IMG/VR virus record: IMGVR_UViG_3300044617_001156
Origin: a virus
Length of the DNA: 64,000 nucleotides
Direction: 5' to 3' (one strand)
Shown in pieces: positions 1 through 64,000 of the stretch. How positions within the stretch are numbered: the first letter of the stretch is position 1; each line of letters opens with the position of its first letter. The notes under the pieces were generated by a model. That model did no database searches and was not told where the DNA came from. It saw only the letters and a list, made by a program, of their open reading frames with translations. The position numbers and the translations under genes were made by a program.

Positions 1-44
1 ATCAGTGTAGTTCGCAGGTGAGTCTCACTGAGAATGCAGTGGCC

Positions 45-68
45 ATCAGGGTGAAAACCCTGATTTTT
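45..68 (+). terminator. Hairpin ATCAGGGT-GAAA-ACCCTGAT followed by a short T tract; possible intrinsic terminator or part of a structured RNA
   Basis: Perfect 8-bp inverted repeat with GNRA loop, then TTTT. Confidence 0.5.
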
Positions 69-126
69 CTGCAATTTCACCGCAGACGACCTAGAACCCA
101 TCGACCGCAACCAAATTCACGATTTA

Positions 127-315
127 TTGGAAAGTATAATGAAAGAGGGATTTATTGTCGGCAAAGGTAACTATGCAGCGGTGCCCTATGGACGACAACT
201 GATGATTATTCACAATGGAGAGCAACTGAAAGTGTGTAGGACTGAAGCATCAGCAAGAAAATTTATTGACGACCACAAGAAAGGCAAAAGCACTGCTAAG
301 TTGCCCATTGATTGA
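127..315 (+). CDS. Small hypothetical protein (ATG start probably at 139)
   Basis: ORF track; stop lies 3 nt before repeat copy 1. Confidence 0.65.
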   Translation: MESIMKEGFIVGKGNYAAVPYGRQLMIIHNGEQLKVCRTEASARKFIDDHKKGKSTAKLPID

Positions 316-379
316 AACTGGGCCCTTGAAAGTGTCCCTATAATGTAACCACCATTCCGTGTCGATCACGGCATATTAA

Positions 380-1126
380 ATGTTCAAAACTGACGGTTCC
401 GTTCATCATGGCGGAGTAAAAAATGAAAATCAAACTATTCAGATTCTCAATGAATTGAAAATCTATTCCAACATTGTTGAAAAACGTGGCGGAACTACTC
501 AAAAGGCAGATGCTGTCGCTGGTGATAAGAAAATCAGCATCAAACGGAAAGAAGGTATCGCAAATGGATCATTTGACTGGTTTAACACAAGCAAGTATAA
601 TGATGTCTTAGGTAACACTTTCGATACCTTTCTTTCAAACATGAAAGAGATGCGTTCCATGCCCAAAGATCTCATCAAAGATGATGAGTTCATCTTGAAA
701 GTGCGGGACAATTTCAATCAACTGTGTGAGTTGTCTTTGGACACTCTGAGTAGCGACCAAATTATTGATATTTTACGTCGCGGTCTGATTGATGCAAATG
801 ATGATTTTGATGTTGTAATTACCGACACTAAAACCAATACTCTGTATGTTTTTGGTGCTGATCAACATCCTGCTGTTGGTTATATCAATCAAGGATTTAC
901 TGCTGTTCTTCAAGGTAAGGGAAAATCATCCCGAAAAGTGTTGTTTTCTGATGGCATAAATCTTTATGACTGCGGTCTGCGTATTCGTGTTACCAGTAAC
1001 AATGGTATCAATGCTTTTCTTGGTTTAAGTAAAGCAAACAAGAACTCTCAGGTTGTAATCAAACTCCAACAAGATAACGTCAAACAACTACTCATCTCCA
1101 CCGAAGCGAAGAACTATGACTATTGA
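380..1126 (+). CDS. Putative PD-(D/E)xK restriction endonuclease
   Basis: KAD-x7-ISIK catalytic-like motif; overlaps the start of the downstream DNA methyltransferase. Confidence 0.6.
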   Translation: MFKTDGSVHHGGVKNENQTIQILNELKIYSNIVEKRGGTTQKADAVAGDKKISIKRKEGIANGSFDWFNTSKYNDVLGNTFDTFLSNMKEMRSMPKDLIKDDEFILKVRDNFNQLCELSLDTLSSDQIIDILRRGLIDANDDFDVVITDTKTNTLYVFGADQHPAVGYINQGFTAVLQGKGKSSRKVLFSDGINLYDCGLRIRVTSNNGINAFLGLSKANKNSQVVIKLQQDNVKQLLISTEAKNYDY

Positions 1127-2078
1127 AATCCTACAGCAATCCGCAGAGAAAATGACTGAAATTCAACAGTCATTCGATCTTATCTACATGGATCCTCCGT
1201 TTGGATTGCAAAGGGATTTTAAGATGTTAGAGCAAGATGGTGAAGAAAAAGGATTCTCTGATAACTGGGAGTCCTTTGATGATTATATTTTATGGTATGC
1301 AGATATCATAAACAAGGCATGGGACAAATTGAATAAGGATGGGTGGATTTATCTGCACAACAACTTCATTGGTAACGCACTTGTTTTATCTCATGTAGAT
1401 CGAAAAGTGCGTGATGCCTTTTATACAAACATTTCATGGAAACGTTCTGGTCCAAAGAATAACATCAAGAACGGATGGGGTAACATTGTAGATTCAATTA
1501 TGGTTCTCCGTAAGGGTAATCCATACTTTGAAGTTGAATATACAGACCTTGACTCAAAGTATGAGAAGAATAGCTTTAAGAACCAAGATGAAAAGGGATT
1601 CTATGCTCTCGCCAAAACTACAGGAGAAAAGAGTCGCCCTGGACGAATCTTTGACTATAAAGGTTACAAACCAGAGTATGGGTGGCGAGTAAGTGAAGAC
1701 ATGCTCAAAGAGATGGATGAGCATAACTTACTGCACTTTGGTAAGAATACAATCTACAAAAAGATTTACCTAGAAGATAGCAAAGGCGTCCCAGTTCAAA
1801 ATCTATGGGATGATGTGTATTTCATCTCTCGCAGTGAATCGAACAAGCGTAAGTATCCAACACAAAAACCACTCAAACTATTGGAGAGGATTATTAAGTC
1901 ATCTTGCCCTGAAAATGGATGGGTTTTTGATCCTTTTGCTGGGTCTGGAACTACAGCAATCGCATCGCAACTTCTTGGAAGAAACTGTATCACATGCGAC
2001 ATCAATCCACAGTCAATACAATTAGTGACTGAAGCAATCAAAGAAACAGAAAATCCTCTCATTTCTGCAATGAATTGA
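1116..2078 (+). CDS. Site-specific DNA methyltransferase, N6-adenine/N4-cytosine type, beta class
   Basis: N-terminal DLIYMDPPF catalytic motif; C-terminal YPTQKP and VFDPFAGSGTT SAM-binding motif. Confidence 0.93.
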   Translation: MTIEILQQSAEKMTEIQQSFDLIYMDPPFGLQRDFKMLEQDGEEKGFSDNWESFDDYILWYADIINKAWDKLNKDGWIYLHNNFIGNALVLSHVDRKVRDAFYTNISWKRSGPKNNIKNGWGNIVDSIMVLRKGNPYFEVEYTDLDSKYEKNSFKNQDEKGFYALAKTTGEKSRPGRIFDYKGYKPEYGWRVSEDMLKEMDEHNLLHFGKNTIYKKIYLEDSKGVPVQNLWDDVYFISRSESNKRKYPTQKPLKLLERIIKSSCPENGWVFDPFAGSGTTAIASQLLGRNCITCDINPQSIQLVTEAIKETENPLISAMN

Positions 2079-2124
2079 ACTGGGCCCCTGAAAGTGTACC
2101 AGTAGTGTAGTTCACACGGTCCGC

Positions 2125-2370
2125 ATGACCCGCACCCGTAAGCAAACCGCAAATGTTGCTGCTGAAGTGAAAGTGCCTGAGGTTCTCATCACTCGTCAGC
2201 AATACATTCAAGACATTAAGGTTCGCTGGGAAATCCATCAGTATGAAGTCAACAAACTTCGTGAAGATGTAACCAAGTTCAGTCAAACTGTTTCTCCTTA
2301 TGTGAAGCAAATGATTGACTACACGACCGAAAAGTATCAACAACTGTTCGCTCGTCGTCTGACTGCTTGA
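2125..2370 (+). CDS. Hypothetical early protein
   Basis: ORF between repeat copy 2 and a terminator. Confidence 0.8.
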   Translation: MTRTRKQTANVAAEVKVPEVLITRQQYIQDIKVRWEIHQYEVNKLREDVTKFSQTVSPYVKQMIDYTTEKYQQLFARRLTA

Positions 2371-2379
2371 TGATACACC

Positions 2380-2406
2380 AAGGCACCATCACTAGGTGCC
2401 TTTTTT
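2380..2406 (+). terminator. Rho-independent terminator
   Basis: AAGGCACC-atcacta-GGTGCCTT followed by a T run. Confidence 0.8.
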
Positions 2407-2446
2407 ATTGAAAATGTTAGTGGGCCCTGTAAAGTGTCCTAGTATT

Positions 2447-3343
2447 ATGAAGAACACCCATCTCAATCATCCCGAAGATCAGATTCTTACAGGTGATCTA
2501 TCTGTGCTGGATTGGATGTATGAATCTGATAGTTTCATCTCCACAAAAATTGATGGTGCTCCGGCTGTAGTGTTTGGAACTGACCCTGAGACTGGTAAGT
2601 TCTTCTGTGGGACAAAATCAGTTTTTAACAAGAAGAAAATCAAGGTAAATTACAGCATTGAAGACATTCTCCGTAATCACGGTAACACTCCTCGCGTTGC
2701 AGAGATTCTTATTGCCTGCTTCAACAATTTCCCCAGGATTGATAACATCATTCAAGGTGATTTCATCGGATACGGTGGAAACAGCACTTATCGCCCCAAC
2801 ACTATCACCTATCACTTTCCTAGTGTAGTCAAAGAAGCAATCATCTTTGCTCCTCATACGACCTATTCTGGTACAAATCTTCGTGAATGTGTTGCATCCT
2901 TTGGTGCATCAGTTCCTGAGTGTGAGAATGTGAAATGGGTGCAACCTGATGCATCTATCTGTCCTTATCGTGAGGATATTGAAGATGTGTGTAAGTTTGC
3001 AAAGCAAATGAGCACACTGTGTGAGTTCGTGAATGATAAGCAAGCAACAGAACTCAAGAAAATCATCAATTCTTACATCCGTGAGGGTAAGGAGGTTGAC
3101 GAACATGAAATTGCAGAAAATTATGATGTTGATATCAACCTGCTGCGACTTCACAAACTCGTTGCATCAATCAAGACCGATTTGTTCTTCTTCATCTCTG
3201 ATGACGATAGCATCTCCTGTGAGATTGATGGTAAAGAGTCTGCGCATGAAGGGTATGTAATGACGAATCGTTTTGGAACATACAAGATTGTTGACCGCAC
3301 TCAATTCAGCCGTGCTAACTTTACACTTCAAAAGAACTGGTAA
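2447..3343 (+). CDS. Phage protein with ligase/nucleotidyltransferase-like motifs (RNA-ligase-like fold)
   Basis: STKIDG (KxDG), IIQGD, HEGYV, YKIV; start reassigned to ATG 2447 (MKNTHLNHPED) at the end of repeat copy 3. Confidence 0.65.
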   Translation: MKNTHLNHPEDQILTGDLSVLDWMYESDSFISTKIDGAPAVVFGTDPETGKFFCGTKSVFNKKKIKVNYSIEDILRNHGNTPRVAEILIACFNNFPRIDNIIQGDFIGYGGNSTYRPNTITYHFPSVVKEAIIFAPHTTYSGTNLRECVASFGASVPECENVKWVQPDASICPYREDIEDVCKFAKQMSTLCEFVNDKQATELKKIINSYIREGKEVDEHEIAENYDVDINLLRLHKLVASIKTDLFFFISDDDSISCEIDGKESAHEGYVMTNRFGTYKIVDRTQFSRANFTLQKNW

Positions 3344-3376
3344 TGATTAGTGGGCCCTTGGAAGTGTCCTAGTAGT

Positions 3377-3535
3377 ATGAGAACCACACACCGATTCCAA
3401 AGTTTCAAAGAAGCACTCAACTTTCTGATGAGTGAGTTTCAAATGAGCAATCAGCAAGCAACTCACTTCATCTGGGACAATCAGTTCACTATGGGAACTG
3501 ACCGTGCTATTTGGATTACTGAACCTACCAACTGA
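3377..3535 (+). CDS. Small hypothetical protein
   Basis: ATG at the end of repeat copy 4; ORF track frame. Confidence 0.65.
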   Translation: MRTTHRFQSFKEALNFLMSEFQMSNQQATHFIWDNQFTMGTDRAIWITEPTN

Positions 3536-3537
3536 TT

Positions 3538-3891
3538 ATGACTACTACCATCACTGAATACGCTGCACAGAAAGATGCACAAAACACAATCTATCTTAAC
3601 ATTGTTAAGTATGGTCTGATGCTATGTGATGCTCTCGGTCACGATGCGCCTGATAATTACTTCTATGAACTGGATAGTTCTGGTCGTAAGTATCACAGAA
3701 TCTGGATGTATATTGGAGACCGTCGTGATAGTATTCATGCTTTCATTGATAAGCAAACTGGTTCAGTATTGAAACCTGCAAGTGTAAAAGCGCCAGCTAA
3801 GGGTGAGAGGTACAACCTCCTCTCTATTCCTTCCCGTGAGAAGTGTTTTGAAAGTGCTGATGCTTTTGGTGGTTATCTGTACGCACGATGA
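3538..3891 (+). CDS. Conserved phage hypothetical protein
   Basis: RKYHRI...SIHAFID...G.VLKPAS.KAPAKG.RYNL pattern, recalled as widespread among phage early proteins. Confidence 0.8.
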   Translation: MTTTITEYAAQKDAQNTIYLNIVKYGLMLCDALGHDAPDNYFYELDSSGRKYHRIWMYIGDRRDSIHAFIDKQTGSVLKPASVKAPAKGERYNLLSIPSREKCFESADAFGGYLYAR

Positions 3892-4151
3892 CTTACTCTA
3901 ACCTTTCAAAGATTCGTCCGAAACTGAGAACATCAGGTAATGTAACAGGTAACTTCGGCCGCCCAAAATCAAAAGCAGGTTCATCACTGAATGAGATTGG
4001 AATGAGTACTAAAGAAAGCATTAAATGTGCTACACAGGATGAGTATCTGAATCGTCTTTATTCTGCATTTGATAATACTGATGATGCAAAGTTAAAAAAG
4101 TTTCTGTATCAAGAGATTCGTAAGATTCTTATCACACAAGGAAAGTGGTGA
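3888..4151 (+). CDS. Hypothetical protein
   Basis: ATGA overlap with the upstream gene. Confidence 0.8.
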   Translation: MTYSNLSKIRPKLRTSGNVTGNFGRPKSKAGSSLNEIGMSTKESIKCATQDEYLNRLYSAFDNTDDAKLKKFLYQEIRKILITQGKW

Positions 4152-4184
4152 GAAATAGTGGGCCCTTGAAAGTGTCCTAGTAGT

Positions 4185-4433
4185 ATGAACAACACTACCG
4201 ACCGCAAGTTTCACAACATTTCCCTTGAAGATCGTGAAATGTTTGCTTACAACAACTATCAAGAGCGTAAGAAACAGCAACTCGCTGCAGTTGCACCTGA
4301 ACTGCGTATCAAATACTGCTTCGAGTTTCTGAAAGGTTACGTCGCTGAAGGTGATACTGAGATGGCAAAGCGTTGCTATGATGGTATTGCTAAGTACAGC
4401 GAAGTTCTTGACTATTCCGAAGCACACTTCTGA
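4185..4433 (+). CDS. Hypothetical protein
   Basis: ATG at the end of repeat copy 5. Confidence 0.75.
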   Translation: MNNTTDRKFHNISLEDREMFAYNNYQERKKQQLAAVAPELRIKYCFEFLKGYVAEGDTEMAKRCYDGIAKYSEVLDYSEAHF

Positions 4434-4439
4434 TTCACA

Positions 4440-4532
4440 ATGACTGGTGGCATTATCTTCCTGATCGCTTATGCAATGGGCGCAGGACATGTTTTTCTGA
4501 TTCGTTATCTCTCACGTAAAGGTATTATTTGA
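4440..4532 (+). CDS. 30-aa hydrophobic peptide MTGGIIFLIAYAMGAGHVFLIRYLSRKGII
   Basis: Hand-translated; fills the gap, one TM-like segment with a basic tail. Confidence 0.55.
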   Translation: MTGGIIFLIAYAMGAGHVFLIRYLSRKGII

Positions 4533-4534
4533 TT

Positions 4535-4678
4535 ATGAAATACGAAGTCACTTTATACGTTTCTGGACGTAACTTCAAGGACATTGTAATTGCTAATTCA
4601 CCAACAGATGCAAGAGTTACAGCTGAAGCACGCAATCCTACAGCACGTGTTGTAGCAGTCAACGGAACGTTTAAGTAA
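4535..4678 (+). CDS. 47-aa hypothetical protein MKYEVTLYVSG...ARNPTARVVAVNGTFK
   Basis: Hand-translated; stop 1 nt before repeat copy 6. Confidence 0.75.
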   Translation: MKYEVTLYVSGRNFKDIVIANSPTDARVTAEARNPTARVVAVNGTFK

Positions 4679-4723
4679 CTGGGCCCCCGAAACTGTACCA
4701 GTAGTAACACCACACATCAAACC

Positions 4724-4921
4724 ATGAACTACTACAAAATCACTGAAATTGACTTTGACTTTGGCGGTGAAGATATCACTCAAGAAGAGATTGATACTAT
4801 CGTCACTGAAACAAAAGGTTGTCTCTGGACTTCACCAACTGAAGAAGATCTAGCAGACATCATCTCAAACAACACTGGTTGGTGCATTAACTCTCTGTCC
4901 TATGATGTGATTGCTGCCTGA
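4724..4921 (+). CDS. Small acidic hypothetical protein
   Basis: ORF track; C/A-rich leader after repeat copy 6. Confidence 0.75.
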   Translation: MNYYKITEIDFDFGGEDITQEEIDTIVTETKGCLWTSPTEEDLADIISNNTGWCINSLSYDVIAA

Positions 4922-5061
4922 TGATTGAAACTGATTTCTTTATTCTCACTCATGATCAATACCATCAATTCAATTCTGAAGCATCAGAACTTGGTTTAAG
5001 TATTGATTATTATCTCAGTGAGTTTATGGACATTGATGGACCATGGGTCATCACTGATTAA
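4921..5061 (+). CDS. 46-aa acidic hypothetical protein MIETDFFILT...
   Basis: Hand-translated; TGATG coupling; stop just before repeat copy 7. Confidence 0.65.
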   Translation: MIETDFFILTHDQYHQFNSEASELGLSIDYYLSEFMDIDGPWVITD

Positions 5062-5114
5062 AACTGGGCCCCTGAAACTGTACCAGTAGTATAACCACTC
5101 ACCACTGAAACCAA

Positions 5115-5432
5115 ATGACCCGCCTGATTGAACGCCAAATGAATGAAGCAATCCTGAAAGAAAAGGATTGGAAAAAGGATAACACTGAAGTTATCAACTA
5201 CAGCAACTGTTCTGATGTGTTTCTGTATGGTAATCTGATTGCTCGCATTGGCGAAACCTGGTTAGAGTTGTTCGATGGAGGTTATCAATCAGTAACTACA
5301 AAGTCTCGGCTAAATGCTATTCTCGCTGCTCATGGTGCAGACAATGAGTATGTGTTTCAGAAGAAAGGTCAGTGGTTTGTTAACTACGAAGGCGGACCAA
5401 TCCCCTTCTTCTCCGGTATGCGCCTGAACTGA
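5115..5432 (+). CDS. Conserved phage hypothetical protein
   Basis: LYGNLIA...GGYQSVTTKSRLNAIL...QK...W pattern recalled from phage early proteins. Confidence 0.8.
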   Translation: MTRLIERQMNEAILKEKDWKKDNTEVINYSNCSDVFLYGNLIARIGETWLELFDGGYQSVTTKSRLNAILAAHGADNEYVFQKKGQWFVNYEGGPIPFFSGMRLN

Positions 5433-5491
5433 ATGTTGTTTAATCTAGTTCTGTTCTCATCCATCATTGTTCGCTATCACTTTCACCACTG

Positions 5492-5668
5492 ATGATTGAA
5501 CTCCTCATTGCATCAACATTCGCTACCGCTCTGTCTTCGACTATCATCGGACAATCACTCATTGGACCTAATCTTCTTCGGACTGATTATCTCACTGACC
5601 AAAATCAAATCATCACGATTCAAGAGACAATCACAGAACTCCCAGAAGACCAACCGTGTAACCTATGA
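5492..5668 (+). CDS. 58-aa hypothetical protein with hydrophobic N-terminus
   Basis: Hand-translated; coupled to the next ORF by ATGA. Confidence 0.6.
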   Translation: MIELLIASTFATALSSTIIGQSLIGPNLLRTDYLTDQNQIITIQETITELPEDQPCNL

Positions 5669-5790
5669 CTAAGTTTCTCATTGGAACAATCACAGGTATT
5701 ATACTCTCAACAGTAGGATTCCAAGGGTTAGCAAACCTAGGTAATCGTACTATCACAACCATCGAATCATTCGCTCAATCACAACAATGA
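5665..5790 (+). CDS. 41-aa membrane peptide MTKFLIGTITGIILSTVGFQGLANLG...
   Basis: Hand-translated; ATGA overlaps at both ends. Confidence 0.65.
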   Translation: MTKFLIGTITGIILSTVGFQGLANLGNRTITTIESFAQSQQ

Positions 5791-5975
5791 ACAACGATCA
5801 AAAGGATTCAATGCTTGCAAACATCCTAGAGCAAGTACAACAACAAATCGTTAATCTAGTAGAGAACGATCTAATCGAAGAGTCTTACTCTCTATACAAA
5901 GAATGGGAAGAACATTTCAACAATAATATCACTGAACTAGAAATCATTACTATCAATGATCTGACTGCTATTTGA
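5787..5975 (+). CDS. Small acidic hypothetical protein
   Basis: ORF track; ATGA coupling. Confidence 0.7.
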   Translation: MNNDQKDSMLANILEQVQQQIVNLVENDLIEESYSLYKEWEEHFNNNITELEIITINDLTAI

Positions 5976-6070
5976 TAGTAACAAGAGGAAGGGAGTTTGC
6001 CTCATCTAAGTAAACAAAGTGACTTCTGTAAAGTAGAGATAATTCCTATTCATTTGGTGATGTGGATTAT

Positions 6071-6101
6071 AGAGAGGGGAGTGGTGTCCTCTCTCTTTTT
6101 T
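6071..6101 (+). terminator. Rho-independent terminator
   Basis: AGAGAGGGGA-gtggtg-TCCTCTCTCT then a T run. Confidence 0.75.
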
Positions 6102-6176
6102 ATTGTCTAAAAACCTTGTTTTAATGCTTAAATGTTAGGAAATCAATAAAAAAAGGCTATTTTAAATATATCTGAG

Positions 6177-6219
6177 TTTTCAACAGCCTTGTGGAAAAGT
6201 GTGTGGAATATGTGGAAAA
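6177..6219. promoter_or_regulatory. Cluster of four DnaA-box-like 9-mers (cyanobacterial TTTTCCACA type)
   Basis: TTTTCAACA 6177-6185, TGTGGAAAA 6190-6198, TGTGGAATA 6202-6210, TGTGGAAAA 6211-6219; adjacent AT-rich tract at about 6097-6176. Confidence 0.55.
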
Positions 6220-6284
6220 ATACCCTTATGAAGTCTTATAATACCCTTTAAAGCCTCATAGACCTTGTGATCTTACGTTGCGTC

Positions 6285-6313
6285 AGCCTAACACATAAGT
6301 TCTCACACGTCAA
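6285..6313 (-). promoter_or_regulatory. sigma70-like promoter on the minus strand, facing the DnaA-box cluster
   Basis: TTGACG-17 nt-TAGGCT on the minus strand. Confidence 0.4.
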
Positions 6314-6410
6314 CCCCCACTTTCCCGGAATATCATAAAATCCCCACACAACTCCCAGAATACTCTGAGACCCCTCTAAAATCGCCTGTAAGGACACTAA
6401 ATACCAACAC

Positions 6411-6439
6411 TTGACGTATGTCTCATTATCCCTTATAAT
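6411..6439 (+). promoter_or_regulatory. sigma70-like early promoter
   Basis: TTGACG-17 nt-TATAAT. Confidence 0.85.
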
Positions 6440-6471
6440 TGCCTCATACAACACATTCAAGGAGAACACTT

Positions 6472-6645
6472 ATGTCGGTTGCCTACAGTCAAGCACAGAA
6501 GCAGCGTTATCGTATTACCCTTGACATTTCAGCATATCCTGATTTCGATCCACACAACATCAACTGGAATAAGTTATTTGAACTCGAAGGATCTGAGAAC
6601 TGTGAGGCATATGTAGAAGACCTAAGTCGTCCTGATAAGTGGTGA
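6472..6645 (+). CDS. Small hypothetical protein
   Basis: AAGGAGA Shine-Dalgarno before ATG 6472; promoter upstream and hairpin downstream. Confidence 0.8.
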   Translation: MSVAYSQAQKQRYRITLDISAYPDFDPHNINWNKLFELEGSENCEAYVEDLSRPDKW

Positions 6646-6671
6646 TATAAGAGCATACAATAAGACTCCTT

Positions 6672-6698
6672 AAGAGACTCCTATAAGGGGTCTTTTTT
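6672..6698 (+). terminator. Probable intrinsic terminator
   Basis: AAGAGACTCCT-ata-AGGGGTCTTTT plus T run. Confidence 0.6.
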
Positions 6699-6704
6699 AA
6701 TGGC

Positions 6705-6733
6705 TTGACATACCTTACAGATCCTTGTATAAT
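6705..6733 (+). promoter_or_regulatory. Perfect-consensus sigma70 promoter
   Basis: TTGACA-17 nt-TATAAT. Confidence 0.9.
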
Positions 6734-6843
6734 ATCTTTGTGGAGATTGATAAGTGCATTAAGAGCTTATACAATGAGCCTACCGAAGGTAATCACGAAC
6801 GTAGTGAGTGATTGAATTGGGCCCCGTAAAGTGTACCGGTAGT

Positions 6844-7113
6844 ATGACCACCACACTCACACCAATGACTAACACTCTCCAAGCAAAAGTACAGGACACC
6901 ACCTATAACGGTTGGACTAACTTCCAGACTTTCAATGTTGCACTCTGGATCAACAATGATGAGGGTCTATATGATATCGCCCGTGAGACAGGTTCCTATC
7001 AGGACTTCGTTGCATATATCAGTGAGTTCATGTTGCAAACTCCTGATGGTGTAAGGTTCAATGACCCCGCTGTGAATGTGATCGAACTGAATAGCGAAGT
7101 GTTCGATTTCTGA
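6844..7113 (+). CDS. Conserved phage hypothetical protein (TYNGWTN..T.NVALW pattern)
   Basis: ATG at the end of repeat copy 8 (alternative ATG at 6865). Confidence 0.8.
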   Translation: MTTTLTPMTNTLQAKVQDTTYNGWTNFQTFNVALWINNDEGLYDIARETGSYQDFVAYISEFMLQTPDGVRFNDPAVNVIELNSEVFDF

Positions 7114-7182
7114 TGATTAGTGGGCCACGTAAAGTGTCCTAGTAATGTAAGCACCCAGTTCACTCCTAACTCACTCTTACTC

Positions 7183-7383
7183 ATGTTCAAAAACGTCATC
7201 AATCAGGTCCGCACTTTTGGTTACACGATGAAGAATCCGATGCCCCGCAAAATCTTCTTCCTGTACCACTTTGCTCCCAAGCGTTATACTGAGTTCAAAG
7301 ACCTGATGAATACTCTGCACGCGGATTATCGCCAAGGTCTTATCACTGAGGAGCAGATTGATAGTGCACTCCTTGCCTTCTGA
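7183..7383 (+). CDS. Hypothetical protein
   Basis: ORF track frame; ATG after repeat copy 9. Confidence 0.65.
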   Translation: MFKNVINQVRTFGYTMKNPMPRKIFFLYHFAPKRYTEFKDLMNTLHADYRQGLITEEQIDSALLAF

Positions 7384-7435
7384 TTGTAGTCCTTAAGTCA
7401 CACTCACTCATTCACCACTAATCAACACTCTCGTC

Positions 7436-7681
7436 ATGAAAACCTCCACTAAGTATACCCTCAAACTCAACGATGAAGAGATGACTATGCTCCGTGATCT
7501 TGTGCGGATCGGTATGCGCTCGAAGTATTATCAGGAGTTTGTGAGTAAAGAATGTGACGACATCGATGAGGAAGATAATCAACTGAATGTGACGCTTGCT
7601 GTTACTCAATTCGTCAATCTTTGCCCACTCAGTCAAACCGAAAAAATGATGGATAAGTACATCTTCGAAGGCGTACAGTAA
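7436..7681 (+). CDS. Hypothetical protein
   Basis: ORF track; C/A-rich leader. Confidence 0.7.
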   Translation: MKTSTKYTLKLNDEEMTMLRDLVRIGMRSKYYQEFVSKECDDIDEEDNQLNVTLAVTQFVNLCPLSQTEKMMDKYIFEGVQ

Positions 7682-7758
7682 GGTACACAAAGAGGAATAA
7701 GATGCGCCTCTATAAAGACACTCACCGTTCACACACTCACTAACAACGAACAACACAA

Positions 7759-7899
7759 ATGTCTAAGACCGCAATGCTTTCTCTGCTGGCTCAAGGTAAC
7801 AACGGCACTGAGATTCTTTCGATTCTGGATACACTCGTCACTGATGCGATTGCAGAGGAAGGTGATAATGAAGGGACACTGAATGTGATTGATTTCTGA
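7759..7899 (+). CDS. 46-aa acidic protein MSKTAMLSLLAQGNNGTEILSILD...
   Basis: Hand-translated; long C/A-rich leader. Confidence 0.7.
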   Translation: MSKTAMLSLLAQGNNGTEILSILDTLVTDAIAEEGDNEGTLNVIDF

Positions 7900-7909
7900 T
7901 ACTAACTGG

Positions 7910-7949
7910 GTGCCCCTTGGTTGACACTGGGGGGCACTTATGTTAGACT
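7910..7949 (+). promoter_or_regulatory. sigma70-like promoter whose -35 box forms the loop of a GC-rich hairpin
   Basis: GTGCCCCTTGG-[TTGACA]-CTGGGGGGCAC; TTGACA-17 nt-TAGACT. Confidence 0.7.
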
Positions 7950-8081
7950 TGGTGATATCAGTGAAACGGCAGTGATTGCCCGTGGTTTCTTATAGCGTAG
8001 CGGGGGCGTAGCGCGTTTAAGGCGCCCCCCGTTCCAAAAAAGGCAAACTACCCTAACCTACAGAGGTGACAATTCGACCTC

Positions 8082-8087
8082 TAAATA
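8082..8087 (+). promoter_or_regulatory. Possible gp55 late promoter TAAATA
   Basis: Upstream of the small ORF at 8122. Confidence 0.45.
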
Positions 8088-8121
8088 TCAGACCCATAAA
8101 ATTTTTCCGGAGTATTAAAAG

Positions 8122-8199
8122 ATGGCAAAATGGATTCATAAGGGTGGATATTCCCGCCCAGACAAACGCACAGTAAAGAAAGGTGGTAAGAAGAAGTAG
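8122..8199 (+). CDS. 25-aa basic peptide MAKWIHKGGYSRPDKRTVKKGGKKK
   Basis: Hand-translated; GGAG upstream. Confidence 0.5.
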   Translation: MAKWIHKGGYSRPDKRTVKKGGKKK

Positions 8200-8329
8200 A
8201 CCTTATTGGAACTTCTGGAAGGTTGTCTTTGCGGGGTGGTTGATACGATACCCACGGCAGTGTTTTACGATAATCGGAGTTCCCCTTGGATTTTTAATTG
8301 TTCTGATATATAATGCGGTAACAAAATAA
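8183..8329 (+). CDS. 48-aa membrane protein (PYWNFWKVVFAGWLIRYP...)
   Basis: Hand-translated from GTG; Trp-rich segment plus a TM helix. Confidence 0.6.
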   Translation: MVRRSRPYWNFWKVVFAGWLIRYPRQCFTIIGVPLGFLIVLIYNAVTK

Positions 8330-8361
8330 GAGTTACTGAAAAAAATTCCGGAAAATTTTTT

Positions 8362-8556
8362 ATGACTGAAAAGGTTTATCACATATACGCAAACGGCAAA
8401 TGCATCTATCACAGTTTATCAGAGGAAAAATTCGCTGAAACCTGGGAGATGTTGCATCGTATGGTTGAGTTAATTGATGTAAAACTTTCAAAAGAAGATT
8501 TATCTTATGAGGAATTAGCAACAAACAAAGAGGTAGTTCTGAACTCATCTCATTGA
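8362..8556 (+). CDS. Small hypothetical protein
   Basis: ORF track. Confidence 0.75.
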   Translation: MTEKVYHIYANGKCIYHSLSEEKFAETWEMLHRMVELIDVKLSKEDLSYEELATNKEVVLNSSH

Positions 8557-8558
8557 TA

Positions 8559-8587
8559 TTGACAAGGCATATATAGACTGATAAAAT
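8559..8587 (+). promoter_or_regulatory. sigma70-like promoter
   Basis: TTGACA-17 nt-TAAAAT. Confidence 0.7.
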
Positions 8588-8610
8588 TGATCTGAAGGTT
8601 ATTTTCACTT

Positions 8611-9378
8611 ATGGCAAAAGGATTTACAGTAAAAGCAGCATCCCCTAAGGCATCAGAAGCTGATTGGGATTATGATGCTATCAAAGAACGAATGAGAGGT
8701 AAGAGTATTGTCTTCTGTCTACCAGGACGTGGATGTTCTTTTATTTTTCTCAAAGCATTCGTACAACTTTGCTTTGATATGGTACAAAATGGAATGAGTA
8801 TTCAGATTTCTCAGGATTACTCATCAATGGTAAACTTTGCACGTTGTAAAGTATTAGGTGCAAATGTTCTAAGGGGACCGAAGCAAATTCCCTGGGATGG
8901 TAAACTGCAATATGATTATCAACTTTGGATTGACTCGGATATTGTCTTCACCACAGAAAAGTTCTGGCAACTCTGTGATCTTGCTCTGAATGAAGAAGGA
9001 GAGGATAAAGAGGTTGTTGCTGGTTGGTATGCCACAGAAGATGGTCACACGACCTCAGTAGCACACTGGTTGGAAGAAGATGACTTCCGTAAGAATGGTG
9101 GAGTGATGAATCATGAAACCGTTGATTCTATTTCAAAGCGCAGAAAGCCTTTCACAGTTGACTACACTGGTTTTGGATGGGTACTGATTAAAAATGGTGT
9201 CTTCGAGAATCTTGAATACCCTTGGTTTGCTCCTAAGATGCAAGTCTTTGAATCTGGTGCAGTTCAGGATATGTGTGGTGAAGATGTTTCATTCTGTCTT
9301 GATGCAATTGAGAAAGGATTTAAGATCTGGTGCGACCCTCGTATTAGAGTTGGTCATGAAAAAACTCGTGTAATCTAA
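8611..9378 (+). CDS. GT-A fold (family 2-like) glycosyltransferase
   Basis: WIDSDIVF DxD motif, GFGWVLI, GEDVSFC, RVGHEK. Confidence 0.75.
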   Translation: MAKGFTVKAASPKASEADWDYDAIKERMRGKSIVFCLPGRGCSFIFLKAFVQLCFDMVQNGMSIQISQDYSSMVNFARCKVLGANVLRGPKQIPWDGKLQYDYQLWIDSDIVFTTEKFWQLCDLALNEEGEDKEVVAGWYATEDGHTTSVAHWLEEDDFRKNGGVMNHETVDSISKRRKPFTVDYTGFGWVLIKNGVFENLEYPWFAPKMQVFESGAVQDMCGEDVSFCLDAIEKGFKIWCDPRIRVGHEKTRVI

Positions 9379-9536
9379 TGAAATACTACGATATCTTATA
9401 TAAAGGTCGTAGAATCTATCAGAACCTCACTCTAGACGCTTGTAGTGAGGTTCTACAAGGTCTCTCAGAACGTTATGTCTCGGGAGATGACATTGATCCT
9501 AATTTAATTGAACTGGAGGAAATTTCAAATGTCTAA
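9378..9536 (+). CDS. 52-aa hypothetical protein MKYYDILYKGRRIYQNL...
   Basis: Hand-translated; TAATG coupling. Confidence 0.7.
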   Translation: MKYYDILYKGRRIYQNLTLDACSEVLQGLSERYVSGDDIDPNLIELEEISNV

Positions 9537-9669
9537 AGGTGGAGGCAATAAGACTTTATTTGAAGCTGGAGCGCCAAAGAAAACTCGTCAAGGACGTTCT
9601 GCTCGTACTTTACTATCAGCAACGTCTCGCAATGGACGTAAAAAGAAGTATCGCGGTCAAGGAAAATAA
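9529..9669 (+). CDS. 46-aa basic protein ending KKYRGQGK
   Basis: Hand-translated; GGAGG SD; followed by a terminator. Confidence 0.8.
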   Translation: MSKGGGNKTLFEAGAPKKTRQGRSARTLLSATSRNGRKKKYRGQGK

Positions 9670-9679
9670 TATAGATAGG

Positions 9680-9702
9680 GCAGGAAGAAATTCCTGCTTT
9701 TT
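9680..9702 (+). terminator. Rho-independent terminator
   Basis: GCAGGAA-GAAA-TTCCTGC followed by TTTTT. Confidence 0.75.
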
Positions 9703-9714
9703 TAGTATTTTTTT

Positions 9715-10434
9715 ATGGCATACTTAAATCATAATCTTCCGACAATTACTTGCTACATTCGTAATGAATTCCTTTTTAATCATAAAAAAGGTCATGGTGA
9801 GGTAACTTTATGTGACGTTCACTCTGTAGCATCCCTAGAGAAGCACGTACCGCTCTTTGAGGCGTTTCTTGAGAATGGGGTGAACTGGACTCGTAGACCA
9901 ATTCATGCATTTTGTTGGAAACCTGATGCGCCAACACCTAGATTAGAAGAATGTATGTGGTGGGATTGCTTTTCTCCTTATGTTGATGTTCAAGTTCGTT
10001 CAAGACTTGCTAACTTACGCGCTGAATTGATCAATTATCGTGGAGAAAAGAATGAAGGAACTTACATGTTCACTCTTGACTGGTCATGGGAGTCAAAATC
10101 TACACTGAATACTAACTTTAGTGAGACTCCGGAGCATAAATGTGCTCATTTTTTCAAAATGGATAATGGAAATTTCTATGCATACCCTAATAATAAGATA
10201 CTGTGGTATGACGATGCATGGACTAAGAATAGAATTACCAAAAATCCAGGTTATGAAATAGATTTAACCGAATATTCTGTCGAAAATCGTCGCAAAATAG
10301 AGACATCTGATGATTTTATGTACGAAATTACAAATATTCGGGATAGCAACCCCGTAAAAAGTTCTGATTTTAACGAATCAGGAGCAAACAATGACCAAGA
10401 AAGTAGACAAAGACCAAAATTTCATGAAAAATGA
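9715..10434 (+). CDS. Conserved hypothetical protein
   Basis: ORF track; Trp/His/Cys-rich globular protein. Confidence 0.8.
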   Translation: MAYLNHNLPTITCYIRNEFLFNHKKGHGEVTLCDVHSVASLEKHVPLFEAFLENGVNWTRRPIHAFCWKPDAPTPRLEECMWWDCFSPYVDVQVRSRLANLRAELINYRGEKNEGTYMFTLDWSWESKSTLNTNFSETPEHKCAHFFKMDNGNFYAYPNNKILWYDDAWTKNRITKNPGYEIDLTEYSVENRRKIETSDDFMYEITNIRDSNPVKSSDFNESGANNDQESRQRPKFHEK

Positions 10435-10645
10435 GTGGGGAACTGAGTATTTGTCAAGTGAATATGGATGGGAGACTCAAATTTACAAACAAAAAATGCT
10501 TCGTGAGATAGCAAATGATGAATTAACTCCAAAAAAACATGATTTTTATCACCAAAATGAAATTCATGAAAGAATTCGTAATGATCAAGATTATGATGAC
10601 TGGGAATATGGAACTGAACCTCTTTATGAGTCAAAACCACTCTAA
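10391..10645 (+). CDS. Conserved hypothetical protein upstream of gp25
   Basis: AGGAG SD; ORF track. Confidence 0.8.
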   Translation: MTKKVDKDQNFMKNEWGTEYLSSEYGWETQIYKQKMLREIANDELTPKKHDFYHQNEIHERIRNDQDYDDWEYGTEPLYESKPL

Positions 10646-10648
10646 ATA
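10643..10648 (+). promoter_or_regulatory. Late promoter TAAATA
   Basis: Directly upstream of gp25. Confidence 0.6.
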
Positions 10649-10669
10649 AGATATACTTGCATATGAAAT

Positions 10670-11071
10670 ATGCCTCTAGAGAGGATAAGTAAAGGGTTTA
10701 AAGATATTAGTATGACTTTCCAATCAAATCCTTTAAATCGGGATTTGATTGGAATTAAAAATGAGACTGCAATTGCAAGATCTGTGAAAAATCTTGTCCT
10801 TTCTTCTCAAGGAGAAAAGTTTTTTAATTCTAGTTTTGGTACGGGAGTATCAAAACTTCTTTTTGAAAATATTGATGAAATGACTGCATCAATCATAAAG
10901 GATGAAATCACATATGTTCTTAGTACATATGAACCTAGAATTCAAATTATGGAGGTGACAGTAAGCCCAAATTATGATGAGAATGAATTTGCAACTACAA
11001 TACAGTATAAAATTGTTGGAATAGATGTACTTCCTCAGCAATTATCATTTGCATTACAACCAGCAAGATAA
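10670..11071 (+). CDS. gp25: Baseplate wedge subunit
   Basis: AIARSVKNLV...GEKFF...YEPRI; first gene of the baseplate block. Confidence 0.92.
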   Translation: MPLERISKGFKDISMTFQSNPLNRDLIGIKNETAIARSVKNLVLSSQGEKFFNSSFGTGVSKLLFENIDEMTASIIKDEITYVLSTYEPRIQIMEVTVSPNYDENEFATTIQYKIVGIDVLPQQLSFALQPAR

Positions 11072-12982
11072 ATGGCACTAGTAAACTTTACAAATTTAGA
11101 TTTTGATCAGATAAAAGTATCTTTAAAGGAATACTTAAGATCAAATTCGAACTTTACGGATTATGATTTTGAAGGATCCAATCTTTCAACTATCATAGAT
11201 CTTTTGGCGTATAATACATATATTTCCTCATATAATGCTAACATGGTTAGTAATGAGGTTTTTATTGATAGTGCAACACTAAGAGAAAATGTTGTTTCTC
11301 TCGCTCGTAATATTGGATATGTTCCTAGATCTAGAACTTCTGCTAGAGCTAATATTTCTTTCTTTGTAGATACTAGTACCTTTAGTACAAATCCAATTAC
11401 TTTAACTTTAAAGAGAGGAGTTGTTTGTACGTCAAACTTTGCTTTTGGTGATGTAAATTATACGTTTTCGATACAGAATGATGTCACTGTTCCTGTAGTA
11501 AACAATATTGCACTTTTTGATAATGTGGAGATTTACGAAGGTTCTTTCGTTACTGCAAATTTCACTGTTGATTCTAATAATCCAAATCAAAAATATACTT
11601 TAGAAAATGCTAATATTGATACTTCTTCATTATCTGTAGCAGTAAGAAATACAGAATCAAGTTCTGTTATTAGAAATTTTGTTTTTTCTGATAGTATTCT
11701 AAATGTAACTTCTAATTCTAATGTATTCTTCATTCAAGAAGTTGAAGATCAGAGATATGAATTAATTTTTGGTGATGGGGTATTTGGTAAAAAATTAGAT
11801 AATTTAAATTACATTGAAGCATCTTACATAATTACAAATGGAGAATCTGGAAATGGTGTAAGTGACTTTAGATTTGCTGGTAGATTAGTTGATAATAATG
11901 GCAGAGTTGTTACTGATGGAATATCTTTAGTTACAACAAACGTAATATCGAGAAGTGGTAAAGAAATTGAATCTGTAGAATCTATTAAAAAATATGCCCC
12001 TAGGATATATGCATCTCAAAATAGAGCAGTAACTGCAAATGATTATGAAAGTATAATTCCAAAAATATATCCAGAAACTGAATCAATATCGGTCTATGGT
12101 GGAGAAGATCTTAATCCACCGAGATATGGTAGAGTCTTTATTAGCATTAAACCTTTTAATGGTCCTTTTGTATCCAGTCAAGTAAAGGATAATATAGTAA
12201 AACTTTTAAGGAAGTATAGTGTTGCCGGGATTGTTCCGGAGATAGTAGATCTAAAATATCTTTATGTTGAATTTGACACTACAATTTACTATAACACTAA
12301 TCTTGCTTCGTCTGCAGATAACGTAAGAAGCATTGTAAGTCAGAATATAACCAGGTATGCAGACTCCAGTGAACTTAATAGATATGGTGCTAGATTTAAA
12401 TATAGTAAATTTTTGAAAGTAATTGATGAAAGTAATAATGCTATTACATCAAATATTACAAAAATTAAAATGAGAAGAGATTTGTTCCCTCTCATAAATC
12501 AATTTGCTGACTATGAGATATGTTTCGGGAATGAGTTTCATATAAAAGACCGTAATGGATTTAATATTAAATCATCTGGATTTAAGGTAAATGGTCTAGC
12601 AGATACTTTGTATATGACTGATATACCTGATTCTAATTTAAGAACTGGTAGAATTATTATTTTTAGACCCACATCACAAACTGAATTCGTGACTGTAGCA
12701 TCAAATGCAGGAACAATAAATTATCAAAAAGGTGAAATTATTTTGTCTCCTATTGATTTCAGAGAAACTAGTAAAATTACTGGAGAAAATCCAGTTATAG
12801 AAATATCTGCAATTCCTAAGTCTAATGATATCATCGGATTACAGGATCTTTATTTGCAGATAGATATTAATAACAGTACTTTAAATACTGTCTCTGATGA
12901 AATTTCTTCGGGTGCCGATATATCAGGCACATCATATACAGTAACATCAAGCTACGAAAACGGAAATCTTGTAAGATCATAA
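11072..12982 (+). CDS. gp6: Baseplate wedge subunit
   Basis: LDFDQIK...FTDYDFEGS...LLAYNT...SATLRENVVSLA; QNRAVTANDY. Confidence 0.95.
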   Translation: MALVNFTNLDFDQIKVSLKEYLRSNSNFTDYDFEGSNLSTIIDLLAYNTYISSYNANMVSNEVFIDSATLRENVVSLARNIGYVPRSRTSARANISFFVDTSTFSTNPITLTLKRGVVCTSNFAFGDVNYTFSIQNDVTVPVVNNIALFDNVEIYEGSFVTANFTVDSNNPNQKYTLENANIDTSSLSVAVRNTESSSVIRNFVFSDSILNVTSNSNVFFIQEVEDQRYELIFGDGVFGKKLDNLNYIEASYIITNGESGNGVSDFRFAGRLVDNNGRVVTDGISLVTTNVISRSGKEIESVESIKKYAPRIYASQNRAVTANDYESIIPKIYPETESISVYGGEDLNPPRYGRVFISIKPFNGPFVSSQVKDNIVKLLRKYSVAGIVPEIVDLKYLYVEFDTTIYYNTNLASSADNVRSIVSQNITRYADSSELNRYGARFKYSKFLKVIDESNNAITSNITKIKMRRDLFPLINQFADYEICFGNEFHIKDRNGFNIKSSGFKVNGLADTLYMTDIPDSNLRTGRIIIFRPTSQTEFVTVASNAGTINYQKGEIILSPIDFRETSKITGENPVIEISAIPKSNDIIGLQDLYLQIDINNSTLNTVSDEISSGADISGTSYTVTSSYENGNLVRS

Positions 12983-12983
12983 A

Positions 12984-15900
12984 ATGACCGAGAGCAGAAT
13001 CAAAATTAGTTCCATTGTTGAAAATCAACTTCCTGATTATGTAAAGGAAGAATTTCCGCTAGTTTCGGAATTTCTTTCGCAGTACTATCAAGCAATAGAA
13101 AATCAAGGAAGCACACTTGATATTCTACAGAATATTGATCGTTATGTAAAAGTTGATAACTTAACTAATCTAACTGATTCTACTCAGACAACATCTGATG
13201 TTTCGTTGTTTGATACGACAATTAATGTTGAAAGCACCTATGGATTTCCTGATTCATATGGTTTAATTATGATTGACAATGAAATTATTACATATAAAGG
13301 TAAAACCGCTACATCGTTTACTGAATGTGTAAGAGGATTTGTTGGAATTGAAGAATATTATAATAATGATCAATTAAAGTTTTCTGATACAAACGTAGAG
13401 ACGCATTCAAACGGATCTGTAGTTGAAAATTTAAGTATTCTTTTCCTAAAAGAGTTTTTTAATAAAGTTAAAACTCAGGTCACACCTGGATTTGAAGATC
13501 GATCTTTAAATTCCGAAATTAATCAAGGACTTTTTATTAAACAGTCTAACGATTTTTATTCGTCAAAAGGAACAGCACACTCCTTTGAAATTCTTTTTAG
13601 AGCTTTATATGGTAAGGATGTTGAAGTTATTCTTCCTAGGGATTTTCTCATCCAACCTTCGGATGCTCAATATAGAATTACAAAAGATCTTGTAGTTGAA
13701 GCGATTGAAGGCGATCCATCAGACCTAGTAAACCTGACATTATATCAAGATTCAATCTATAATATTCCCGAGTCTAGGGGTACAATATCAAATGTAGAGA
13801 AAATTATTCGTGGAGATAAGGAATATTACGTAATTAGTTTAGATTTTGGTTACGATAACTTAAATGAAACTGGTCTTACTCTTGGAGATTTTACTGTACA
13901 TCCAAGAACCAGAAACATAGTAGATATTGCTTCTGGTTCTGATACTCTTACTGTAGATTCTACTTTAGGATTTCCATCTTCTGGTGTTTTAGTAGTAAAT
14001 TTAGAAAATGGTACGCAGTTATCAGTTAACTATGAATCTAAATCATCGACACAGTTTCATGGTTGCATTGGAATAACACAAGATATTTCAAAAAATAGTG
14101 AATTAAACTTAGATATTTTTGCTTTTGGATATGCAGATATTGAACAAACACAAATTGTAAAAGTAAGAGTTACTGGTGTTCTTTCTAATGTATTGTTAGA
14201 TTCTCCCACCAAATATTATGATAAAGGAGATCTAATCAAGATTAGAACACTTGGCAAAGAGACTGATGATTTTAGAGCAAATAAGTGGTTATTTAATATT
14301 TCATCTACCCATAATATAAAATCAGTTGTTGAATTAGACTCATTAAATTTTAAATATCGTATTGATCTTTTTGATCAACATCTTTTTTATATCGGCGATT
14401 CAGTCACGATTATACCTCCACAAGCACAACCAGTTTCTGAAGTTAAAGGTGTTATCAGTTCAATAAAAAATTCCACTTCCATTATTGTATCTACTGAACA
14501 AAGGTTAATTTCTTTTGTACCATTTCAAATAAGAAAAAATATAGTTAATGTATTATCATCAAATAATTTAAGTTTAAACAAATATACAGCAAATGTTCAG
14601 AATACTTATTTGGATGGTATAAATTCTGTATATGTAACATCTCCATCTTTACCATATTATTTAAACAATTCTCTCATTATTAGAGATAAAATAGTTACTT
14701 TCTCCGGAACATTCTTCGGGGATACTCTTTCTATCCCTAATCATAAGTTCTATACTGGTGACAGAATTGTCTATAATCCAGATGATGCTAACAATAAATT
14801 AGACTTATCTTCCGGGAAATATTTTGTTAGAAGAGTTGATTTGAACACAATAAAACTAAGTAGAAGTCTTAGTGATCTTTTTAATGATAGTTATGTAAGT
14901 GTATCAGGTACTGTTACCAATAATGTTTTTTATTATGAACCCTTTACTTTTGAAAATTTAAGCGCAAAGACAGTACAGACCCAAAAATTAATTCGCCAAA
15001 TTGCAAATCCAGTAACTACAAATACTAGAACTATAACTCCAGCAGGATTTACTGGAATTTTTATTAATGGTGTTGAACTGTTAAACTATAAATCAAATGA
15101 TTATATTTACTATGGACCAATAACATCTGTTGATGTATTATCTGGCGGATTCAATTATGATGCCATAAATCCTCCATTAATGCAAGTTAGTGATTCAGTG
15201 GGTTCTGGTGCTACTGCTTATTGTATTATTAATGGATCATTATCCAGAATTGATGTTATTGATGGTGGAATAAACTATTTGGAAACTCCTAGAGTCATCA
15301 TAACTGGCGGAAATGGTTTTGGTGCTAGTGCTGTTGCAAATTTAGAGTCTTATGATTACTCAGTATCATTTAATTCTAATCAATCTGCTGGGTATGTAAA
15401 TTTAGCAAATAATACAATCGGATTTTCATCTTTCCACAAACTTAACAGTGGAGATGAGTTAATATACCAAACAAATCAACAGCAAGGTATTGGTGGAATT
15501 ACAACAAACTCATCTTATTTTGCATCAATAGTAGATGCGAGCACTATAAAATTACACACCAAATTAAGTGATGCTGTTACTGGAATCAATACGATAAACT
15601 TATCTTCCCCATACGGCGAAGGAGTTCATACTTTAAAATCAAAATTTAAAAAGAGAAAAATCAGATCTTTAACTGTAATTAATACAGGATCTAATTATAG
15701 AAACAGAAGATTGTCTGTTGATTCTGTGGGAATTAGCACTGCAAACAATTCTATCAATATTGCAAATCATAATTTTAATAATAAAGATGTAGTTGCATAT
15801 CAAACTACAGGTTCGGCAATAAATGGATTGAATACCTCTAAGTATTATTATGTAAGAAAAATTGATAATGATAATTTTAGATTATTTGATCAGTATACCA

Positions 15901-18900
15901 CTGATGATAAACAGTTAATAGATTTTTATTATGAAACGAATCAACCAGTAAATCTTACCAGTGTTGGTAGTGGACTTCATATTTTTAGAGATAAACCAAT
16001 ACAAGTTCAACTGATTGGATCTGTTGGAGTGACTACTTTCACAAACCAAACATTTGATGCTGAACTTCAACTCATTTTCCGTGGACCAGTTGAATCAGTA
16101 TTTGTAGAAGATGGTGGATCTGGTTATGGATCTGAAGAGATATTGAATTATAATAGACAACCTGAATTTATTTTAAAATCCGGAACAGGGGCTGAAGTAA
16201 GACCAGTAATATTAAATGGTTCTATTGCTGAAGTTTTTGTCGTAAGTTCCGGAACTGGATATAATTCTCCTCCGGATTTGTTTGTCGAAAGTCCTGGTGG
16301 ATATGGTGCTATTTTAACTCCAGTAGTTGATCAGGGACTTTTAATTGAAGTAAAAGTTATTTCTGGTGGAGTTGGATATGGGCAATCAACAACTACAATT
16401 GATGTTTTGTCTGCCGGCCAAGAGGCAAAATTCAATGCAAATATAAAATCCTGGAATGTCAATTTAGTAGAAAGAAATATCGATTCCGAAGAGATAAGAG
16501 ATGATGATGGTATTATTGCCGAATCCCTGAAAGAAGATTTTGGTCTTGAATATTCTCATGCATATGCTCCAAGGAATCTAAGAAGATCCGCATTTAGTGA
16601 AAAATTTGTAAGTGGCGAAGCAATTTATGTTCCAGACCTGAATATTCAAAATGGAAGAGAAACATTATCAGATGCTCACTCTCCTATTATTGGATGGGCA
16701 TATGATGGAAATCCAATTTATGGACCTTATGGATACTCAACTCCTTCTGGAGGTTCTCCAAAATTACTAAAATCTGGTTATTCAATTTCATTGCAAGACA
16801 ATCGTCCAAGTTTGAATCTTTATCCGGAAGGATTTTTTGTCGAAGACTATGAATATATTGGCGATGGAGATTTAGATCAATCAAACGGAAGATTCTGCAT
16901 AACACCAGAATATCCAAATGGTACTTATGCTTATTTTGCAACTGTATCTGATATAATCGAAACTGCGGGAATATTTGCAAATTATAGAAAACCAACATTC
17001 CCATATGCGATTGGAGATTACTATCATTCAACTGCCAATTCACTTAATTTTTCTCCTCTATCCAATCAAGATGATTTTGATCTTAATACAACTGGTTTGC
17101 TTAGAAATACAACTCCTTATTATTTGACTAGTGATAATAGTTCTTATGAATTTATAAAAAATCCAAATAAAATTAAAGAGCAAAATTCTAAAGTTACTAA
17201 TGTAAGTTCAGGTGCAGTAACTTCAATTGATATTATTAACTCCGGAGATGATTATAATGTAGGAGACTCAATTTTATTTAATAGTAGTGGAACTGGAGGA
17301 AGAGGAGCCAAAGCATATGTTTCTAGTATTGAAGGTAAGGAAATTGTAGGTATTTCAATTACAACAACCGAAATAGATAATGTTGAATTAATTGGAAATA
17401 TCGGCATCTCTTCTTCTCAGTTGGATTTAAAGAGTGGAGATTTTCTAACTATACAAGGAAAATTCCCGAATGATTTTAGTATATCTCAAAGAATTGATGT
17501 AATCGGTAATAAATTGATTCTTTCTTCTGGAATTGGATCTGCTTCTTATACCGGAATAGTCACTTACATGAGTGTCTATCCACCAATAAATGCCTCTGTA
17601 AATAATTTATTTTATCTTGGTAATGAAATAATTAAAATATTAGATACTGATTTCGCAAATTCAAGAGTTAGAATACTCAGAAATCAAAATGGAACAACAG
17701 GTGTATCTTCATATTCTCCTGGATATGCATTAACAGAGTCTTCTACTAAATTCATTTACAATTCTGCCGGTCTTGCAGTAACTTTCTTTGATAATAGAGA
17801 GTTATATTTTAATCCTGTAGAATCTGTTGGATTAGGAACTACGAGTGGTGTTGGAATTGGATTAACACTTTATTTCACAAATCCTGGCTCTGGTGGAACA
17901 TCTATATTTGTTCCAACGAGAACCATTTATATTCCCGGACACGAAATTCCAACTGGTACTATATTACTTTATCGTTCAAATAACGGTAGTCCATTATCAA
18001 TTTCGACAGATGGTATTAGTTCATTCAATTTAACTAATAATTCAATAGTATACTCTGCAAGAATATCTGAAGATTTAATCGGAATTTCTACAGTTCTCGT
18101 TGGACTAGGGACTACTGGAACTTTTGTTGGAGTTGGATCCACTAATGTGGGAACTTTATTATACTTCACAGGAATTGGAACAGGTGTTTATCATAGTTTG
18201 AAATTAAATCCAACAAAAACAGTTAAGGCAGATCTATCAAAAAATACAGTAAATGTCTCAACTGCAGAAACTCATGGAATGCTCATTGGAGAAAGTATTT
18301 CAATAACAGCATCTCCTCAATTATCCACAAGCGTATCTGTTTATTATAATGATTATAATAGAAGACTTTACATCAATCCACTTTCATTTGGTGCCGCAGA
18401 TGTTGATATCGTAAGCAAAACCATTACTTTAGAAAATCATAAGTTGGCAACTGGACAAAGTGTTATATTCAGACAAACTACTCCAGTTGGTGGATTAGTT
18501 GATAATAAAATTTATTATGTAATATATTACGGCAAAAATTCCATTAAACTTGCAGAATCAATTTATGATGCATCAATTGATAAAGTTTTAAACATAACTT
18601 CTACCGGATCAGGCACAATTTCTCCAATAAATCCGCAGATTTTTGTAACTAGAAATAATACTATTAATTTTGATTTATCAGATTCTTCTTTATCATTTAC
18701 AAATAATACTGTAGATTATTCTGCTTTTGATTTCAAGATTTATAAGAATCCTAATTTTACTGAAGAATTTAATAAAACATTAAATTCTTCTACATTCAAT
18801 GTAATTAAAACAGGAATAATTGGTATTGATACTAATGCATCAATATCTTTAACTCTCAATGACGAGTTTCCTGATAGACTTTATTATAGACTAGAACCAA

Positions 18901-21900
18901 AAAATGATGATCTTTTACCACAGTCAAAACAAGAAATTATATTTGATAACCAATTAGTTGGTGCAGGAGAAATTGTTTTTGTTAATAGTGAATTATCGGG
19001 TTCTATTGTAGTTTCTGGTGTAGGAAGTACAACGTTTGTCTATACAATTCCTTTTGCTCCAGATGAAAGTTCATATAACACATCTAATGGACTTTTTGAA
19101 TATGAAAGGTTTACTGGTAAAGGAAAAATAAAAACAACCACTATAGAATCTGGCGGATCTAAGTATAAATCATTGCCTTCAATATCTGAAGTATTATCAA
19201 CTCAGGGTGAAGATGGTTTATTATACTCTAATGGTGATAGTATTGGTTCTGTGAGTAATGTTGAAATTCAAGATATTGGATTCTCATATCCTTCAGATTT
19301 CACTCTTCGCCCATCAGCAAAACTTCCTGATATTCTAAAACTTTATACTCTTTCAATATTTGATAGAATTGGTATTTCTTCTCGCGGAGTTAATTATGTA
19401 ATACCACCAGATTTGGTAGTTATTGATGGAAAAACAAATCAACAATTAACAGATATAGATTTATCTTATGAACTCGGAGATAGTGAAGTTAAAATTAATA
19501 AAAATGTATCCGGAATTTATGATATAAATCCAATTGTTCTACCAGTAAATAATTCAAATGGTATTGGAATTAATTCGATTACTTATAATTCAACCACCAA
19601 AAATGTTACTGTATACTTAAAACCAAGTTTCAGTGATGTAGAATCTTTCCCATTTGCCGTTGGTGAAAGAATTCTTATTGAAGGTGTTGGCGTAGCATCA
19701 TCCATTTCCACAATTAAAGGATATAATTCAGAAAATTATAATTATTCTCTATTCACTATAACATCCACTGATCCTAATATTGGAGGATCTAATGGTTCCA
19801 TCACTTATAATTTATCAGAGTACCTTTCAACCGGAGAGTCTCCTGGTATTGTTAGTATCAATGGATTTGTAGTACCAGAGAGATACTTCCCTATTTTTAA
19901 TATCTCTCTGAAAAAATTATCATTTAGAACTAGTGAGATTATTTCTTCAAATTCTGCAAGTGGTATAGTACAACTGTGGGATTTTAGAAATAACAATCTA
20001 AAGGTTGCAACAAATAATGACTTCGTAGTTGGAGAAGTTATTATTGGCGAGTCTTCTGGGGCAAGTGCAGTAATTGATGCAGTTTATAGTTCTGATGCAT
20101 CTTATAATGTTGGATCTTCTTCCATTGTAAGAAATGGTTGGTTTAAGGAGACTGGTTTCTTAAACACAGATACTCAAAGAATTCAAGATAGCGATTATTA
20201 TCAGTATTTCTCATACTCACTAAAATCTGAAATTTCCTTTGATCAGTGGGAAGATGGTGTTAGCACTTTGAATCACACTGCGGGATTTAAAAAGTTTAGT
20301 GATCTTGTAATTAATTCATCTTCAGGATTTATTGGATTATCAACGACTCAGGATAAATCAGAATTTACTGGAATTGCTGATCTGTATAATGTTAAGAGCC
20401 TTCATTGCTTTGATGATTATGATTTGGTATCTGAAAATAATATTACGATAAGCAATAAGCAGTATTCAGATAGAATAAAATTTAATTCCAAAATTATCCA
20501 AGACTATATTGAATCTATCGGCAATAGAGTTTTAAAAATTGATGATATAAGTTCCCAGTTTAATAGTAATCCAAGATCAACTAGATTTAGTGAAGTTGAT
20601 TCATTTGACATTGATGAATATAGATCTAAAAAATATGTTATTTACATATCAGATAGAAGATTCCCGACTGAAAAAGAAACCCTTTTAGTCACTCTTCTTC
20701 ATGATAATAATATTGGTTATTTAAATCAATATGCTAGAGTTGAAACTGGAGAAGATCTAGGATATTTTGATTTCAGTGTTAGTGGAACTGAAGGAAGTCT
20801 ATTATTCTATCCAAATAAATTTAGTGTTAATAATTACAGTTTAGAATATACTTCTTTCGGAATTAAAGATTCCATAGCAGGAATAGGAACTCAAAACTTA
20901 GGCAATGTAGTAAAAATTCATTCACACACTTCCAATATTTCTGTTGGAAATACTACTACAACTGTTGTAGGAATTGCATCAACTTATAGATCTTCTAAAG
21001 TTTTAGTTCAAATTGGTGCAACAGACAAGTCTTACTTTGAATTTAATGAAATTACTTTATTGCATAATAATCAAGATGTTTTCTTTATTGATTATGGGCA
21101 ATTGACGACTGGAAACTTTAGTCCTTATTCTTCATCTGGAATAGGAACATATCACGCTTATTTAAGTGGGTCTAACTTAAATCTAGATTTTATATTGAAC
21201 AGTGCTTCATCAGTAGAATATAACATCAATTCAATTGTTGTATCTATAGCAAATACTTCCTCTACGGGAATCGGATCTACTGCAGTTGGCGGAAGTCTTC
21301 TAGATTCTAATTATGTTTCTATTGCTTCTTCAACATCACCAGTATCAACTAACATTGCTCAGCATAGTACAACTTATAATTCATCTTATTATGTTGTATG
21401 TGTAGAAGATACTACAAATAGTAATTACCAAATATCCGAAATTGTAGTTACTAATCATAATACAGATTCTACAATTACAGAATATGGAATTGTAGAATCT
21501 AATGGAATTCTAGGCGATTTTGATTCTAGTATTTCTGGAACAAATGTTTATTTGAACTTTACTCCAATCCCAAATATTCAATGTCAGATTAGAGTATTCA
21601 AGGTTCACTCTGGACTAGATGAGACTGAGGGTGTAATTAACTTCATTAATTCTGATATTGATTCTTCATATGGATTATATCAAGGAACTGATATTGATAT
21701 TAAGAGGGAATTTGATCTTACGCACAATCTTCTTCCTATCTTCCAGAAAGAATTCAATGCCTCTCAGACAAATATTGTTGATGTTACTAATGATTTAATT
21801 TACGTTCCTGGACATTATTTTGTAACTGGAGAAGAGGTTGAATATTCTTATCAAGGTGGTCCAATTGGAATTGCTACAACAACAATCACTGGAATTGGAA

Positions 21901-24900
21901 CAACAGATAAACTACCAAGTTCTGTTTATATTGTAAAAGTTGATGATCTGAATGTAAAGGTAAGTGCTTCTGCATCTGAAGCTTTACGTGCTGTTCCAAA
22001 TGTTTTGAATATTACAAGTGTTGGCATCGGCAGTACTCACTTATTTACTAGTAAAAATCAAAACGCAAAAGCATTAATTTTAATTGATAACGTAATTCAG
22101 TCACCAATTGTCGCTACTGCAATTACAACAACTCTTGCATCTAACGTTCAAGTGTTTGATGACTCAATATCATTCTCCGGAATTACTTCATTCTTCGGTG
22201 GAGATATGATTAAAATTGGTGACGAAATTATGAAAGTGACAGGTGTAGGCATTGGAAGTACCAATGTAGTATCTGTTGTCCGCCCTTGGATGGGAACTGG
22301 TATTGCAACTCATGCCATTGGAGCATTAATAACTAAAATTCAAGGCAATTATAATATTATTGATAATAGTATTAGTTTTTCGGCACCTCCATACGGCAAT
22401 GTTCCTATTGAAAATCCAGACAAATTTGACGAAACTGACTATACCGGAATTTCCACAAGTTCTACATTTGGTGGTAGAGTATTCTTAAGATCTGGAGTTG
22501 AAAATTCTATCAATGAAACCTACAGTAAAAATTATATTTTTGATGATATATCAGATAGATTTGATGGATTCACTTCTGAGTTTAGATTGACTTCGCAGAA
22601 GAATAATATTGCTGGGTTCTCTACAAGCAATTCGGTTCTGCTAATTAATAGTATCTTCCAACTACCTTCACGTCCAGGGGCTATTAGTGTAATTGGTGGA
22701 TACGATCTTTCTGAAACCAGTGGTATCAGTAGTGTTACTTTTGTAGGAACCGCAACTTCAAATACATCAGATATTAATGCATCCAATCTTCCTAGAGGAG
22801 GAATTATAGTTTCTGTTGGATCTACTAAGGGATTTGGATATCAACCATTAGTTTCTGCTGGTGGAACCGCAGTAGTTTCTATTGCAGGTACAATTCAATC
22901 CATTAGTATTGGAAACAGTGGTTCTGGATATAGAAGTGGTTATCAAGTTGTAAATGTTGGTGTCGGCACTTCAAGTCTATATGATCCAAATATCCAATTT
23001 ATTGGTACTGCAGCAGTAAGTGGTGGCCGCATTGTAAGTGTTGCTGTTACAAATCCAGGAACTGGATATACATCCACTAACCCACCATATGTATTCTTCG
23101 ATGCTCCACTTTCTTATAGTAATATTCCATTGATTTACAGTTCAGAGTCAAAATCTGGAGTGGGAACCGAAGCAGTTGTTGATATTGTCGTGGGACAAGG
23201 ATCAAGTGTAATTAGTTTTGAAATTAAGAATTACGGTTATGCATATCAACCAGGAGAAATTCTTACTGTACCAATTACTGGTGTTGTAGGAATTCCTACT
23301 AATTCAACATTAACTTTTGATGAATTCCAGATCAGTATTGAAAGAACTTATAATGATGAGTTTTCTGGATGGACTATTGGAGATCTTCAGGTATTAGATC
23401 CTATTGACTCTTTATTTGATGGTGAAAGAATAGAGTTTCCTATCAAGATCAATGGAAATCAAACTACTATTAGATCAAAAATTGGATCAAATATTGATGT
23501 GGAATCAACATTATTGATCTTTATCAATGATGTTCTGCAAGTTCCAGGAGAAAGTTATATTTTCAAAGGAGGAAGTATAATTACATTCACAGAACCACCT
23601 AAGGAAACTGATACATCAAAACTATTATTTTATAGGGGAACTGGTGATGTTGATACTAGTTTTACTGATATTCTAGAAACAGTTAAACCAGGAGATACTC
23701 TTCAGATTAATTCTGACGATTCATTATACAAACAAACAAAGAGATCTGTAAATGAAATTGTATCTTCAGACATCGTAAGAACAAATGTATATTCTGGAAC
23801 TGGTATTTCTAATGATGTTAATTTACTGAGACCGGTGACTTGGTGTAAGCAAATGACTGATCTTGTAATTGATGAGGTCAGTGTGACTAAAGATAGAGTT
23901 CAATATGAACCTTATATTTACCCAGTAACCAATATCATACAAAATGTCACATCATCTTCAACTGAAATATTTGTAGAAAGCGTCAAAACTTTCTTTGATA
24001 GTGCTGATGAATATATTCAAAATGGAACTGCAGAAAAACCTCAGAAAAAGGTCTTAATTGTATCTCAGGATGAACTTGTTGGTGCAGCTGCATCTGCCGT
24101 TGTTTCGGTTGGTGGATCAATAACATCAATTAGCATCATTGGTGGTGGTGTTGGATATACTACTGCACCATCAGTTTCTATCTCATCTCCTGTTGGAATC
24201 GGGACAACTTTTGCAACTGCTACTGCATCAATTACTGCAGGTGTAGTTACTAGCATTACCGTATCTTATTCTGGTTATGGATATACTTCAACTAATCCAC
24301 CTCAAGTTCTAATTGAATCACCAATACCAAAATATGAAGAGATAAGAGATGTAAGTTATAGTGGAGATTTTGGAATTATAACAGGTATTTCTACAGTTAC
24401 AACAGGAATTGCTTCAACGGGCATTACATTTGACTTGTTTGTTCCTCGGAATTCTTATCTAAGAGATCTTTCTATTAACCAAGTTGGTGTTGCAACTACT
24501 GGTATTAGTGGAATTCAAACTGGTTATTATTTTATTATTGATAATTCCAATGTCGGAAACGGAGTAACTTCACTTAACAGTGGTGGATCTGTAGTTGGTC
24601 TTGGATCAACATACCTAGATAACATTTACCAAGCAGTTGCAGTTTCAATTGCCCAGACTAGTGTTCCTGGCGTAGGAGTTACTTATGTGACTCGAGTCAC
24701 TGTAAGTGTTAGAAATTACAATGGATTAACTGGAATTGGACGTAGTTCTTATTTTGGAAATTATTCCTGGGGTAGATTATCAAATCTCACTAGAACTGAA
24801 CCAAACTCCTTTGGAATTTATAACAATGGTATTGCTGGTATTTCAACATCACCTACTGTAAGAAGATTCAATAAACTAAAGTATTCAAATTACACCTCAT

Positions 24901-24902
24901 AA
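12984..24902 (+). CDS. gp7: Giant baseplate wedge initiator (gp7-like), 3972 aa, with repeated beta domains and a YHYH-like domain
   Basis: Between gp6 and gp8; FYSSKGT..SF.ILFR.LYG and IQDSDYYQYFSYSLKS motifs. Confidence 0.85.
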   Translation: MTESRIKISSIVENQLPDYVKEEFPLVSEFLSQYYQAIENQGSTLDILQNIDRYVKVDNLTNLTDSTQTTSDVSLFDTTINVESTYGFPDSYGLIMIDNEIITYKGKTATSFTECVRGFVGIEEYYNNDQLKFSDTNVETHSNGSVVENLSILFLKEFFNKVKTQVTPGFEDRSLNSEINQGLFIKQSNDFYSSKGTAHSFEILFRALYGKDVEVILPRDFLIQPSDAQYRITKDLVVEAIEGDPSDLVNLTLYQDSIYNIPESRGTISNVEKIIRGDKEYYVISLDFGYDNLNETGLTLGDFTVHPRTRNIVDIASGSDTLTVDSTLGFPSSGVLVVNLENGTQLSVNYESKSSTQFHGCIGITQDISKNSELNLDIFAFGYADIEQTQIVKVRVTGVLSNVLLDSPTKYYDKGDLIKIRTLGKETDDFRANKWLFNISSTHNIKSVVELDSLNFKYRIDLFDQHLFYIGDSVTIIPPQAQPVSEVKGVISSIKNSTSIIVSTEQRLISFVPFQIRKNIVNVLSSNNLSLNKYTANVQNTYLDGINSVYVTSPSLPYYLNNSLIIRDKIVTFSGTFFGDTLSIPNHKFYTGDRIVYNPDDANNKLDLSSGKYFVRRVDLNTIKLSRSLSDLFNDSYVSVSGTVTNNVFYYEPFTFENLSAKTVQTQKLIRQIANPVTTNTRTITPAGFTGIFINGVELLNYKSNDYIYYGPITSVDVLSGGFNYDAINPPLMQVSDSVGSGATAYCIINGSLSRIDVIDGGINYLETPRVIITGGNGFGASAVANLESYDYSVSFNSNQSAGYVNLANNTIGFSSFHKLNSGDELIYQTNQQQGIGGITTNSSYFASIVDASTIKLHTKLSDAVTGINTINLSSPYGEGVHTLKSKFKKRKIRSLTVINTGSNYRNRRLSVDSVGISTANNSINIANHNFNNKDVVAYQTTGSAINGLNTSKYYYVRKIDNDNFRLFDQYTTDDKQLIDFYYETNQPVNLTSVGSGLHIFRDKPIQVQLIGSVGVTTFTNQTFDAELQLIFRGPVESVFVEDGGSGYGSEEILNYNRQPEFILKSGTGAEVRPVILNGSIAEVFVVSSGTGYNSPPDLFVESPGGYGAILTPVVDQGLLIEVKVISGGVGYGQSTTTIDVLSAGQEAKFNANIKSWNVNLVERNIDSEEIRDDDGIIAESLKEDFGLEYSHAYAPRNLRRSAFSEKFVSGEAIYVPDLNIQNGRETLSDAHSPIIGWAYDGNPIYGPYGYSTPSGGSPKLLKSGYSISLQDNRPSLNLYPEGFFVEDYEYIGDGDLDQSNGRFCITPEYPNGTYAYFATVSDIIETAGIFANYRKPTFPYAIGDYYHSTANSLNFSPLSNQDDFDLNTTGLLRNTTPYYLTSDNSSYEFIKNPNKIKEQNSKVTNVSSGAVTSIDIINSGDDYNVGDSILFNSSGTGGRGAKAYVSSIEGKEIVGISITTTEIDNVELIGNIGISSSQLDLKSGDFLTIQGKFPNDFSISQRIDVIGNKLILSSGIGSASYTGIVTYMSVYPPINASVNNLFYLGNEIIKILDTDFANSRVRILRNQNGTTGVSSYSPGYALTESSTKFIYNSAGLAVTFFDNRELYFNPVESVGLGTTSGVGIGLTLYFTNPGSGGTSIFVPTRTIYIPGHEIPTGTILLYRSNNGSPLSISTDGISSFNLTNNSIVYSARISEDLIGISTVLVGLGTTGTFVGVGSTNVGTLLYFTGIGTGVYHSLKLNPTKTVKADLSKNTVNVSTAETHGMLIGESISITASPQLSTSVSVYYNDYNRRLYINPLSFGAADVDIVSKTITLENHKLATGQSVIFRQTTPVGGLVDNKIYYVIYYGKNSIKLAESIYDASIDKVLNITSTGSGTISPINPQIFVTRNNTINFDLSDSSLSFTNNTVDYSAFDFKIYKNPNFTEEFNKTLNSSTFNVIKTGIIGIDTNASISLTLNDEFPDRLYYRLEPKNDDLLPQSKQEIIFDNQLVGAGEIVFVNSELSGSIVVSGVGSTTFVYTIPFAPDESSYNTSNGLFEYERFTGKGKIKTTTIESGGSKYKSLPSISEVLSTQGEDGLLYSNGDSIGSVSNVEIQDIGFSYPSDFTLRPSAKLPDILKLYTLSIFDRIGISSRGVNYVIPPDLVVIDGKTNQQLTDIDLSYELGDSEVKINKNVSGIYDINPIVLPVNNSNGIGINSITYNSTTKNVTVYLKPSFSDVESFPFAVGERILIEGVGVASSISTIKGYNSENYNYSLFTITSTDPNIGGSNGSITYNLSEYLSTGESPGIVSINGFVVPERYFPIFNISLKKLSFRTSEIISSNSASGIVQLWDFRNNNLKVATNNDFVVGEVIIGESSGASAVIDAVYSSDASYNVGSSSIVRNGWFKETGFLNTDTQRIQDSDYYQYFSYSLKSEISFDQWEDGVSTLNHTAGFKKFSDLVINSSSGFIGLSTTQDKSEFTGIADLYNVKSLHCFDDYDLVSENNITISNKQYSDRIKFNSKIIQDYIESIGNRVLKIDDISSQFNSNPRSTRFSEVDSFDIDEYRSKKYVIYISDRRFPTEKETLLVTLLHDNNIGYLNQYARVETGEDLGYFDFSVSGTEGSLLFYPNKFSVNNYSLEYTSFGIKDSIAGIGTQNLGNVVKIHSHTSNISVGNTTTTVVGIASTYRSSKVLVQIGATDKSYFEFNEITLLHNNQDVFFIDYGQLTTGNFSPYSSSGIGTYHAYLSGSNLNLDFILNSASSVEYNINSIVVSIANTSSTGIGSTAVGGSLLDSNYVSIASSTSPVSTNIAQHSTTYNSSYYVVCVEDTTNSNYQISEIVVTNHNTDSTITEYGIVESNGILGDFDSSISGTNVYLNFTPIPNIQCQIRVFKVHSGLDETEGVINFINSDIDSSYGLYQGTDIDIKREFDLTHNLLPIFQKEFNASQTNIVDVTNDLIYVPGHYFVTGEEVEYSYQGGPIGIATTTITGIGTTDKLPSSVYIVKVDDLNVKVSASASEALRAVPNVLNITSVGIGSTHLFTSKNQNAKALILIDNVIQSPIVATAITTTLASNVQVFDDSISFSGITSFFGGDMIKIGDEIMKVTGVGIGSTNVVSVVRPWMGTGIATHAIGALITKIQGNYNIIDNSISFSAPPYGNVPIENPDKFDETDYTGISTSSTFGGRVFLRSGVENSINETYSKNYIFDDISDRFDGFTSEFRLTSQKNNIAGFSTSNSVLLINSIFQLPSRPGAISVIGGYDLSETSGISSVTFVGTATSNTSDINASNLPRGGIIVSVGSTKGFGYQPLVSAGGTAVVSIAGTIQSISIGNSGSGYRSGYQVVNVGVGTSSLYDPNIQFIGTAAVSGGRIVSVAVTNPGTGYTSTNPPYVFFDAPLSYSNIPLIYSSESKSGVGTEAVVDIVVGQGSSVISFEIKNYGYAYQPGEILTVPITGVVGIPTNSTLTFDEFQISIERTYNDEFSGWTIGDLQVLDPIDSLFDGERIEFPIKINGNQTTIRSKIGSNIDVESTLLIFINDVLQVPGESYIFKGGSIITFTEPPKETDTSKLLFYRGTGDVDTSFTDILETVKPGDTLQINSDDSLYKQTKRSVNEIVSSDIVRTNVYSGTGISNDVNLLRPVTWCKQMTDLVIDEVSVTKDRVQYEPYIYPVTNIIQNVTSSSTEIFVESVKTFFDSADEYIQNGTAEKPQKKVLIVSQDELVGAAASAVVSVGGSITSISIIGGGVGYTTAPSVSISSPVGIGTTFATATASITAGVVTSITVSYSGYGYTSTNPPQVLIESPIPKYEEIRDVSYSGDFGIITGISTVTTGIASTGITFDLFVPRNSYLRDLSINQVGVATTGISGIQTGYYFIIDNSNVGNGVTSLNSGGSVVGLGSTYLDNIYQAVAVSIAQTSVPGVGVTYVTRVTVSVRNYNGLTGIGRSSYFGNYSWGRLSNLTRTEPNSFGIYNNGIAGISTSPTVRRFNKLKYSNYTS

Positions 24903-24923
24903 ATAGATAAAAAACTCTGTAAA

Positions 24924-26477
24924 ATGTCTGCAATTATAACTGACCAATTAAGAATACTGAATGCGAAGAGTTTTGTTTCGGGAATAACAACCACCGATAA
25001 TGCTTATTACTCTTTTATAGGATTACCTAACGCAACTGATTATTCTTCAACCTGGGATGTTACTCCTCCTGCACCTATTGATAATTTTGATCAGGAGAAT
25101 GACTATTACGATACTATGATTGCTTTGAAGAGAATTAGATCTGATGACGTAAGACAGATGATTAGGAAGGTTACCTGGTCATCTGGAACAACTTATGATA
25201 TGTATCGCCACGATATTAGTCGCAATAATACTTCAAAACCATCTGGAGCTACAAGTCTTTATTACGCAAATTATTACGTATTGAATAGTGATTATCGAGT
25301 TTATATTTGCCTAGATAATGGAATAAGTCCAGAAACTCCAAGTGGAAGACCTTCACTGGATGAACCAACTTTCACTGATCTAGAACCAAGATCGGCAGGA
25401 AATAGTGGCGATGGATATATTTGGAAATATCTTTATACAATTAGACCTAGTGAAATTGTAAAATTTGATTCTACTGATTACATACCCGTTCCTATTGACT
25501 GGGAAACGAGTGATAGGGACTCCGCAGTTAGAAATAATGCAACAACAAGCGGACAGTTGAAGGTTATAACAATCACTAATCGTGGTGTTGGTGTTGGAAC
25601 TGCAAACAGAGTTTATAGTAGAGTGCCAATTAGAGGTGATGGAACTGGAGCAGAAGCAACTATTCTAGTCAACAGTGAGTCAAAAGTAGAATCTATTACT
25701 ATTTCAAATGGGGGATCTGGATATACTTATGGTTCAGTTGATTTAGAAACTGGTGGTGTACCCACCGGAACAACAAGACCTACTTTTGATGTAATCATTC
25801 CACCAAAAGGAGGTCACGGAGCAGATATTTACAGAGAACTTGGTGCTTTTAATGTTTTAGTTTATTCTAGAATTGAAAATGATGACCAAAATCCAGATTT
25901 TATAACTGGAAACCAAATCGCGAGAATTGGTTTAGTTGAAAACCCAGAAGCGTTCAATTCAACTAATATACTTGATGTAAATAGGGCAAGTGCAGTATAT
26001 GCTATTAAATTATCTGGTATAGCATATAGTACAACCACATTTGATGCAGATTCAAGAATTTTCCAAACAGTTGGAACAGGAATAACTGCAGTAGGAAGAG
26101 TTATCTCTTACAATCAAAATACTGGAGTTCTTAAATATTGGCAAGACAGAACCTTCGTTGGATTCAATACTAATGGAACTCAAAATAATTCTCCACAATA
26201 TGGATTTAACTTGACTAGATTTACTGCTTCTCCATCTACTGGAGGAAGTGTTACGATTACTGGAGGTTCTTCGAATCTGGGAATTGATACTACGTTTACT
26301 GGCGTCACCACCACTATAAATAATAGAAATTATTATCTGGGACAGTCCTTCGCAAATGGAGTGTCCAATCCAGAAGTTAAAAAATACTCTGGAAACATTA
26401 TTTACGTGGACAATAGACCATCAATAACCAGGTCTCAAAACCAAAAAGAAGATATAAAAGTTATTTTGCAATTCTAA
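24924..26477 (+). CDS. gp8: Baseplate wedge subunit
   Basis: WSSGTTYDMY...YRVYICLDNG...DGYIWKYLY...YVDNRPSITRS; late promoter ATAAATA at 24899. Confidence 0.93.
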   Translation: MSAIITDQLRILNAKSFVSGITTTDNAYYSFIGLPNATDYSSTWDVTPPAPIDNFDQENDYYDTMIALKRIRSDDVRQMIRKVTWSSGTTYDMYRHDISRNNTSKPSGATSLYYANYYVLNSDYRVYICLDNGISPETPSGRPSLDEPTFTDLEPRSAGNSGDGYIWKYLYTIRPSEIVKFDSTDYIPVPIDWETSDRDSAVRNNATTSGQLKVITITNRGVGVGTANRVYSRVPIRGDGTGAEATILVNSESKVESITISNGGSGYTYGSVDLETGGVPTGTTRPTFDVIIPPKGGHGADIYRELGAFNVLVYSRIENDDQNPDFITGNQIARIGLVENPEAFNSTNILDVNRASAVYAIKLSGIAYSTTTFDADSRIFQTVGTGITAVGRVISYNQNTGVLKYWQDRTFVGFNTNGTQNNSPQYGFNLTRFTASPSTGGSVTITGGSSNLGIDTTFTGVTTTINNRNYYLGQSFANGVSNPEVKKYSGNIIYVDNRPSITRSQNQKEDIKVILQF

Positions 26478-26483
26478 AAAATT

Positions 26484-29400
26484 ATGCCTCAAGAAACTAA
26501 TCTCAATGTATCTCCATATTTTGATGATTTTGATGCGAATAAGAACTTTTATAAGGTTCTTTTTAAACCTGGACAACCAGTACAAGCAAGAGAACTAACC
26601 ACTCTACAATCAATACTCCAAAATCAAATTGAAACCTTCGGAAATCATATTTTCAAAGAGGGTTCATTGGTAATTCCCGGTGGATTGAATTATATTCCTA
26701 ACCTCATAGGAGTGCAAATTCAACCTACTTTTAATGGAGTATCTGTAGATAGTTACATTGATAATTTATTAAATCGGGACATTATAGGAGAAGATTCTGG
26801 TGCTAGAGCTAGGGTTGTAAGAATACTCAAAGCAGGAGAAGAGGGTAATCCATTTACCCTTTTGTATTGTACATTTAAATCTGATGCAAATTCTTTCTTA
26901 AGTCAGGAAAATTTACTAACCGAGTCTGTAGTATCTCCAGGATTCTCTACATTAACTCAGATAAATTCAGGACAATCTTTCTGTACGACAATTGTAGAAA
27001 ATCCAAATGTACTTGGTTCTGCTCTTATTGTAAATGAGGGAGTATATTTTATCCGTGGATATTTCATAAATGTACCAACTCAAAATATTATTTTAGATTG
27101 GAACAATAATTTTCCGTCTTATAGTGTTGGATTTGAAATATTTGAGGAAATTATTACCGCAGATGATGATTCCTCTTTATATGATAATGCAAGAGGATTT
27201 TCTAACTTTGCAGCTCCTGGTTCAGATAGATTCAAGATTACTGCAGTATTAGATAAAAGACAGATTACTGTTAATGAAACCAATTCAGTAACCGATAAAA
27301 ATTATGTTGAAATTTTTAGAGTTCTTGAAGGAGATCTTAAAAAATTAAATCGCAATGCTCAATATGATGAAATTGCAAAGGAATTTGCCAGAAGAACTTA
27401 TGATGAATCTGGAGATTATTATGTAAGACCATTTACAATAGAAGTAAAAGAATCTTTAAATGATTTCCTAGGAAACGATGGTGCTTATTTTCCCGAGGAA
27501 ATTACTTCTCAGGGACTAACACCAAGTGAAGACTTAGGTGTTTATAAAATATCTGCAGGTAAGGCATATATTCAAGGATATGAAGTAGAAAATTTAGGAA
27601 CTCAACTTTTAGATTTTGTAAAACCAAGAACTACAAAAGAACTTAGAAATCAATATATCAATTTTGCCAATGGTTCATCATTTACTTTAAATCGTGTTTA
27701 TGGAGCTCCTTCTTTAGAAATAGATGGTTCTTATATCGTAAGCCTCAGAGATTCTAGAGTTGGCGTATCTCAGACTACTGCTCCGGGGAAAGAAATTGGA
27801 TTGGCAAGAGTTTATGATTTTGCTTTAGAATCTGGTCTTTATAATGAAAGTGTGGAGAATCTCAATGAATGGGATATTTCATTGTATGATATTCAAATGT
27901 ATAATGAATTTACATTGAATGAACCAACTACACTAACGATTCCAACTCATATTAAAGGAAAAGCAAGTGGAGCAACTGCGTTTTTACGATATGCAACATC
28001 TAACTCTGGAATTATCACTGCATACAATATTGAAGGAAACTTCCAAGTTGGAGAAAAGTTAATATTTGATGATAAAGAAACTAATGCAAGAGTTTCAATA
28101 GCAGTAACTGAGTATGGGGTATCTGATGTAAGTTCTTTATATGGAATTGTTGGTACAGCATATACTTTTACTGGAGATGTTAAACCCATTGTTGTTGCAG
28201 ATTTTGGTCCAGTTTCAATTAGTACCGCTTCTGTTGGAATTAGCACTGTACGCACAAGTAATCCAGATTTATTCTTTAATGTAGCACTAAAGAAAAACGA
28301 TATAGTAACATATAATGTTCCTGGAATTTCTACTTTTACATACTCACGGGTAGTATCAGTATCAGAAAAATCATTTACTATTGCAGGAATTACCACCGTT
28401 GCCGGAATATGTGAAGGTGCGTTACCTTCATCTGCGGTTAATTTAAATAATATCTTCTTACTAAAGTCTCCGCTTAAAGAATCATCAAATAACACTTTAT
28501 TTACACCTCTACCCAAAGAAAATGTATCAACGGTAGATTTAACAGATTCATATCTGTTTATTAGAAGAGAGTTTGACGTACAAATTTCGGCAAATGCAGT
28601 TACAATTTCTCCGACGGCATTAGAATCAACCGAGTTTTTCGTTCCATTTGATGAGGAAGACTATGTGTTAGTTAGGAAAGATGGAGAATTAGAACCACTT
28701 TCTTCAGATAAGTTCTCATTTACTGATAATAATAGAGGGCTTTCAATATTTGGTCTTGGAACTAATAGTGATGCAAGACTCATAGCAACTATTCAAAGAG
28801 TTAAAATTAAGGCAAAACAAAAGAATAAGATTAAAATTTCAACTCTTACTCTAGATAAATCTTCAAATCCAGGTTCTGGAATTGGCGCTACTACATTAAA
28901 TGATGGATTAGTTTATGGAAATTATCCTTATGGAACAAGAGTTCAAGACTCTGAAATTTGTTTAAATTATCCGGATGTAAGTAAGATTTATGGGGTTTTT
29001 GAATCAAGTAATACTTCTGATCCTATTTTACCATCACTTTCATTAATTGATATTAATGGTGCAAATGGAACAGTTGATGATTTAATTATTGGTGAGGAAA
29101 TTTATGGATCTAATAGTCTTGCTGTGGGAAGATATGTAGGTAAAGTGAATTCAACCACAATAAATTATGTTTTGATTTCTGATAATACATTTTTGGAGGA
29201 TGAAATAATTACCTTCAGAGAATCTGGAACAAGTGGAACTATTAATACTATAGAGATAAGTTCTAATGATATTTCGGACAACTATACTTTTTCTCAAGGA
29301 ACAAAAAATTACATTTATGATTATTCATCCTTACTATTAAATAAAGATAAACTTCCACCATCCAAAAAAATAACACTTGTTTTTGAAAGAGGAGAATATT

Positions 29401-30518
29401 CAGACTCTGATACCGGAGATCTGACTACTATAGATTCTTATGCTCAGTATGATTGGTGCGAAGTTCCATTTACAGATGGAATCAATAATGGCGACACAAT
29501 TGATTTACGTCCTAGAGTCGCTAATTACATAGTTTTAGAGAATTCTAGGTCACCATTAGAATTCTTAGGTAGATCTTTTGGTGTTACTGGAAATTCTGCA
29601 CGAAATATTATCGCATCAGATACTTCCATAGTATCTAATTATTCTTATTACGTAGGAAGAATTGATAAAATTTATCTATCCAGAGATAATACCCTTCAAG
29701 TGAGACAGGGAGAACCATCAGATAATCCACTACCACCAGAACCAATTGAAAATGCTCTGGAAATTGCTACTGTGATTATTCCACCTTATCAGTGTAACGC
29801 AGAAAGTGCTTTAGTAATTCTTACTGAGCATAAAAGATATCAGATGAAAGATATTGCAAGACTCGAAAATAGAATTAAGAATCTAGAGTATTACACTACA
29901 TTATCATTACTGGAAAAAGATACTTCAACTCTAACTATTAAAGATGTGAATGGTATTGATAGATTTAAGAGTGGTTTATTTGTAGATAACTTTAAGACTA
30001 CGACATTCCAAATTAAAGAAACGGAAGTTAAGAATAGTATTGACATGAAGAGAGGTGAGTTAAGACCAACACCATATACGACTGAAATTGATCTTTTATT
30101 AGGTGATAATACTCTTCTAAATAATGAAGATACATTTTTTACATCTTATGACGCCAAGTACGCTACTGATTTAATTGGTATCGGAGTGACTCGTAGTGGT
30201 ATTAATCCCACTAGCGCCGGCAAAGGTGTGATTACGCTAAATTATAGAGAAGTAGTTGAAATATCACAACCATTTGCAACAAGAATTGAAAATGTGACCC
30301 CTTACTTCGTAACAGTTTATGATGGAATTATGGATTTAAATCCATCATCAGACATCTGGGTTGATAGAACTCAACTAAGTCCATTAACAGTAGAAGGATT
30401 TACTGCACAAATGACTACAACTACATTACAACTTACAAAAGAACAAATAGACACTCAAGGCGGATGGAGTCCAATCGTATGGGATTCTTGGTCTGACCAG
30501 TGGGCTGGTAGTTTCTAA
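26484..30518 (+). CDS. VrlC-like virion/baseplate structural protein, N-terminal half
   Basis: PYFDDFD...YKVLFKPG.PVQARELTTLQSILQNQI; RYQMKDIARLENRIKNLEYYTTLSLLE; position after gp8. Confidence 0.85.
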   Translation: MPQETNLNVSPYFDDFDANKNFYKVLFKPGQPVQARELTTLQSILQNQIETFGNHIFKEGSLVIPGGLNYIPNLIGVQIQPTFNGVSVDSYIDNLLNRDIIGEDSGARARVVRILKAGEEGNPFTLLYCTFKSDANSFLSQENLLTESVVSPGFSTLTQINSGQSFCTTIVENPNVLGSALIVNEGVYFIRGYFINVPTQNIILDWNNNFPSYSVGFEIFEEIITADDDSSLYDNARGFSNFAAPGSDRFKITAVLDKRQITVNETNSVTDKNYVEIFRVLEGDLKKLNRNAQYDEIAKEFARRTYDESGDYYVRPFTIEVKESLNDFLGNDGAYFPEEITSQGLTPSEDLGVYKISAGKAYIQGYEVENLGTQLLDFVKPRTTKELRNQYINFANGSSFTLNRVYGAPSLEIDGSYIVSLRDSRVGVSQTTAPGKEIGLARVYDFALESGLYNESVENLNEWDISLYDIQMYNEFTLNEPTTLTIPTHIKGKASGATAFLRYATSNSGIITAYNIEGNFQVGEKLIFDDKETNARVSIAVTEYGVSDVSSLYGIVGTAYTFTGDVKPIVVADFGPVSISTASVGISTVRTSNPDLFFNVALKKNDIVTYNVPGISTFTYSRVVSVSEKSFTIAGITTVAGICEGALPSSAVNLNNIFLLKSPLKESSNNTLFTPLPKENVSTVDLTDSYLFIRREFDVQISANAVTISPTALESTEFFVPFDEEDYVLVRKDGELEPLSSDKFSFTDNNRGLSIFGLGTNSDARLIATIQRVKIKAKQKNKIKISTLTLDKSSNPGSGIGATTLNDGLVYGNYPYGTRVQDSEICLNYPDVSKIYGVFESSNTSDPILPSLSLIDINGANGTVDDLIIGEEIYGSNSLAVGRYVGKVNSTTINYVLISDNTFLEDEIITFRESGTSGTINTIEISSNDISDNYTFSQGTKNYIYDYSSLLLNKDKLPPSKKITLVFERGEYSDSDTGDLTTIDSYAQYDWCEVPFTDGINNGDTIDLRPRVANYIVLENSRSPLEFLGRSFGVTGNSARNIIASDTSIVSNYSYYVGRIDKIYLSRDNTLQVRQGEPSDNPLPPEPIENALEIATVIIPPYQCNAESALVILTEHKRYQMKDIARLENRIKNLEYYTTLSLLEKDTSTLTIKDVNGIDRFKSGLFVDNFKTTTFQIKETEVKNSIDMKRGELRPTPYTTEIDLLLGDNTLLNNEDTFFTSYDAKYATDLIGIGVTRSGINPTSAGKGVITLNYREVVEISQPFATRIENVTPYFVTVYDGIMDLNPSSDIWVDRTQLSPLTVEGFTAQMTTTTLQLTKEQIDTQGGWSPIVWDSWSDQWAGSF

Positions 30519-30534
30519 TAAGGAGGAATAAAAA

Positions 30535-33500
30535 ATGGCATCACGTTCAAGCGGAAGTGGAAGAGGCGGTAGCGGCGGCGGCGGCGGTAGCGGCAGCGGA
30601 GGAGGCGGCGGCGGCGGCGGAGGCGGCGGCGGTGGTGGAGGAGGTGGAGGCGGCGGCGGCGGAGGCGGCGGCGGCGGCGGAGGAGGAGGCGGCGGCGGTG
30701 GAGGCGGCGGCCGCGGCGGAAGCAGTGGTGGATCCAGCAGTAGCAGCAGTGGCGGTGCCAGCAGAACATCCTCACCAAGTAGATCGGCTGGCGGTGGAGC
30801 ATCATCTTCACCTTCATCTTCACCTTCATCCTCAACTTCAGCTTCAAGATCAGCACCATCCTCACCTAGAGGAGTTGCCACTTCTGCACCCGCAAGAACA
30901 TCTTCTATAGGTCCTGGAGGCGTTGTAGCAGGCGTTGGATTCAATAATAGTTTAACAACGAACGCTACCAGAGTTAGCACTCTTACGCAAGCAGTTAATT
31001 CAATTGCCGCAGGAGCGCAGTCTTCATTTATTTCACGACCAACGCTAACCTCTTTTTTTGGTCGTCCAATTGCAGGATTTACTGTTGTCAATAATGAGAG
31101 TGGTGCCGATAGAGTCAAAGCCGTTCGGGCGCCGATTCAGCGACCGGGGGAACCGACAAAAACACCAACAGGTGATCCGGAGAGAGGAGATCCGCCCAAA
31201 CCTTGCCCAGATCCAAATACACTAATTTTATTATCTGATGGATCACAAAAAAGAGCTGGAGATCTTCAAGTCGGAGATACACTAAGAACTCAACATGAGG
31301 ATACTCTAGAGTGGGGAGAACATAATGTTACTTATGTAGAAATTGTAAGTGCGGAAAAATTAATCCTTACTTTTGATAATGTAGAGTTTGTCTGTTCTAC
31401 TTCTCACAAGTTCTATGTGGAAGGTAAAGGGTGGACTGAAGTTAACCAAATGGAAATTGGTGACTCTGTACTTGGTTTGGAACAGTCTCATAAGTTACTC
31501 GAAGTAAAGGAAGGAACTTATGGTGATGTAGTTGTTATTCAAGTTGAAGACGCACATACTTATATTTCTGAAGGACTACTATCTCACAACAAAACCATTG
31601 GTGATTTTCCTAGTGGTGGTGGTGGCGGAGGTGGCGGCGGTGGCGGTGGCACCTTTATTCCAGGAACTCCAACAATATTTGAAGAAACTACTACCGGAAC
31701 AATATCAAGAACTGGATTTGCTACAAGAATTAACACCACATTTAACAATAAGAGTTTAGGTAATAAACTTTTAAGTCTGGATGTTCTTCCTTACATGAGA
31801 TCCAGAAACATCGAATTTATTGCAAAAAAACTGAAACCAAACACTCTGTTATATCCATTCTTTGATGGTCGAAATGTTTATGAGTACATAGTACCTAAAA
31901 TTCTTGAAATTGAAATGATTTCGGGAACTTTTGTTACCGGAGAAACTGTTGTCGGAGCTTTTCTTCTCGCCAATCCTTCAAACATAAATACAACATCAAC
32001 TCAATCATCAATTCAGTTCCGTCTTGCTGCTTATAATCACAAGTATGGACCTTTTAATGCACCAATTGATGTATATTCTTCAAGTCCATATAATAGGGCA
32101 GAACAACTTCAACCATACTCACCATCATCTACAACACTAAATGTAGATACAACAAGTCTTTCTGATTTATCTCTTGGAACTTATGGTGGTAATGTTTTTG
32201 TTGGAATGATTTTGATTGGCAAACAAAGTGGAGCAGTATCTAGAGTTAGAGAAATAAGACTTGTATCAGATAATGTCGGTACAGTTATTGGTTCTTTCTT
32301 TATTCCTAATCCAAATAGAGCAGGAAATGCAAAATTCTCTACTGGAAATAAAACATTCAGATTAACTGATAATCCAACCAATGGTACAATTGGTGGTACT
32401 TTATATACTTATGCAAATGCTAACTTCTTTGCCGATGGATTAATAACTCAGGCACAAGAGACTATCTTATCCATACGTAATATTGAAACTCAAATTGCCG
32501 TTGTAAGTGAAATTACGACAACTACAAATACAACAGTAACATCTGTACCAGGAACTCCAGTATTTGTTCCTAATTTACCCCCACCACCACCTCCCGCACC
32601 AGCTCCATCCCCAACGCCTATCCCGACCCCAACTCCAGTACCACCAGTACCAATACCAGTACCAAGACCAGTACCAACAACCCCGACTCAACCAAAGCAA
32701 GTAACTGTTCGATCTGTTGGTGGTGATGGTGGCGGCGATGATCCACTCGCACAAACATTTAAAATTGGTTCCGACGAAGACATAATTGGAAGATATGTTA
32801 CTTCAGTAGATCTTTTCTTCTACACCAAATCATCAGAACTTCCTGTTTATGTTGAACTAAGACCAGTTGAACTTGGAGTTCCTACAAAAAAAATCTACCC
32901 ATTTAGTAAGGTAGAAATATTACCACAAAATATTAATGTTTCAACTGACGGAACAGTAGCAACAAGAGTTACTTTCCCCGCACCAGTATTCCTTGAAGGT
33001 AATAAAGAACATGCATTAGTTCTTCTTGCAAGTACAAGTGATTATAGTGTCTTTATATCAAGACTTGGTGAAATTGATATTACAACAGCAGCACTTCCAG
33101 AGTCTCAACAGAGGTTAGTTGCAACTCAACCAACTCTTGGATCTCTCTTTAAATCTCAGAATGCTGCTACTTGGTCACCTTCTCAGTATGAAGACCTCAA
33201 GTTTAATCTTTATTCTGCTGTTTTTGAACCTAGTGGAACTGTAAGTTTCTTTAATCCAGAACTGAATAGAAGTAATGACCAGATTGCCATTCTTCGTAAT
33301 AATGCATTAGACATTGAATCCAGAAGAGTTAGAGTTGGTTTAGGAACTACATTATCAGTATCAACCATTTCAGATCTAACTGAAGGAAGTTTTGTAAGAC
33401 AAAGAGATACGAATGCAATTGGCGATTTTGCTTATGTAACAGGTATAACTACCGGTTCCTTAACTATTACTAACTCTGGTATTGGATATACTCCATCTAT

Positions 33501-35220
33501 AGGAGTTCAAACTTACTCTAATGTTTCACTTACATCTATTGATGGATATGGTAGAGGAGCAACAGCAAATATTACAGTTACCAATGGGATTATTACTGCT
33601 GCCGGAATTTCTTCAGGTGGTACCGGATATCAAGTCGGAGAAATACTAACTGCCGATGCGATTGGTATTACTTCAATTGGTAGAAATTTAAGACTCTCTG
33701 TTGGTCAACTTTTTGCATTCAATGAATTAGTAGTAGATAATGTACAGGGCGAATTCCAAGTTGGAGTTGCAAAGTCTATTCAATACTTTAGTACACTTCC
33801 AGGAATTGGATATACTGACCTTAATGGAGGTTCAGTATTTGCAAATGATATTATTGCAGAAAGAGAAGGACTATATGTTAATGTGAAACATAGAAATCAC
33901 GGAATGCACGCTTTAACTAACGTGGTTCGTATTTCTAATGCTTTTTCCGATATTGCTCCCATCAAACTGACCAATGATGTTGAAAGAGACTTCACAGGTA
34001 ACCTTGTAGTTACTGGACTTACCACTTCTTTCAATACTTTTGAAAATGTTGGTATTTCTTCCACAAATCCAGGTTATCTTGTAGTCAACTCAGAAATTAT
34101 TTCATATACTGGAGTAGATGGAAATTCCATTACTGGTATTACTAGAGGTGTTGATTCAACACTTCAAATCAGACATCCGTCAAATTCTTTTGTTTATAAG
34201 TATGAACTCGCCGGAGTTTCTCTGAGACGAATTAATACCACGCATACACTACAGGATGTAACTGATATTACTAAAGAAAATACTTTAGATTCTTATTATA
34301 TTAAAATTGACCATTCGACTAATGGTGTGGACAGAAGTAGCAATGTAAGTTTCCCTAAACTTTACTTTAACTCCACAAAGTCAACGGGTGGTTCAATTAT
34401 TGAAGCAACTCAAAATATTCCATATGATATTGCTCAACCAATCGTTCAAACTTTCACACCACCACAAACAACTATTACTGCCTCATTGAGGACGATTAGT
34501 GGAACAAGTATTGATGGTTCAGAAGAATCATTCTTAGATAGAGGAACTCAAGTTATTAAGTTAAATCAAAATAACTTCTTCGAAAATCCAAGAATTATAG
34601 CATCTAGAGTCAATGAAAGACTTTTCCTGAATAACTTAATTCAGGGAAATAAATCACTACAACTCACTTTAAATTTATCAACAACAAATCAATACTTATC
34701 TCCAGTTATTGACCTTGATAGAGTGGGAATGATTTTAGCATCAAATAGAGTTAATGCACCAGTAACAGCTTATTCTCTAGATGAAAGAATATCTCTCATA
34801 GAAACTGATCCTAATGCATTTGTATATGTTTCCAAACCAATTGGACTTGAAGTTCCTGCAACGTCTATTAGAGTTATTGTTTCTGCGCATTTGAACATTT
34901 ATAATGATCTAAGAGCATTATTTGCTATTATGAAAGATCCAAATGAAACTCCAGTTTATTATCCCTTCCCAGGAAATGGAAATATAAGTGGTGATGGTAG
35001 AACTATTAACGTTTCATACAATGATGGAAGACCTGATCTTCCACTTAAAGTTACTTCAAAACTTGGATTCTTAAGTGAAGAACTGAATTTCCTTGACTAT
35101 GAATTTACTGTGAACAATCTTGAATCGTTTAAATATTTTAGCATAAAACTCATAGGTGCTTCAACCTCTCAAACATATCCACCAAGATTTAGAGATTTAA
35201 GAATTATTGCTCTTGCATAA
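30535..35220 (+). CDS. VrlC-like structural protein, C-terminal half, preceded by a Gly/Ser-rich leader and a Hint domain
   Basis: AAGGAGG SD; PYMRSRNIEF, DPLAQTF, GSLFKSQN..TW...QYEDLKF, PRFRDLRIIALA motifs. Confidence 0.85.
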   Translation: MASRSSGSGRGGSGGGGGSGSGGGGGGGGGGGGGGGGGGGGGGGGGGGGGGGGGGGGGGRGGSSGGSSSSSSGGASRTSSPSRSAGGGASSSPSSSPSSSTSASRSAPSSPRGVATSAPARTSSIGPGGVVAGVGFNNSLTTNATRVSTLTQAVNSIAAGAQSSFISRPTLTSFFGRPIAGFTVVNNESGADRVKAVRAPIQRPGEPTKTPTGDPERGDPPKPCPDPNTLILLSDGSQKRAGDLQVGDTLRTQHEDTLEWGEHNVTYVEIVSAEKLILTFDNVEFVCSTSHKFYVEGKGWTEVNQMEIGDSVLGLEQSHKLLEVKEGTYGDVVVIQVEDAHTYISEGLLSHNKTIGDFPSGGGGGGGGGGGGTFIPGTPTIFEETTTGTISRTGFATRINTTFNNKSLGNKLLSLDVLPYMRSRNIEFIAKKLKPNTLLYPFFDGRNVYEYIVPKILEIEMISGTFVTGETVVGAFLLANPSNINTTSTQSSIQFRLAAYNHKYGPFNAPIDVYSSSPYNRAEQLQPYSPSSTTLNVDTTSLSDLSLGTYGGNVFVGMILIGKQSGAVSRVREIRLVSDNVGTVIGSFFIPNPNRAGNAKFSTGNKTFRLTDNPTNGTIGGTLYTYANANFFADGLITQAQETILSIRNIETQIAVVSEITTTTNTTVTSVPGTPVFVPNLPPPPPPAPAPSPTPIPTPTPVPPVPIPVPRPVPTTPTQPKQVTVRSVGGDGGGDDPLAQTFKIGSDEDIIGRYVTSVDLFFYTKSSELPVYVELRPVELGVPTKKIYPFSKVEILPQNINVSTDGTVATRVTFPAPVFLEGNKEHALVLLASTSDYSVFISRLGEIDITTAALPESQQRLVATQPTLGSLFKSQNAATWSPSQYEDLKFNLYSAVFEPSGTVSFFNPELNRSNDQIAILRNNALDIESRRVRVGLGTTLSVSTISDLTEGSFVRQRDTNAIGDFAYVTGITTGSLTITNSGIGYTPSIGVQTYSNVSLTSIDGYGRGATANITVTNGIITAAGISSGGTGYQVGEILTADAIGITSIGRNLRLSVGQLFAFNELVVDNVQGEFQVGVAKSIQYFSTLPGIGYTDLNGGSVFANDIIAEREGLYVNVKHRNHGMHALTNVVRISNAFSDIAPIKLTNDVERDFTGNLVVTGLTTSFNTFENVGISSTNPGYLVVNSEIISYTGVDGNSITGITRGVDSTLQIRHPSNSFVYKYELAGVSLRRINTTHTLQDVTDITKENTLDSYYIKIDHSTNGVDRSSNVSFPKLYFNSTKSTGGSIIEATQNIPYDIAQPIVQTFTPPQTTITASLRTISGTSIDGSEESFLDRGTQVIKLNQNNFFENPRIIASRVNERLFLNNLIQGNKSLQLTLNLSTTNQYLSPVIDLDRVGMILASNRVNAPVTAYSLDERISLIETDPNAFVYVSKPIGLEVPATSIRVIVSAHLNIYNDLRALFAIMKDPNETPVYYPFPGNGNISGDGRTINVSYNDGRPDLPLKVTSKLGFLSEELNFLDYEFTVNNLESFKYFSIKLIGASTSQTYPPRFRDLRIIALA
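30598..30711 (+). repeat. GGH trinucleotide repeat encoding 38 consecutive glycines
   Basis: Counted directly; only GGC, GGA and GGT codons, never GGG. Confidence 0.95.
31204..31590 (+). other. Hint (intein-like autoprocessing) domain, 129 aa, no endonuclease
   Basis: Begins CPDPNTLILLSDG.QKRAGDLQVGD, block B CSTSHKF, ends VEDAHTYISEGLLSHN; +1 residue is Lys. Confidence 0.88.
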
Positions 35221-35222
35221 TT

Positions 35223-35447
35223 ATGGAAAAATTACAAGTCAAAGGACATTCAAATCTTTTTAGAGATACTTCCTCCAACGCAATATTAAATACGGACATG
35301 AATGCATATCAAAACTATATGGAGTCTAAAAAAATAAAAGAAAGGGAGGAAAAAAGAATGTCCGATATTGAAGGTGATTTGAATTCACTCAAATCGGATA
35401 TGGATGAAATTAAAACCATGTTAAGGAGTTTGATTAATGGATCCTGA
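35223..35447 (+). CDS. Conserved small coiled-coil protein
   Basis: VKGHSNLFRD..SNAILN; position before the neck genes. Confidence 0.8.
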   Translation: MEKLQVKGHSNLFRDTSSNAILNTDMNAYQNYMESKKIKEREEKRMSDIEGDLNSLKSDMDEIKTMLRSLINGS

Positions 35448-35607
35448 TAAAGTTACTCTTGAAAGTCTGAATAAACTTTTTGAATATGAAAAACTTGCAA
35501 GAGATATAGATAGTATAGATGATATTGAAACTCTAAGGAAGATATCAAAGAGTTATATAAAATTATACTTTAGTCAACAAGAAGTAATCTCAAATCTGAA
35601 TTTCTAA
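35437..35607 (+). CDS. 56-aa helical protein MDPDKVTLESLNKLFEYEKLARDID... (weak NblA-like pattern)
   Basis: Hand-translated; AAGGAG SD; TAATG coupling to gp13. Confidence 0.75.
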   Translation: MDPDKVTLESLNKLFEYEKLARDIDSIDDIETLRKISKSYIKLYFSQQEVISNLNF

Positions 35608-36452
35608 TGGCTCAACCATCTACCAGACAAGAACTCATAGATTATTGCAAAAGAAAACTGGGAGCACCAGTTTTAGAAATTAACGTTGCCGATGAACAAA
35701 TTGAAGATCTGGTAGATGATGCCGTTCAGTTTTTTCAGGAGAGACACTTTGATGGAGTATATCCAACTTTCTACAAGTATAAAGTAACTCCCGATGATAT
35801 TGAAAGAGGTAGAGCGGGATATAGTGGCGGTAGTGTTGGTATAGCAACTACTTCAGCAACGGCAAATATTGTTGGTACAGCAACTACATTTACATATCAA
35901 GAAAATAGTAATTATCTTCAAGTACCACCAAATGTAATTGGTGTGAATAAGATTTTTACTTTTGATGGTGCTAACACCATTACTCATAATATGTTTAGTG
36001 TAAAGTATCAGTTGTTTTTGAACGATGTTTACTACTGGGGAGCAACAGAACTTCTCAGTTATGCGATGGTTAAGACATATCTAGAAGACTTAGATTTCTT
36101 ACTTAATACACAAAAGCAGATAAGATTCAATAAGAGACAGGATAGGTTATACTTAGATATAGACTGGGGTTCAGTAAGTAAAGATCAATTTTTTGTTATT
36201 GATTGTTATTCAACTTTGGACCCTAATGATTACTCAAGAGTTTGGAATGATTCTTTCCTCAAACCGTACTTGACTTCCTTAATCAAGAGGCAATGGGGTC
36301 AGAATATGATGAAATTTACTGGTGTTAAACTTCCAGGTGGTGTTGAACTAAATGGCAGACAAATGTATGATGACGCTCAAAGAGAAATTGATATTCTAAT
36401 GGAGAAAATGTCTAGCACTTATGAACTTCCCCCATTAGACATGATTGGATAA
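35607..36452 (+). CDS. gp13: Neck protein
   Basis: RQELIDYCKRKLGAPVLEINV...KRQWGQN..KF.GVKLPGGV.LNG. Confidence 0.95.
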   Translation: MAQPSTRQELIDYCKRKLGAPVLEINVADEQIEDLVDDAVQFFQERHFDGVYPTFYKYKVTPDDIERGRAGYSGGSVGIATTSATANIVGTATTFTYQENSNYLQVPPNVIGVNKIFTFDGANTITHNMFSVKYQLFLNDVYYWGATELLSYAMVKTYLEDLDFLLNTQKQIRFNKRQDRLYLDIDWGSVSKDQFFVIDCYSTLDPNDYSRVWNDSFLKPYLTSLIKRQWGQNMMKFTGVKLPGGVELNGRQMYDDAQREIDILMEKMSSTYELPPLDMIG

Positions 36453-36457
36453 AATAT

Positions 36458-37885
36458 ATGCTAAATCCATTTTTTCTCCAAGGGTCTAAATCTGAGCAGG
36501 GTCTTATTCAAGACTTGATTAATGAGCAACTCAGAATGTATGGAGTTGAAGTTCATTATTTACCTCGCCAATATGTCACTGAAAAGACCATTATAAAAGA
36601 AGTTATTGAATCAGAATTCAAAGGTGCTTTTCCAATAGAAGCATATGTGGATACTTATGAAGGTTACGGTGGGCAGGGAACTTTATTATCAAAGTTTGGT
36701 GTTCAAGAGTTGGATGATTTAACCATTATTATATCCAAAGAAAGATGGGAAAATTATATTCAACCACTTATTGAAAATTATCCTGACGTTAAACTTTCCA
36801 AGAGACCTAAAGAGGGTGATTTAATTTACTTTCCGTTAGGAGACCGTTTGTTTGAAATAAAGTATGTCGAACATGAAAAACCATTTTATCAACTCCAAGG
36901 ACTATACACATATGAACTGAGATGTGAACTCTTTCGTTATGAGGATGAAGTTATTGATACTGGTGTTGACTATATTGACGATAACGTTGCTCAAGACGCA
37001 AATATTCAAACCTTACAACTAATCGGCATTGGAACAACTGCTACTGCTATTACTGGTGTTGTAAATGGTGGTGTTCGTTATGTTACAATCACAAATAGAG
37101 GAAATAATTATACCTCAGCACCAAACGTAGCATTCTCCACAGCACCATCTGGAGGAGTTACTGCAGTTGGTATTGCTACGTTATTAAGTGGTATCGTAGA
37201 TATCTGTGGCCCTGACGAAACAAAATATAGAGTTCAGGGTGTTGAACTTACAAATCCAGGATCTGGATACACTGTAGCACCAAAGGTAGCATTTATTGGT
37301 GGCGGTGGATCTGGTGCGACTGGAATAACTTCAATAGGAAATGGACTTGTAGGAATAGTCACACTTACAAATGGCGGTGGAGGATACACAAGTTCACCTA
37401 CAGTGACTTTCGTAGGCATATCATCAGAAACTGCAGTTGGATATGCAGAAATTAATTCTTCAGGTGAAGTAACGCAGATAAGAATAAGAAATGCTGGTCT
37501 TGGATATACTGTAGCGCCAACGATTACAATTGCATCTCCAAATATCTACGTTGGTTTTGGAACTTATACATATAACGAAGTAGTGGTTGGAAGTGCATCT
37601 AGCACTAAAGCAAGAGTTAAGAGTTGGAATGCTATTACCAAAATTCTTGAAGTATCTAATATAACAGGAGCATTTAACGCCGGAGAGACAATCATTGGAC
37701 AGAGTTCAGGCGCTCAATACTCATTAAGAAAACCATACACAGATAATTTAGGATCTACTAAGAATTTAGATGAAGCTTATTCTGGAGGAGATACTAAGGA
37801 TAGGTTTGCCGATAATCTGCAAATAGAGACCGAAGGTGATTTAATTGTAGACTTTAGTGAGGAAAATCCTTTTGGAATTCCTTAA
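36458..37885 (+). CDS. gp14: Neck protein with inserted repeat domains
   Basis: EQ.LIQDLINEQLRMYG...RPKEGDLIYFP...PFYQL...DFSEENPFG. Confidence 0.93.
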   Translation: MLNPFFLQGSKSEQGLIQDLINEQLRMYGVEVHYLPRQYVTEKTIIKEVIESEFKGAFPIEAYVDTYEGYGGQGTLLSKFGVQELDDLTIIISKERWENYIQPLIENYPDVKLSKRPKEGDLIYFPLGDRLFEIKYVEHEKPFYQLQGLYTYELRCELFRYEDEVIDTGVDYIDDNVAQDANIQTLQLIGIGTTATAITGVVNGGVRYVTITNRGNNYTSAPNVAFSTAPSGGVTAVGIATLLSGIVDICGPDETKYRVQGVELTNPGSGYTVAPKVAFIGGGGSGATGITSIGNGLVGIVTLTNGGGGYTSSPTVTFVGISSETAVGYAEINSSGEVTQIRIRNAGLGYTVAPTITIASPNIYVGFGTYTYNEVVVGSASSTKARVKSWNAITKILEVSNITGAFNAGETIIGQSSGAQYSLRKPYTDNLGSTKNLDEAYSGGDTKDRFADNLQIETEGDLIVDFSEENPFGIP

Positions 37886-37918
37886 ATAGTTAAATAATAC
37901 TAATAAGAAACTATAGAT

Positions 37919-38917
37919 ATGTTTGAATATTTTTATCACGAAATTTTAAGAAAAACCATTATTGGATTTGGAACTCTTTTCAATAATATAACCATTAAGC
38001 ATAAGAAAGATACTGGTGAAGTTGTTTCTTTGATAAAGGTTCCTATTGCATATGGACCTATTCAAAAGTTTCTTGCTCGTATAGAACAACAACCAAATCT
38101 GAACAAACCAGTTCAGATAACTTTACCCAGGATGTCTTTTGAATTTGTTGGATTAAGTTATGATCCAACTAGAAAAGTAACATCCACTCAAACTTTTGTA
38201 AGTCCTTCAGTAACTGATGGAACTGATATTCGAAAGTCATATATGCCTGTCCCATATAATATGGACTTTGAACTGAGCATTATGACTAAACTAGATGATG
38301 ATATGCTTCAAATTATAGAACAAATACTTCCTTACTTTGGCCCATCATATACACTGTCCCTTAATTTATTAAGTAGTATTGGTGAAAAGAGAGATGTTCC
38401 CGTAACTTTAAATAACATCTCAATGTCGGATAATTATGAGGGAGACTATACCAACAGAAGAGCACTGATTTATACTTTAAGATTTACAGTCAAGAATTAC
38501 TTCTTTGGACCTATTTCTTCTGCATCCGACGATATCATTAAAAAGGTTTCTCTTGGATTTATCTCTGGGGATACAAAATCTACCACAAGAGATCTTACTT
38601 ATAGTGCAGAGCCAGTTGCAACCCAGAGTTATACTAATAATGCAGTTGGAACAATTACTGATGATATTGAATTGCATGATAATACCATTACTGTAGATAA
38701 CGCATCTTCAATTACGTTAAATAGTTACATCACCATTGATAATGAAACATTGCAAGTAACTAAGAAAACTGGTAATGTTTTAACTGTGAATAGAGGATCT
38801 TATGGAACACCTATTTCTATTCACGTTTCCGGAACCCAGGTTAAACTAATTACCGAAAGTGATAATGATCTGATTGAATTTGGAGACGATTTTGGTTTTG
38901 GAATTTCTTTTAGTTAA
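37919..38917 (+). CDS. gp15: Tail sheath stabiliser/terminator
   Basis: FYHEILRKTIIGFGTLFNNI...VPIAYGP.QKFLAR...LPRMSFE. Confidence 0.95.
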   Translation: MFEYFYHEILRKTIIGFGTLFNNITIKHKKDTGEVVSLIKVPIAYGPIQKFLARIEQQPNLNKPVQITLPRMSFEFVGLSYDPTRKVTSTQTFVSPSVTDGTDIRKSYMPVPYNMDFELSIMTKLDDDMLQIIEQILPYFGPSYTLSLNLLSSIGEKRDVPVTLNNISMSDNYEGDYTNRRALIYTLRFTVKNYFFGPISSASDDIIKKVSLGFISGDTKSTTRDLTYSAEPVATQSYTNNAVGTITDDIELHDNTITVDNASSITLNSYITIDNETLQVTKKTGNVLTVNRGSYGTPISIHVSGTQVKLITESDNDLIEFGDDFGFGISFS

Positions 38918-38922
38918 AATAT

Positions 38923-39360
38923 ATGCCTAAAAAATTTGAAAAGTTAAATGAAGTCTTTAATGTTCAAAGTGAAACGATTTCTTCCGAATTGTCCAAAATA
39001 GAGACTGATTTGGAAAAGATTGAAGAAACTAAAAAAGATCAAAAAACAGACGTTGAAAAAGACTATGAGTATGCAAGGGGAAATTTGTATTCTCTAATGG
39101 AGAAAAGTCAAGAAGCACTTAACGGAATTCTTGAACTTGCCCAGGAAAGTGATATGCCTCGCGCATATGAAGTGGCAGGACAATTAATTAAAAGTACAGG
39201 TGAAATTGCCGATAAAATACTTTTAGTTCATAAGATATTAAAAGACGTTGAAGAAGATAAACCAAAAGGTCCAACAACAGTCAACAATGCACTATTTGTT
39301 GGATCTACATCAGATCTTGCAAAATTTTTAAAACAGCAAACGGAAAATGAAAACGTTTAA
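38923..39360 (+). CDS. gp16: Terminase small subunit
   Basis: DYEYARGNLY...PRAYEVAGQLIK...NNALFVGST. Confidence 0.93.
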   Translation: MPKKFEKLNEVFNVQSETISSELSKIETDLEKIEETKKDQKTDVEKDYEYARGNLYSLMEKSQEALNGILELAQESDMPRAYEVAGQLIKSTGEIADKILLVHKILKDVEEDKPKGPTTVNNALFVGSTSDLAKFLKQQTENENV

Positions 39361-39502
39361 GCAGTTTCAAGAAGATTGGACTAATAAATATAAAAAGAGT
39401 ATTGATTGCTCAAACCCAAAAGGATTTTCTCAAAAAGCACACTGTGCAGGTAGGAGAAAGAGAGCAAAAGGTGAAGAGACTAAATCAAAACCGATTGAAT
39501 GA
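39347..39502 (+). CDS. 51-aa basic protein with a capsid-targeting-like N-terminus (MKTFKQFQE)
   Basis: Hand-translated; coupled to the next ORF; KSIDCSNPKGFSQKAHC module. Confidence 0.7.
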   Translation: MKTFKQFQEDWTNKYKKSIDCSNPKGFSQKAHCAGRRKRAKGEETKSKPIE

Positions 39503-41232
39503 TGCCTAAACTTAAGTCGCACAAAACAGTTGAACAGATAGCAAAGAAGCATCGTCTTGATGTTTCTTTTATACAGAAGCAACTTGATATGGGCGAACCA
39601 ATTGAACATGAACATACTCAAGACCATAATCTGGCTAGAGACATTGCTCTTCAGCATTTAGATGAAATTCCAGATTATTATACCCGTCTTAAAAAAATGG
39701 AAGCGGATGCTAAGAAGCATCACAAAAAATTTAAAGATGTTACTGAAGAGGGTCTTCGTGATTGGTTTGGTAAATCAAAATCAAAGGATGGTAAATCTGG
39801 GTGGGTAAATGTAGTGACTGGTGGTACATGTGCAAGTGATGAACCTGGAGAGGGAACACCTAAGTGCGTCTCTTCAGCAAAAAGAGAAAGTATGACGAAG
39901 GCAGAGAGACTTTCGGCATCCAGAAGAAAAAAAGAAGCAGATCCTGGACAGCAACAGAAAACAGGAGCTGCTAAACCAACATATGTTTCTACCGATTCAC
40001 CTAAAAAGAAAATGAAAGAAGAAATGAACATACAAGAAGCAAAAGATAAACCAGGTAAAGGTAGCGGTAAAAAAGATGCATGTTATAATAAAGTAAAGTC
40101 TCGTTATAGTGTTTGGCCAAGTGCATATGCTTCTGGTGCTTTGGTTAAGTGCCGCAAAGTTGGTGCTGATAACTGGGGAAATAAATCAGAAGCAGTTGAA
40201 GAGCAAAGATACTGTCCATTATGTGATAAAAGAGAAACTAGATCTGAGTGCTCTTATGGAGAAAAAACATGGGATAAAGTCTCCATCAAAGACGAAGAGT
40301 ACTCAATGGCAAGGTCTGAGTTAGAAACCATTGCATCTGCAGTAAAACGCCTCAAATCAAAAGTTAAAACTGGTGAGGGTGATCTTGAAGCATGGGTACA
40401 GTCAAAAATTACTAAGGCAGCAGATTATATTGACACTGCTGCAGATTATATTGATAGTGGAGAGATGAAGGAAGAAAAGATAGTTGATAAGATTATGGAT
40501 GAAATGAAGTGCTGGCCTGGTTATAAGAAGAAAGGTACTCAAAAATTATTTGGTAAGAAATATAATAGATGTGTAAAAGCAGAAGATGTGACTATCGAAG
40601 ATGCTGATGGCAATACTTTCGTAGAGATAGTAGATCTAATTAAACCTGATCCAATTCAAGGAACTAAAATAGAAGAGGCAACAAGAATTCAGTCTCAAAC
40701 TGGAAATGTGGTTATGGTAACTCTTCAGTGGAGAGGAAAATATTATTCACTTAAGATGTTCTTCCCTCAGATTAAGTTACCAAGTAGAACGGAAATAAAT
40801 GATGAGATCCAGAAAGTTTATCCAGGATCTAGAGTTGTTTATCATTCAGTATCAGAACTAAGTCCAGGACAACCTCTTATTCAATCTTTTGGTCCTCAGG
40901 GAGGAAGTTCAGCAAAACCAGGACCAAGCAAAGCATATGTAAAACCAATGGGAGAGGAGGTTGAGATAGATGAAGACTGGCAAAAAGTAAATCGTCAGGA
41001 TAAAACTGCAGGATTAAGTCAAAAAGCAGTTGATGCATATCGCAGAGAAAATCCAGGTTCAAAACTTAAAACTGCAGTAACTGAAAAGAATCCAGAGGGA
41101 AAAAGAGCAAAGCGTCGTGCTTCATTTTGCCAGAGGATGAAAGGGATGAAGTCTAAACTTACTTCATCAGAAACTGCTAGAGATCCTGATAGCAACATTA
41201 ACAAAGCACTTCGTCGTTGGAATTGTAACTAA
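39499..41232 (+). CDS. Mosaic Lys/Cys-rich protein, putative internal head polyprotein
   Basis: Series of short basic modules separated by acidic linkers ending in Glu; lies between gp16 and gp17. Confidence 0.7.
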   Translation: MMPKLKSHKTVEQIAKKHRLDVSFIQKQLDMGEPIEHEHTQDHNLARDIALQHLDEIPDYYTRLKKMEADAKKHHKKFKDVTEEGLRDWFGKSKSKDGKSGWVNVVTGGTCASDEPGEGTPKCVSSAKRESMTKAERLSASRRKKEADPGQQQKTGAAKPTYVSTDSPKKKMKEEMNIQEAKDKPGKGSGKKDACYNKVKSRYSVWPSAYASGALVKCRKVGADNWGNKSEAVEEQRYCPLCDKRETRSECSYGEKTWDKVSIKDEEYSMARSELETIASAVKRLKSKVKTGEGDLEAWVQSKITKAADYIDTAADYIDSGEMKEEKIVDKIMDEMKCWPGYKKKGTQKLFGKKYNRCVKAEDVTIEDADGNTFVEIVDLIKPDPIQGTKIEEATRIQSQTGNVVMVTLQWRGKYYSLKMFFPQIKLPSRTEINDEIQKVYPGSRVVYHSVSELSPGQPLIQSFGPQGGSSAKPGPSKAYVKPMGEEVEIDEDWQKVNRQDKTAGLSQKAVDAYRRENPGSKLKTAVTEKNPEGKRAKRRASFCQRMKGMKSKLTSSETARDPDSNINKALRRWNCN

Positions 41233-41248
41233 TAAGTAGGTTTTTATT

Positions 41249-42895
41249 ATGCCAAATGATGTTTATCTGGGTAATCCTTTACTGAAGAAGGCGAATACTC
41301 CGATTGAATTTACACAGGATCAAATTTTAGAATTTGTTAAGTGTAAAGATGATCCGGTTTATTTTGCCAAAAATTATGTAAAAATTGTTACTCTAGATCA
41401 TGGATTACAATCCTTTCAGATGTATCCTTTTCAGGAAAAACTTGTAAGGCGATTTCATGAGAATAGATTTAATATTTGTAAGATGCCTCGTCAGACTGGA
41501 AAGTCTACGACTGTGGTATCTTTTTTGCTTCATTATGCAGTGTTCAATGACAATGTAAATATTGGTATTCTTGCAAACAAGGCTGCTACCGCTAGGGAAC
41601 TATTAGACCGTCTTCAAACTGCATATGAAAACTTACCAAAGTGGATGCAACAAGGAATTATTTCTTGGAACAAAGGTTCCTTGGAATTGGAAAACGGAAG
41701 TAAAATCTTGGCTGCTTCTACTTCTGCTTCTGCAGTTCGTGGTATGTCATTCAATATCTTATTTTTGGACGAATTTGCTTTCGTTCCGAACCACATTGCA
41801 GACTCATTCTTTGCATCAGTTTATCCGACGATTACTTCAGGTAAACAAACTAAGGTAATTATTGTATCCACGCCCCACGGTATGAATCATTTCTACCGAA
41901 TGTGGCATGATGCAGAAAAAGGTAAAAACGAATATATTTTCACTGATGTTCACTGGAGTGAAGTTCCCGGAAGAGATGAAGATTGGAAAAAGCAAACTAT
42001 TGCTAACACTTCAGAGCAACAGTTTAAGGTAGAATTTGAATGTGAATTTTTAGGTTCTGTAGATACACTGATTGCACCAAGTAAACTTAGAAACTTAGTT
42101 TATGATCACCCAAAGACTCGAAGTGCTGGATTAGATGTTTATGCAGAGCCCGAAGAAAATCATGATTATCTAATAACAGTGGATGTTGCTAGGGGTGTAG
42201 GAAACGATTATTCTGCATTTGCTATCGTTGATATAACTCAGTTTCCTCATAGAGTTGTTGCAAAGTATAGAAATAATGAAATAAAACCAATGCTTTTCCC
42301 AAGCATTATTCATGAAGCTGCTACTGCATATAATAGTGCATATATTTTATGTGAAGTAAACGATGTTGGAGATCAAGTTGCTAGCATCCTCCAGTATGAC
42401 TTAGAATATAATAATTTATTGATGTGCTCAATGAGAGGTAGAGCAGGTCAAATAGTTGGACAAGGATTTTCTGGGAAGAAAACTCAACTTGGAGTTAAGA
42501 TGTCCAAAACGGTAAAGAAAATTGGTTGTCTTAATTTAAAGACAATGATTGAAGAGGACAAGTTATATTTAAATGATTATGAAATAATCTCCGAGTTAAC
42601 CACCTTTATTCAAAAGCATAACTCATTTGAAGCAGAAGAAGGTTGTAATGATGACTTGGCAATGTGCTTGGTCATTTATGCTTGGTTAGTCGCACAAGAC
42701 TATTTCAAAGAACTCACTGATCAGGATGTTAGGAAAAGACTATATGAAGAACAAAAAAATCAAATCGAACAAGATATGTCTCCATTTGGATTTATTTCAG
42801 ATGGATTAGATGAGAGTAGTTTTGTTGATCCGGAAGGTGATAGGTGGTATTTAGATGAATATGGTGATCGGGCATATATGTGGGAATACATGTAA
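41249..42895 (+). CDS. gp17: Terminase large subunit
   Basis: PRQTGKST Walker A, LFLDEFAF Walker B, VDVARG and NDDL nuclease motifs; no intein. Confidence 0.98.
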   Translation: MPNDVYLGNPLLKKANTPIEFTQDQILEFVKCKDDPVYFAKNYVKIVTLDHGLQSFQMYPFQEKLVRRFHENRFNICKMPRQTGKSTTVVSFLLHYAVFNDNVNIGILANKAATARELLDRLQTAYENLPKWMQQGIISWNKGSLELENGSKILAASTSASAVRGMSFNILFLDEFAFVPNHIADSFFASVYPTITSGKQTKVIIVSTPHGMNHFYRMWHDAEKGKNEYIFTDVHWSEVPGRDEDWKKQTIANTSEQQFKVEFECEFLGSVDTLIAPSKLRNLVYDHPKTRSAGLDVYAEPEENHDYLITVDVARGVGNDYSAFAIVDITQFPHRVVAKYRNNEIKPMLFPSIIHEAATAYNSAYILCEVNDVGDQVASILQYDLEYNNLLMCSMRGRAGQIVGQGFSGKKTQLGVKMSKTVKKIGCLNLKTMIEEDKLYLNDYEIISELTTFIQKHNSFEAEEGCNDDLAMCLVIYAWLVAQDYFKELTDQDVRKRLYEEQKNQIEQDMSPFGFISDGLDESSFVDPEGDRWYLDEYGDRAYMWEYM

Positions 42896-42903
42896 TTTAA
42901 TAG

Positions 42904-43134
42904 ATGGAAATAGATAAGCAAATAGGATTAAGTCATTTATTTCTTACCGATAGAAAATGTCGGGTGTGCGGAGACGTTAAAAATTTAATTGGTGATTTTT
43001 ATAGAACTCGTAAAGACCGTGGAGCAGTAGCATCTTCTTATTCTTACGAGTGCAAAGAATGTACTATACAAAGAATTAAAGATTCCAAAAAAATGAACCT
43101 ACCCTACCTTATGTGGGAATATCCTGACTGGTGA
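42904..43134 (+). CDS. Small zinc-finger protein
   Basis: CRVC...CKEC. Confidence 0.75.
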   Translation: MEIDKQIGLSHLFLTDRKCRVCGDVKNLIGDFYRTRKDRGAVASSYSYECKECTIQRIKDSKKMNLPYLMWEYPDW

Positions 43135-43171
43135 TTCGCGTCATGTTTCCCCTACGTAAATATAGTTTTTA

Positions 43172-43178
43172 ATAAATA
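43172..43178 (+). promoter_or_regulatory. Late promoter ATAAATA
   Basis: Upstream of gp18. Confidence 0.7.
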
Positions 43179-43213
43179 TTTTTTAGATAAACTGAGACTT
43201 TACGGAGAAAAAC

Positions 43214-45412
43214 ATGGCGACTCCTCAATTATCTCCTGGTGTACTAGTCAGAGAGGTTGATTTAACTGTAGGAAGAGCTGATAATGTATTAGACAATATT
43301 GGTGCAATTGCTGGACCTTTTGCAATTGGACCTGTAGATGATCCTATTGACATCACTACAGAAAACGAACTAATCAATGTGTTTGGTAAGCCAATCTCAA
43401 CTGATGCTCAGTATGAGTATTGGATGAGTGCGTCTTCATTCCTTTCATATGGCGGAGTTCTTAAAGTAGTAAGAACCGATGGAAGCAACCTGGTAAATGC
43501 CAATGCAATTAGAAACTCTGCTGGAGTATCTACTGCAGGCGAACCAACACTCAAGATCAAGAATTTTGATGATTATGAGGCAAATTATGCCGATGATATT
43601 GCAAATTACATTTTTGCCGCTAAGAGTCCAGGTTCCTGGGCAAACAACTTAAAAGTATGTGTTATTGACGATAAAGCAGACCAAACTCTTTATGTTGGAT
43701 CTGCTGCCACTAGCATGGCTCAAGTAGGTTATGCAGTAACCACTACTCTCACCAATGTTCCTTCTGCAGGTGTAGGAACAACTTCTGTATTCAATGGATA
43801 CCTGAAAGGTATCGTAACTGGAGTTGGTGCAAGCACTTTAGATGTTAAAGTTACTTCTGTTGTAAGCACTGCAGGAGTTGAAACTAAAGTAGATTATGCA
43901 CAAATGACCCAGTTAAGATCCTTTAAGGCATCTACATCTGGCGGAAACTTATTAGTCAATTTAATAACCAATGCTGGTATTGCTAGTACTTCAGTAACTA
44001 TTAACACTGGTACAAATCCAATTCTTGATTGGTATGATCAGCAAACTTTAAATCTTACCAACACAAGTATTTTCTGGAGATCAATTGCACCAAAACCAGG
44101 AACTTCTCAGTATGTTAATGATAGAAATGGAAGAAGTGATGAAATTCACGTTGTAGTGGTAGATGACACTGGTTCTGTAACTGGAATTCAAGGAAATCTG
44201 CTAGAGAAATGGATTGGTTTATCTAAAGCAACTGATGCTATTTCTGCAGTCAATTCACCACAAAAGATTTGGTGGAAAAATGCTGTCGCAATATTCTCCA
44301 AGTATGTTTATGTTGGAGATAATCCATCGGACGACTTAAATGCAAATGAAGATGTAGTTCCAACTGGATTTAGTTCTGGATTTACTGCAAATACAACTGC
44401 ACAGGGTTTATGGAACCTAGACGCACAAGATAGAACTTATAGTGCTTTAGGTAACGTAACTTATAATCTAAGCGGTGGTAAAGATTATTCCAATTCTGGT
44501 GGAATGACTGCTACTTTAGGTGATTTATTCACCTCATATAACTTATTCTCAAATAGAGATGAAATTGCTGTTGATTACTTAATCATGGGTCCTGGATTAG
44601 GAAACAAATTTGAATCTCAAGCAAAAGCAAATCAACTGATTTCAATAGCAAATTCAAGAAAAGACTGTGTTGCCGTAATTTCACCTCATCGCGCAGATGT
44701 TGTTGATATTACAAATACAGATACTCAAACTGATAATATTTTAGAGTTCTTCTCACCACTTGCATCCACATCATATGCAATCTTTGATACTGGATATAAG
44801 TACACCTTCGATCGCTTCAATAATAGATTCCGTTATATTCCATGTAACGCTGATGTTGCTGGTCTCTGCGTAAGAACTTCTATCTTTGCATATCCTTGGT
44901 TCTCACCTGCAGGACAGCAAAGAGGTGTACTAAACAATGCTATTAAACTAGCATATAATCCAAATAAGGCCCAGAGAGATCAACTGTATCCTCAGAGAAT
45001 TAACTCAATTATCAATCAACCTGGTATTGGTATTATCCTCTTCGGAGACAAGACTGCTCTCGGTTTTGCTTCTGCATTTGATAGAATCAACGTTCGTAGA
45101 CTGTTCCTCACTGTTGAACAAGCACTTGAAAGAACTGCCCAGGCACAACTCTTCGAACTCAATGATGAGATCACAAGAGCAAACTTCATTAATATTGTTG
45201 AACCATATTTACGCGATGTTCAAGCAAAGAGAGGTTTGTATGGATTCTTCGTTAGATGCGACGAAACAAACAACACTCCTGATGTGATCGATAATAATGA
45301 ATTTAGAGCTGATATCTTCCTGAAACCAGCTAAGTCAATTAATTATGTAACTCTAACATTCGTTGCAACCAGAACTGGCGTAAGCTTTGAAGAAGTTGCT
45401 GGATCTGTTTGA
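43214..45412 (+). CDS. gp18: Tail sheath protein
   Basis: LSPGVLVREVDLT...PWFSPAG..RG...FDRINVRRLFL...KPAKSINYVTL.FVATRTG. Confidence 0.98.
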   Translation: MATPQLSPGVLVREVDLTVGRADNVLDNIGAIAGPFAIGPVDDPIDITTENELINVFGKPISTDAQYEYWMSASSFLSYGGVLKVVRTDGSNLVNANAIRNSAGVSTAGEPTLKIKNFDDYEANYADDIANYIFAAKSPGSWANNLKVCVIDDKADQTLYVGSAATSMAQVGYAVTTTLTNVPSAGVGTTSVFNGYLKGIVTGVGASTLDVKVTSVVSTAGVETKVDYAQMTQLRSFKASTSGGNLLVNLITNAGIASTSVTINTGTNPILDWYDQQTLNLTNTSIFWRSIAPKPGTSQYVNDRNGRSDEIHVVVVDDTGSVTGIQGNLLEKWIGLSKATDAISAVNSPQKIWWKNAVAIFSKYVYVGDNPSDDLNANEDVVPTGFSSGFTANTTAQGLWNLDAQDRTYSALGNVTYNLSGGKDYSNSGGMTATLGDLFTSYNLFSNRDEIAVDYLIMGPGLGNKFESQAKANQLISIANSRKDCVAVISPHRADVVDITNTDTQTDNILEFFSPLASTSYAIFDTGYKYTFDRFNNRFRYIPCNADVAGLCVRTSIFAYPWFSPAGQQRGVLNNAIKLAYNPNKAQRDQLYPQRINSIINQPGIGIILFGDKTALGFASAFDRINVRRLFLTVEQALERTAQAQLFELNDEITRANFINIVEPYLRDVQAKRGLYGFFVRCDETNNTPDVIDNNEFRADIFLKPAKSINYVTLTFVATRTGVSFEEVAGSV

Positions 45413-45449
45413 TCATTTAAATAAATTAATTACAGAGGAGGATTAAAAA

Positions 45450-46070
45450 ATGGCTACTATCAAAGGTCTCTCACAATTTAAGACAAAACTATCAGGTGGT
45501 GGTGCTCGCCCCAATCTATTTGAAGTCACACTTCCAAGTTTCCCACCTGGAGTAAATCTTGGAGTTCAAGGTGACGGCGGCGGACAATTTGATGCAGAAA
45601 AGTTTTCCTTTTTATGTAAGGCAGCTGCCTTACCTGCTTCAAACATTTCACCAATCGAAGTTCCTTTCCGTGGTAGAACCATGAAGGTTGCTGGTGATAG
45701 AACATTTGATACTTGGACTATCACCGTTATTAATGATGAAGACTTCCAGTATAGAAGAGCATTTGAAGCATGGATGCAAAACATAGGTCAGTATTCAGAT
45801 CACAGTGGTCTCACTACTCCTAATGACTACATGACTGATGCTACTGTTGTTCAACTTGGAAGAGCAATTGTCGGAAAAGAAACTGGAACTGGAACTGGCG
45901 GAAATGCTAATGTTCTAGCACAGTATAAGTTTAAGGATATTTTCCCAACTAATGTTTCTGCTATTGATCTATCCTACGATACAACAGATACCATTGAAGA
46001 ATTCACTGTAGAATTCCAAATCAACTTCTGGTATCCTGAAGCTCCAGGTAGCAATACTGCACAAGGATAA
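45450..46070 (+). CDS. gp19: Tail tube protein
   Basis: GGARPNLFEV...VPFRGR..KVAGDRTFD.W...IEEFTVEF. Confidence 0.97.
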   Translation: MATIKGLSQFKTKLSGGGARPNLFEVTLPSFPPGVNLGVQGDGGGQFDAEKFSFLCKAAALPASNISPIEVPFRGRTMKVAGDRTFDTWTITVINDEDFQYRRAFEAWMQNIGQYSDHSGLTTPNDYMTDATVVQLGRAIVGKETGTGTGGNANVLAQYKFKDIFPTNVSAIDLSYDTTDTIEEFTVEFQINFWYPEAPGSNTAQG

Positions 46071-46101
46071 ATAATACAAGTATATACCTTTAAATTAAAT
46101 T

Positions 46102-47787
46102 ATGGCGAAGTTATTTGGTTTTTCTATTGAAGATTCTGAGCCATTATCACCTGGTGTTGTTTCCCCCGTTCCTCAAACAAATGAGGACGGGGTTGATCAT
46201 TATTTAAGTAGTGGATTTTTTGGTTCTTATGTAGACATTGAAGGTGTTTATAGAACAGAATTTGATCTAATCAAAAGATATCGCGAAATGGCTCTACACC
46301 CAGAGTGTGATAGTGCTATTGAAGATATTGTAAACGAAGCAATCGTTAGTGATACTAATGATAGCCCCATTCAGATTGATCTAGATAATCTAAATGCTAG
46401 TGATGGAATCAAGAAAAAAATAAGGCAAGAATTTAAATATATTCTAGAACTTCTTGACTTTGATAAGAAGTCACATGAAATTTATAGAAATTGGTATGTT
46501 GACGGTAGACTTTATTATCACAAAGTAATCGATCTTAAGAATCCTGAAGCAGGTATACAGGAGTTAAGGTACATTGACGCAATGAAAATGCGTTATGTGC
46601 GTCAACAAAAAGTAGATGAAAAAGATAATAAAATGTATAGGTTGGCGAACGTCAATGTTGACGATCCTATGCAATATGAATTCCCAGGTATTGAAGAATA
46701 TTTTATATATAATCCAAAAATGACTTATCCGACCACCAACCCCTCTTCCATGGGAGGAACTGGTGGGATTAAGTTTACTAAGGATTCTATTACATATTGC
46801 TCTTCGGGTCTTGTAGATAGAAATAAGGGATCAACTCTTTCTTACTTACATAAAGCAATTAAGTCACTCAATCAATTACGAATGATTGAAGACTCTCTTG
46901 TTATTTACAGATTGTCTCGTGCCCCAGAAAGAAGAATCTTTTACATTGATGTAGGTAATCTTCCTAAAGTAAAAGCAGAACAATATCTTCGCGATGTTAT
47001 GATGCGTTATCGCAATAAACTTGTCTATGATGCATCAACCGGCGAAATTCGTGATGATAAAAAAATGATGGCGATGCTTGAAGATTTCTGGTTGCCTCGT
47101 CGCGAAGGTGGTAGAGGAACTGAAATCTCTACACTTCCTGGCGGACAAAACCTTGGAGAAATTACAGATATTGAATATTTTAAGAAGAAACTATATCGTT
47201 CTCTAAATGTTCCACCATCGAGAATGGATGGAGAAGGTGGATTTAACTTAGGACGTTCATCAGAAATTCTCCGCGATGAAGTTAAGTTCAGTAAGTTTGT
47301 TGCAAGACTGAGAAAGAGATTTTCATACATGTTCAGTGATATGCTGAAGACTCAGTTGATTCTCAAGAACATTATTACTCCAGAAGACTGGAATATTATG
47401 TCTGAGCATATTCAATATGATTTCCTTTATGATAACCATTTTGCTGAACTTAAGGATGCTGAACTTCTAAACGAAAGATTGAATATGGTTCAGGTTGCAG
47501 AACCATATGTTGGAAAATATTTCTCTCAGGACTACGTAAGAAGAAAGATTCTCAGACAAACTGATACTGAAATTTTAGAGCAAGATGTTCTGATCAAAAA
47601 AGAAATTGAAAGTGGAGTAATTCCAGATCCAAATCAACCAGTTGATCCTCAGACTGGATTAACTTTAGATCAGACTTCGCAAATGGACTTAGGTAAACCA
47701 GTAATGGAACCTGATCTTCGTTCTCAGGAAAGAGACGTTATGGCTGCAGGTAAACCAGCAGAAATGCCCAGGGGTGGTGAAATATAA
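46102..47787 (+). CDS. gp20: Portal vertex protein
   Basis: YRLSRAPERRIFYIDVGNLPK.KAEQY; EDFWLPRREGGRGTEI; late promoter at 46067. Confidence 0.98.
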   Translation: MAKLFGFSIEDSEPLSPGVVSPVPQTNEDGVDHYLSSGFFGSYVDIEGVYRTEFDLIKRYREMALHPECDSAIEDIVNEAIVSDTNDSPIQIDLDNLNASDGIKKKIRQEFKYILELLDFDKKSHEIYRNWYVDGRLYYHKVIDLKNPEAGIQELRYIDAMKMRYVRQQKVDEKDNKMYRLANVNVDDPMQYEFPGIEEYFIYNPKMTYPTTNPSSMGGTGGIKFTKDSITYCSSGLVDRNKGSTLSYLHKAIKSLNQLRMIEDSLVIYRLSRAPERRIFYIDVGNLPKVKAEQYLRDVMMRYRNKLVYDASTGEIRDDKKMMAMLEDFWLPRREGGRGTEISTLPGGQNLGEITDIEYFKKKLYRSLNVPPSRMDGEGGFNLGRSSEILRDEVKFSKFVARLRKRFSYMFSDMLKTQLILKNIITPEDWNIMSEHIQYDFLYDNHFAELKDAELLNERLNMVQVAEPYVGKYFSQDYVRRKILRQTDTEILEQDVLIKKEIESGVIPDPNQPVDPQTGLTLDQTSQMDLGKPVMEPDLRSQERDVMAAGKPAEMPRGGEI

Positions 47788-47790
47788 ATA
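47783..47790 (+). promoter_or_regulatory. Late promoter TATAAATA
   Basis: Exact T4 late consensus. Confidence 0.8.
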
Positions 47791-47818
47791 GAAGCGATTA
47801 CCAATTGGATTTATAACA

Positions 47819-47974
47819 ATGGATGATTTACTGAATATGATTGCTTCAGACGAAGCACCTTCTCAAATTAGTGACAAGATCAAAGATCTTTTGTTTACTA
47901 AGTCGGCAGAGAGAGTTGATGGATTTCGCCCAGAAGTAGCAAATTCTATGTTTGTAAGTACAGAAGAAGAGTGA
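47819..47974 (+). CDS. 51-aa acidic protein at the gp67-like prohead core position
   Basis: Hand-translated MDDLLNMIASDEAPSQISDKIKDLL...; directly after the portal gene. Confidence 0.75.
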   Translation: MDDLLNMIASDEAPSQISDKIKDLLFTKSAERVDGFRPEVANSMFVSTEEE

Positions 47975-47980
47975 TAATCA

Positions 47981-49744
47981 ATGGCAGATTTATCTGACTT
48001 TTTTAAACTTGTATCCGAAGATAAAAAGAAAAGGAAAGAAAAGTTTGATTCTATTGTCGGTGATTTAAACTTAAACTCTATTTTTGAAGAGGTAGCATCT
48101 CTAAAGAAAGAGAATAAAATCAAAAAAAAGGAAGAAGAAAAAACTTTAGAATCCTTCGAAAACTGGTTATATTCAGATAAAATAAAGAAAGATCCAATTG
48201 AACAGGTTCAAGAAATTGTAGAAAATGTTATTGAAGAAGTTCAAGAAATTGTAACTAATATAGTAAAAGATCAGGAAGAAGAAAAAACTTTAATAGAAAA
48301 ATCTTTAGGAATTCTAGCAGAACCATCAAATACCAAAGTTCAAAAAGATCCCCTAACTCCACTGGATCAAAATTTTGCAACTTTAGAAGATCTCCAAAAT
48401 CATTATAGACTCTTTATTACTCGCATTCAACAACAACTTTCCACATTAGGTGGAGGTGGAGAAACTCGTCTTGAGTTTTTAGATGATGTTGATAGAACTA
48501 GTGCTAAAACGGACAATTATTTCCTCCAATATGATGAAACTATCAATAAGTGGATAGGAACAGATAATGGATCAACATTAAGTGGAATTGTAACTTATAT
48601 TGATGCTGGTCCAAATATCTTTGTTTCATCTCATGTTGGTATTGTAACCATTACTGGAATTGGACTTACTATTGGAGATGCTCCTCCCGTAGATCCAGTA
48701 ATTTATCCACTTTGGTGGGATAGTACCGTTGGAAAACCATATCTTTATTATAGTGATGGTGATAGTACTCAATGGGTAGAATTTGCACCAGGATGTGGTG
48801 GTGCTGGAGGTGGTGGAGGAGGTGATACTCAACAGGATCTGAATACGACTTTAGGATTTGGAAATACCTCCAATCTTGGAATGTCGGTTGGAGTTGTTAC
48901 TGCAATTTCATATTATGGTAATGGTGCGAATTTAAGTGGAGTTGCTACTTATATTGTTGCAGGAACTGGTATTGATGTATCAGCAAACACTGGATACATT
49001 ACTATTAGTGCGACTGGTATTGGTAGCACAGGTGTATCGCAATTAAATGCAAACTGGAATGCAGTAACTGGAGTTACTTCAATTTTAAATAAACCCATTA
49101 TTCCAGCAGCACAAGTCAATAGTGATTGGAATGCAATAACTGGCATCTCGTCAATTCTAAACAAACCAACGATTGTTAATCAAATTATTGCAGGAACTGG
49201 AATTACAATTTCCCCATCCAGTGGAGTTGGTACAGTTACTATCAGTTCAACTGGTTTAGGAACTGCCACACGATATTATGGATCTTATTCAGACACAACA
49301 ACACAATCTTGTTCTGGAATTGGTGTTACGACAACAATGCTTCTCAATAGTGTTGATGGGCAAAGTGGATTTACTTTAGCGAGTAATAGTAGAATTACCT
49401 CTACTTATGGTGGAGTTTATAATACACAGTTTTCAGTACAGTTGGATAAACCATCCGGTGCAACTGGACATATTTGGATTTGGTTGAGGAAAAATGGGGT
49501 AAATTTGCCATATACAAACAGTGTTGTTGCCATTCAAGGAACAAACGCAGAAACCATTGCCTCTTGGAATTTTGTTATTAGTATGAATCCAGGCGACTAT
49601 ATTGAATATATGTGGATGGTAGATGATACTCAAGTGCAATTAACACATACAAATCCAATAACTGTAATTGTTGGTCCAGGTGAGAATGTTCCAGTTGATA
49701 TCCCAGGAATTCCATCAGTCATTATAACCATTCAGCAGGTATAA
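47981..49744 (+). CDS. Putative fibre/decoration protein: charged N-terminus, fibre-like middle, C1q/TNF-like C-terminal head
   Basis: QLSTLGGGGETRL..LDDVD; WWDST...QWVE; two 24-aa repeats; GVYNTQFSVQL...IWLRKNG...GDYIE. Confidence 0.6.
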   Translation: MADLSDFFKLVSEDKKKRKEKFDSIVGDLNLNSIFEEVASLKKENKIKKKEEEKTLESFENWLYSDKIKKDPIEQVQEIVENVIEEVQEIVTNIVKDQEEEKTLIEKSLGILAEPSNTKVQKDPLTPLDQNFATLEDLQNHYRLFITRIQQQLSTLGGGGETRLEFLDDVDRTSAKTDNYFLQYDETINKWIGTDNGSTLSGIVTYIDAGPNIFVSSHVGIVTITGIGLTIGDAPPVDPVIYPLWWDSTVGKPYLYYSDGDSTQWVEFAPGCGGAGGGGGGDTQQDLNTTLGFGNTSNLGMSVGVVTAISYYGNGANLSGVATYIVAGTGIDVSANTGYITISATGIGSTGVSQLNANWNAVTGVTSILNKPIIPAAQVNSDWNAITGISSILNKPTIVNQIIAGTGITISPSSGVGTVTISSTGLGTATRYYGSYSDTTTQSCSGIGVTTTMLLNSVDGQSGFTLASNSRITSTYGGVYNTQFSVQLDKPSGATGHIWIWLRKNGVNLPYTNSVVAIQGTNAETIASWNFVISMNPGDYIEYMWMVDDTQVQLTHTNPITVIVGPGENVPVDIPGIPSVIITIQQV

Positions 49745-49748
49745 AACT

Positions 49749-50147
49749 ATGGCAATTAATTTTCCAAATTCACCCACAGTAAATCAAGTATATAAAGCCG
49801 CTGGACGTTATTATACTTGGAATGGTGTTAAATGGATATGTGGGGGAGGTCCAGTATCTTATGCAACTACTTATATCACCTCATCATCATATACAATTGC
49901 TTTAAGTGATTATTATGTTGGCGTAAATACATCTTCTTCAGCAACAATTACATTACCACCTTCAGTTGATAGTGGATCTACCTACATAGTAAAAGATGAA
50001 CGCGGAGAAGCATCTAAAGGTGCAAACAGACATATTTACATTGTTCCATCAGGTTCAGATTTAATTGATGGAGAAGATCGAGCAATATTAGCATATGATT
50101 TTGGTTCACTTACTTTCACTTATAGAGACGGTTGGAGGGTAGTTTAA
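49749..50147 (+). CDS. Small fibre-like structural protein
   Basis: MAINFPNSPT..Q....YTWNG.KW; DYYVGV....TITLP....YIVKDE. Confidence 0.6.
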   Translation: MAINFPNSPTVNQVYKAAGRYYTWNGVKWICGGGPVSYATTYITSSSYTIALSDYYVGVNTSSSATITLPPSVDSGSTYIVKDERGEASKGANRHIYIVPSGSDLIDGEDRAILAYDFGSLTFTYRDGWRVV

Positions 50148-51379
50148 TGTCTCATTTATATAAACCATCGGAAGATACTTATACTAGCAAAGGTAGACTA
50201 AAAGTATCACCATATGAAACTTCATTTTTTAATACTTTCCAGTACGGTAAAGAAACTGATATATGGGATGAAAAAACAACAAATGGGGGATTAGCAACTT
50301 TTAGTTCATCTCTTTCCGGCATAATTATGTCGGTTAATAGTCAGGTTGGTTCTGAAGTTATTCGCCAGACTAAACACGTAATGCGTTATATTCCAGGTAG
50401 AACTTCTACAGTAACTTTTGCAATTCGTCTTGAAAATCCAGTCACAGGAGTTCGTAGAAGATTTGGATTATTTGATGAAAATGATGGTGCATATTTTGAA
50501 GATGGTGGAGATGGAACTTATTATTGTGCTATTCGCAATAGTGTTGGTATAGGGACATCTCTTCTAAGGGTTGCAAGAGCAAACTGGAATGGTGATAAGT
50601 TGGACGGAACTGGTCCAAGCGGCATAACTGCAAGTGCGGTTGCTCAACATATGATTAATATCGAATATGAGTGGTATGGAGCTGGTCAGGTAATATTCAG
50701 TTATACAATTGATGGAGTTTCTTATGCAATTCACACTTTTAATAATGCAAATAACTTAAATCAACCTTGGTCAAGAACACCATTTCTTCCAATTCGCTTA
50801 GAACTTACAAATGTAACTGGTGCAGCAGGAACTCATTATCTTTATCAGGGTTCTAATTCTTTAATTAGTGAGGGAACTCCAGAAAAATTAGGAATTTCTG
50901 CAAACATTACCAATTCCGGACTTTCTACTAGTGTTACATATAAGGTTCTTTCAAATGCTAATCAGTTTTATCCAATGGTTAGTATTAAATTAAAATCCAC
51001 AGATCTTCAAGGTATTGTTCTTCCAACTTTTTTCCAAACAGCAACAATTGATAATACAGGTCTTGCATATAAACTGATCAGAAATACCACTTTAGTTGGA
51101 GCAGCATTTACAGATCACCCGGATCCAAACTCATTTACTCAATATGATGTAAGTGCAACATCTTTTGCTGGCGGCATCATTTTAGACTCTGGCTTCGTAA
51201 CAGGTGGTGGAGGAGGAACAGGAATTGAAATTAATCCTAGAGCTGCAGTGCAAATTGGTAGAGTTGGTATTGGGACAACAATCGCAAGTGACACGTTAAC
51301 TCTTGTGGTTGCTTATATGGCAAATAGTAATAATGCAAAAAATGCTGTCGCATCAATGACTTGGATTGAGCAGAGATAA
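50147..51379 (+). CDS. Hypothetical beta-rich protein, possibly virion-associated
   Basis: TAATG coupling gives ATG 50147; RQTK..MRYIPGR, EYEWYGAG motifs. Confidence 0.65.
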   Translation: MSHLYKPSEDTYTSKGRLKVSPYETSFFNTFQYGKETDIWDEKTTNGGLATFSSSLSGIIMSVNSQVGSEVIRQTKHVMRYIPGRTSTVTFAIRLENPVTGVRRRFGLFDENDGAYFEDGGDGTYYCAIRNSVGIGTSLLRVARANWNGDKLDGTGPSGITASAVAQHMINIEYEWYGAGQVIFSYTIDGVSYAIHTFNNANNLNQPWSRTPFLPIRLELTNVTGAAGTHYLYQGSNSLISEGTPEKLGISANITNSGLSTSVTYKVLSNANQFYPMVSIKLKSTDLQGIVLPTFFQTATIDNTGLAYKLIRNTTLVGAAFTDHPDPNSFTQYDVSATSFAGGIILDSGFVTGGGGGTGIEINPRAAVQIGRVGIGTTIASDTLTLVVAYMANSNNAKNAVASMTWIEQR

Positions 51380-51418
51380 TTGTATTAATAAATAACTAAA
51401 AGTGTATCCAATAAAATA

Positions 51419-51970
51419 ATGGCTCATAGACCAGTTGGGGCGGGATCCTCATTTACATTTACTGCCGGCACTGCAACAACTTCATCTGCTTTTTCAGTAC
51501 AGTCTAGTGTTTTGAGAGTAGTTGCTGTTGGTGGTGCTGCTTTTGTCGCTGTTGGAGCAACTCCATCAGCGACAGCGGCCGATTATTATGTCCCCTCTGG
51601 GGAAACTGCAACTCTTGCCTTAACTAAAGCATCCAATAGAGTTGTTGGTGTAACCACAGGAACAACAACTATTGTTACTGTGCCGGAAGGAACTCAAGTT
51701 CCATTTGGTGTAGGTGATTATGTAACCCTGTCTGCATCAGGTCAGACTTATTACAACTTCACTCACCAAAGAGTTATTTCTGTCGATACCACTTCAAATG
51801 TAGGTGGATATTATCAAACAAGAATGACTGTTGATTATAATAGTACTGGTATTGCAACAGCATTTTCATCAGCAGATGCATCAGTGATCGCATCAAATAA
51901 AGTATCTGTTTTTGGTGCTGGATCAGGAACTTTATATTATCAACAAGTACAAATTACAGGTCAAGCATAA
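51419..51970 (+). CDS. Conserved virion structural protein
   Basis: Own late promoter ATAAATA at 51388; Thr/Ala/Val-rich; coupled to gp21. Confidence 0.7.
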   Translation: MAHRPVGAGSSFTFTAGTATTSSAFSVQSSVLRVVAVGGAAFVAVGATPSATAADYYVPSGETATLALTKASNRVVGVTTGTTTIVTVPEGTQVPFGVGDYVTLSASGQTYYNFTHQRVISVDTTSNVGGYYQTRMTVDYNSTGIATAFSSADASVIASNKVSVFGAGSGTLYYQQVQITGQA

Positions 51971-52620
51971 TGAAACTTATTACCGAAGAAATCGAATCAG
52001 TAGAAGTTCTTACCGAAACGGTCAACGGTAAGAAGACTCTTTATATCCAAGGACCTTTTCTACAGACTGAAGTTGTAAACAGAAACGGTAGAATGTATCG
52101 TTTACCTGTTATGGAAAGAGAGGTAAAGCGTTACACTGAACAGTATGTAAACAAAGGTCGTGCTCTCGGAGAACTTGGACATCCCGATGGTCCAACTGTA
52201 AATCTTGATAGAGTTTCTCATAAGATTGTTTCTCTTCAACGTGAAGGAAATACTTTCATAGGAAAAGCTCAAATCCTTTCAACTCCTATGGGTAAGATTG
52301 CAGAGTCACTTCTAAAAGAAGGAGTTACTCTAGGGGTTTCCTCTCGTGGTATTGGTTCAGTAAAGCCAACTCGCGAAGGTTATACTGAAGTTGGTGAAGA
52401 TTTTATGCTTGCAACTGCTGCAGATATTGTTGCCGATCCTTCTGCACCTGACGCTTTTGTTCAGGGAATTATGGAAGGTAAAGAGTGGGTATGGGATGGT
52501 GGAATGCTTCGCGAAAAAATGGCGGAGCAAACTCAAAGAAGAATTAATGCATTAGTAGATGAAAACCTACTAGAAGACTATAAGTTAAGTTTATTCAATG
52601 AGTTTTTAAACTCATTGTAA
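51970..52620 (+). CDS. gp21: Prohead protease
   Basis: NRNGRMY, ALGELGHP, GVSSRGIGS, DIVADPSAPDAFV. Confidence 0.97.
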   Translation: MKLITEEIESVEVLTETVNGKKTLYIQGPFLQTEVVNRNGRMYRLPVMEREVKRYTEQYVNKGRALGELGHPDGPTVNLDRVSHKIVSLQREGNTFIGKAQILSTPMGKIAESLLKEGVTLGVSSRGIGSVKPTREGYTEVGEDFMLATAADIVADPSAPDAFVQGIMEGKEWVWDGGMLREKMAEQTQRRINALVDENLLEDYKLSLFNEFLNSL

Positions 52621-52630
52621 TTTATTAAAT

Positions 52631-52638
52631 TATAAATA
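52631..52638 (+). promoter_or_regulatory. Late promoter TATAAATA
   Basis: Exact consensus upstream of gp22-gp23. Confidence 0.85.
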
Positions 52639-52676
52639 AATATAGTTTATAACGTAAGGTTAAACGGAGAGTTCAA

Positions 52677-53828
52677 ATGTCTCGTGGAGATTTACAAGAA
52701 ATGGAAGTAGGCACTAAGCAATCCAAAACCGCTGTTAATGCAAATGCCAAAGCAGCGGATGCAATGCCAAGTCTATCTGGTGCAACACCAGGTCAAACTG
52801 GAGGATGGGAAGACCTAGGCGGACCCACTCCAGAAAATTACAAATCTGATGATGATTCTGCAAAACTAAAAACTCCAGGCGCAACCCTTAAGCAAGTTAA
52901 GGATGTTGTAAATAAAGGAGCAAAACCTGCAGAAGCAATGCACGGTGTTAAGGAAGAAGAAGAAGTTGAGTATGATGAAGATGAAGAACTCCTAGAGGCT
53001 AAGCACGAAGAGGAAGAAGAGGAGGAAGAAAAAGAAGGAGGTAAAAAAGGTAAGAAGAAGGAAGAGGAAGAAGACGAAGAGGATGAAGAAGAAATGAAAG
53101 AAGAGTTTAGCATCGAAGAAGATGTTAATGCTCTCCTTGCTGGCGAAGAACTTTCCGAAGAGTTCCAAGCAAAAGCAAAAATCATTTTCGAAGCTGCTAT
53201 TCGTTCAAAAGTCTCTGAAATTCAAGAGTCCCTTGAAGAGCAGTATGCTTCTGCTCTTGCTGAGGAAGTTGAAGGAATTAAATCCGAACTTTCTGAGCGT
53301 GTAGATTCATACCTAGAGTATGTTGCTGACGAGTGGTTCAATGAGAACTCACTTGTTATTGAACAAGGTCTTAAGACCGAAATGACCGAATCATTCCTCC
53401 AAGGAATGAAGGGTCTTTTTGAAGAACATTATGTATCAATCCCTGAAGATAAATATGATGTGCTTGAGAGCATGGTAGAAAAACTTGATGAAATGGAGAC
53501 AAAACTCAACGAGCAAATTGAGAAGAACGTTTCCCTTAACAAGCGTCTCGCAGAGTCGGTTGCTGATGGAATCTTTGAACAGGTCTCTGATGGTCTTGCA
53601 GACACTCAGAAAGACAAGCTCGCTTCACTTGCCGAAAGTGTTGAGTTTGAAAGTGAAGAAGAATATCGTGAAAAACTGGAGACCTTGAAGGAATCATATT
53701 TCCCATCAAGAGGAGTTTCTCCATCTGCAAGAACTGAAAGTCTGTCCGAGGGTGTAGATAGTTCACCAGAATCAATTTCTGGAACTATGTCTGCTTACCT
53801 GAAGACTCTCTCAGCATTCGGCAAATAA
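52677..53828 (+). CDS. gp22: Prohead core scaffold protein
   Basis: LSEEF..KAK.IFEAA...YLEYV.DEW; acidic coiled coil. Confidence 0.95.
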   Translation: MSRGDLQEMEVGTKQSKTAVNANAKAADAMPSLSGATPGQTGGWEDLGGPTPENYKSDDDSAKLKTPGATLKQVKDVVNKGAKPAEAMHGVKEEEEVEYDEDEELLEAKHEEEEEEEEKEGGKKGKKKEEEEDEEDEEEMKEEFSIEEDVNALLAGEELSEEFQAKAKIIFEAAIRSKVSEIQESLEEQYASALAEEVEGIKSELSERVDSYLEYVADEWFNENSLVIEQGLKTEMTESFLQGMKGLFEEHYVSIPEDKYDVLESMVEKLDEMETKLNEQIEKNVSLNKRLAESVADGIFEQVSDGLADTQKDKLASLAESVEFESEEEYREKLETLKESYFPSRGVSPSARTESLSEGVDSSPESISGTMSAYLKTLSAFGK

Positions 53829-53885
53829 TTGAATTTAATATAATTCAAACCCAAAAAACAAACACTTAGTAAAAGGTAAAAGCAA

Positions 53886-55316
53886 ATGTTCCATTCCGAG
53901 CATCTGCAGGAAAAGTGGGCACCTCTCCTCGATTATGAGGGTGGAATCAAAGATTCTCATCGTAGAGCTGTAACCGCTGTCCTGCTCGAAAACCAAGAAA
54001 GATTTTTAAGAGAGCAATCTGCTTTCGATAACGGTTCCATGAATATGCTCATGGAATCACCAACCAACAGCGGTAACGCTTCTGGTGCACAAGGTGGATT
54101 CGGCGGCAACGCAGCTGCTGGTGGTCCTACCGCAGGTTTCGATCCCGTACTGATCTCACTGATCAGACGTTCAATGCCTAACCTGATCGCCTATGACGTA
54201 GCAGGCGTTCAACCAATGAGTGGTCCTACTGGACTCATCTTCGCAATGCGTTCACGTTATGCTTCACAAAGTGGAACCGAAGCGTTCTACAACGAAGCAG
54301 ACAGCACCTTCTCAGGTACTGATGCTGGATTCGATACTACCCTTACTCGCGATTTCGCTGATGTTAACGCTGGTATCGGTACAACCATCCAGGCAGGTTC
54401 AAACCCATCACTCCTGAACCCTGTTGGTACTGCAACCTCAACCGCCTATAACGTCGGTCAGGGTATGCCTACTGGCGATTCAGAGAACCTTGATGGTACT
54501 GCTGGTAATGCATTCAACCAGATGGCTTTCTCAATCGAGAAGGTCACCGTTACTGCAAAGTCACGCGCTCTGAAGGCTGAGTACTCACTAGAGCTTGCTC
54601 AGGACCTCAAGGCAATCCACGGTCTGAATGCTGAAGCGGAATTAGCAAACATTCTCTCAACTGAGATTCTTGCTGAAATCAACCGCGAAGTCATCAGAAC
54701 CATCTACAAGGTTGCTGAACAGGGTGCTGTACAGAACGTAGCAACTCCTGGTGTATTCGACCTCGATATCGACTCCAACGGTCGTTGGTCAGTTGAGAAG
54801 TTCAAGGGTCTTCTGTTCCAAATTGAGCGTGATGCTAACGCAATCGCTCAGAGAACTCGTCGCGGAAAGGGCAACACCATCATCTGTTCAGCAGACGTTG
54901 CTTCCGCTCTAACCATGGCTGGCGTTCTTGATTACACCCCTGCACTCAACGCTAACCTAAGCGTAGATGATACCGGCAACACCTTTGCTGGTACTCTAAT
55001 GGGCAAATTCCGCGTATATATTGACCCATATGCTGCTAACCTGACTTCAGGTAACGCAACTCCTGGCAACCAGTATTACGTTGTTGGTTATAAGGGTTCT
55101 TCACCTTATGACGCTGGTCTCTTCTATTGCCCATACGTTCCTCTCCAAATGGTTCGTGCCGTTGGTGAGAACTCCTTCCAGCCCAAGATTGGCTTTAAGA
55201 CCCGCTATGGTCTTGTTGCTAACCCATTCGCTGAAGGTACTGAGCAAGGTCTGGGTCGCCTCAGAGTCAACAGCAACCGCTACTACAGAAGAGTTGCTGT
55301 TAAGAACCTCATGTGA
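53886..55316 (+). CDS. gp23: Major capsid protein
   Basis: GVQPMSGPTGLIFAMR; KSRALKAEYSLELAQDLKAIHGL; FQPKIGFKTRYG. Confidence 0.99.
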   Translation: MFHSEHLQEKWAPLLDYEGGIKDSHRRAVTAVLLENQERFLREQSAFDNGSMNMLMESPTNSGNASGAQGGFGGNAAAGGPTAGFDPVLISLIRRSMPNLIAYDVAGVQPMSGPTGLIFAMRSRYASQSGTEAFYNEADSTFSGTDAGFDTTLTRDFADVNAGIGTTIQAGSNPSLLNPVGTATSTAYNVGQGMPTGDSENLDGTAGNAFNQMAFSIEKVTVTAKSRALKAEYSLELAQDLKAIHGLNAEAELANILSTEILAEINREVIRTIYKVAEQGAVQNVATPGVFDLDIDSNGRWSVEKFKGLLFQIERDANAIAQRTRRGKGNTIICSADVASALTMAGVLDYTPALNANLSVDDTGNTFAGTLMGKFRVYIDPYAANLTSGNATPGNQYYVVGYKGSSPYDAGLFYCPYVPLQMVRAVGENSFQPKIGFKTRYGLVANPFAEGTEQGLGRLRVNSNRYYRRVAVKNLM

Positions 55317-55338
55317 TCCATTTCACATAGAGATTCAG

Positions 55339-55365
55339 GAGGGTCCGCAAGGACCCTCTTTTTTT
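55339..55365 (+). terminator. Rho-independent terminator after gp23
   Basis: GAGGGTCC-GCAA-GGACCCTC then T7. Confidence 0.92.
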
Positions 55366-55386
55366 ATCTAAATATTTAAAAAAATC

Positions 55387-55947
55387 ATGTCTGGTTTTTC
55401 AAATCAAGTTGGCAATAGAAATTTTCTATCTTCAGTAAACTTTAAGTTTACTCTTAATAGGGCACCTAAAGTAGCATTTTTTTCCAATCAAATATCTATC
55501 CCTAGCATATCATTAGGAGTAGCAGTTCAGACAAACTATCTAAACGATATACCTGTTCCTGGTGATAAGATGGTATTTGATGATTTTACTGTAAAATTTT
55601 TGGTTGATGAAAATTTAGAGAATTATATGGAAATTCAAAACTGGATGAGAGGTTTAGGATTTCCCGAAAGTTTATCCGAAATTTATGAATTCCAAAAAAC
55701 AAATGAATCATTTGAGCAACCATATAAATCAGACCTAAATTTATATTCTGATGGAACTCTAATATGTTTAAATAGTAGTCAAAGATTTAACTTCCAAGTT
55801 AAATTTAGATCTATGTTCCCAGTATACCTATCACCTTTGGATTTTAATGCTACAACAAATGACACTGAATATTTTACAGCAGATGTAACATTTAAATATT
55901 TGATGTATAATATTGTTGATAGGAATGGAGATCCATTAACATCGTAA
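55387..55947 (+). CDS. gp3: Tail tube terminator/completion protein
   Basis: NRNFLS...FKF...PGD...F.VDENLENY.EI.NW; late promoter at 55369. Confidence 0.9.
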   Translation: MSGFSNQVGNRNFLSSVNFKFTLNRAPKVAFFSNQISIPSISLGVAVQTNYLNDIPVPGDKMVFDDFTVKFLVDENLENYMEIQNWMRGLGFPESLSEIYEFQKTNESFEQPYKSDLNLYSDGTLICLNSSQRFNFQVKFRSMFPVYLSPLDFNATTNDTEYFTADVTFKYLMYNIVDRNGDPLTS

Positions 55948-55966
55948 ACGTTGAAATTATTAATTC

Positions 55967-56404
55967 ATGAGCATTGATTTAGACTCTATCCAAAAAATGT
56001 GGGAACAGGATTCGAAAATAGATTCCGATAACTTACACACAGAATCTTTAAATATTCCTATCCTACACGCAAAATATTTTGATTTATATAATACTATTTT
56101 TCTCCTAAGGAAGAAAGCAGAACAGCAAAAAAGAAATATTCGCCACGAAAGATATGAGTATTACTCAGGTAAATCAGATCCTGAAGTTTATATAGAAAAT
56201 CCTTTCCCCAAAAAGATACGTGATAAAGATACCCTACAAAAGTATCTAGATGCAGATGAAAACCTATCGAAGGTATGTCTGAAAATTGATTACTACGATA
56301 CAATGCTTGTTTATATTGAAAGTATCTTGAAAATGATACAGAATAGAACTTATCAAATAAAGAATGCTATCGAATTTATGAGATTTAATGCTGGTCTGGG
56401 GTAA
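55967..56404 (+). CDS. uvsY: Recombination mediator protein
   Basis: W..DS.ID...IP.LHAKY...YYSGK...RTYQIKNAIE. Confidence 0.92.
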   Translation: MSIDLDSIQKMWEQDSKIDSDNLHTESLNIPILHAKYFDLYNTIFLLRKKAEQQKRNIRHERYEYYSGKSDPEVYIENPFPKKIRDKDTLQKYLDADENLSKVCLKIDYYDTMLVYIESILKMIQNRTYQIKNAIEFMRFNAGLG

Positions 56405-56432
56405 ATAAATACTCATAGATGAATGGATTAAT

Positions 56433-57911
56433 GTGATTGATAGTACAGCAAATCTTGTTATATCAAAATCCAACGAAGTATTTTTAAAAATTAATACGGA
56501 ACCTCATATTGAATATGAACTTAGAGACCACTTTAAGTTTGAGATTCCGAATGCAAAATTTATGCCCCAGTATCGCGGAAGAAACTGGAATGGCGAAATT
56601 CACTTATTTGATATGAGGTCCAAGCAGATTTACGTAGGTCTTTTAGACAAGATAGTAAATTTCTGCAACCAATACGGATATTCTTATAAGTTTGAAGAGA
56701 ATAAATTTTACGGGCAACCTTTTGAGATAAATGAACACATCTCATATGAAGGTGTTAAGGATTATATGCATTCTATTTGCTCTCATTCTCCGAGAGACTA
56801 TCAAATAGAGGGAGTATACGATGCTCTACGACATAACCGAAAATTACTAATATCACCCACAGCCTCAGGAAAATCCTTGATGATTTATTCCCTCGTAAGG
56901 TATTACGTAGATAAAGGAGAAAAAATTCTTCTAGTTGTTCCGACGACATCTCTTGTAGAGCAGATGTACAAGGATTTTTTAGATTATGGTTGGGATGCTG
57001 AGTCATATTGTCACCGCATTTATTCGGGTAGAGAGAAAACAAATGAGCATCCAGTTACTATTACAACTTGGCAATCTGTATATAAACTAGAACGTTCATT
57101 CTTTGAAGACTATGGTTGCATTATAGGAGATGAAGCACATCTTTTCAAGAGTAAGTCATTGATTGATATCATGACTAAACTTCATCATGCTAAGTATAGA
57201 TTTGGATTTACTGGTACATTAGATGGAACACAAACTCATAAATGGGTTTTGGAAGGTTTATTTGGTCCATCATACAAAGTAACTAGAACAGATGAATTAA
57301 TGAAACAAGGATATCTATCTCAATTAGATATTCAATGTTTGGTTCTTAAACATAAACCACAAAAATTTGAAACTTATGAAGATGAGATTCAGTATTTGAT
57401 TTCACATGAACAGAGAAATAAGTTTATTACAAATCTTACTCTTGATCTAAAAGGAAATACTCTTGTTTTGTTTAGTAGAGTTGAATCTCATGGAGCAGTA
57501 CTATACGAAAGAATAAATAATTCAAAGCAAAGTAATCGTAAAGTATTTTTTGTTCATGGTGGAGTTGATGCTGAAGAAAGAGAAATGGTAAGAGAAATTA
57601 CCGAAAGAGAAAATAATGCTATTATTGTTGCTTCTTATGGAACTTTCTCTACGGGAATTAATATTAAAAATCTACACAATGTAATCTTTGCTTCTCCAAG
57701 TAAATCTAGAATTAGAAATTTACAATCAATAGGAAGAGTTTTAAGGAAAGGAAAAAATAAAACAAAAGCAGTTCTTTATGATATTGCTGATGACTGTACT
57801 TACAACTCACGTAAAAATTATACTTTAAATCACCTCATTGAAAGAATTAAAACTTATAATGAAGAGAATTTCAACTATGAAATAATTACAATACAACTTA
57901 AGAGCAAATGA
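56433..57911 (+). CDS. uvsW: SF2 DNA helicase
   Basis: SPTASGKS, GDEAH, GFTGT, QSIGRVLR. Confidence 0.96.
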   Translation: MIDSTANLVISKSNEVFLKINTEPHIEYELRDHFKFEIPNAKFMPQYRGRNWNGEIHLFDMRSKQIYVGLLDKIVNFCNQYGYSYKFEENKFYGQPFEINEHISYEGVKDYMHSICSHSPRDYQIEGVYDALRHNRKLLISPTASGKSLMIYSLVRYYVDKGEKILLVVPTTSLVEQMYKDFLDYGWDAESYCHRIYSGREKTNEHPVTITTWQSVYKLERSFFEDYGCIIGDEAHLFKSKSLIDIMTKLHHAKYRFGFTGTLDGTQTHKWVLEGLFGPSYKVTRTDELMKQGYLSQLDIQCLVLKHKPQKFETYEDEIQYLISHEQRNKFITNLTLDLKGNTLVLFSRVESHGAVLYERINNSKQSNRKVFFVHGGVDAEEREMVREITERENNAIIVASYGTFSTGINIKNLHNVIFASPSKSRIRNLQSIGRVLRKGKNKTKAVLYDIADDCTYNSRKNYTLNHLIERIKTYNEENFNYEIITIQLKSK

Positions 57912-58396
57912 ATTATTACACTTACGCATATCTTAGGGAAGATGGAACTCCTTACTATATCGGTAAAGGTAAAGGAAATCGCATTCATTCAAAATCCAAT
58001 AGAGTTTTTAATCCTCCGCCTAAAGAAAGAAGAATATATCTAAAACAAAATTTAACGGAAGAAGAAGCATTTAAGCATGAAGTTTATATGATATCTATTT
58101 TTGGTAGAAAAGATTTGAAGACAGGAATTCTTCATAATAAATCAAATGGCGGCGTAGGTGGAGGTACTATGAAGGGTCGTAAACATTCCCAAGAAACAAA
58201 GGAGAGAATGAGGCAAACTAAACTTGGTAAAAAACATACTCTCCGAGAAAGGAAGAATATGAGTGAATCTCATAAAGGTCTCAAGTATCCCAACAGAAAA
58301 AGTAATCCACAAACAGAACAACATAGAAAGAACAGAAGTGAATCTGTAAAACTATGGTGGAAACAAAGAAAAGAGGTTCAAGCAAATGGGAATTGA
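57908..58396 (+). mobile_element. Free-standing GIY-YIG-family homing endonuclease with NUMOD3-like repeats
   Basis: YYTYAYLREDGTPYYIGKG..NR, conserved E and N; KGRKHSQETKERM and LGKKHT motifs. Confidence 0.85.
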
Positions 58397-58781
58397 AGAA
58401 GATTTCTACGCAACGGTTAAACTAAAAACAGGCGAAGAACTATTTGCTAAAGTAGCAGCCTCAGAGGAAGAGGATAGAACGTTCTTAATCGTATCCAGTC
58501 CAATTGTTATTTCTGAAGTTAAAACTAGAACAGGTGCATCTGGATATAAACTTGAACCTTGGTTAAAGACAACCAAGGAAGATATGTTTATTATTAATCT
58601 AGAAGATGTAATTACTCTTTCAGAATCTTCTGATGTTGAAATGATATCCATGTATCAAAACTACGTAAGAGAATATTCAAAGAAAGATGGTAGTCAAGCA
58701 AAGATAAGTCGTAAGATGGGATATATTGCTAATATCCATGATGCTAAAGAGATCTTAGAAAAGCTTTATAAAAATAGCTAA
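58386..58781 (+). CDS. Conserved hypothetical protein between uvsW and gp55
   Basis: FYATVKLKTGEELFA...PW; syntenic position. Confidence 0.8.
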   Translation: MGIEEDFYATVKLKTGEELFAKVAASEEEDRTFLIVSSPIVISEVKTRTGASGYKLEPWLKTTKEDMFIINLEDVITLSESSDVEMISMYQNYVREYSKKDGSQAKISRKMGYIANIHDAKEILEKLYKNS

Positions 58782-58832
58782 GTTAAATCTTTTCAACCTC
58801 GACAAAGGTAATTGTACAACATTTGAATAACC

Positions 58833-58861
58833 TTGTCAACTATTGGTGAAGGTGTTATAAT
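58833..58861 (+). promoter_or_regulatory. sigma70-like promoter for gp55-gp47-gp46
   Basis: TTGTCA-17 nt-TATAAT; -35 lies in an arm of the imperfect inverted repeat GACAAAGGTAATT...AATAACCTTGTC. Confidence 0.7.
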
Positions 58862-58886
58862 ATCTACATAATAATGATAAAAACTT

Positions 58887-59384
58887 ATGATAACCACAGC
58901 AGTTATGACCAAAAGAAAGAGGTCAGAGCATTACGTCAACAATAAAGAGTTTCTTGCAGCACTGATTAAGTATCGTGAAGATAAAGAGATTGCTGTATTG
59001 CAAAACAAACCAAAACCTCCTATTCCTCGCTACATTGGAGAGTGTTTCCTGAAGATTGCAAATCACCTGTCTTTCAAACCAAACTTCGTGAACTACATGT
59101 TTAAGGAAGATATGATTTCTGACGGTATTGAAAACTGCGTTCAATACATTCATAACTTCAATCCTGAGAAGTCGCAAAATCCTTTCGCATATTTCACTCA
59201 AATCATTCACTACGCCTTCCTCCGTAGAATCCAAAGAGAAAAGCGTCAGTTGGAAATCAAAAATAAAATTCTTGAAAAGTCTGGATATTCTGAAGTATTC
59301 AGCAATGATAACAGTGTTGACGGCGACAACTATTCCGACTATAATAGCATCAAGGACGGCGTTCATTCTAAGCTTCGTTATTGA
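58887..59384 (+). CDS. gp55: Late-transcription sigma factor
   Basis: HYVNNKEF...YIGECFLKIA..LS.KPNF..Y...NPFAYFTQI..YAFLRRI. Confidence 0.97.
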   Translation: MITTAVMTKRKRSEHYVNNKEFLAALIKYREDKEIAVLQNKPKPPIPRYIGECFLKIANHLSFKPNFVNYMFKEDMISDGIENCVQYIHNFNPEKSQNPFAYFTQIIHYAFLRRIQREKRQLEIKNKILEKSGYSEVFSNDNSVDGDNYSDYNSIKDGVHSKLRY

Positions 59385-59387
59385 TTG

Positions 59388-60428
59388 ATGAAAGTAGCAA
59401 TTATTACAGACCAACATTTTGGTGCTAGAAAGAATTCTAAACTCTTTCATGATTATTTCCTAAAGTTCTACAATGATGTATTTTTCCCCACACTCGAAGA
59501 GCAGGGGATTACTACCGTTGTAGATATGGGAGATACTTTTGATAGTCGTAAAGGAATTGATTTCTCTGCTCTATCTTGGGCTAAGAATAATTATTACGAT
59601 CGTCTTCAAGAAATGGGAGTAAAGGTTCATACGATTGTAGGAAACCATACTGCTTATTATAAAAATACCAATAACGTAAACGCAGTAGATTTACTTCTAC
59701 GTGAATACGATAATGTGACCGTATATTCCGAACCAACTGAAGTAGTGTTGGATAAACTTCCAACACTTTTTATTCCCTGGATTAATCAAGAAAATGAAGA
59801 AAAAACTCTTAAACTTATTCAAAAGACAACTTGCCCGTGCGCGATGGGGCACCTTGAACTCCAAGGATTTAGAGTTAATCGACAAATCGTCATGGAACAT
59901 GGTTTGGAAAGCAAGTTATTTGAGAAGTTCGAACGTGTCTTCTCGGGACACTATCACACTCGATCGACTAACGGAACAGTCTTCTATCTAGGAAATCCTT
60001 ATGAAATGTTTTGGAATGACCTGAATGATACTCGCGGGTTTCATATTTTTGACACTGAAACATTAGAACATACTCCAATAAACAATCCATATAAACTTTT
60101 TTACAATATCTATTACGAAGATACTAACTATCAGACATTTGATACTAGAGAATATGAAGACAAAATAGTTAAAGTTGTTGTTCGCAAGAAAACTGATACT
60201 AAAAAATTTGAAAAGTTTATTGATAAACTTTATTCTTCTAATATTTCAGAGCTTAAGATTATTGAAAACTTTGATATTCAAGAACCTCAAGAGTTTGAGG
60301 CATTTGAAAGTGAAGATACTATCTCTATTCTGAATAGATATATTGAAGAATCTGAAGTAAACCTTGATAAAACAATCATTCAAAAATTACTTCAAGAACT
60401 TTATCAAGAAGCATGTGAGTTAGTTTAA
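59388..60428 (+). CDS. gp47: Recombination endonuclease subunit (Mre11/SbcD-like)
   Basis: TDQHFG, GDTFD, GNH, SGHYH phosphoesterase motifs. Confidence 0.96.
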   Translation: MKVAIITDQHFGARKNSKLFHDYFLKFYNDVFFPTLEEQGITTVVDMGDTFDSRKGIDFSALSWAKNNYYDRLQEMGVKVHTIVGNHTAYYKNTNNVNAVDLLLREYDNVTVYSEPTEVVLDKLPTLFIPWINQENEEKTLKLIQKTTCPCAMGHLELQGFRVNRQIVMEHGLESKLFEKFERVFSGHYHTRSTNGTVFYLGNPYEMFWNDLNDTRGFHIFDTETLEHTPINNPYKLFYNIYYEDTNYQTFDTREYEDKIVKVVVRKKTDTKKFEKFIDKLYSSNISELKIIENFDIQEPQEFEAFESEDTISILNRYIEESEVNLDKTIIQKLLQELYQEACELV

Positions 60429-60429
60429 T

Positions 60430-60702
60430 ATGTTTATACTAACTATCAATGGAAGAGAAACTGAAGGTGCATATTCAGTAAAAAATGAAGAAGGGGAGAA
60501 AATATTATATTTGTTTCAGGAAGAGGATGATGCGGTAAGATATGCTATAATGTTAGAAGAAGATGATTACCCAGAAATGCATGTCATTGAAATTGAAGAT
60601 GAGGTAATTATACAAACTTGCGAACTACATGGATACCAATATACTGTAATTACTCCTGACGATATTGTAATTCCTCCAACCACTGATTATGATTTTATTT
60701 AA
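60430..60702 (+). CDS. Conserved acidic hypothetical protein
   Basis: LF.EEDDA.RYA.ML...IVIPP; between gp47 and gp46. Confidence 0.8.
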   Translation: MFILTINGRETEGAYSVKNEEGEKILYLFQEEDDAVRYAIMLEEDDYPEMHVIEIEDEVIIQTCELHGYQYTVITPDDIVIPPTTDYDFI

Positions 60703-62401
60703 AAAAATAAGGTATAAAAATTTCCTTTCCACTGGCAATCAATATACTGAAATTGATTTTACAAAGCACGCAACTAATCTAATCGTAGGTACTAACGGTG
60801 CAGGTAAATCCACCGTATTGGATGCTTTGTGTTTTTCTTTGTATGGGAAAGGATTTAGAAAAATTAATAAACCTCAACTGGTCAATTCTGTAAATGAAAA
60901 AGACTGTAAAGTTGAAATAGAATTTTCCATCGGCAAAACAGAATGGAAAGTCATTCGCGGAATCAAACCAGCAATATTTGAAATTGAAAGAGATGGTAAA
61001 GTACTCGATCAGTCATCAGCATCTCTAGATCAACAAAAGTGGTTGGAACAAAATGTTCTTAAGATGAACTATAAGTCTTTTACTCAAATCGTAATTTTGG
61101 GTTCAAGTACTTTTGTTCCTTTTATGCAACTTTCTGCAGCAAATCGCAGAGAAGTCATCGAGGATCTTCTTGATATTAAGATCTTTTCTTCAATGAATCT
61201 TGTTGTAAAGGAAAAAATTCGTCAAGTAAAAGAAGAAATTAAAGTTCTTGAATTAAAAAAAGAGTCTCTTCTTGATAAGGTCAAGATGCAACAAGAGTTT
61301 ATTGAAGAACTTGAAAATCGCGGTAATGCCAACATCAACGCCAATAAAGAAAAGATTGCCAATTTAAATACTGAAATTGGTGTTTATATTGAGGAGAATA
61401 CTTCTCTGGAAGAACCTCTTCAGAAGCACATTGTTGAGCAAGATAAACTAATTGGGTATGCTGATAAACTCCGTAAGTTTGGAAACTTGAAAGGTAAGAT
61501 CTCTCAGAAAGTATCTACTATTACTAAAGAGCATAAGTTCTTTACTGAGAATACGGTTTGCCCAACTTGCACACAATCTATTGATGAAGAGTTCAGAATA
61601 AATAAGATTAACGACGCTCAAAATAAAGCAAAAGAGTTGCAATCCGGTTATAAAGAACTGGAGGAGGCAATTAAAGAGGAAGAAGAGCGAGAGCGTCAAT
61701 TCCTTACTCTCTCTAAAGAGATCTCGAAATTAACGAATGGTATTTCTCAAAACAATATTAAGATCTCTGGATTCCAAAGACAAATCAGAGATCTTGAATC
61801 TGAAATTCAAACAATTACCGAGCAACTTAAAAACAGAAATTCTGAACATGAAAAGTTAGAGACATTCAAAGAAAACTTAAAAACTACATACGACGACCTC
61901 TCATCTAAAAAAGACGCAATCAACTATTACGATTTTTCGTATAGTTTGCTTAAAGACGGTGGGGTTAAATCTAAAATCATTAAGAAGTATTTGCCTCTCA
62001 TCAATCAGCAAGTTAATCGCTACTTGCAAATGATGGACTTCTACATTAACTTTACACTTGATGAGGAGTTTAACGAAACCGTCCAGTCACCCATTCATGA
62101 AGATTTCTCTTATGCTTCTTTCAGTGAAGGAGAGAAAATGAGAATTGACCTTGCTCTACTTTTCACTTGGCGAGAAGTGGCAAGAATGAAGAACTCAGTT
62201 AATACAAATCTTTTAATTATGGATGAGGTATTTGATAGTTCTCTGGATGGATTTGGTACAGAAGAGTTTCTTAAAATTATTAGGTATGTGCTGAAAGATA
62301 CTAACGTTTATGTTATCTCACACAAAACTGGTCTTGAGGACAGATTTGAATCTGTAACAAAGTTTGAGAAAGTCAAAGGTTTTTCGCATATGGTGGTCTG
62401 A
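60689..62401 (+). CDS. gp46: Recombination ATPase subunit (Rad50/SbcC-like)
   Basis: GTNGAGKST, CPTC zinc hook, FSEGEK signature, LIMDEVFD. Confidence 0.97.
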   Translation: MILFKKIRYKNFLSTGNQYTEIDFTKHATNLIVGTNGAGKSTVLDALCFSLYGKGFRKINKPQLVNSVNEKDCKVEIEFSIGKTEWKVIRGIKPAIFEIERDGKVLDQSSASLDQQKWLEQNVLKMNYKSFTQIVILGSSTFVPFMQLSAANRREVIEDLLDIKIFSSMNLVVKEKIRQVKEEIKVLELKKESLLDKVKMQQEFIEELENRGNANINANKEKIANLNTEIGVYIEENTSLEEPLQKHIVEQDKLIGYADKLRKFGNLKGKISQKVSTITKEHKFFTENTVCPTCTQSIDEEFRINKINDAQNKAKELQSGYKELEEAIKEEEERERQFLTLSKEISKLTNGISQNNIKISGFQRQIRDLESEIQTITEQLKNRNSEHEKLETFKENLKTTYDDLSSKKDAINYYDFSYSLLKDGGVKSKIIKKYLPLINQQVNRYLQMMDFYINFTLDEEFNETVQSPIHEDFSYASFSEGEKMRIDLALLFTWREVARMKNSVNTNLLIMDEVFDSSLDGFGTEEFLKIIRYVLKDTNVYVISHKTGLEDRFESVTKFEKVKGFSHMVV

Positions 62402-62456
62402 ACCACTTTTCAAACTGTCCACTGGGAGGTCTTCGGACCTCTTTTTTTTGTATAAT
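62399..62456 (+). promoter_or_regulatory. Composite element: TGAACCACTT-N3-AAACTGTCC box, UUCG terminator hairpin with T8, and TG-TATAAT extended -10
   Basis: GAGGTC-TTCG-GACCTC-T8 at 62426-62449; TATAAT at 62451-62456. Confidence 0.7.
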
Positions 62457-62478
62457 GAGCCTATAACGCATCAGACTT

Positions 62479-64000
62479 ATGTCCATTCGCCATGAGATCA
62501 AATCCCAACTTGCTAAACTGCTTGCCACTGAGGATCTCGTGGTTGAGCACAAGAAAGTTTCTACTGCTTGCTTTAACGTCCATACTCGTGTTCTAACCCT
62601 TCCTCTATGGGAGAAGGCAAGCAACCTTGTATATGACCTCCTGGTGGGCCACGAGGTAGGACACGCTCTCTTCACTCCTGATGAGGATTGGACTGAGACT
62701 ATAAAGGTTCCTCCCCAGTTTGTGAATGTGGTTGAGGATGCTCGCATTGAGAAGTTGATGAAGCGCAAGTATGCTGGACTTGCTAAGACTTTCTTCAATG
62801 GTTATAAAGAACTGAATGAAGAAGATTTCTTCCAGATTGCTGATGATGATATTTCTGTCTTCAATCTTGCTGACCGAGTGAACTTATACTTTAAGATTGG
62901 CAATTTTATCTCTTTGGACTTCAAACCAGAGGAACAAGAAATTGTTAATCTGATTGGTGCATGTGAAAGTTTTGCGGATGCTCTAATTGCCGCCGATGAA
63001 CTTTATAAGTATTGTAAGAAAGAAAAGGAGCAAGAACAGAAGGTTGCTGACTTTGATTCTCACGAGACTCAAGGAAATTCGCAATCTCCCGCAAGCGATT
63101 TTATTGAGACTAATGACTCCTCTTCCGATCAAGAAGGTGAGAGTGATAACTCTTCGGAAAAAGAGTCCGAAGAATCCTATGGTGGAACCGCTCAAGGGGA
63201 AGAAACTCCAGTAAAATCTTCAGATACTCAAGATGATCCAGAAGTTCGCACGGCCGATTCTCTGGAAGATAAAATTAGAAATCTTGTAAATCAAGATGGG
63301 TATGAGAGTGTTTATGTTGAGATTCCGCAAGTAAATCTGAATACGATCATTGCTAAGAACTCTGAAGTTCATAAAGAGATCAATGATTCTTTTGCTCATC
63401 AACAGAAAATTCACAATGAGCACGCAGAGGAAGAAAGATATACTCCAGTAAATCTTTACAAAGATTCTGATCTTGAGTTTAAGAAGTTTAAGTCTTATGC
63501 TCAGAAGGAAGTCAACTATCTTGTGAAAGAGTTTGAATGTCGTAAGGCAGCAGATCAGTATGCCCGCGCATCTACTGCTCGCACTGGCGTTCTTGATACC
63601 ACTCGCCTTCATACCTACAAATATAATGAGGATCTTTTCAAGAAAGTTTCCATAATTCCTGATGGTAAGAATCACGGTCTAGTATTTGTTTTGGACTGGA
63701 GTGGATCTATGTCAGATGTGATGATTGATACTTGTAAGCAACTCTTCAATCTTGTTTGGTTCTGTAAGAAAGTTTCCATTCCCTTTGAGGTTTATGCTTT
63801 CACAAATGAATGGCGTCGTGGTGAATGGGATTATGAAAAGGAGCGTTATCTTGCTGCTGACCGTGAACCACACTATCAAAAGAAAGATGGTCTCCTAGTT
63901 GTTGATGAAACTTTCTCAATGATGAATGTTCTTACTAGTAAAGTTTCTGGTAAAGAACTGGAGAATCAAATGCTGAATATCTGGCGTCTTGCTTATTGTT
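62479..64000 (+). CDS. HEXXH metallopeptidase-like plus VWA domain protein (CobT-like), truncated by the window end
   Basis: Hand-translated MSIRHEIKSQLAKLLATEDL...LVGHEVGHAL...NVVEDARIE...GLVFVLDWSGSM; missing from the ORF track because no stop falls in the window. Confidence 0.85.
   Translation, partial: MSIRHEIKSQLAKLLATEDLVVEHKKVSTACFNVHTRVLTLPLWEKASNLVYDLLVGHEVGHALFTPDEDWTETIKVPPQFVNVVEDARIEKLMKRKYAGLAKTFFNGYKELNEEDFFQIADDDISVFNLADRVNLYFKIGNFISLDFKPEEQEIVNLIGACESFADALIAADELYKYCKKEKEQEQKVADFDSHETQGNSQSPASDFIETNDSSSDQEGESDNSSEKESEESYGGTAQGEETPVKSSDTQDDPEVRTADSLEDKIRNLVNQDGYESVYVEIPQVNLNTIIAKNSEVHKEINDSFAHQQKIHNEHAEEERYTPVNLYKDSDLEFKKFKSYAQKEVNYLVKEFECRKAADQYARASTARTGVLDTTRLHTYKYNEDLFKKVSIIPDGKNHGLVFVLDWSGSMSDVMIDTCKQLFNLVWFCKKVSIPFEVYAFTNEWRRGEWDYEKERYLAADREPHYQKKDGLLVVDETFSMMNVLTSKVSGKELENQMLNIWRLAYC

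Follow-up and report, generated by a model that had tools for sequence, protein, structure and literature searches.

A repeat array upstream of the baseplate genes

The window analyzed here, a 64,000-nucleotide stretch of viral DNA (IMG/VR record IMGVR_UViG_3300044617_001156), belongs to a T4-like cyanophage of the family Kyanoviridae, as indicated by its gp25, gp6, gp8, sheath, portal and gp23 genes. Its major capsid protein is 83% identical to that of P-TIM68, and no close relative of the window was found by DNA among cultured phages. T4-type recombination genes (UvsW and gp46-like) are also present. T4-like cyanophages are among the most abundant viruses of the sea and lakes, and how their first genes are switched on is only partly understood.

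A region of small genes upstream of the baseplate genes, which corresponds to gp55-gp98 of Syn9, upstream of gp25, carries nine exact matches to the pattern TGGGCC-N4-RAASTGTMC-N3-TADTRW, all on the plus strand, starting at 319, 2081, 2421, 3351, 4159, 4680, 5065, 6818 and 7121, as a preliminary description of this DNA had reported. The intervals given there (303-1762 bp) are correct, and seven copies indeed begin 1-7 nt past the stop codon of a preceding ORF (ORF ends at 315, 2078, 3343, 4151, 4678, 5061 and 7113). All nine copies are intergenic. Shuffled sequence gave no match to the pattern (0 expected versus 9 observed), and a search of the 64 kb that allowed one mismatch returned the same nine sites and no further ones, so that the repeats are confined to positions 319-7148.

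The repeat copies, terminator and promoters of this region all lie on the plus strand. Copy 1 (319-346), in which the -10-like box reads TATAAT, is followed by a 33-nt CA-rich leader and ORF 380-1126. A restriction-modification pair had been proposed here; the methyltransferase stands (ORF 1116-2078, an N6/N4 DNA methyltransferase, PF01555), but the restriction partner is unproven because its neighbor, the 248-aa product of ORF 380-1126, has no family above threshold. Copy 2 (2081-2108) ends 16 nt before the ATG of ORF 2125-2370 (81 aa), after which comes an intrinsic terminator (2380-2402). This terminator lies directly upstream of copy 3 (2421-2448), the only copy in the window with a terminator upstream, which begins 18 nt past it and leads into ORF 2447-3343; the same terminator-repeat-ATG junction is retained in relatives. 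The product of this ORF is a DUF6267 protein, with the Pfam profile beginning at residue 3. It had been called ligase-like, and a KIDG motif is visible, but it is without a solved relative; PDB sequence searches with the 248-aa, DUF6267 and 255-aa proteins gave no match.

Copy 4 (3351-3378) precedes ORFs 3377-3535, 3538-3891 (DUF7717, Syn9 gp69-like) and 3888-4151. Copy 5 (4159-4186), which has the full consensus, precedes ORFs 4185-4433, 4440-4532 and 4535-4678; this copy and its first gene are absent from one relative, L029. The ATG following copy 6 (4680-4707) lies 16 nt past the repeat end, with ORFs 4724-4921 and 4921-5061, and that following copy 7 (5065-5092) lies 22 nt past the end and opens ORF 5115-5432, a member of the Kyano_Gp96 family and homologue of Syn9 gp90, behind which three small ORFs extend to 5975. 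A host-type promoter, TTGACG-17-TATAAT (6411-6439), precedes ORF 6472-6645 (57 aa, phrog_12516), so that a separate canonical promoter class coexists with the repeats in this region. A perfect TTGACA-17-TATAAT promoter (6705-6733) lies 85 nt ahead of copy 8 (6818-6845), which again has the full consensus and precedes ORF 6844-7113 (DUF7249). Copy 9 (7121-7148), a TGGGCCA variant, ends 34 nt before the ATG of ORF 7183-7383. In copies 3, 4, 5 and 8 the ATG of the downstream ORF (2447, 3377, 4185 and 6844, respectively) overlaps the last two bases of the repeat.

Two-part structure and distribution of the element

In 114 IMG/VR stretches together with the window, we found 593 element sites on the gene strand and 0 on the opposite strand, the genes of the relatives being called on the plus strand. 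The element consists of a constant 3' half, AAAGTGTMC-N3-TAGT-R-T, and a 7-nt 5' half, TGGGCCC in the window, of which there are at least 19 lineage-specific versions. Within-contig homogeneity of the 5' half is 0.86, compared with 0.32 when shuffled, and all nine window copies fit this bipartite family, the constant half being preceded by a genome-uniform 7-nt block. A half that varies between lineages and is uniform within a genome suggests either a co-evolving specificity factor or homogenization of the copies by recombination.

Among cultured phages, SynMITS9220M01 carries the constant half with other 5' halves in at least 10 copies, with coding sequences beginning right after TAGT, and the constant half with other 5' halves is present in S-SM2 as well; P-TIM68, S-B05, S-SZBM1, Syn9 and DSL-LC02 were searched and are without the element. 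In cellular genomes (596 Gb), matches to the core are single, scattered over diverse taxa and both strands, and never arrayed among the 120 listed stretches. These matches are consistent with the estimated chance number for about 15 specified bases in 596 Gb.

The linkage of the element to gene families is bimodal: it precedes 22 of 96 families in at least 70% of cases and almost never precedes 62 of the 96. Upstream of the homologues of Syn9 gp69 and gp90, each lineage has its own repeated element. We also considered a deeper 'GTGTCCAC box' common to Syn9-type elements and rejected it, as its counts were equal to the control counts.

Doron et al. 2016 reportedly described a non-host-like repeated element before early-region genes, said to be abundant and conserved among T4-like cyanophages and to have been derived from Syn9. 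The element in the window is likewise a non-host-like repeat before early-region genes, and its array lies in the region matching Syn9 gp55-gp98. A literature search that included citing papers found no description of the Doron 2016 motif, and the two were compared via the Syn9 genome. Syn9 has only one chance-level match to the constant half, and the orthologous genes there carry another repeat, ...GTGTATTCTATAAGAGTCAAAGG... Judged in this way, the two elements probably differ in sequence, although they may serve an equivalent function.

Start codon and flanking sequences

In 56-62% of unique copies, translation is taken to begin at an ATG in element positions 27-29. This ATG begins a reading frame of 28 codons or more in 215 of 224 cases, compared with 4% for the other frames. 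In the remaining copies (38-44%) the ATG lies at a median distance of 18 nt past the element and almost never 0-10 nt past it. T26 is present in 98-100% of copies, and position 27 is always a purine, also where no ATG is built in. T23 (100%), A24 (100%) and T28 (94%) form a TAnnnT pattern. The 20-30 nt downstream of the element are CA-rich and G-poor, in coding and noncoding sequence alike.

One possibility is that the element acts in the RNA of long polycistronic messages, as a translation start region lacking a Shine-Dalgarno sequence, as an operator for a translational repressor such as RegA, or as a processing site releasing downstream cistrons that begin with, or close to, an AUG. The start codon belongs to the element in most copies, and stops in three frames stand just before the built-in ATG (TGA near -9 and at 9-11, TGA in ATGA, and TAG-TAG at 20-25), which favors such a role; however, the ATG about 18 nt downstream in the other copies means that the element is not a fixed ribosome site, and 26 conserved nt with a lineage-specific 5' half exceed the needs of known ribosome sites. 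The element region is less structured than shuffled sequence and is followed by the CA-rich, G-poor stretch, which also agrees with an RNA signal, but we detected no covariation or helix: there was no mutual information between distant positions, no stable fold and no Rfam match. A hairpin with a T-run lies within 80 nt upstream of 18 of 415 unique copies (4%), compared with 16 of 600 random positions. Thus 96% of copies are without an upstream terminator and most stand inside co-directional gene runs, as expected of a signal in long messages. Against this, 14 unique copies (about six separate junctions, including window positions 2380-2449) have both a terminator directly upstream and a built-in ATG, so that the mRNA of the gene should start inside the element. 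Taken together, we regard an RNA-level role as improbable.

Gene exchange at the repeats

The preliminary description had treated each repeat and its genes as an exchangeable unit, with the repeat as crossover point, by analogy with PeSLs and integrons. PeSLs (promoter-early stem-loops), known in the T4-type phages RB49/phi1, T4/PST and KVP40/nt-1, join an early promoter of sigma70 type to a terminator stem-loop (Arbiol et al. 2010, PMC2839356; Comeau et al. 2014, PMC4122927). The present element resembles them as a short, co-oriented, repeated regulatory sequence between small genes of a hyperplastic T4-type region, with inter-copy units gained and lost above chance. It differs in having no stem-loop in 96% of copies and no TTGACA-type -35 box, in often containing the start codon, and in that most indels of the relatives are not at the element. 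In location and in a mild seam effect the analogy is borne out; in the stem-loop (4% of copies) and the sigma70-type promoter it is not.

We examined 235 clean indels among the relatives, of which 49 were motif-to-motif units, compared with 24.4 expected (binomial p about 2e-6, the events not being independent). Such an excess would favor a PeSL-type recombination seam as the main role of the element, in which the copies serve as short homologies for T4-type module swapping. The same holds for the junctions flanked by the element on both sides, which were broken in 73% of cases versus 49% for the others at 80-95% protein identity, for an extra unit in L029 that lies between two element copies at the position of window copy 8, and for the UvsW and gp46-like recombination genes. 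However, 84 indels (36%) had no motif at either edge, and the proportion with at least one motif edge (64%) is close to that expected by chance (60%). A test of junction instability by gene family did not reach significance (p = 0.088), anchor gene order is conserved, families keep their own copy, and the defining stem-loop is mostly missing. Recombination as the main role is thus quite unlikely. What survives of the exchange proposal is that motif-to-motif indels occur at about twice the chance level; breakpoints are not confined to the element, and copies stay with their gene families. The element is only a weak hot spot for gene swapping. Near-identical copies, together with the T4-type recombination genes, would give rise secondarily to loss and gain of motif-to-motif units at about twice chance. 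These indel statistics temper the popular 'cassette' picture, as plasticity extends over the whole region and the repeats are no more than mildly preferred seams.

A site-specific cassette system, integron-like or otherwise, in which a dedicated recombinase acts at the repeat, would share with attC arrays the same-orientation repeats that bound short gene groups, and some units (family 39 and its copy) are found in different places in relatives. Nevertheless, we consider such a system extremely improbable. The element is without the hairpin-forming inverted repeats of attC: DNA folding of the nine copies with flanks gave no hairpin (-0.8 to -4.8 kcal/mol; z-scores of -0.5 to +1.4 versus shuffles). 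The lack of a recombinase that had been noted is borne out for the 37 window ORFs scanned with Pfam, which gave only T4-type structural, replication and accessory proteins, with no integrase, transposase or other recombinase among them. In addition, the element overlaps start codons and is tied to particular genes, most indels ignore it, anchor gene order is conserved, and the core is single and never arrayed among the 120 listed cellular-genome stretches. Furthermore, integron cassettes are promoterless, whereas the element is likely the expression signal itself.

A probable promoter-type signal

We propose that the repeat is probably a lineage-specific, promoter-type expression signal of T4-like cyanophages. 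The preliminary description had also called it an expression signal, and this part is borne out insofar as it is a co-oriented signal that heads gene groups in the hyperplastic region of a T4-type phage. We infer its promoter activity, start site, recognizing factor and timing; genome position is the sole basis on which the genes headed by the element are taken to be early. As a promoter, it would serve sets of between one and four small genes, located in the hyperplastic stretch that precedes the baseplate module. With its constant core and lineage-specific 'address', the element points toward recognition by a specificity factor.

We tentatively favor a geometry in which transcription starts at positions 25-27, the 3' edge of the element. 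In that case, genes with an ATG at 27-29 would be leaderless or nearly so, and in the remaining genes the ATG would follow about 20 nt of CA-rich leader that contains no Shine-Dalgarno sequence. A start at 25-27 leaves the element without a sigma70-type -10 box at the right spacing. The site was correctly said to lack a TTGACA -35 box, as TGGGCC matches TTGACA at only three of six positions, and a sigma70 scan listed none of the nine copies, although it listed four canonical promoters in the same region.

In another geometry, which we consider somewhat less likely, TAGTAT would act as the -10 box of a sigma70 promoter, the 5' half would form an activator box near -30, and transcription would begin near position 35. 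T4 middle promoters have such an arrangement, with a MotA box near -30 and a sigma70 -10 box, and depend on sigma appropriation by AsiA and MotA. If TAGTAT is the -10 box, the lineage-specific half occupies about -34 to -28, the place that the MotA box takes instead of a -35 box. The invariant TAnnnT positions agree with this, as does the geometry provided that transcription begins near position 35. However, the box sequence is unrelated, the strongly conserved AAAGTGTMC between the box and the -10 has no T4 counterpart, and no MotA or AsiA family member was found among the scanned window ORFs. The built-in ATG would also fall upstream of the start site, preceding it by about 8 nt if TAGTAT is a genuine -10 box, so that genes with this ATG would rely on upstream read-through.

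Returning to a start at the 3' edge, the element resembles the promoters of T7/SP6 single-subunit polymerases in being a contiguous block of about 25 bp that ends at a T-preceded purine and has phage-specific and constant parts. With the SP6 +1 aligned to element position 25, CTA-type copies agree with the SP6 consensus at 15 of 26 positions, a score reached by 11 of 5000 shuffles in what is a post hoc comparison; TAG-type copies, the majority here, do not match. A T7-type RNA polymerase (PF00940) was not found in five cultured Kyanoviridae in a search whose control was silent, and neither Pfam nor PDB sequence searches supported a virion RNA polymerase inside the 3972-aa baseplate protein.

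A more specific proposal, which goes further than we would consider likely, is that the element is a non-sigma70 promoter spanning about -26 to +4, with transcription starting at, or no more than two bases from, the start codon. Most accessory early-region genes in a large clade of T4-like cyanophages would then be leaderless, and the reader would be a specificity factor or polymerase that is injected or synthesized very early; the part of it that reads DNA would co-evolve with the 7-nt half, as T7-group polymerases match their promoters. The fixed start codon within the element suggests that leaderless translation may be a main route of early expression in these phages. For annotators, the element is also a simple means of recognizing which start codon many tiny genes really use.

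The repeat array and its genomic setting

The 28-bp repeat TGGGCC-N4-RAASTGTMC-N3-TADTRW is a real, widespread, bipartite and promoter-like element. Its pattern matched nine times in the whole 64-kb window, always on the + strand, at 319, 2081, 2421, 3351, 4159, 4680, 5065, 6818 and 7121 (copies 1 to 9), and never in 100 shuffles of the sequence; a looser pattern allowing one mismatch returned the same nine sites and no others in the 64 kb. The nine co-oriented sites of the preliminary description were thus borne out, as was their placement, since the stop codon of the preceding ORF lies 1–7 nt before the start of seven of the nine copies. In the copies at 2421, 3351, 4159 and 6818, the start codon of the downstream ORF is an ATG made up of the final two bases of the repeat and the G that follows. 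The window has eight GGGCCC hexamers, every one of them inside a copy. GGCC is about 3-fold under-represented in the window (22 occurrences vs ~66 expected from base composition), and nine of the 22 lie within the repeats, which suggests that a GGCC-type restriction site is avoided and retained only where the element needs such a site.

The source of the window is a T4-like cyanophage of the Kyanoviridae. On its 3′ side, the array is followed by gp25, gp6, a 3972-aa wedge protein, gp8, neck, sheath, terminase, portal, protease, scaffold, gp23, UvsW and a gp46-like ATPase. The phage's major capsid protein shares 83% identity with its counterparts in P-TIM68 and S-B05, and no close DNA relative of the window was found among cultured phages. 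The array occupies a position equivalent to gp55–gp98 of Syn9, immediately upstream of gp25, and two of its genes have homologues in Syn9 gp69 and gp90. It contains small ORFs of the cyanophage-only families DUF6267, DUF7717, Kyano_Gp96 and DUF7249, together with an N6/N4 DNA methyltransferase. The R-M pair proposed earlier is confirmed in one half: at 380–2078, the methyltransferase start overlaps by 11 nt a 248-aa ORF that reached the threshold for no family (DUF6323 was a weak match only) and is a possible candidate for the restriction partner. The proposed ligase-like gene, a DUF6267 protein (2447–3343), has a KIDG sequence resembling the KxDG motif I found in nucleotidyl transferases and ligases, and a sequence search gave no relative with a solved structure. 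The 3972-aa virion/baseplate protein (12984–24902) contains a YHYH domain at residues 1229–1321; its wedge match is only weak, and no solved relative was found by sequence.

Distribution of the element

We searched for the element in IMG/VR, as the preliminary description had proposed for relatives, and found co-oriented copies in at least 114 stretches, many with five to nine copies each. Relaxing the consensus to 16 or more of the 21 specified positions gave 593 sites among the IMG/VR matches listed, all of them on one strand, and no locus among these had copies on both strands. In cellular genomes, the core occurred only as scattered single matches. A second scan, using the 3′ half and ATG alone, retrieved 97 further stretches, in which at least 19 different 7-nt blocks (e.g. 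ACTCACC, GGGGACG, AGTAACC and TGGATCC) precede the same constant half, AAAGTGTMC-N3-TAGT-R-T. The block is uniform per contig, the commonest type having a mean share of 0.86 vs 0.32 when shuffled. A 5′ half that is lineage-specific and genome-uniform suggests either a specificity factor that may co-evolve with it, or copies homogenised by recombination.

Among cultured phages, SynMITS9220M01 has at least 10 ACTCACC-type copies, in several of which an annotated CDS begins directly after TAGT, and S-SM2 has a GGGGTCG-type element. The constant half was not found in Syn9, P-TIM68, S-B05, S-SZBM1 or DSL-LC02. In Syn9 and DSL-LC02, the latter a lake phage, orthologues of element-headed window genes have a start codon preceded at a distance of ~17 nt by these phages' own, different repeat (TCTATAAGAGTCAAAGG and CTTAAAGAGTCAAAGAA; in stretches L001 at 46339, 47252 and 48608, L122 at Syn9 51050 and 53046, and L243 at ~10660 and ~11960).

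Anatomy and possible role

We analyzed the anatomy of the element in 281–415 unique copies. The logo reaches past the 28 bp, with an A/T-rich stretch, usually containing the stop codon of the upstream gene, leading to A-C and then the element. T23 and A24 are conserved at 100%, T26 at 98–100% and T28 at 94%; position 27 is a purine in every copy (A 50% and G 49% where no ATG begins there). An ATG at positions 27–29 is built into 56–62% of copies. Given that 215 of 224 such ATGs begin an ORF of 28 or more codons, vs 4% for the other two frames, it is a genuine start codon; for DUF6267, the Pfam profile starts at residue 3 of the ORF so opened. In copies without it, the start codon lies a median of 18 nt past the element (interquartile range 15–22) and almost never 0–10 nt past it. 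With or without the built-in ATG, the 20–30 nt past the element are rich in C and A and poor in G.

Across the unique copies, no mutual information pointed to a helix; the nine window copies fold no better than shuffles, and the element has no Rfam match. A terminator-like hairpin lies within 80 nt upstream in just 4% of copies. A sigma70 scan of the region listed none of the nine copies, in agreement with the previously noted absence of a TTGACA -35 box.

Strict co-orientation with genes, intergenic placement, confinement to the small-gene region and linkage to gene families (22 of 96 are preceded by the element in at least 70% of cases, 62 almost never) point to a gene-attached expression signal, not a positional recombination site. 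From this sequence context, we read the element as a promoter-type signal. Two geometries fit. In the first, which we hold tentatively, at somewhat below an even chance, transcription would start at the 3′ edge of the element, at positions 25–27. This would explain why the built-in ATG keeps its exact register, why T26/R27 is invariant and why there is a gap between 0-nt and ~20-nt leaders. It would also account for the ~6 separate junctions, represented by 14 unique copies and including window 2380–2449, at which a built-in-ATG copy directly follows a terminator. Such a start would require recognition other than sigma70-type. Alternatively, TAGTAT could be a sigma70 -10 box and the lineage-specific block near -30 an activator box, on the model of T4 middle promoters, with a start near position 35. 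This accounts for the invariant TAnnnT, but places the built-in ATG outside the transcript from the same copy, and we consider it slightly less likely than the first. A role at the RNA level appears clearly less likely than either.

In a post hoc comparison, CTA-type copies agreed with 15 of the 26 positions of the SP6 promoter consensus, a score reached by 11 of 5000 shuffles, whereas TAG-type copies did not match it. A search for a T7-type polymerase in five cultured relatives gave none; the control of that search was silent. The interest of the element lies in the factor that would read it and in possible leaderless early mRNAs.

Gene exchange at the repeats

Plus-strand ORFs were called in the window and the 114 related stretches listed, and clustered into 445 families. 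Anchor families stand in a conserved order in the relatives, and the intervals between them show presence/absence variation. Junctions with the element in both genomes, vs those without it, were broken in 73% vs 49% of cases at 80–95% protein identity, 81% vs 67% below 80%, and 13% vs 11% at 95% or above; per family, the difference was not significant (medians 0.81 vs 0.70, p = 0.088). The expectation that breakpoints fall at the motif was only partly realized. Exact motif-to-motif units made up 49 of 235 clean indels vs 24.4 expected (binomial p ~2e-6, events not independent), but 84 of the 235 (36%) had no element at either edge, and the 64% with at least one element edge are near the chance value of 60%. 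In L029, the closest relative compared, two of five differences from the window involve the element: copy 5 and its first gene are absent, and an extra unit lies between two copies at the site of copy 8. The other three lie in non-coding sequence or at ordinary gene junctions.

These comparisons indicate that the repeats are mildly preferred for exchange and do not delimit an exchange system. Of the double role proposed earlier, that of expression signal is supported by co-orientation and family linkage, and that of crossover point is reduced to this preference. Exchange at the repeats plausibly proceeds through T4-type homologous recombination. We rejected an integron-like mechanism with site-plus-cargo cassettes: the copies form no hairpin, no recombinase was found among the scanned window ORFs (as also stated earlier), the anchor order is conserved and the element is tied to gene families.

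Comparison with described elements

The closest described concept is the promoter-early stem-loop (PeSL) of T4-type phages, which is defined by a stem-loop and a sigma70 promoter (PMC2839356, PMC4122927). The analogy with PeSL made in the preliminary description extends to location and seam tendency, but not to these two defining parts, both of which the element lacks. The element is a variant of the known repeated phage-specific regulatory cassettes in T4-type hyperplastic regions. Doron et al. 2016 reportedly described a new element, unlike those of the host, that governs early genes in Syn9 and P-TIM40 and is common among T4-like cyanophages. Our element may be its functional counterpart; the two are probably not identical in sequence, because Syn9 lacks the element of the window.

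Other features beside the array

The sigma70 scan also identified canonical host-type promoters (consensus matches 11–12/12) at 6411–6439, 6705–6733 (12/12), 7921–7949 and 8559–8587. They are interspersed with the repeat copies, and therefore two promoter classes coexist in the region. One of them drives a conserved 57-aa protein (6472–6645, phrog_12516), whose gene is followed at ~6672–6700 by a hairpin and T-run, read by eye and absent from the scan's list. A 255-aa protein (8611–9378) is 88.6% identical to SynMITS9220M01_076 and more conserved than the capsid protein (88.6% vs 79.6%); neither a Pfam family nor a relative with a solved structure was found for it, and it looks glycosyltransferase-like according to PHROG 34859 and Atlas. 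The non-coding segment 5976–6110, with no Rfam match and a fold z-score of -1.2, ends in a strong terminator (6071–6096). The terminator loop, GTGGTG, is the complement of the CACCAC tail found after many repeat copies, and the segment could be a candidate small RNA acting on CACCAC-containing leaders.

Follow-up and report, generated by a model that had tools for sequence, protein, structure and literature searches.

At the locus described here, the gene of a giant baseplate protein is carried as two separate reading frames, and a Hint domain, predicted to be self-processing, lies inside the second of them. The window, which is the whole stretch of 64,000 nucleotides of viral DNA that was analysed, derives from an uncultured marine myovirus of the T4-like kind, whose closest relatives in culture are myoviruses of Synechococcus and Prochlorococcus (gp14 identity of at most 58%). 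The reading that we favour, with a probability of roughly 0.7, is that the Hint domain is a type-A BIL-like insert which removes itself and sits in a permissive linker of a baseplate gene that had already been split.

The two genes are flanked by gp8 upstream and gp13/gp14 downstream, and this placement together with the sequence of both halves fits the DUF4815 / phrog_358 baseplate protein. The N-half was found to cover positions 1-1149 of the 2056 positions in the phrog_358 profile and is 44% identical to residues 1-1344 of a single 2542-aa protein of phage SynMITS9220M01. Residues 383-1561 of the second gene (ORF2) match profile positions 1167-2055, with E-values of 0 and 1.5e-248 for the two parts. 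The coordinates of all features are collected in Table 1.

Table 1. Features of the split baseplate gene and its Hint domain, in window coordinates.
Feature	Position	Strand	Basis or remark
N-half gene, giant DUF4815 / 'VrlC-like' baseplate protein, 1344 aa	26484-30518	+	PF16075, E 2.2e-57
Shine-Dalgarno AAGGAGG, 8 nt 5' of the ORF2 ATG	30520-30526	+	read directly
ORF2, 1561 aa: leader, Hint, Gly linker, C-half	30535-35220	+	frame +1 relative to the N-half
Leader, residues 1-223, low-complexity, Gly/Ser/Pro-rich	30535-31203	+	not alignable across most relatives
(GCG)49 trinucleotide repeat, translated as poly-Gly	30572-30719	+	TRF
RPGEPTK motif (consensus RPQEPTK)	31141-31161	+	14 residues N-terminal of Cys224
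Hint domain (type-A BIL-like), 129 aa, residues 224-352	31204-31590	+	fold model, profiles, invariant residues
T-x-H-E-D-T-x-E motif, family-specific, residues 252-259	31288-31311	+	invariant in alignment A1, 37-80% identity
Lys353, +1 residue of the Hint	31591-31593	+	direct reading
G12 linker after the Hint	31615-31650	+	relatives have a Pro-rich linker at the same place
Conserved C-half (TTTG..RTG..PYMRSRN onward)	31651-35217	+	includes a second low-complexity Pro-rich linker, ~32515-32750

The N-half ends with WDSWSDQWAGSF, which is followed by TAA TAA (30516-30521, the second TAA at 30519-30521). The ATG of ORF2 at 30535 lies 13 nt past this second stop, and its frame is closed upstream by a TAA at 30529-30531. 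Direct reading bore out the first-pass annotation with regard to the end of the N-half with its TAATAA, the AAGGAGG element and a second gene in another frame. Its dissection of ORF2 also stood for the 223-aa leader, the Cys at 31204, the His-Asn ending at 31590 and the Lys at +1, and needed correction only in the linker, which is G12 and not G11. The fission point corresponds to the first low-complexity linker of the baseplate protein, and the second gene is probably translated via coupling or re-initiation. The layout of ORF2 was observed to be the same in relatives P0001-P0012, and gene calls on the contigs carrying P0006 and P0012 give a matching layout. Two minus-strand poly-Pro/Arg ORFs (30426-31118 and 30515-30865) were set aside as by-products of the GC-rich repeat, with no supporting homologue.

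The typical relative is a single chain of about 2500 aa, as had been supposed beforehand: the cultured cyanophages carry a single CDS for this protein, and 78 of the 80 best viral contigs have no stop at the linker-1 site, with all those that have enough downstream sequence reading through. For the window, one could invoke an assembly or sequencing error, a pseudogene, or two ORFs that are joined by frameshifting, read-through or bypassing, but such explanations are scarcely credible here. A further 10 independent assemblies from different samples have the same stop-GGAG-ATG junction (L007, L008, L009, L010, L023 and L103-L107). Recoding is further opposed by the two stops in the N-half frame of the window, the third stop in the ORF2 frame, the +1 offset, and the conservation of the Shine-Dalgarno element and the ATG. 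In several relatives both ORFs are in one frame with a single TAA between them, and rare read-through is conceivable there. However, the frame relation varies among the relatives so that there is no conserved recoding geometry, and frameshift, read-through and bypass were all rejected since neither the stops nor the frame relation are conserved. Judged by these comparisons, the split is real and ancestral. Homologues are thus mostly fused, with the split conserved in the clade of the window, where the Hint is present in 12 of the 15 clusters. A virion protein built from two chains, as the first-pass annotation proposed, is what a genuine and conserved split would lead one to expect.

The leader of ORF2 is fast-evolving and probably disordered. 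Leaders of the relatives are 51-119 aa long, variable and unrelated to that of the window, and the leader dN/dS is ~0.4 (0.40, from the single reliable close pair) compared with 0.10-0.15 for the folded parts. The only leader piece found to be conserved is the RPQEPTK-type motif, which occurs among relatives with and without a Hint. The (GCG)49 tract reaches a GC content of 86% in a region of the genome with ~35% GC, and its expansion is private to the window, being absent from all relatives. RNA folding of the (GCG)n tract that follows the start codon gave no structure beyond composition (z = -0.78). An AF2 model of the leader, the Hint and the start of the C-half (alignment A3) had a mean pLDDT of 34.6, which is too low to judge disorder or docking of the leader.

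The Hint domain itself was modelled by AF2 with a pLDDT of 87.9. Foldseek returned BIL2 as the best match of this model (E 2.4e-11, TM 0.79-0.81), followed by mini-inteins and the Hedgehog HhC, at a probability of 1.00, and the Hint profile matched the PDB sequences of BIL2 (6Y75) with an E-value of 2.7e-10 and of the C. thermocellum BIL (2LWY) with 2e-8. The Hint assignment is therefore far above chance. Key residues are the Cys224-Pro-Asp-Pro start, Ser288-x-x-His291 of block B and His351-Asn352 of block G (codons 31585-31590). Cys224, His291 and His351-Asn352 were observed to be invariant even among sequences as distant as 37% identity, and every aligned row has Ser or Thr at the position of Ser288. 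When the window was scanned with the HMM in six frames, a single Hint copy came up. The dN/dS of the domain, 0.114, is comparable to those of the structural segments (0.155 and 0.103). An intact Hint without a +1 nucleophile, as first described, is what these data show, and from its residues the domain most likely autoprocesses.

It could be argued that the Hint is catalytically dead, with ORF2 staying at full length and the domain acting as a structural spacer. A Pro at -1 and another at position 2 are uncommon in inteins, and the Pfam scores are sub-threshold. Nevertheless, a dead domain is very unlikely given that the catalytic positions are all invariant over 37-88% identity, that Cys1 and His-Asn are near-invariant in 147 representatives of the wider family, and that the dN/dS figure is low and the Hint fold confident. 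It takes a scan of the isolated domain for the Pfam Hint families to surface, and even then the sequence of the window does not reach their cut-offs; a scan of the whole of ORF2 gave just one spurious sub-threshold AXH match. The PT-HINT score is 23.9 bits for the window against a gathering cut-off of 27.7, which is also a point against the insert reading; relatives P0013, P0014 and P0027 reach 30-42 bits.

Among known systems, the type-A BIL (C. thermocellum, 2LWY; PT-HINT PF07591) shares with the window the Hint fold (Foldseek E 3.5e-9, TM 0.77-0.83), the N-terminal Cys, the block-B S/T-x-x-H and the C-terminal His-Asn. Both also lack Cys/Ser/Thr at +1 and a homing endonuclease, and both are found in a hypervariable linker and not at a conserved site; the Hint of the window is flanked by a leader that cannot be aligned and by a Pro/Gly linker. 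The host, however, is a phage baseplate protein instead of a bacterial surface or toxin protein, and the family of the window is distinguished by a C-P-x-P start, the invariant T-x-H-E-D-T-x-E and the near-invariant +1 Lys. No toxin follows the Hint. A pre-toxin HINT of the polymorphic-toxin kind was rejected since the domain is followed by the conserved structural C-half.

BIL2 from the BUBL1 polyubiquitin-like locus of Tetrahymena thermophila (6TMM, 6Y75) is the best match by both profile and structure. It is likewise a self-processing domain between polyprotein modules, and its reported ATP-free Lys ligation matches the conserved Lys in the family of the window (PMC8616854). Identity is only 22-23%, however, the BIL2 flanks are eukaryotic ubiquitin-like, and no HEDT motif is found in BIL2 by HMM alignment. 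Class-1 mini-inteins (gp41-1, DnaB) have the same fold with Cys1, T-x-x-H and His-Asn (TM ~0.75-0.8), and Corynebacterium phage terminase inteins match the Hint of the window by tblastn with an E-value of 2e-9. A canonical class 1 intein was nevertheless rejected because Lys at +1 makes canonical trans-esterification impossible. Furthermore, the insertion is in a disordered linker and not in a conserved active-site motif, Hint-less relatives are continuous across the site, and presence and absence show no sign of homing. A split intein or fractured gene was rejected as well, since the N-half ends at a conserved W..W...W.G motif without any Hint piece and the sole Hint is complete, 223 residues into ORF2.

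The order of events in the split clade was read from the C-half tree. The Hint-less P0033 (P0033/L106), which has the same stop-GGAG-ATG junction, splits off first (the rest being supported at 95/95), and because the split relative that branches earliest lacks a Hint, the fission is placed before the Hint. Two other Hint-less forms, P0031 and P0032, sit deep inside the Hint-bearing part of the tree (support 97-100), and in all three the Pro linker and the RPQEPT-like motif are retained along with the leader. The site-1 Hints form one clade (88/89), and Hint identity among the relatives is 84-88% in 11 of the 12 clusters and 74% in the twelfth, above that of the host segments. According to these trees, the Hint was gained once and then cleanly lost twice with the leader kept. 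Two clean losses inside a Hint-bearing clade indicate that the Hint is dispensable, and the pattern of one gain and two losses makes it look like an optional self-removing insert and not like a necessary maturation device.

The split, the poly-Gly tract and the Hint had been combined in the first-pass annotation into one device, possibly for payload release. They come apart here, as the split predates the Hint, which was lost twice, and (GCG)49 is found in the window only; nothing points to a payload. A domesticated maturation device is unlikely in a more general form as well, in which the leader would be a pro-peptide or assembly inhibitor, or a Gly-rich peptide that is released or transferred, and Hint cleavage would be required to free the C-half for baseplate assembly. 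The retention of the Hint by 12 of the 15 clusters, its dN/dS, its identity in excess of the host segments and the short conserved RPQEPTK motif upstream would all suit such a device. However, the two nested losses and one basal absence with an intact leader and linker show that the phages manage without the Hint, the leader is older than the Hint, and its Gly-rich part is unique to the window. In addition, the same Hint family was observed in numerous unrelated proteins of phages, both C-terminally and as tandem arrays. For the insert reading, it counts as a difficulty that the prevalence in the clade and a purifying selection on a par with structural domains also fit a domesticated function, and that there is no homing endonuclease to account for movement or precise loss.

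As a self-removing insert, the Hint would have entered the linker between the fast-evolving leader and the structural C-half and would have to remain active in order to remove itself. By analogy with BIL and intein biochemistry, Cys224 would form a thioester with the preceding residue and Asn352 would cyclise, cutting the chain before Lys353. The C-half may then begin at Lys353, with the leader discarded together with the Hint or without it. Alternatively, the amine of Lys353 may attack the thioester so that the leader is re-joined to the C-half, as type-A BILs and the Tetrahymena BIL2 can do. A Pro at -1, here Pro223, probably slows the N-terminal step and would favour C-terminal cleavage.

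The second of these outcomes leads to another explanation, that the domain is a ligase. The α- or ε-amine of the +1 Lys, or a Lys of another baseplate protein, would accept the thioester, and the leader would become covalently attached either to the C-half again or to a partner protein, by an isopeptide or peptide ligation that needs no ATP. The wider family bears on this. The Hint profile gathers 183 clusters (50% identity) at E <=1e-30, and among the best 147 representatives Cys comes first at 139 of the 147 domain starts and HN is present at 158 of the 159 domain ends. Lys was found at +1 in 126 of these ends, with Ser/Thr in five (5/159); closer relatives also have Lys, the exception being P0012 with Ser. 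This preference, with almost no Ser/Thr/Cys, would suit a ligase. So would the precedents: type-A BILs mostly cleave yet can splice via the freed amine (PMC4031507), and BIL2, the closest solved structure, is reported to form a Lys isopeptide, K(epsilon-NH2)-C-terminus (PMC8616854). The leader is kept in Hint-bearing and Hint-less lineages, as expected with an identical final product. On the other side, characterised type-A BILs yield mainly cleavage products, Pro223 should disfavour thioester formation, and many family members have merely 2-7 residues past the Hint and thus nothing useful to ligate onto, so that we regard a ligase as doubtful. It is unlikely that the Lys+1 Hint family as a whole is an ATP-free protein ligase in which Lys353 or a neighbouring baseplate Lys resolves the Cys224 thioester to an isopeptide-branched or re-joined product. 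If the ligase reading were true, there would be covalent links inside the phage baseplate, and the Hint-bearing and Hint-less relatives of the split clade would form a natural control series. The near-invariant +1 Lys and the invariant T-x-H-E-D-T-x-E are not explained by simple self-cleavage, which is a further point against the insert reading.

BIL-type Hint domains have been described in surface and toxin proteins of bacteria and at the ciliate ubiquitin-like locus. A literature search for Hint/BIL domains of cyanophages or tail proteins gave no relevant result, and no paper was found that reports BIL-type Hint domains in phage structural proteins. The 183 clusters make up a defined subfamily in which the Lys following the cut site is near-invariant and a His-Glu-Asp-Thr motif is additionally invariant, and this gives a testable hint of amine-directed ligation of the kind reported for Tetrahymena BIL2. 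The fission, single gain and two clean losses within one close clade separate Hint activity from Hint need. A 129-residue domain that would need no Cys/Ser/Thr after it may also interest protein engineers.

Linker 1 is not the only place where this protein is broken. In about 10 of the 80 viral contigs, the first ORF stops 324-560 aa past the N-half, at linker 2 of the DUF4815 / phrog_358 protein and without a Hint, from which we take breakage at a low-complexity linker to be a recurring, tolerated event. The linker-1 break, in contrast, is restricted to the clade of the window, and that clade alone carries a Hint in the newly created N-terminal leader. In marine T4-like phages, the giant baseplate protein would thus tolerate chain breaks at its low-complexity linkers, by fission or by predicted self-cleavage, which bears on how the baseplate is assembled. 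In other phages, related Hints were observed at linker 2 of the baseplate protein, in fused (P0025-28) as well as split (P0016-19) forms.

The split baseplate gene is located in the tail/baseplate module of a T4-like phage, as indicated by the gene and profile matches of the window. Its gp14 shares no more than 58% identity with the gp14 of cultured Synechococcus and Prochlorococcus myoviruses, which points to an uncultured marine phage related to the cyanomyoviruses. Two long ORFs were found between gp8 and gp13, where ORF1 forms the N-half and ORF2 the leader, Hint domain and C-half of a giant DUF4815 ('VrlC-like') baseplate protein. ORF1 ends in ...WDSWSDQWAGSF followed by TAA and TAA, and in ORF2 the Hint domain is followed by Lys353; further on, a G12 run (31615-31650) leads into conserved sequence. 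The coordinates in the first-pass annotation were all correct on re-reading, except that its run of 11 glycines has 12. Minus-strand ORFs at 30426-31118 and 30515-30865 and a plus-strand ORF at 30557-30910 (116-230 aa) are poly-Pro, poly-Arg or poly-Ala readings, mechanical by-products of the GC-rich repeat, and were rejected as genes.

Features of the split baseplate gene and its neighbours in the window
Feature	Position	Length	Remarks
gp8	24924-26477
ORF1	26484-30518	1344 aa	DUF4815 (PF16075) E 2.2e-57; PHROG 358 profile positions 1-1149 of 2056
AAGGAGG	30520-30526		upstream of ORF2 ATG
TAA closing ORF2 frame	30529		upstream of ORF2 start
ATG of ORF2	30535		+1 frame
ORF2	30535-35220	1561 aa	residues 383-1561 = PHROG 358 profile positions 1167-2055
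ORF2 leader		223 aa	Gly/Ser/Pro-rich
Hint domain of ORF2	31204-31590	129 aa	Cys224 (31204) to His351-Asn352 (31585-31590)
gp13-like gene	starts 35607
gp14 gene	starts 36458

The two ORFs align to opposite ends of one cyanophage protein, which in cultured cyanophages is encoded by a single CDS (2505-2542 aa) without a Hint. The end of the N-half was matched against viral contigs from metagenome assemblies, and of the 80 best only the closest two (84-85% identity) were observed to stop there, at the first low-complexity linker (linker 1). The others have no stop at this linker and all those with enough downstream sequence read through in frame, in agreement with the earlier statement that homologues are usually one polypeptide. 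About ten of the 80 stop 324-560 residues further on, at the second linker (linker 2), with no Hint (L031, L033, L034, L045, L050, L052, L053, L056, L066 and L071), and gene fission at linker 2 seems to be common in the DUF4815 family. A stop-GGAG-ATG junction was found in 10 assemblies besides the window, which come from different samples (L007, L008, L009, L010, L023, L103, L104, L105, L106 and L107), and gene calls on two further contigs have the same junction. The gene split proposed from the window alone is thus upheld, and the break at linker 1 is genuine, conserved and unusual. The frame relation of the two ORFs varies among relatives, some having the same frame and a single TAA while the window has a +1 relation and three stops. 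Such variation rules out a conserved recoding signal joining the ORFs and supports separate initiation of ORF2. We noticed that the split-clade relative L104 also carries an I-HmuI/NUMOD-like homing-endonuclease gene between gp13 and gp14 (11296-11841), which is absent from the window and in L104 is not next to the Hint.

The Hint was missed by Pfam on the whole ORF2, and when scanned alone it scored 23.9 bits against PT-HINT (cut-off 27.7), with Hom_end_hint, Intein_splicing and Hint also below threshold. A tblastn search recovered true mini-inteins in Corynebacterium-phage terminases (E 2e-9). With a profile built from 11 homologues (A1), Tetrahymena BIL2 (6Y75/6TMM) was hit at E 2.7e-10, the C. 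thermocellum BIL (2LWY) at 2e-8 and the gp41-1 intein at 6e-7. AF2 modelled the domain with confidence (pLDDT 87.9), and Foldseek placed BIL2 at the top (E 2.4e-11, TM 0.79-0.81), ahead of DnaB mini-inteins, 2LWY, gp41-1 and Hedgehog HhC. Cys1, the block-B His, the terminal His-Asn and a T-x-H-E-D-T-x-E motif do not vary in homologues down to 37% identity, and in the same homologues the position three residues before the block-B His is Ser or Thr. Together with the invariant catalytic residues, the profile and fold matches bear out the Hint called in the first-pass annotation; the domain is genuine and looks active. It agrees with a type-A BIL (a bacterial intein-like domain without Cys, Ser or Thr at +1) in every feature that can be read from sequence, except that the window copy lies under the Pfam gathering score. 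The definitions of a canonical intein, a split intein and a pre-toxin Hint each exclude it. T-x-H-E-D-T-x-E lies within the Hint at 31288-31311, is not among the usual intein blocks and, unlike in the phage domain, is lacking in Tetrahymena BIL2. It may bind a metal or act as the base for an amine nucleophile.

The relatives broken at linker 1 (the split clade) form 15 protein clusters at 90% identity, where the Hint is present in 12 (P0001-P0012) and absent from P0031, P0032 (L023) and P0033 (L106). These three retain the split junction, the leader, an RPQEPT-like motif and the Pro-rich linker, with the Hint alone missing. The L107 allele, like that of L023, has no Hint. In a C-half tree rooted with fused outgroups, P0033 is the first branch (the rest supported at 95/95) while P0031 and P0032 are nested deep within the Hint-bearing forms (97-100). 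In the Hint tree, where the domains are short and the deep nodes weak, Hints from linker 1 group as a single clade (88/89). The simplest history has fission first, followed by one gain of the Hint and two clean losses. Split, Hint and poly-Gly had been taken as a single device, which is not supported, P0033, the earliest branch, being split yet Hint-less and the poly-Gly repeat being private to the window; they are better described as three separate events. The repeat, (GCG)49 at 30572-30719 (86% GC), accounts for the extra leader length of the window and was found in none of the relatives compared, where leaders are 51-119 aa and mostly non-alignable. A short run of Gly likewise follows the Hint in P0010, the window's nearest relative. 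In the sole reliable close pair, leader dN/dS was 0.40, showing relaxed but not neutral evolution.

Linker 1 was also observed to have extreme low complexity of differing kinds in L042 (after the W..W...W.G motif) and in P0018 and P0019 (residues about 1360-1440). Fused relatives have variants of it that include one Trp/Tyr/Arg-rich stretch of ~60 residues and others rich in Arg/Lys. Linker 1 is a hotspot of repeat expansions comparable to the poly-Gly of the window. Linker 2 of the window (32515-32750) contains a 75-residue Pro-rich tract with 12-bp repeats at 32643-32677, and close relatives (L103, 2444-3313) have ~290 extra Pro-rich residues there with a D-x-N-G-D-G calcium-loop-like motif.

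The window Hint has an intact fold and every intein-type catalytic residue, lacks the +1 nucleophile and is optional in the split clade. It is under purifying selection, with a dN/dS of 0.114 among seven close relatives (0.155 and 0.103 for two structural segments of ORF2). In type-A BILs a thioester forms at the N-terminus, and cyclisation of Asn cuts the C-terminus. Cleavage products predominate, but attack of the freed amine on the thioester can ligate the flanks (PMC4031507; PMC7664689). For BIL2, the closest structure, an isopeptide through the Lys epsilon-amine has been reported without ATP (PMC8616854). From this biochemistry, an Asn352-dependent cut would be expected to free the C-half starting at Lys353. 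The leader could then be discarded, be re-joined to the C-half via Lys353 or stay on the Hint, since Pro223 at -1 probably slows the first step. In relatives such as L103 and L105 the -1 residue is Ser or Gly. The first-pass annotation proposed that the Hint might serve maturation or payload release at the baseplate. Phages that lost the Hint still carry the leader joined to the C-half; leader removal therefore cannot be essential and a maturation switch is the poorer fit. The pattern of Hint loss suggests instead a passenger that removes itself from a permissive linker, although this leaves the invariant Lys and the HEDT motif without an explanation. In the literature searched, we found no paper describing Hint or BIL domains in structural proteins of cyanophages or other phages; the window locus adds a split-gene context and a dated series of Hint gain and losses.

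The same Hint occurs in other proteins. Hints 50-58% identical to that of the window are found at linker 2 of other DUF4815 proteins, either fully fused (2779-2935 aa, P0025-28) or ending soon after the Hint (P0016-19). Hints were also observed in tandem pairs (P0013-15) and at the very C-terminal end of tail proteins (P0021-24, P0029-30 and L016-22), and domains from different host proteins are interleaved in the Hint tree, with weak deep nodes. Searching the profile against 1.84 billion representatives gave 183 clusters (50% identity) at E <=1e-30 and 1145 at <=1e-10. Among 147 fetched representatives, 139 of 147 domain starts have Cys as the first residue and 158 of 159 domain ends close with His-Asn, with Lys at +1 in 126/159 and Ser/Thr in 5/159.

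In phage contigs L016-L022 (up to 167 kb), a 41%-identical Hint (about 6001-6393 in each) closes a 1925-aa protein, which finishes with His-Asn-Thr-Lys-stop; as only two residues follow, the N-terminal reaction is the only one that can be of consequence. A 741-aa protein in an unrelated phage tail module (L014, 5899-8124) consists of a 39-residue leader, a 51%-identical Hint and ~575 residues without a family match, and is a second instance of a leader and Hint placed ahead of a protein. In another DUF4815 lineage (L004, 11338-12962; also L005 and L006), the 2233-aa first ORF continues past linker 2 into a Hint, after which come 329 further residues without a family match. Behind this ORF lie an overlapping 87-aa ORF, in which a Peptidase_S74 intramolecular-chaperone domain scores 31.5 bits, and then an 834-aa ORF forming the remainder of the protein, which places two different self-cutting modules side by side at one gene break.
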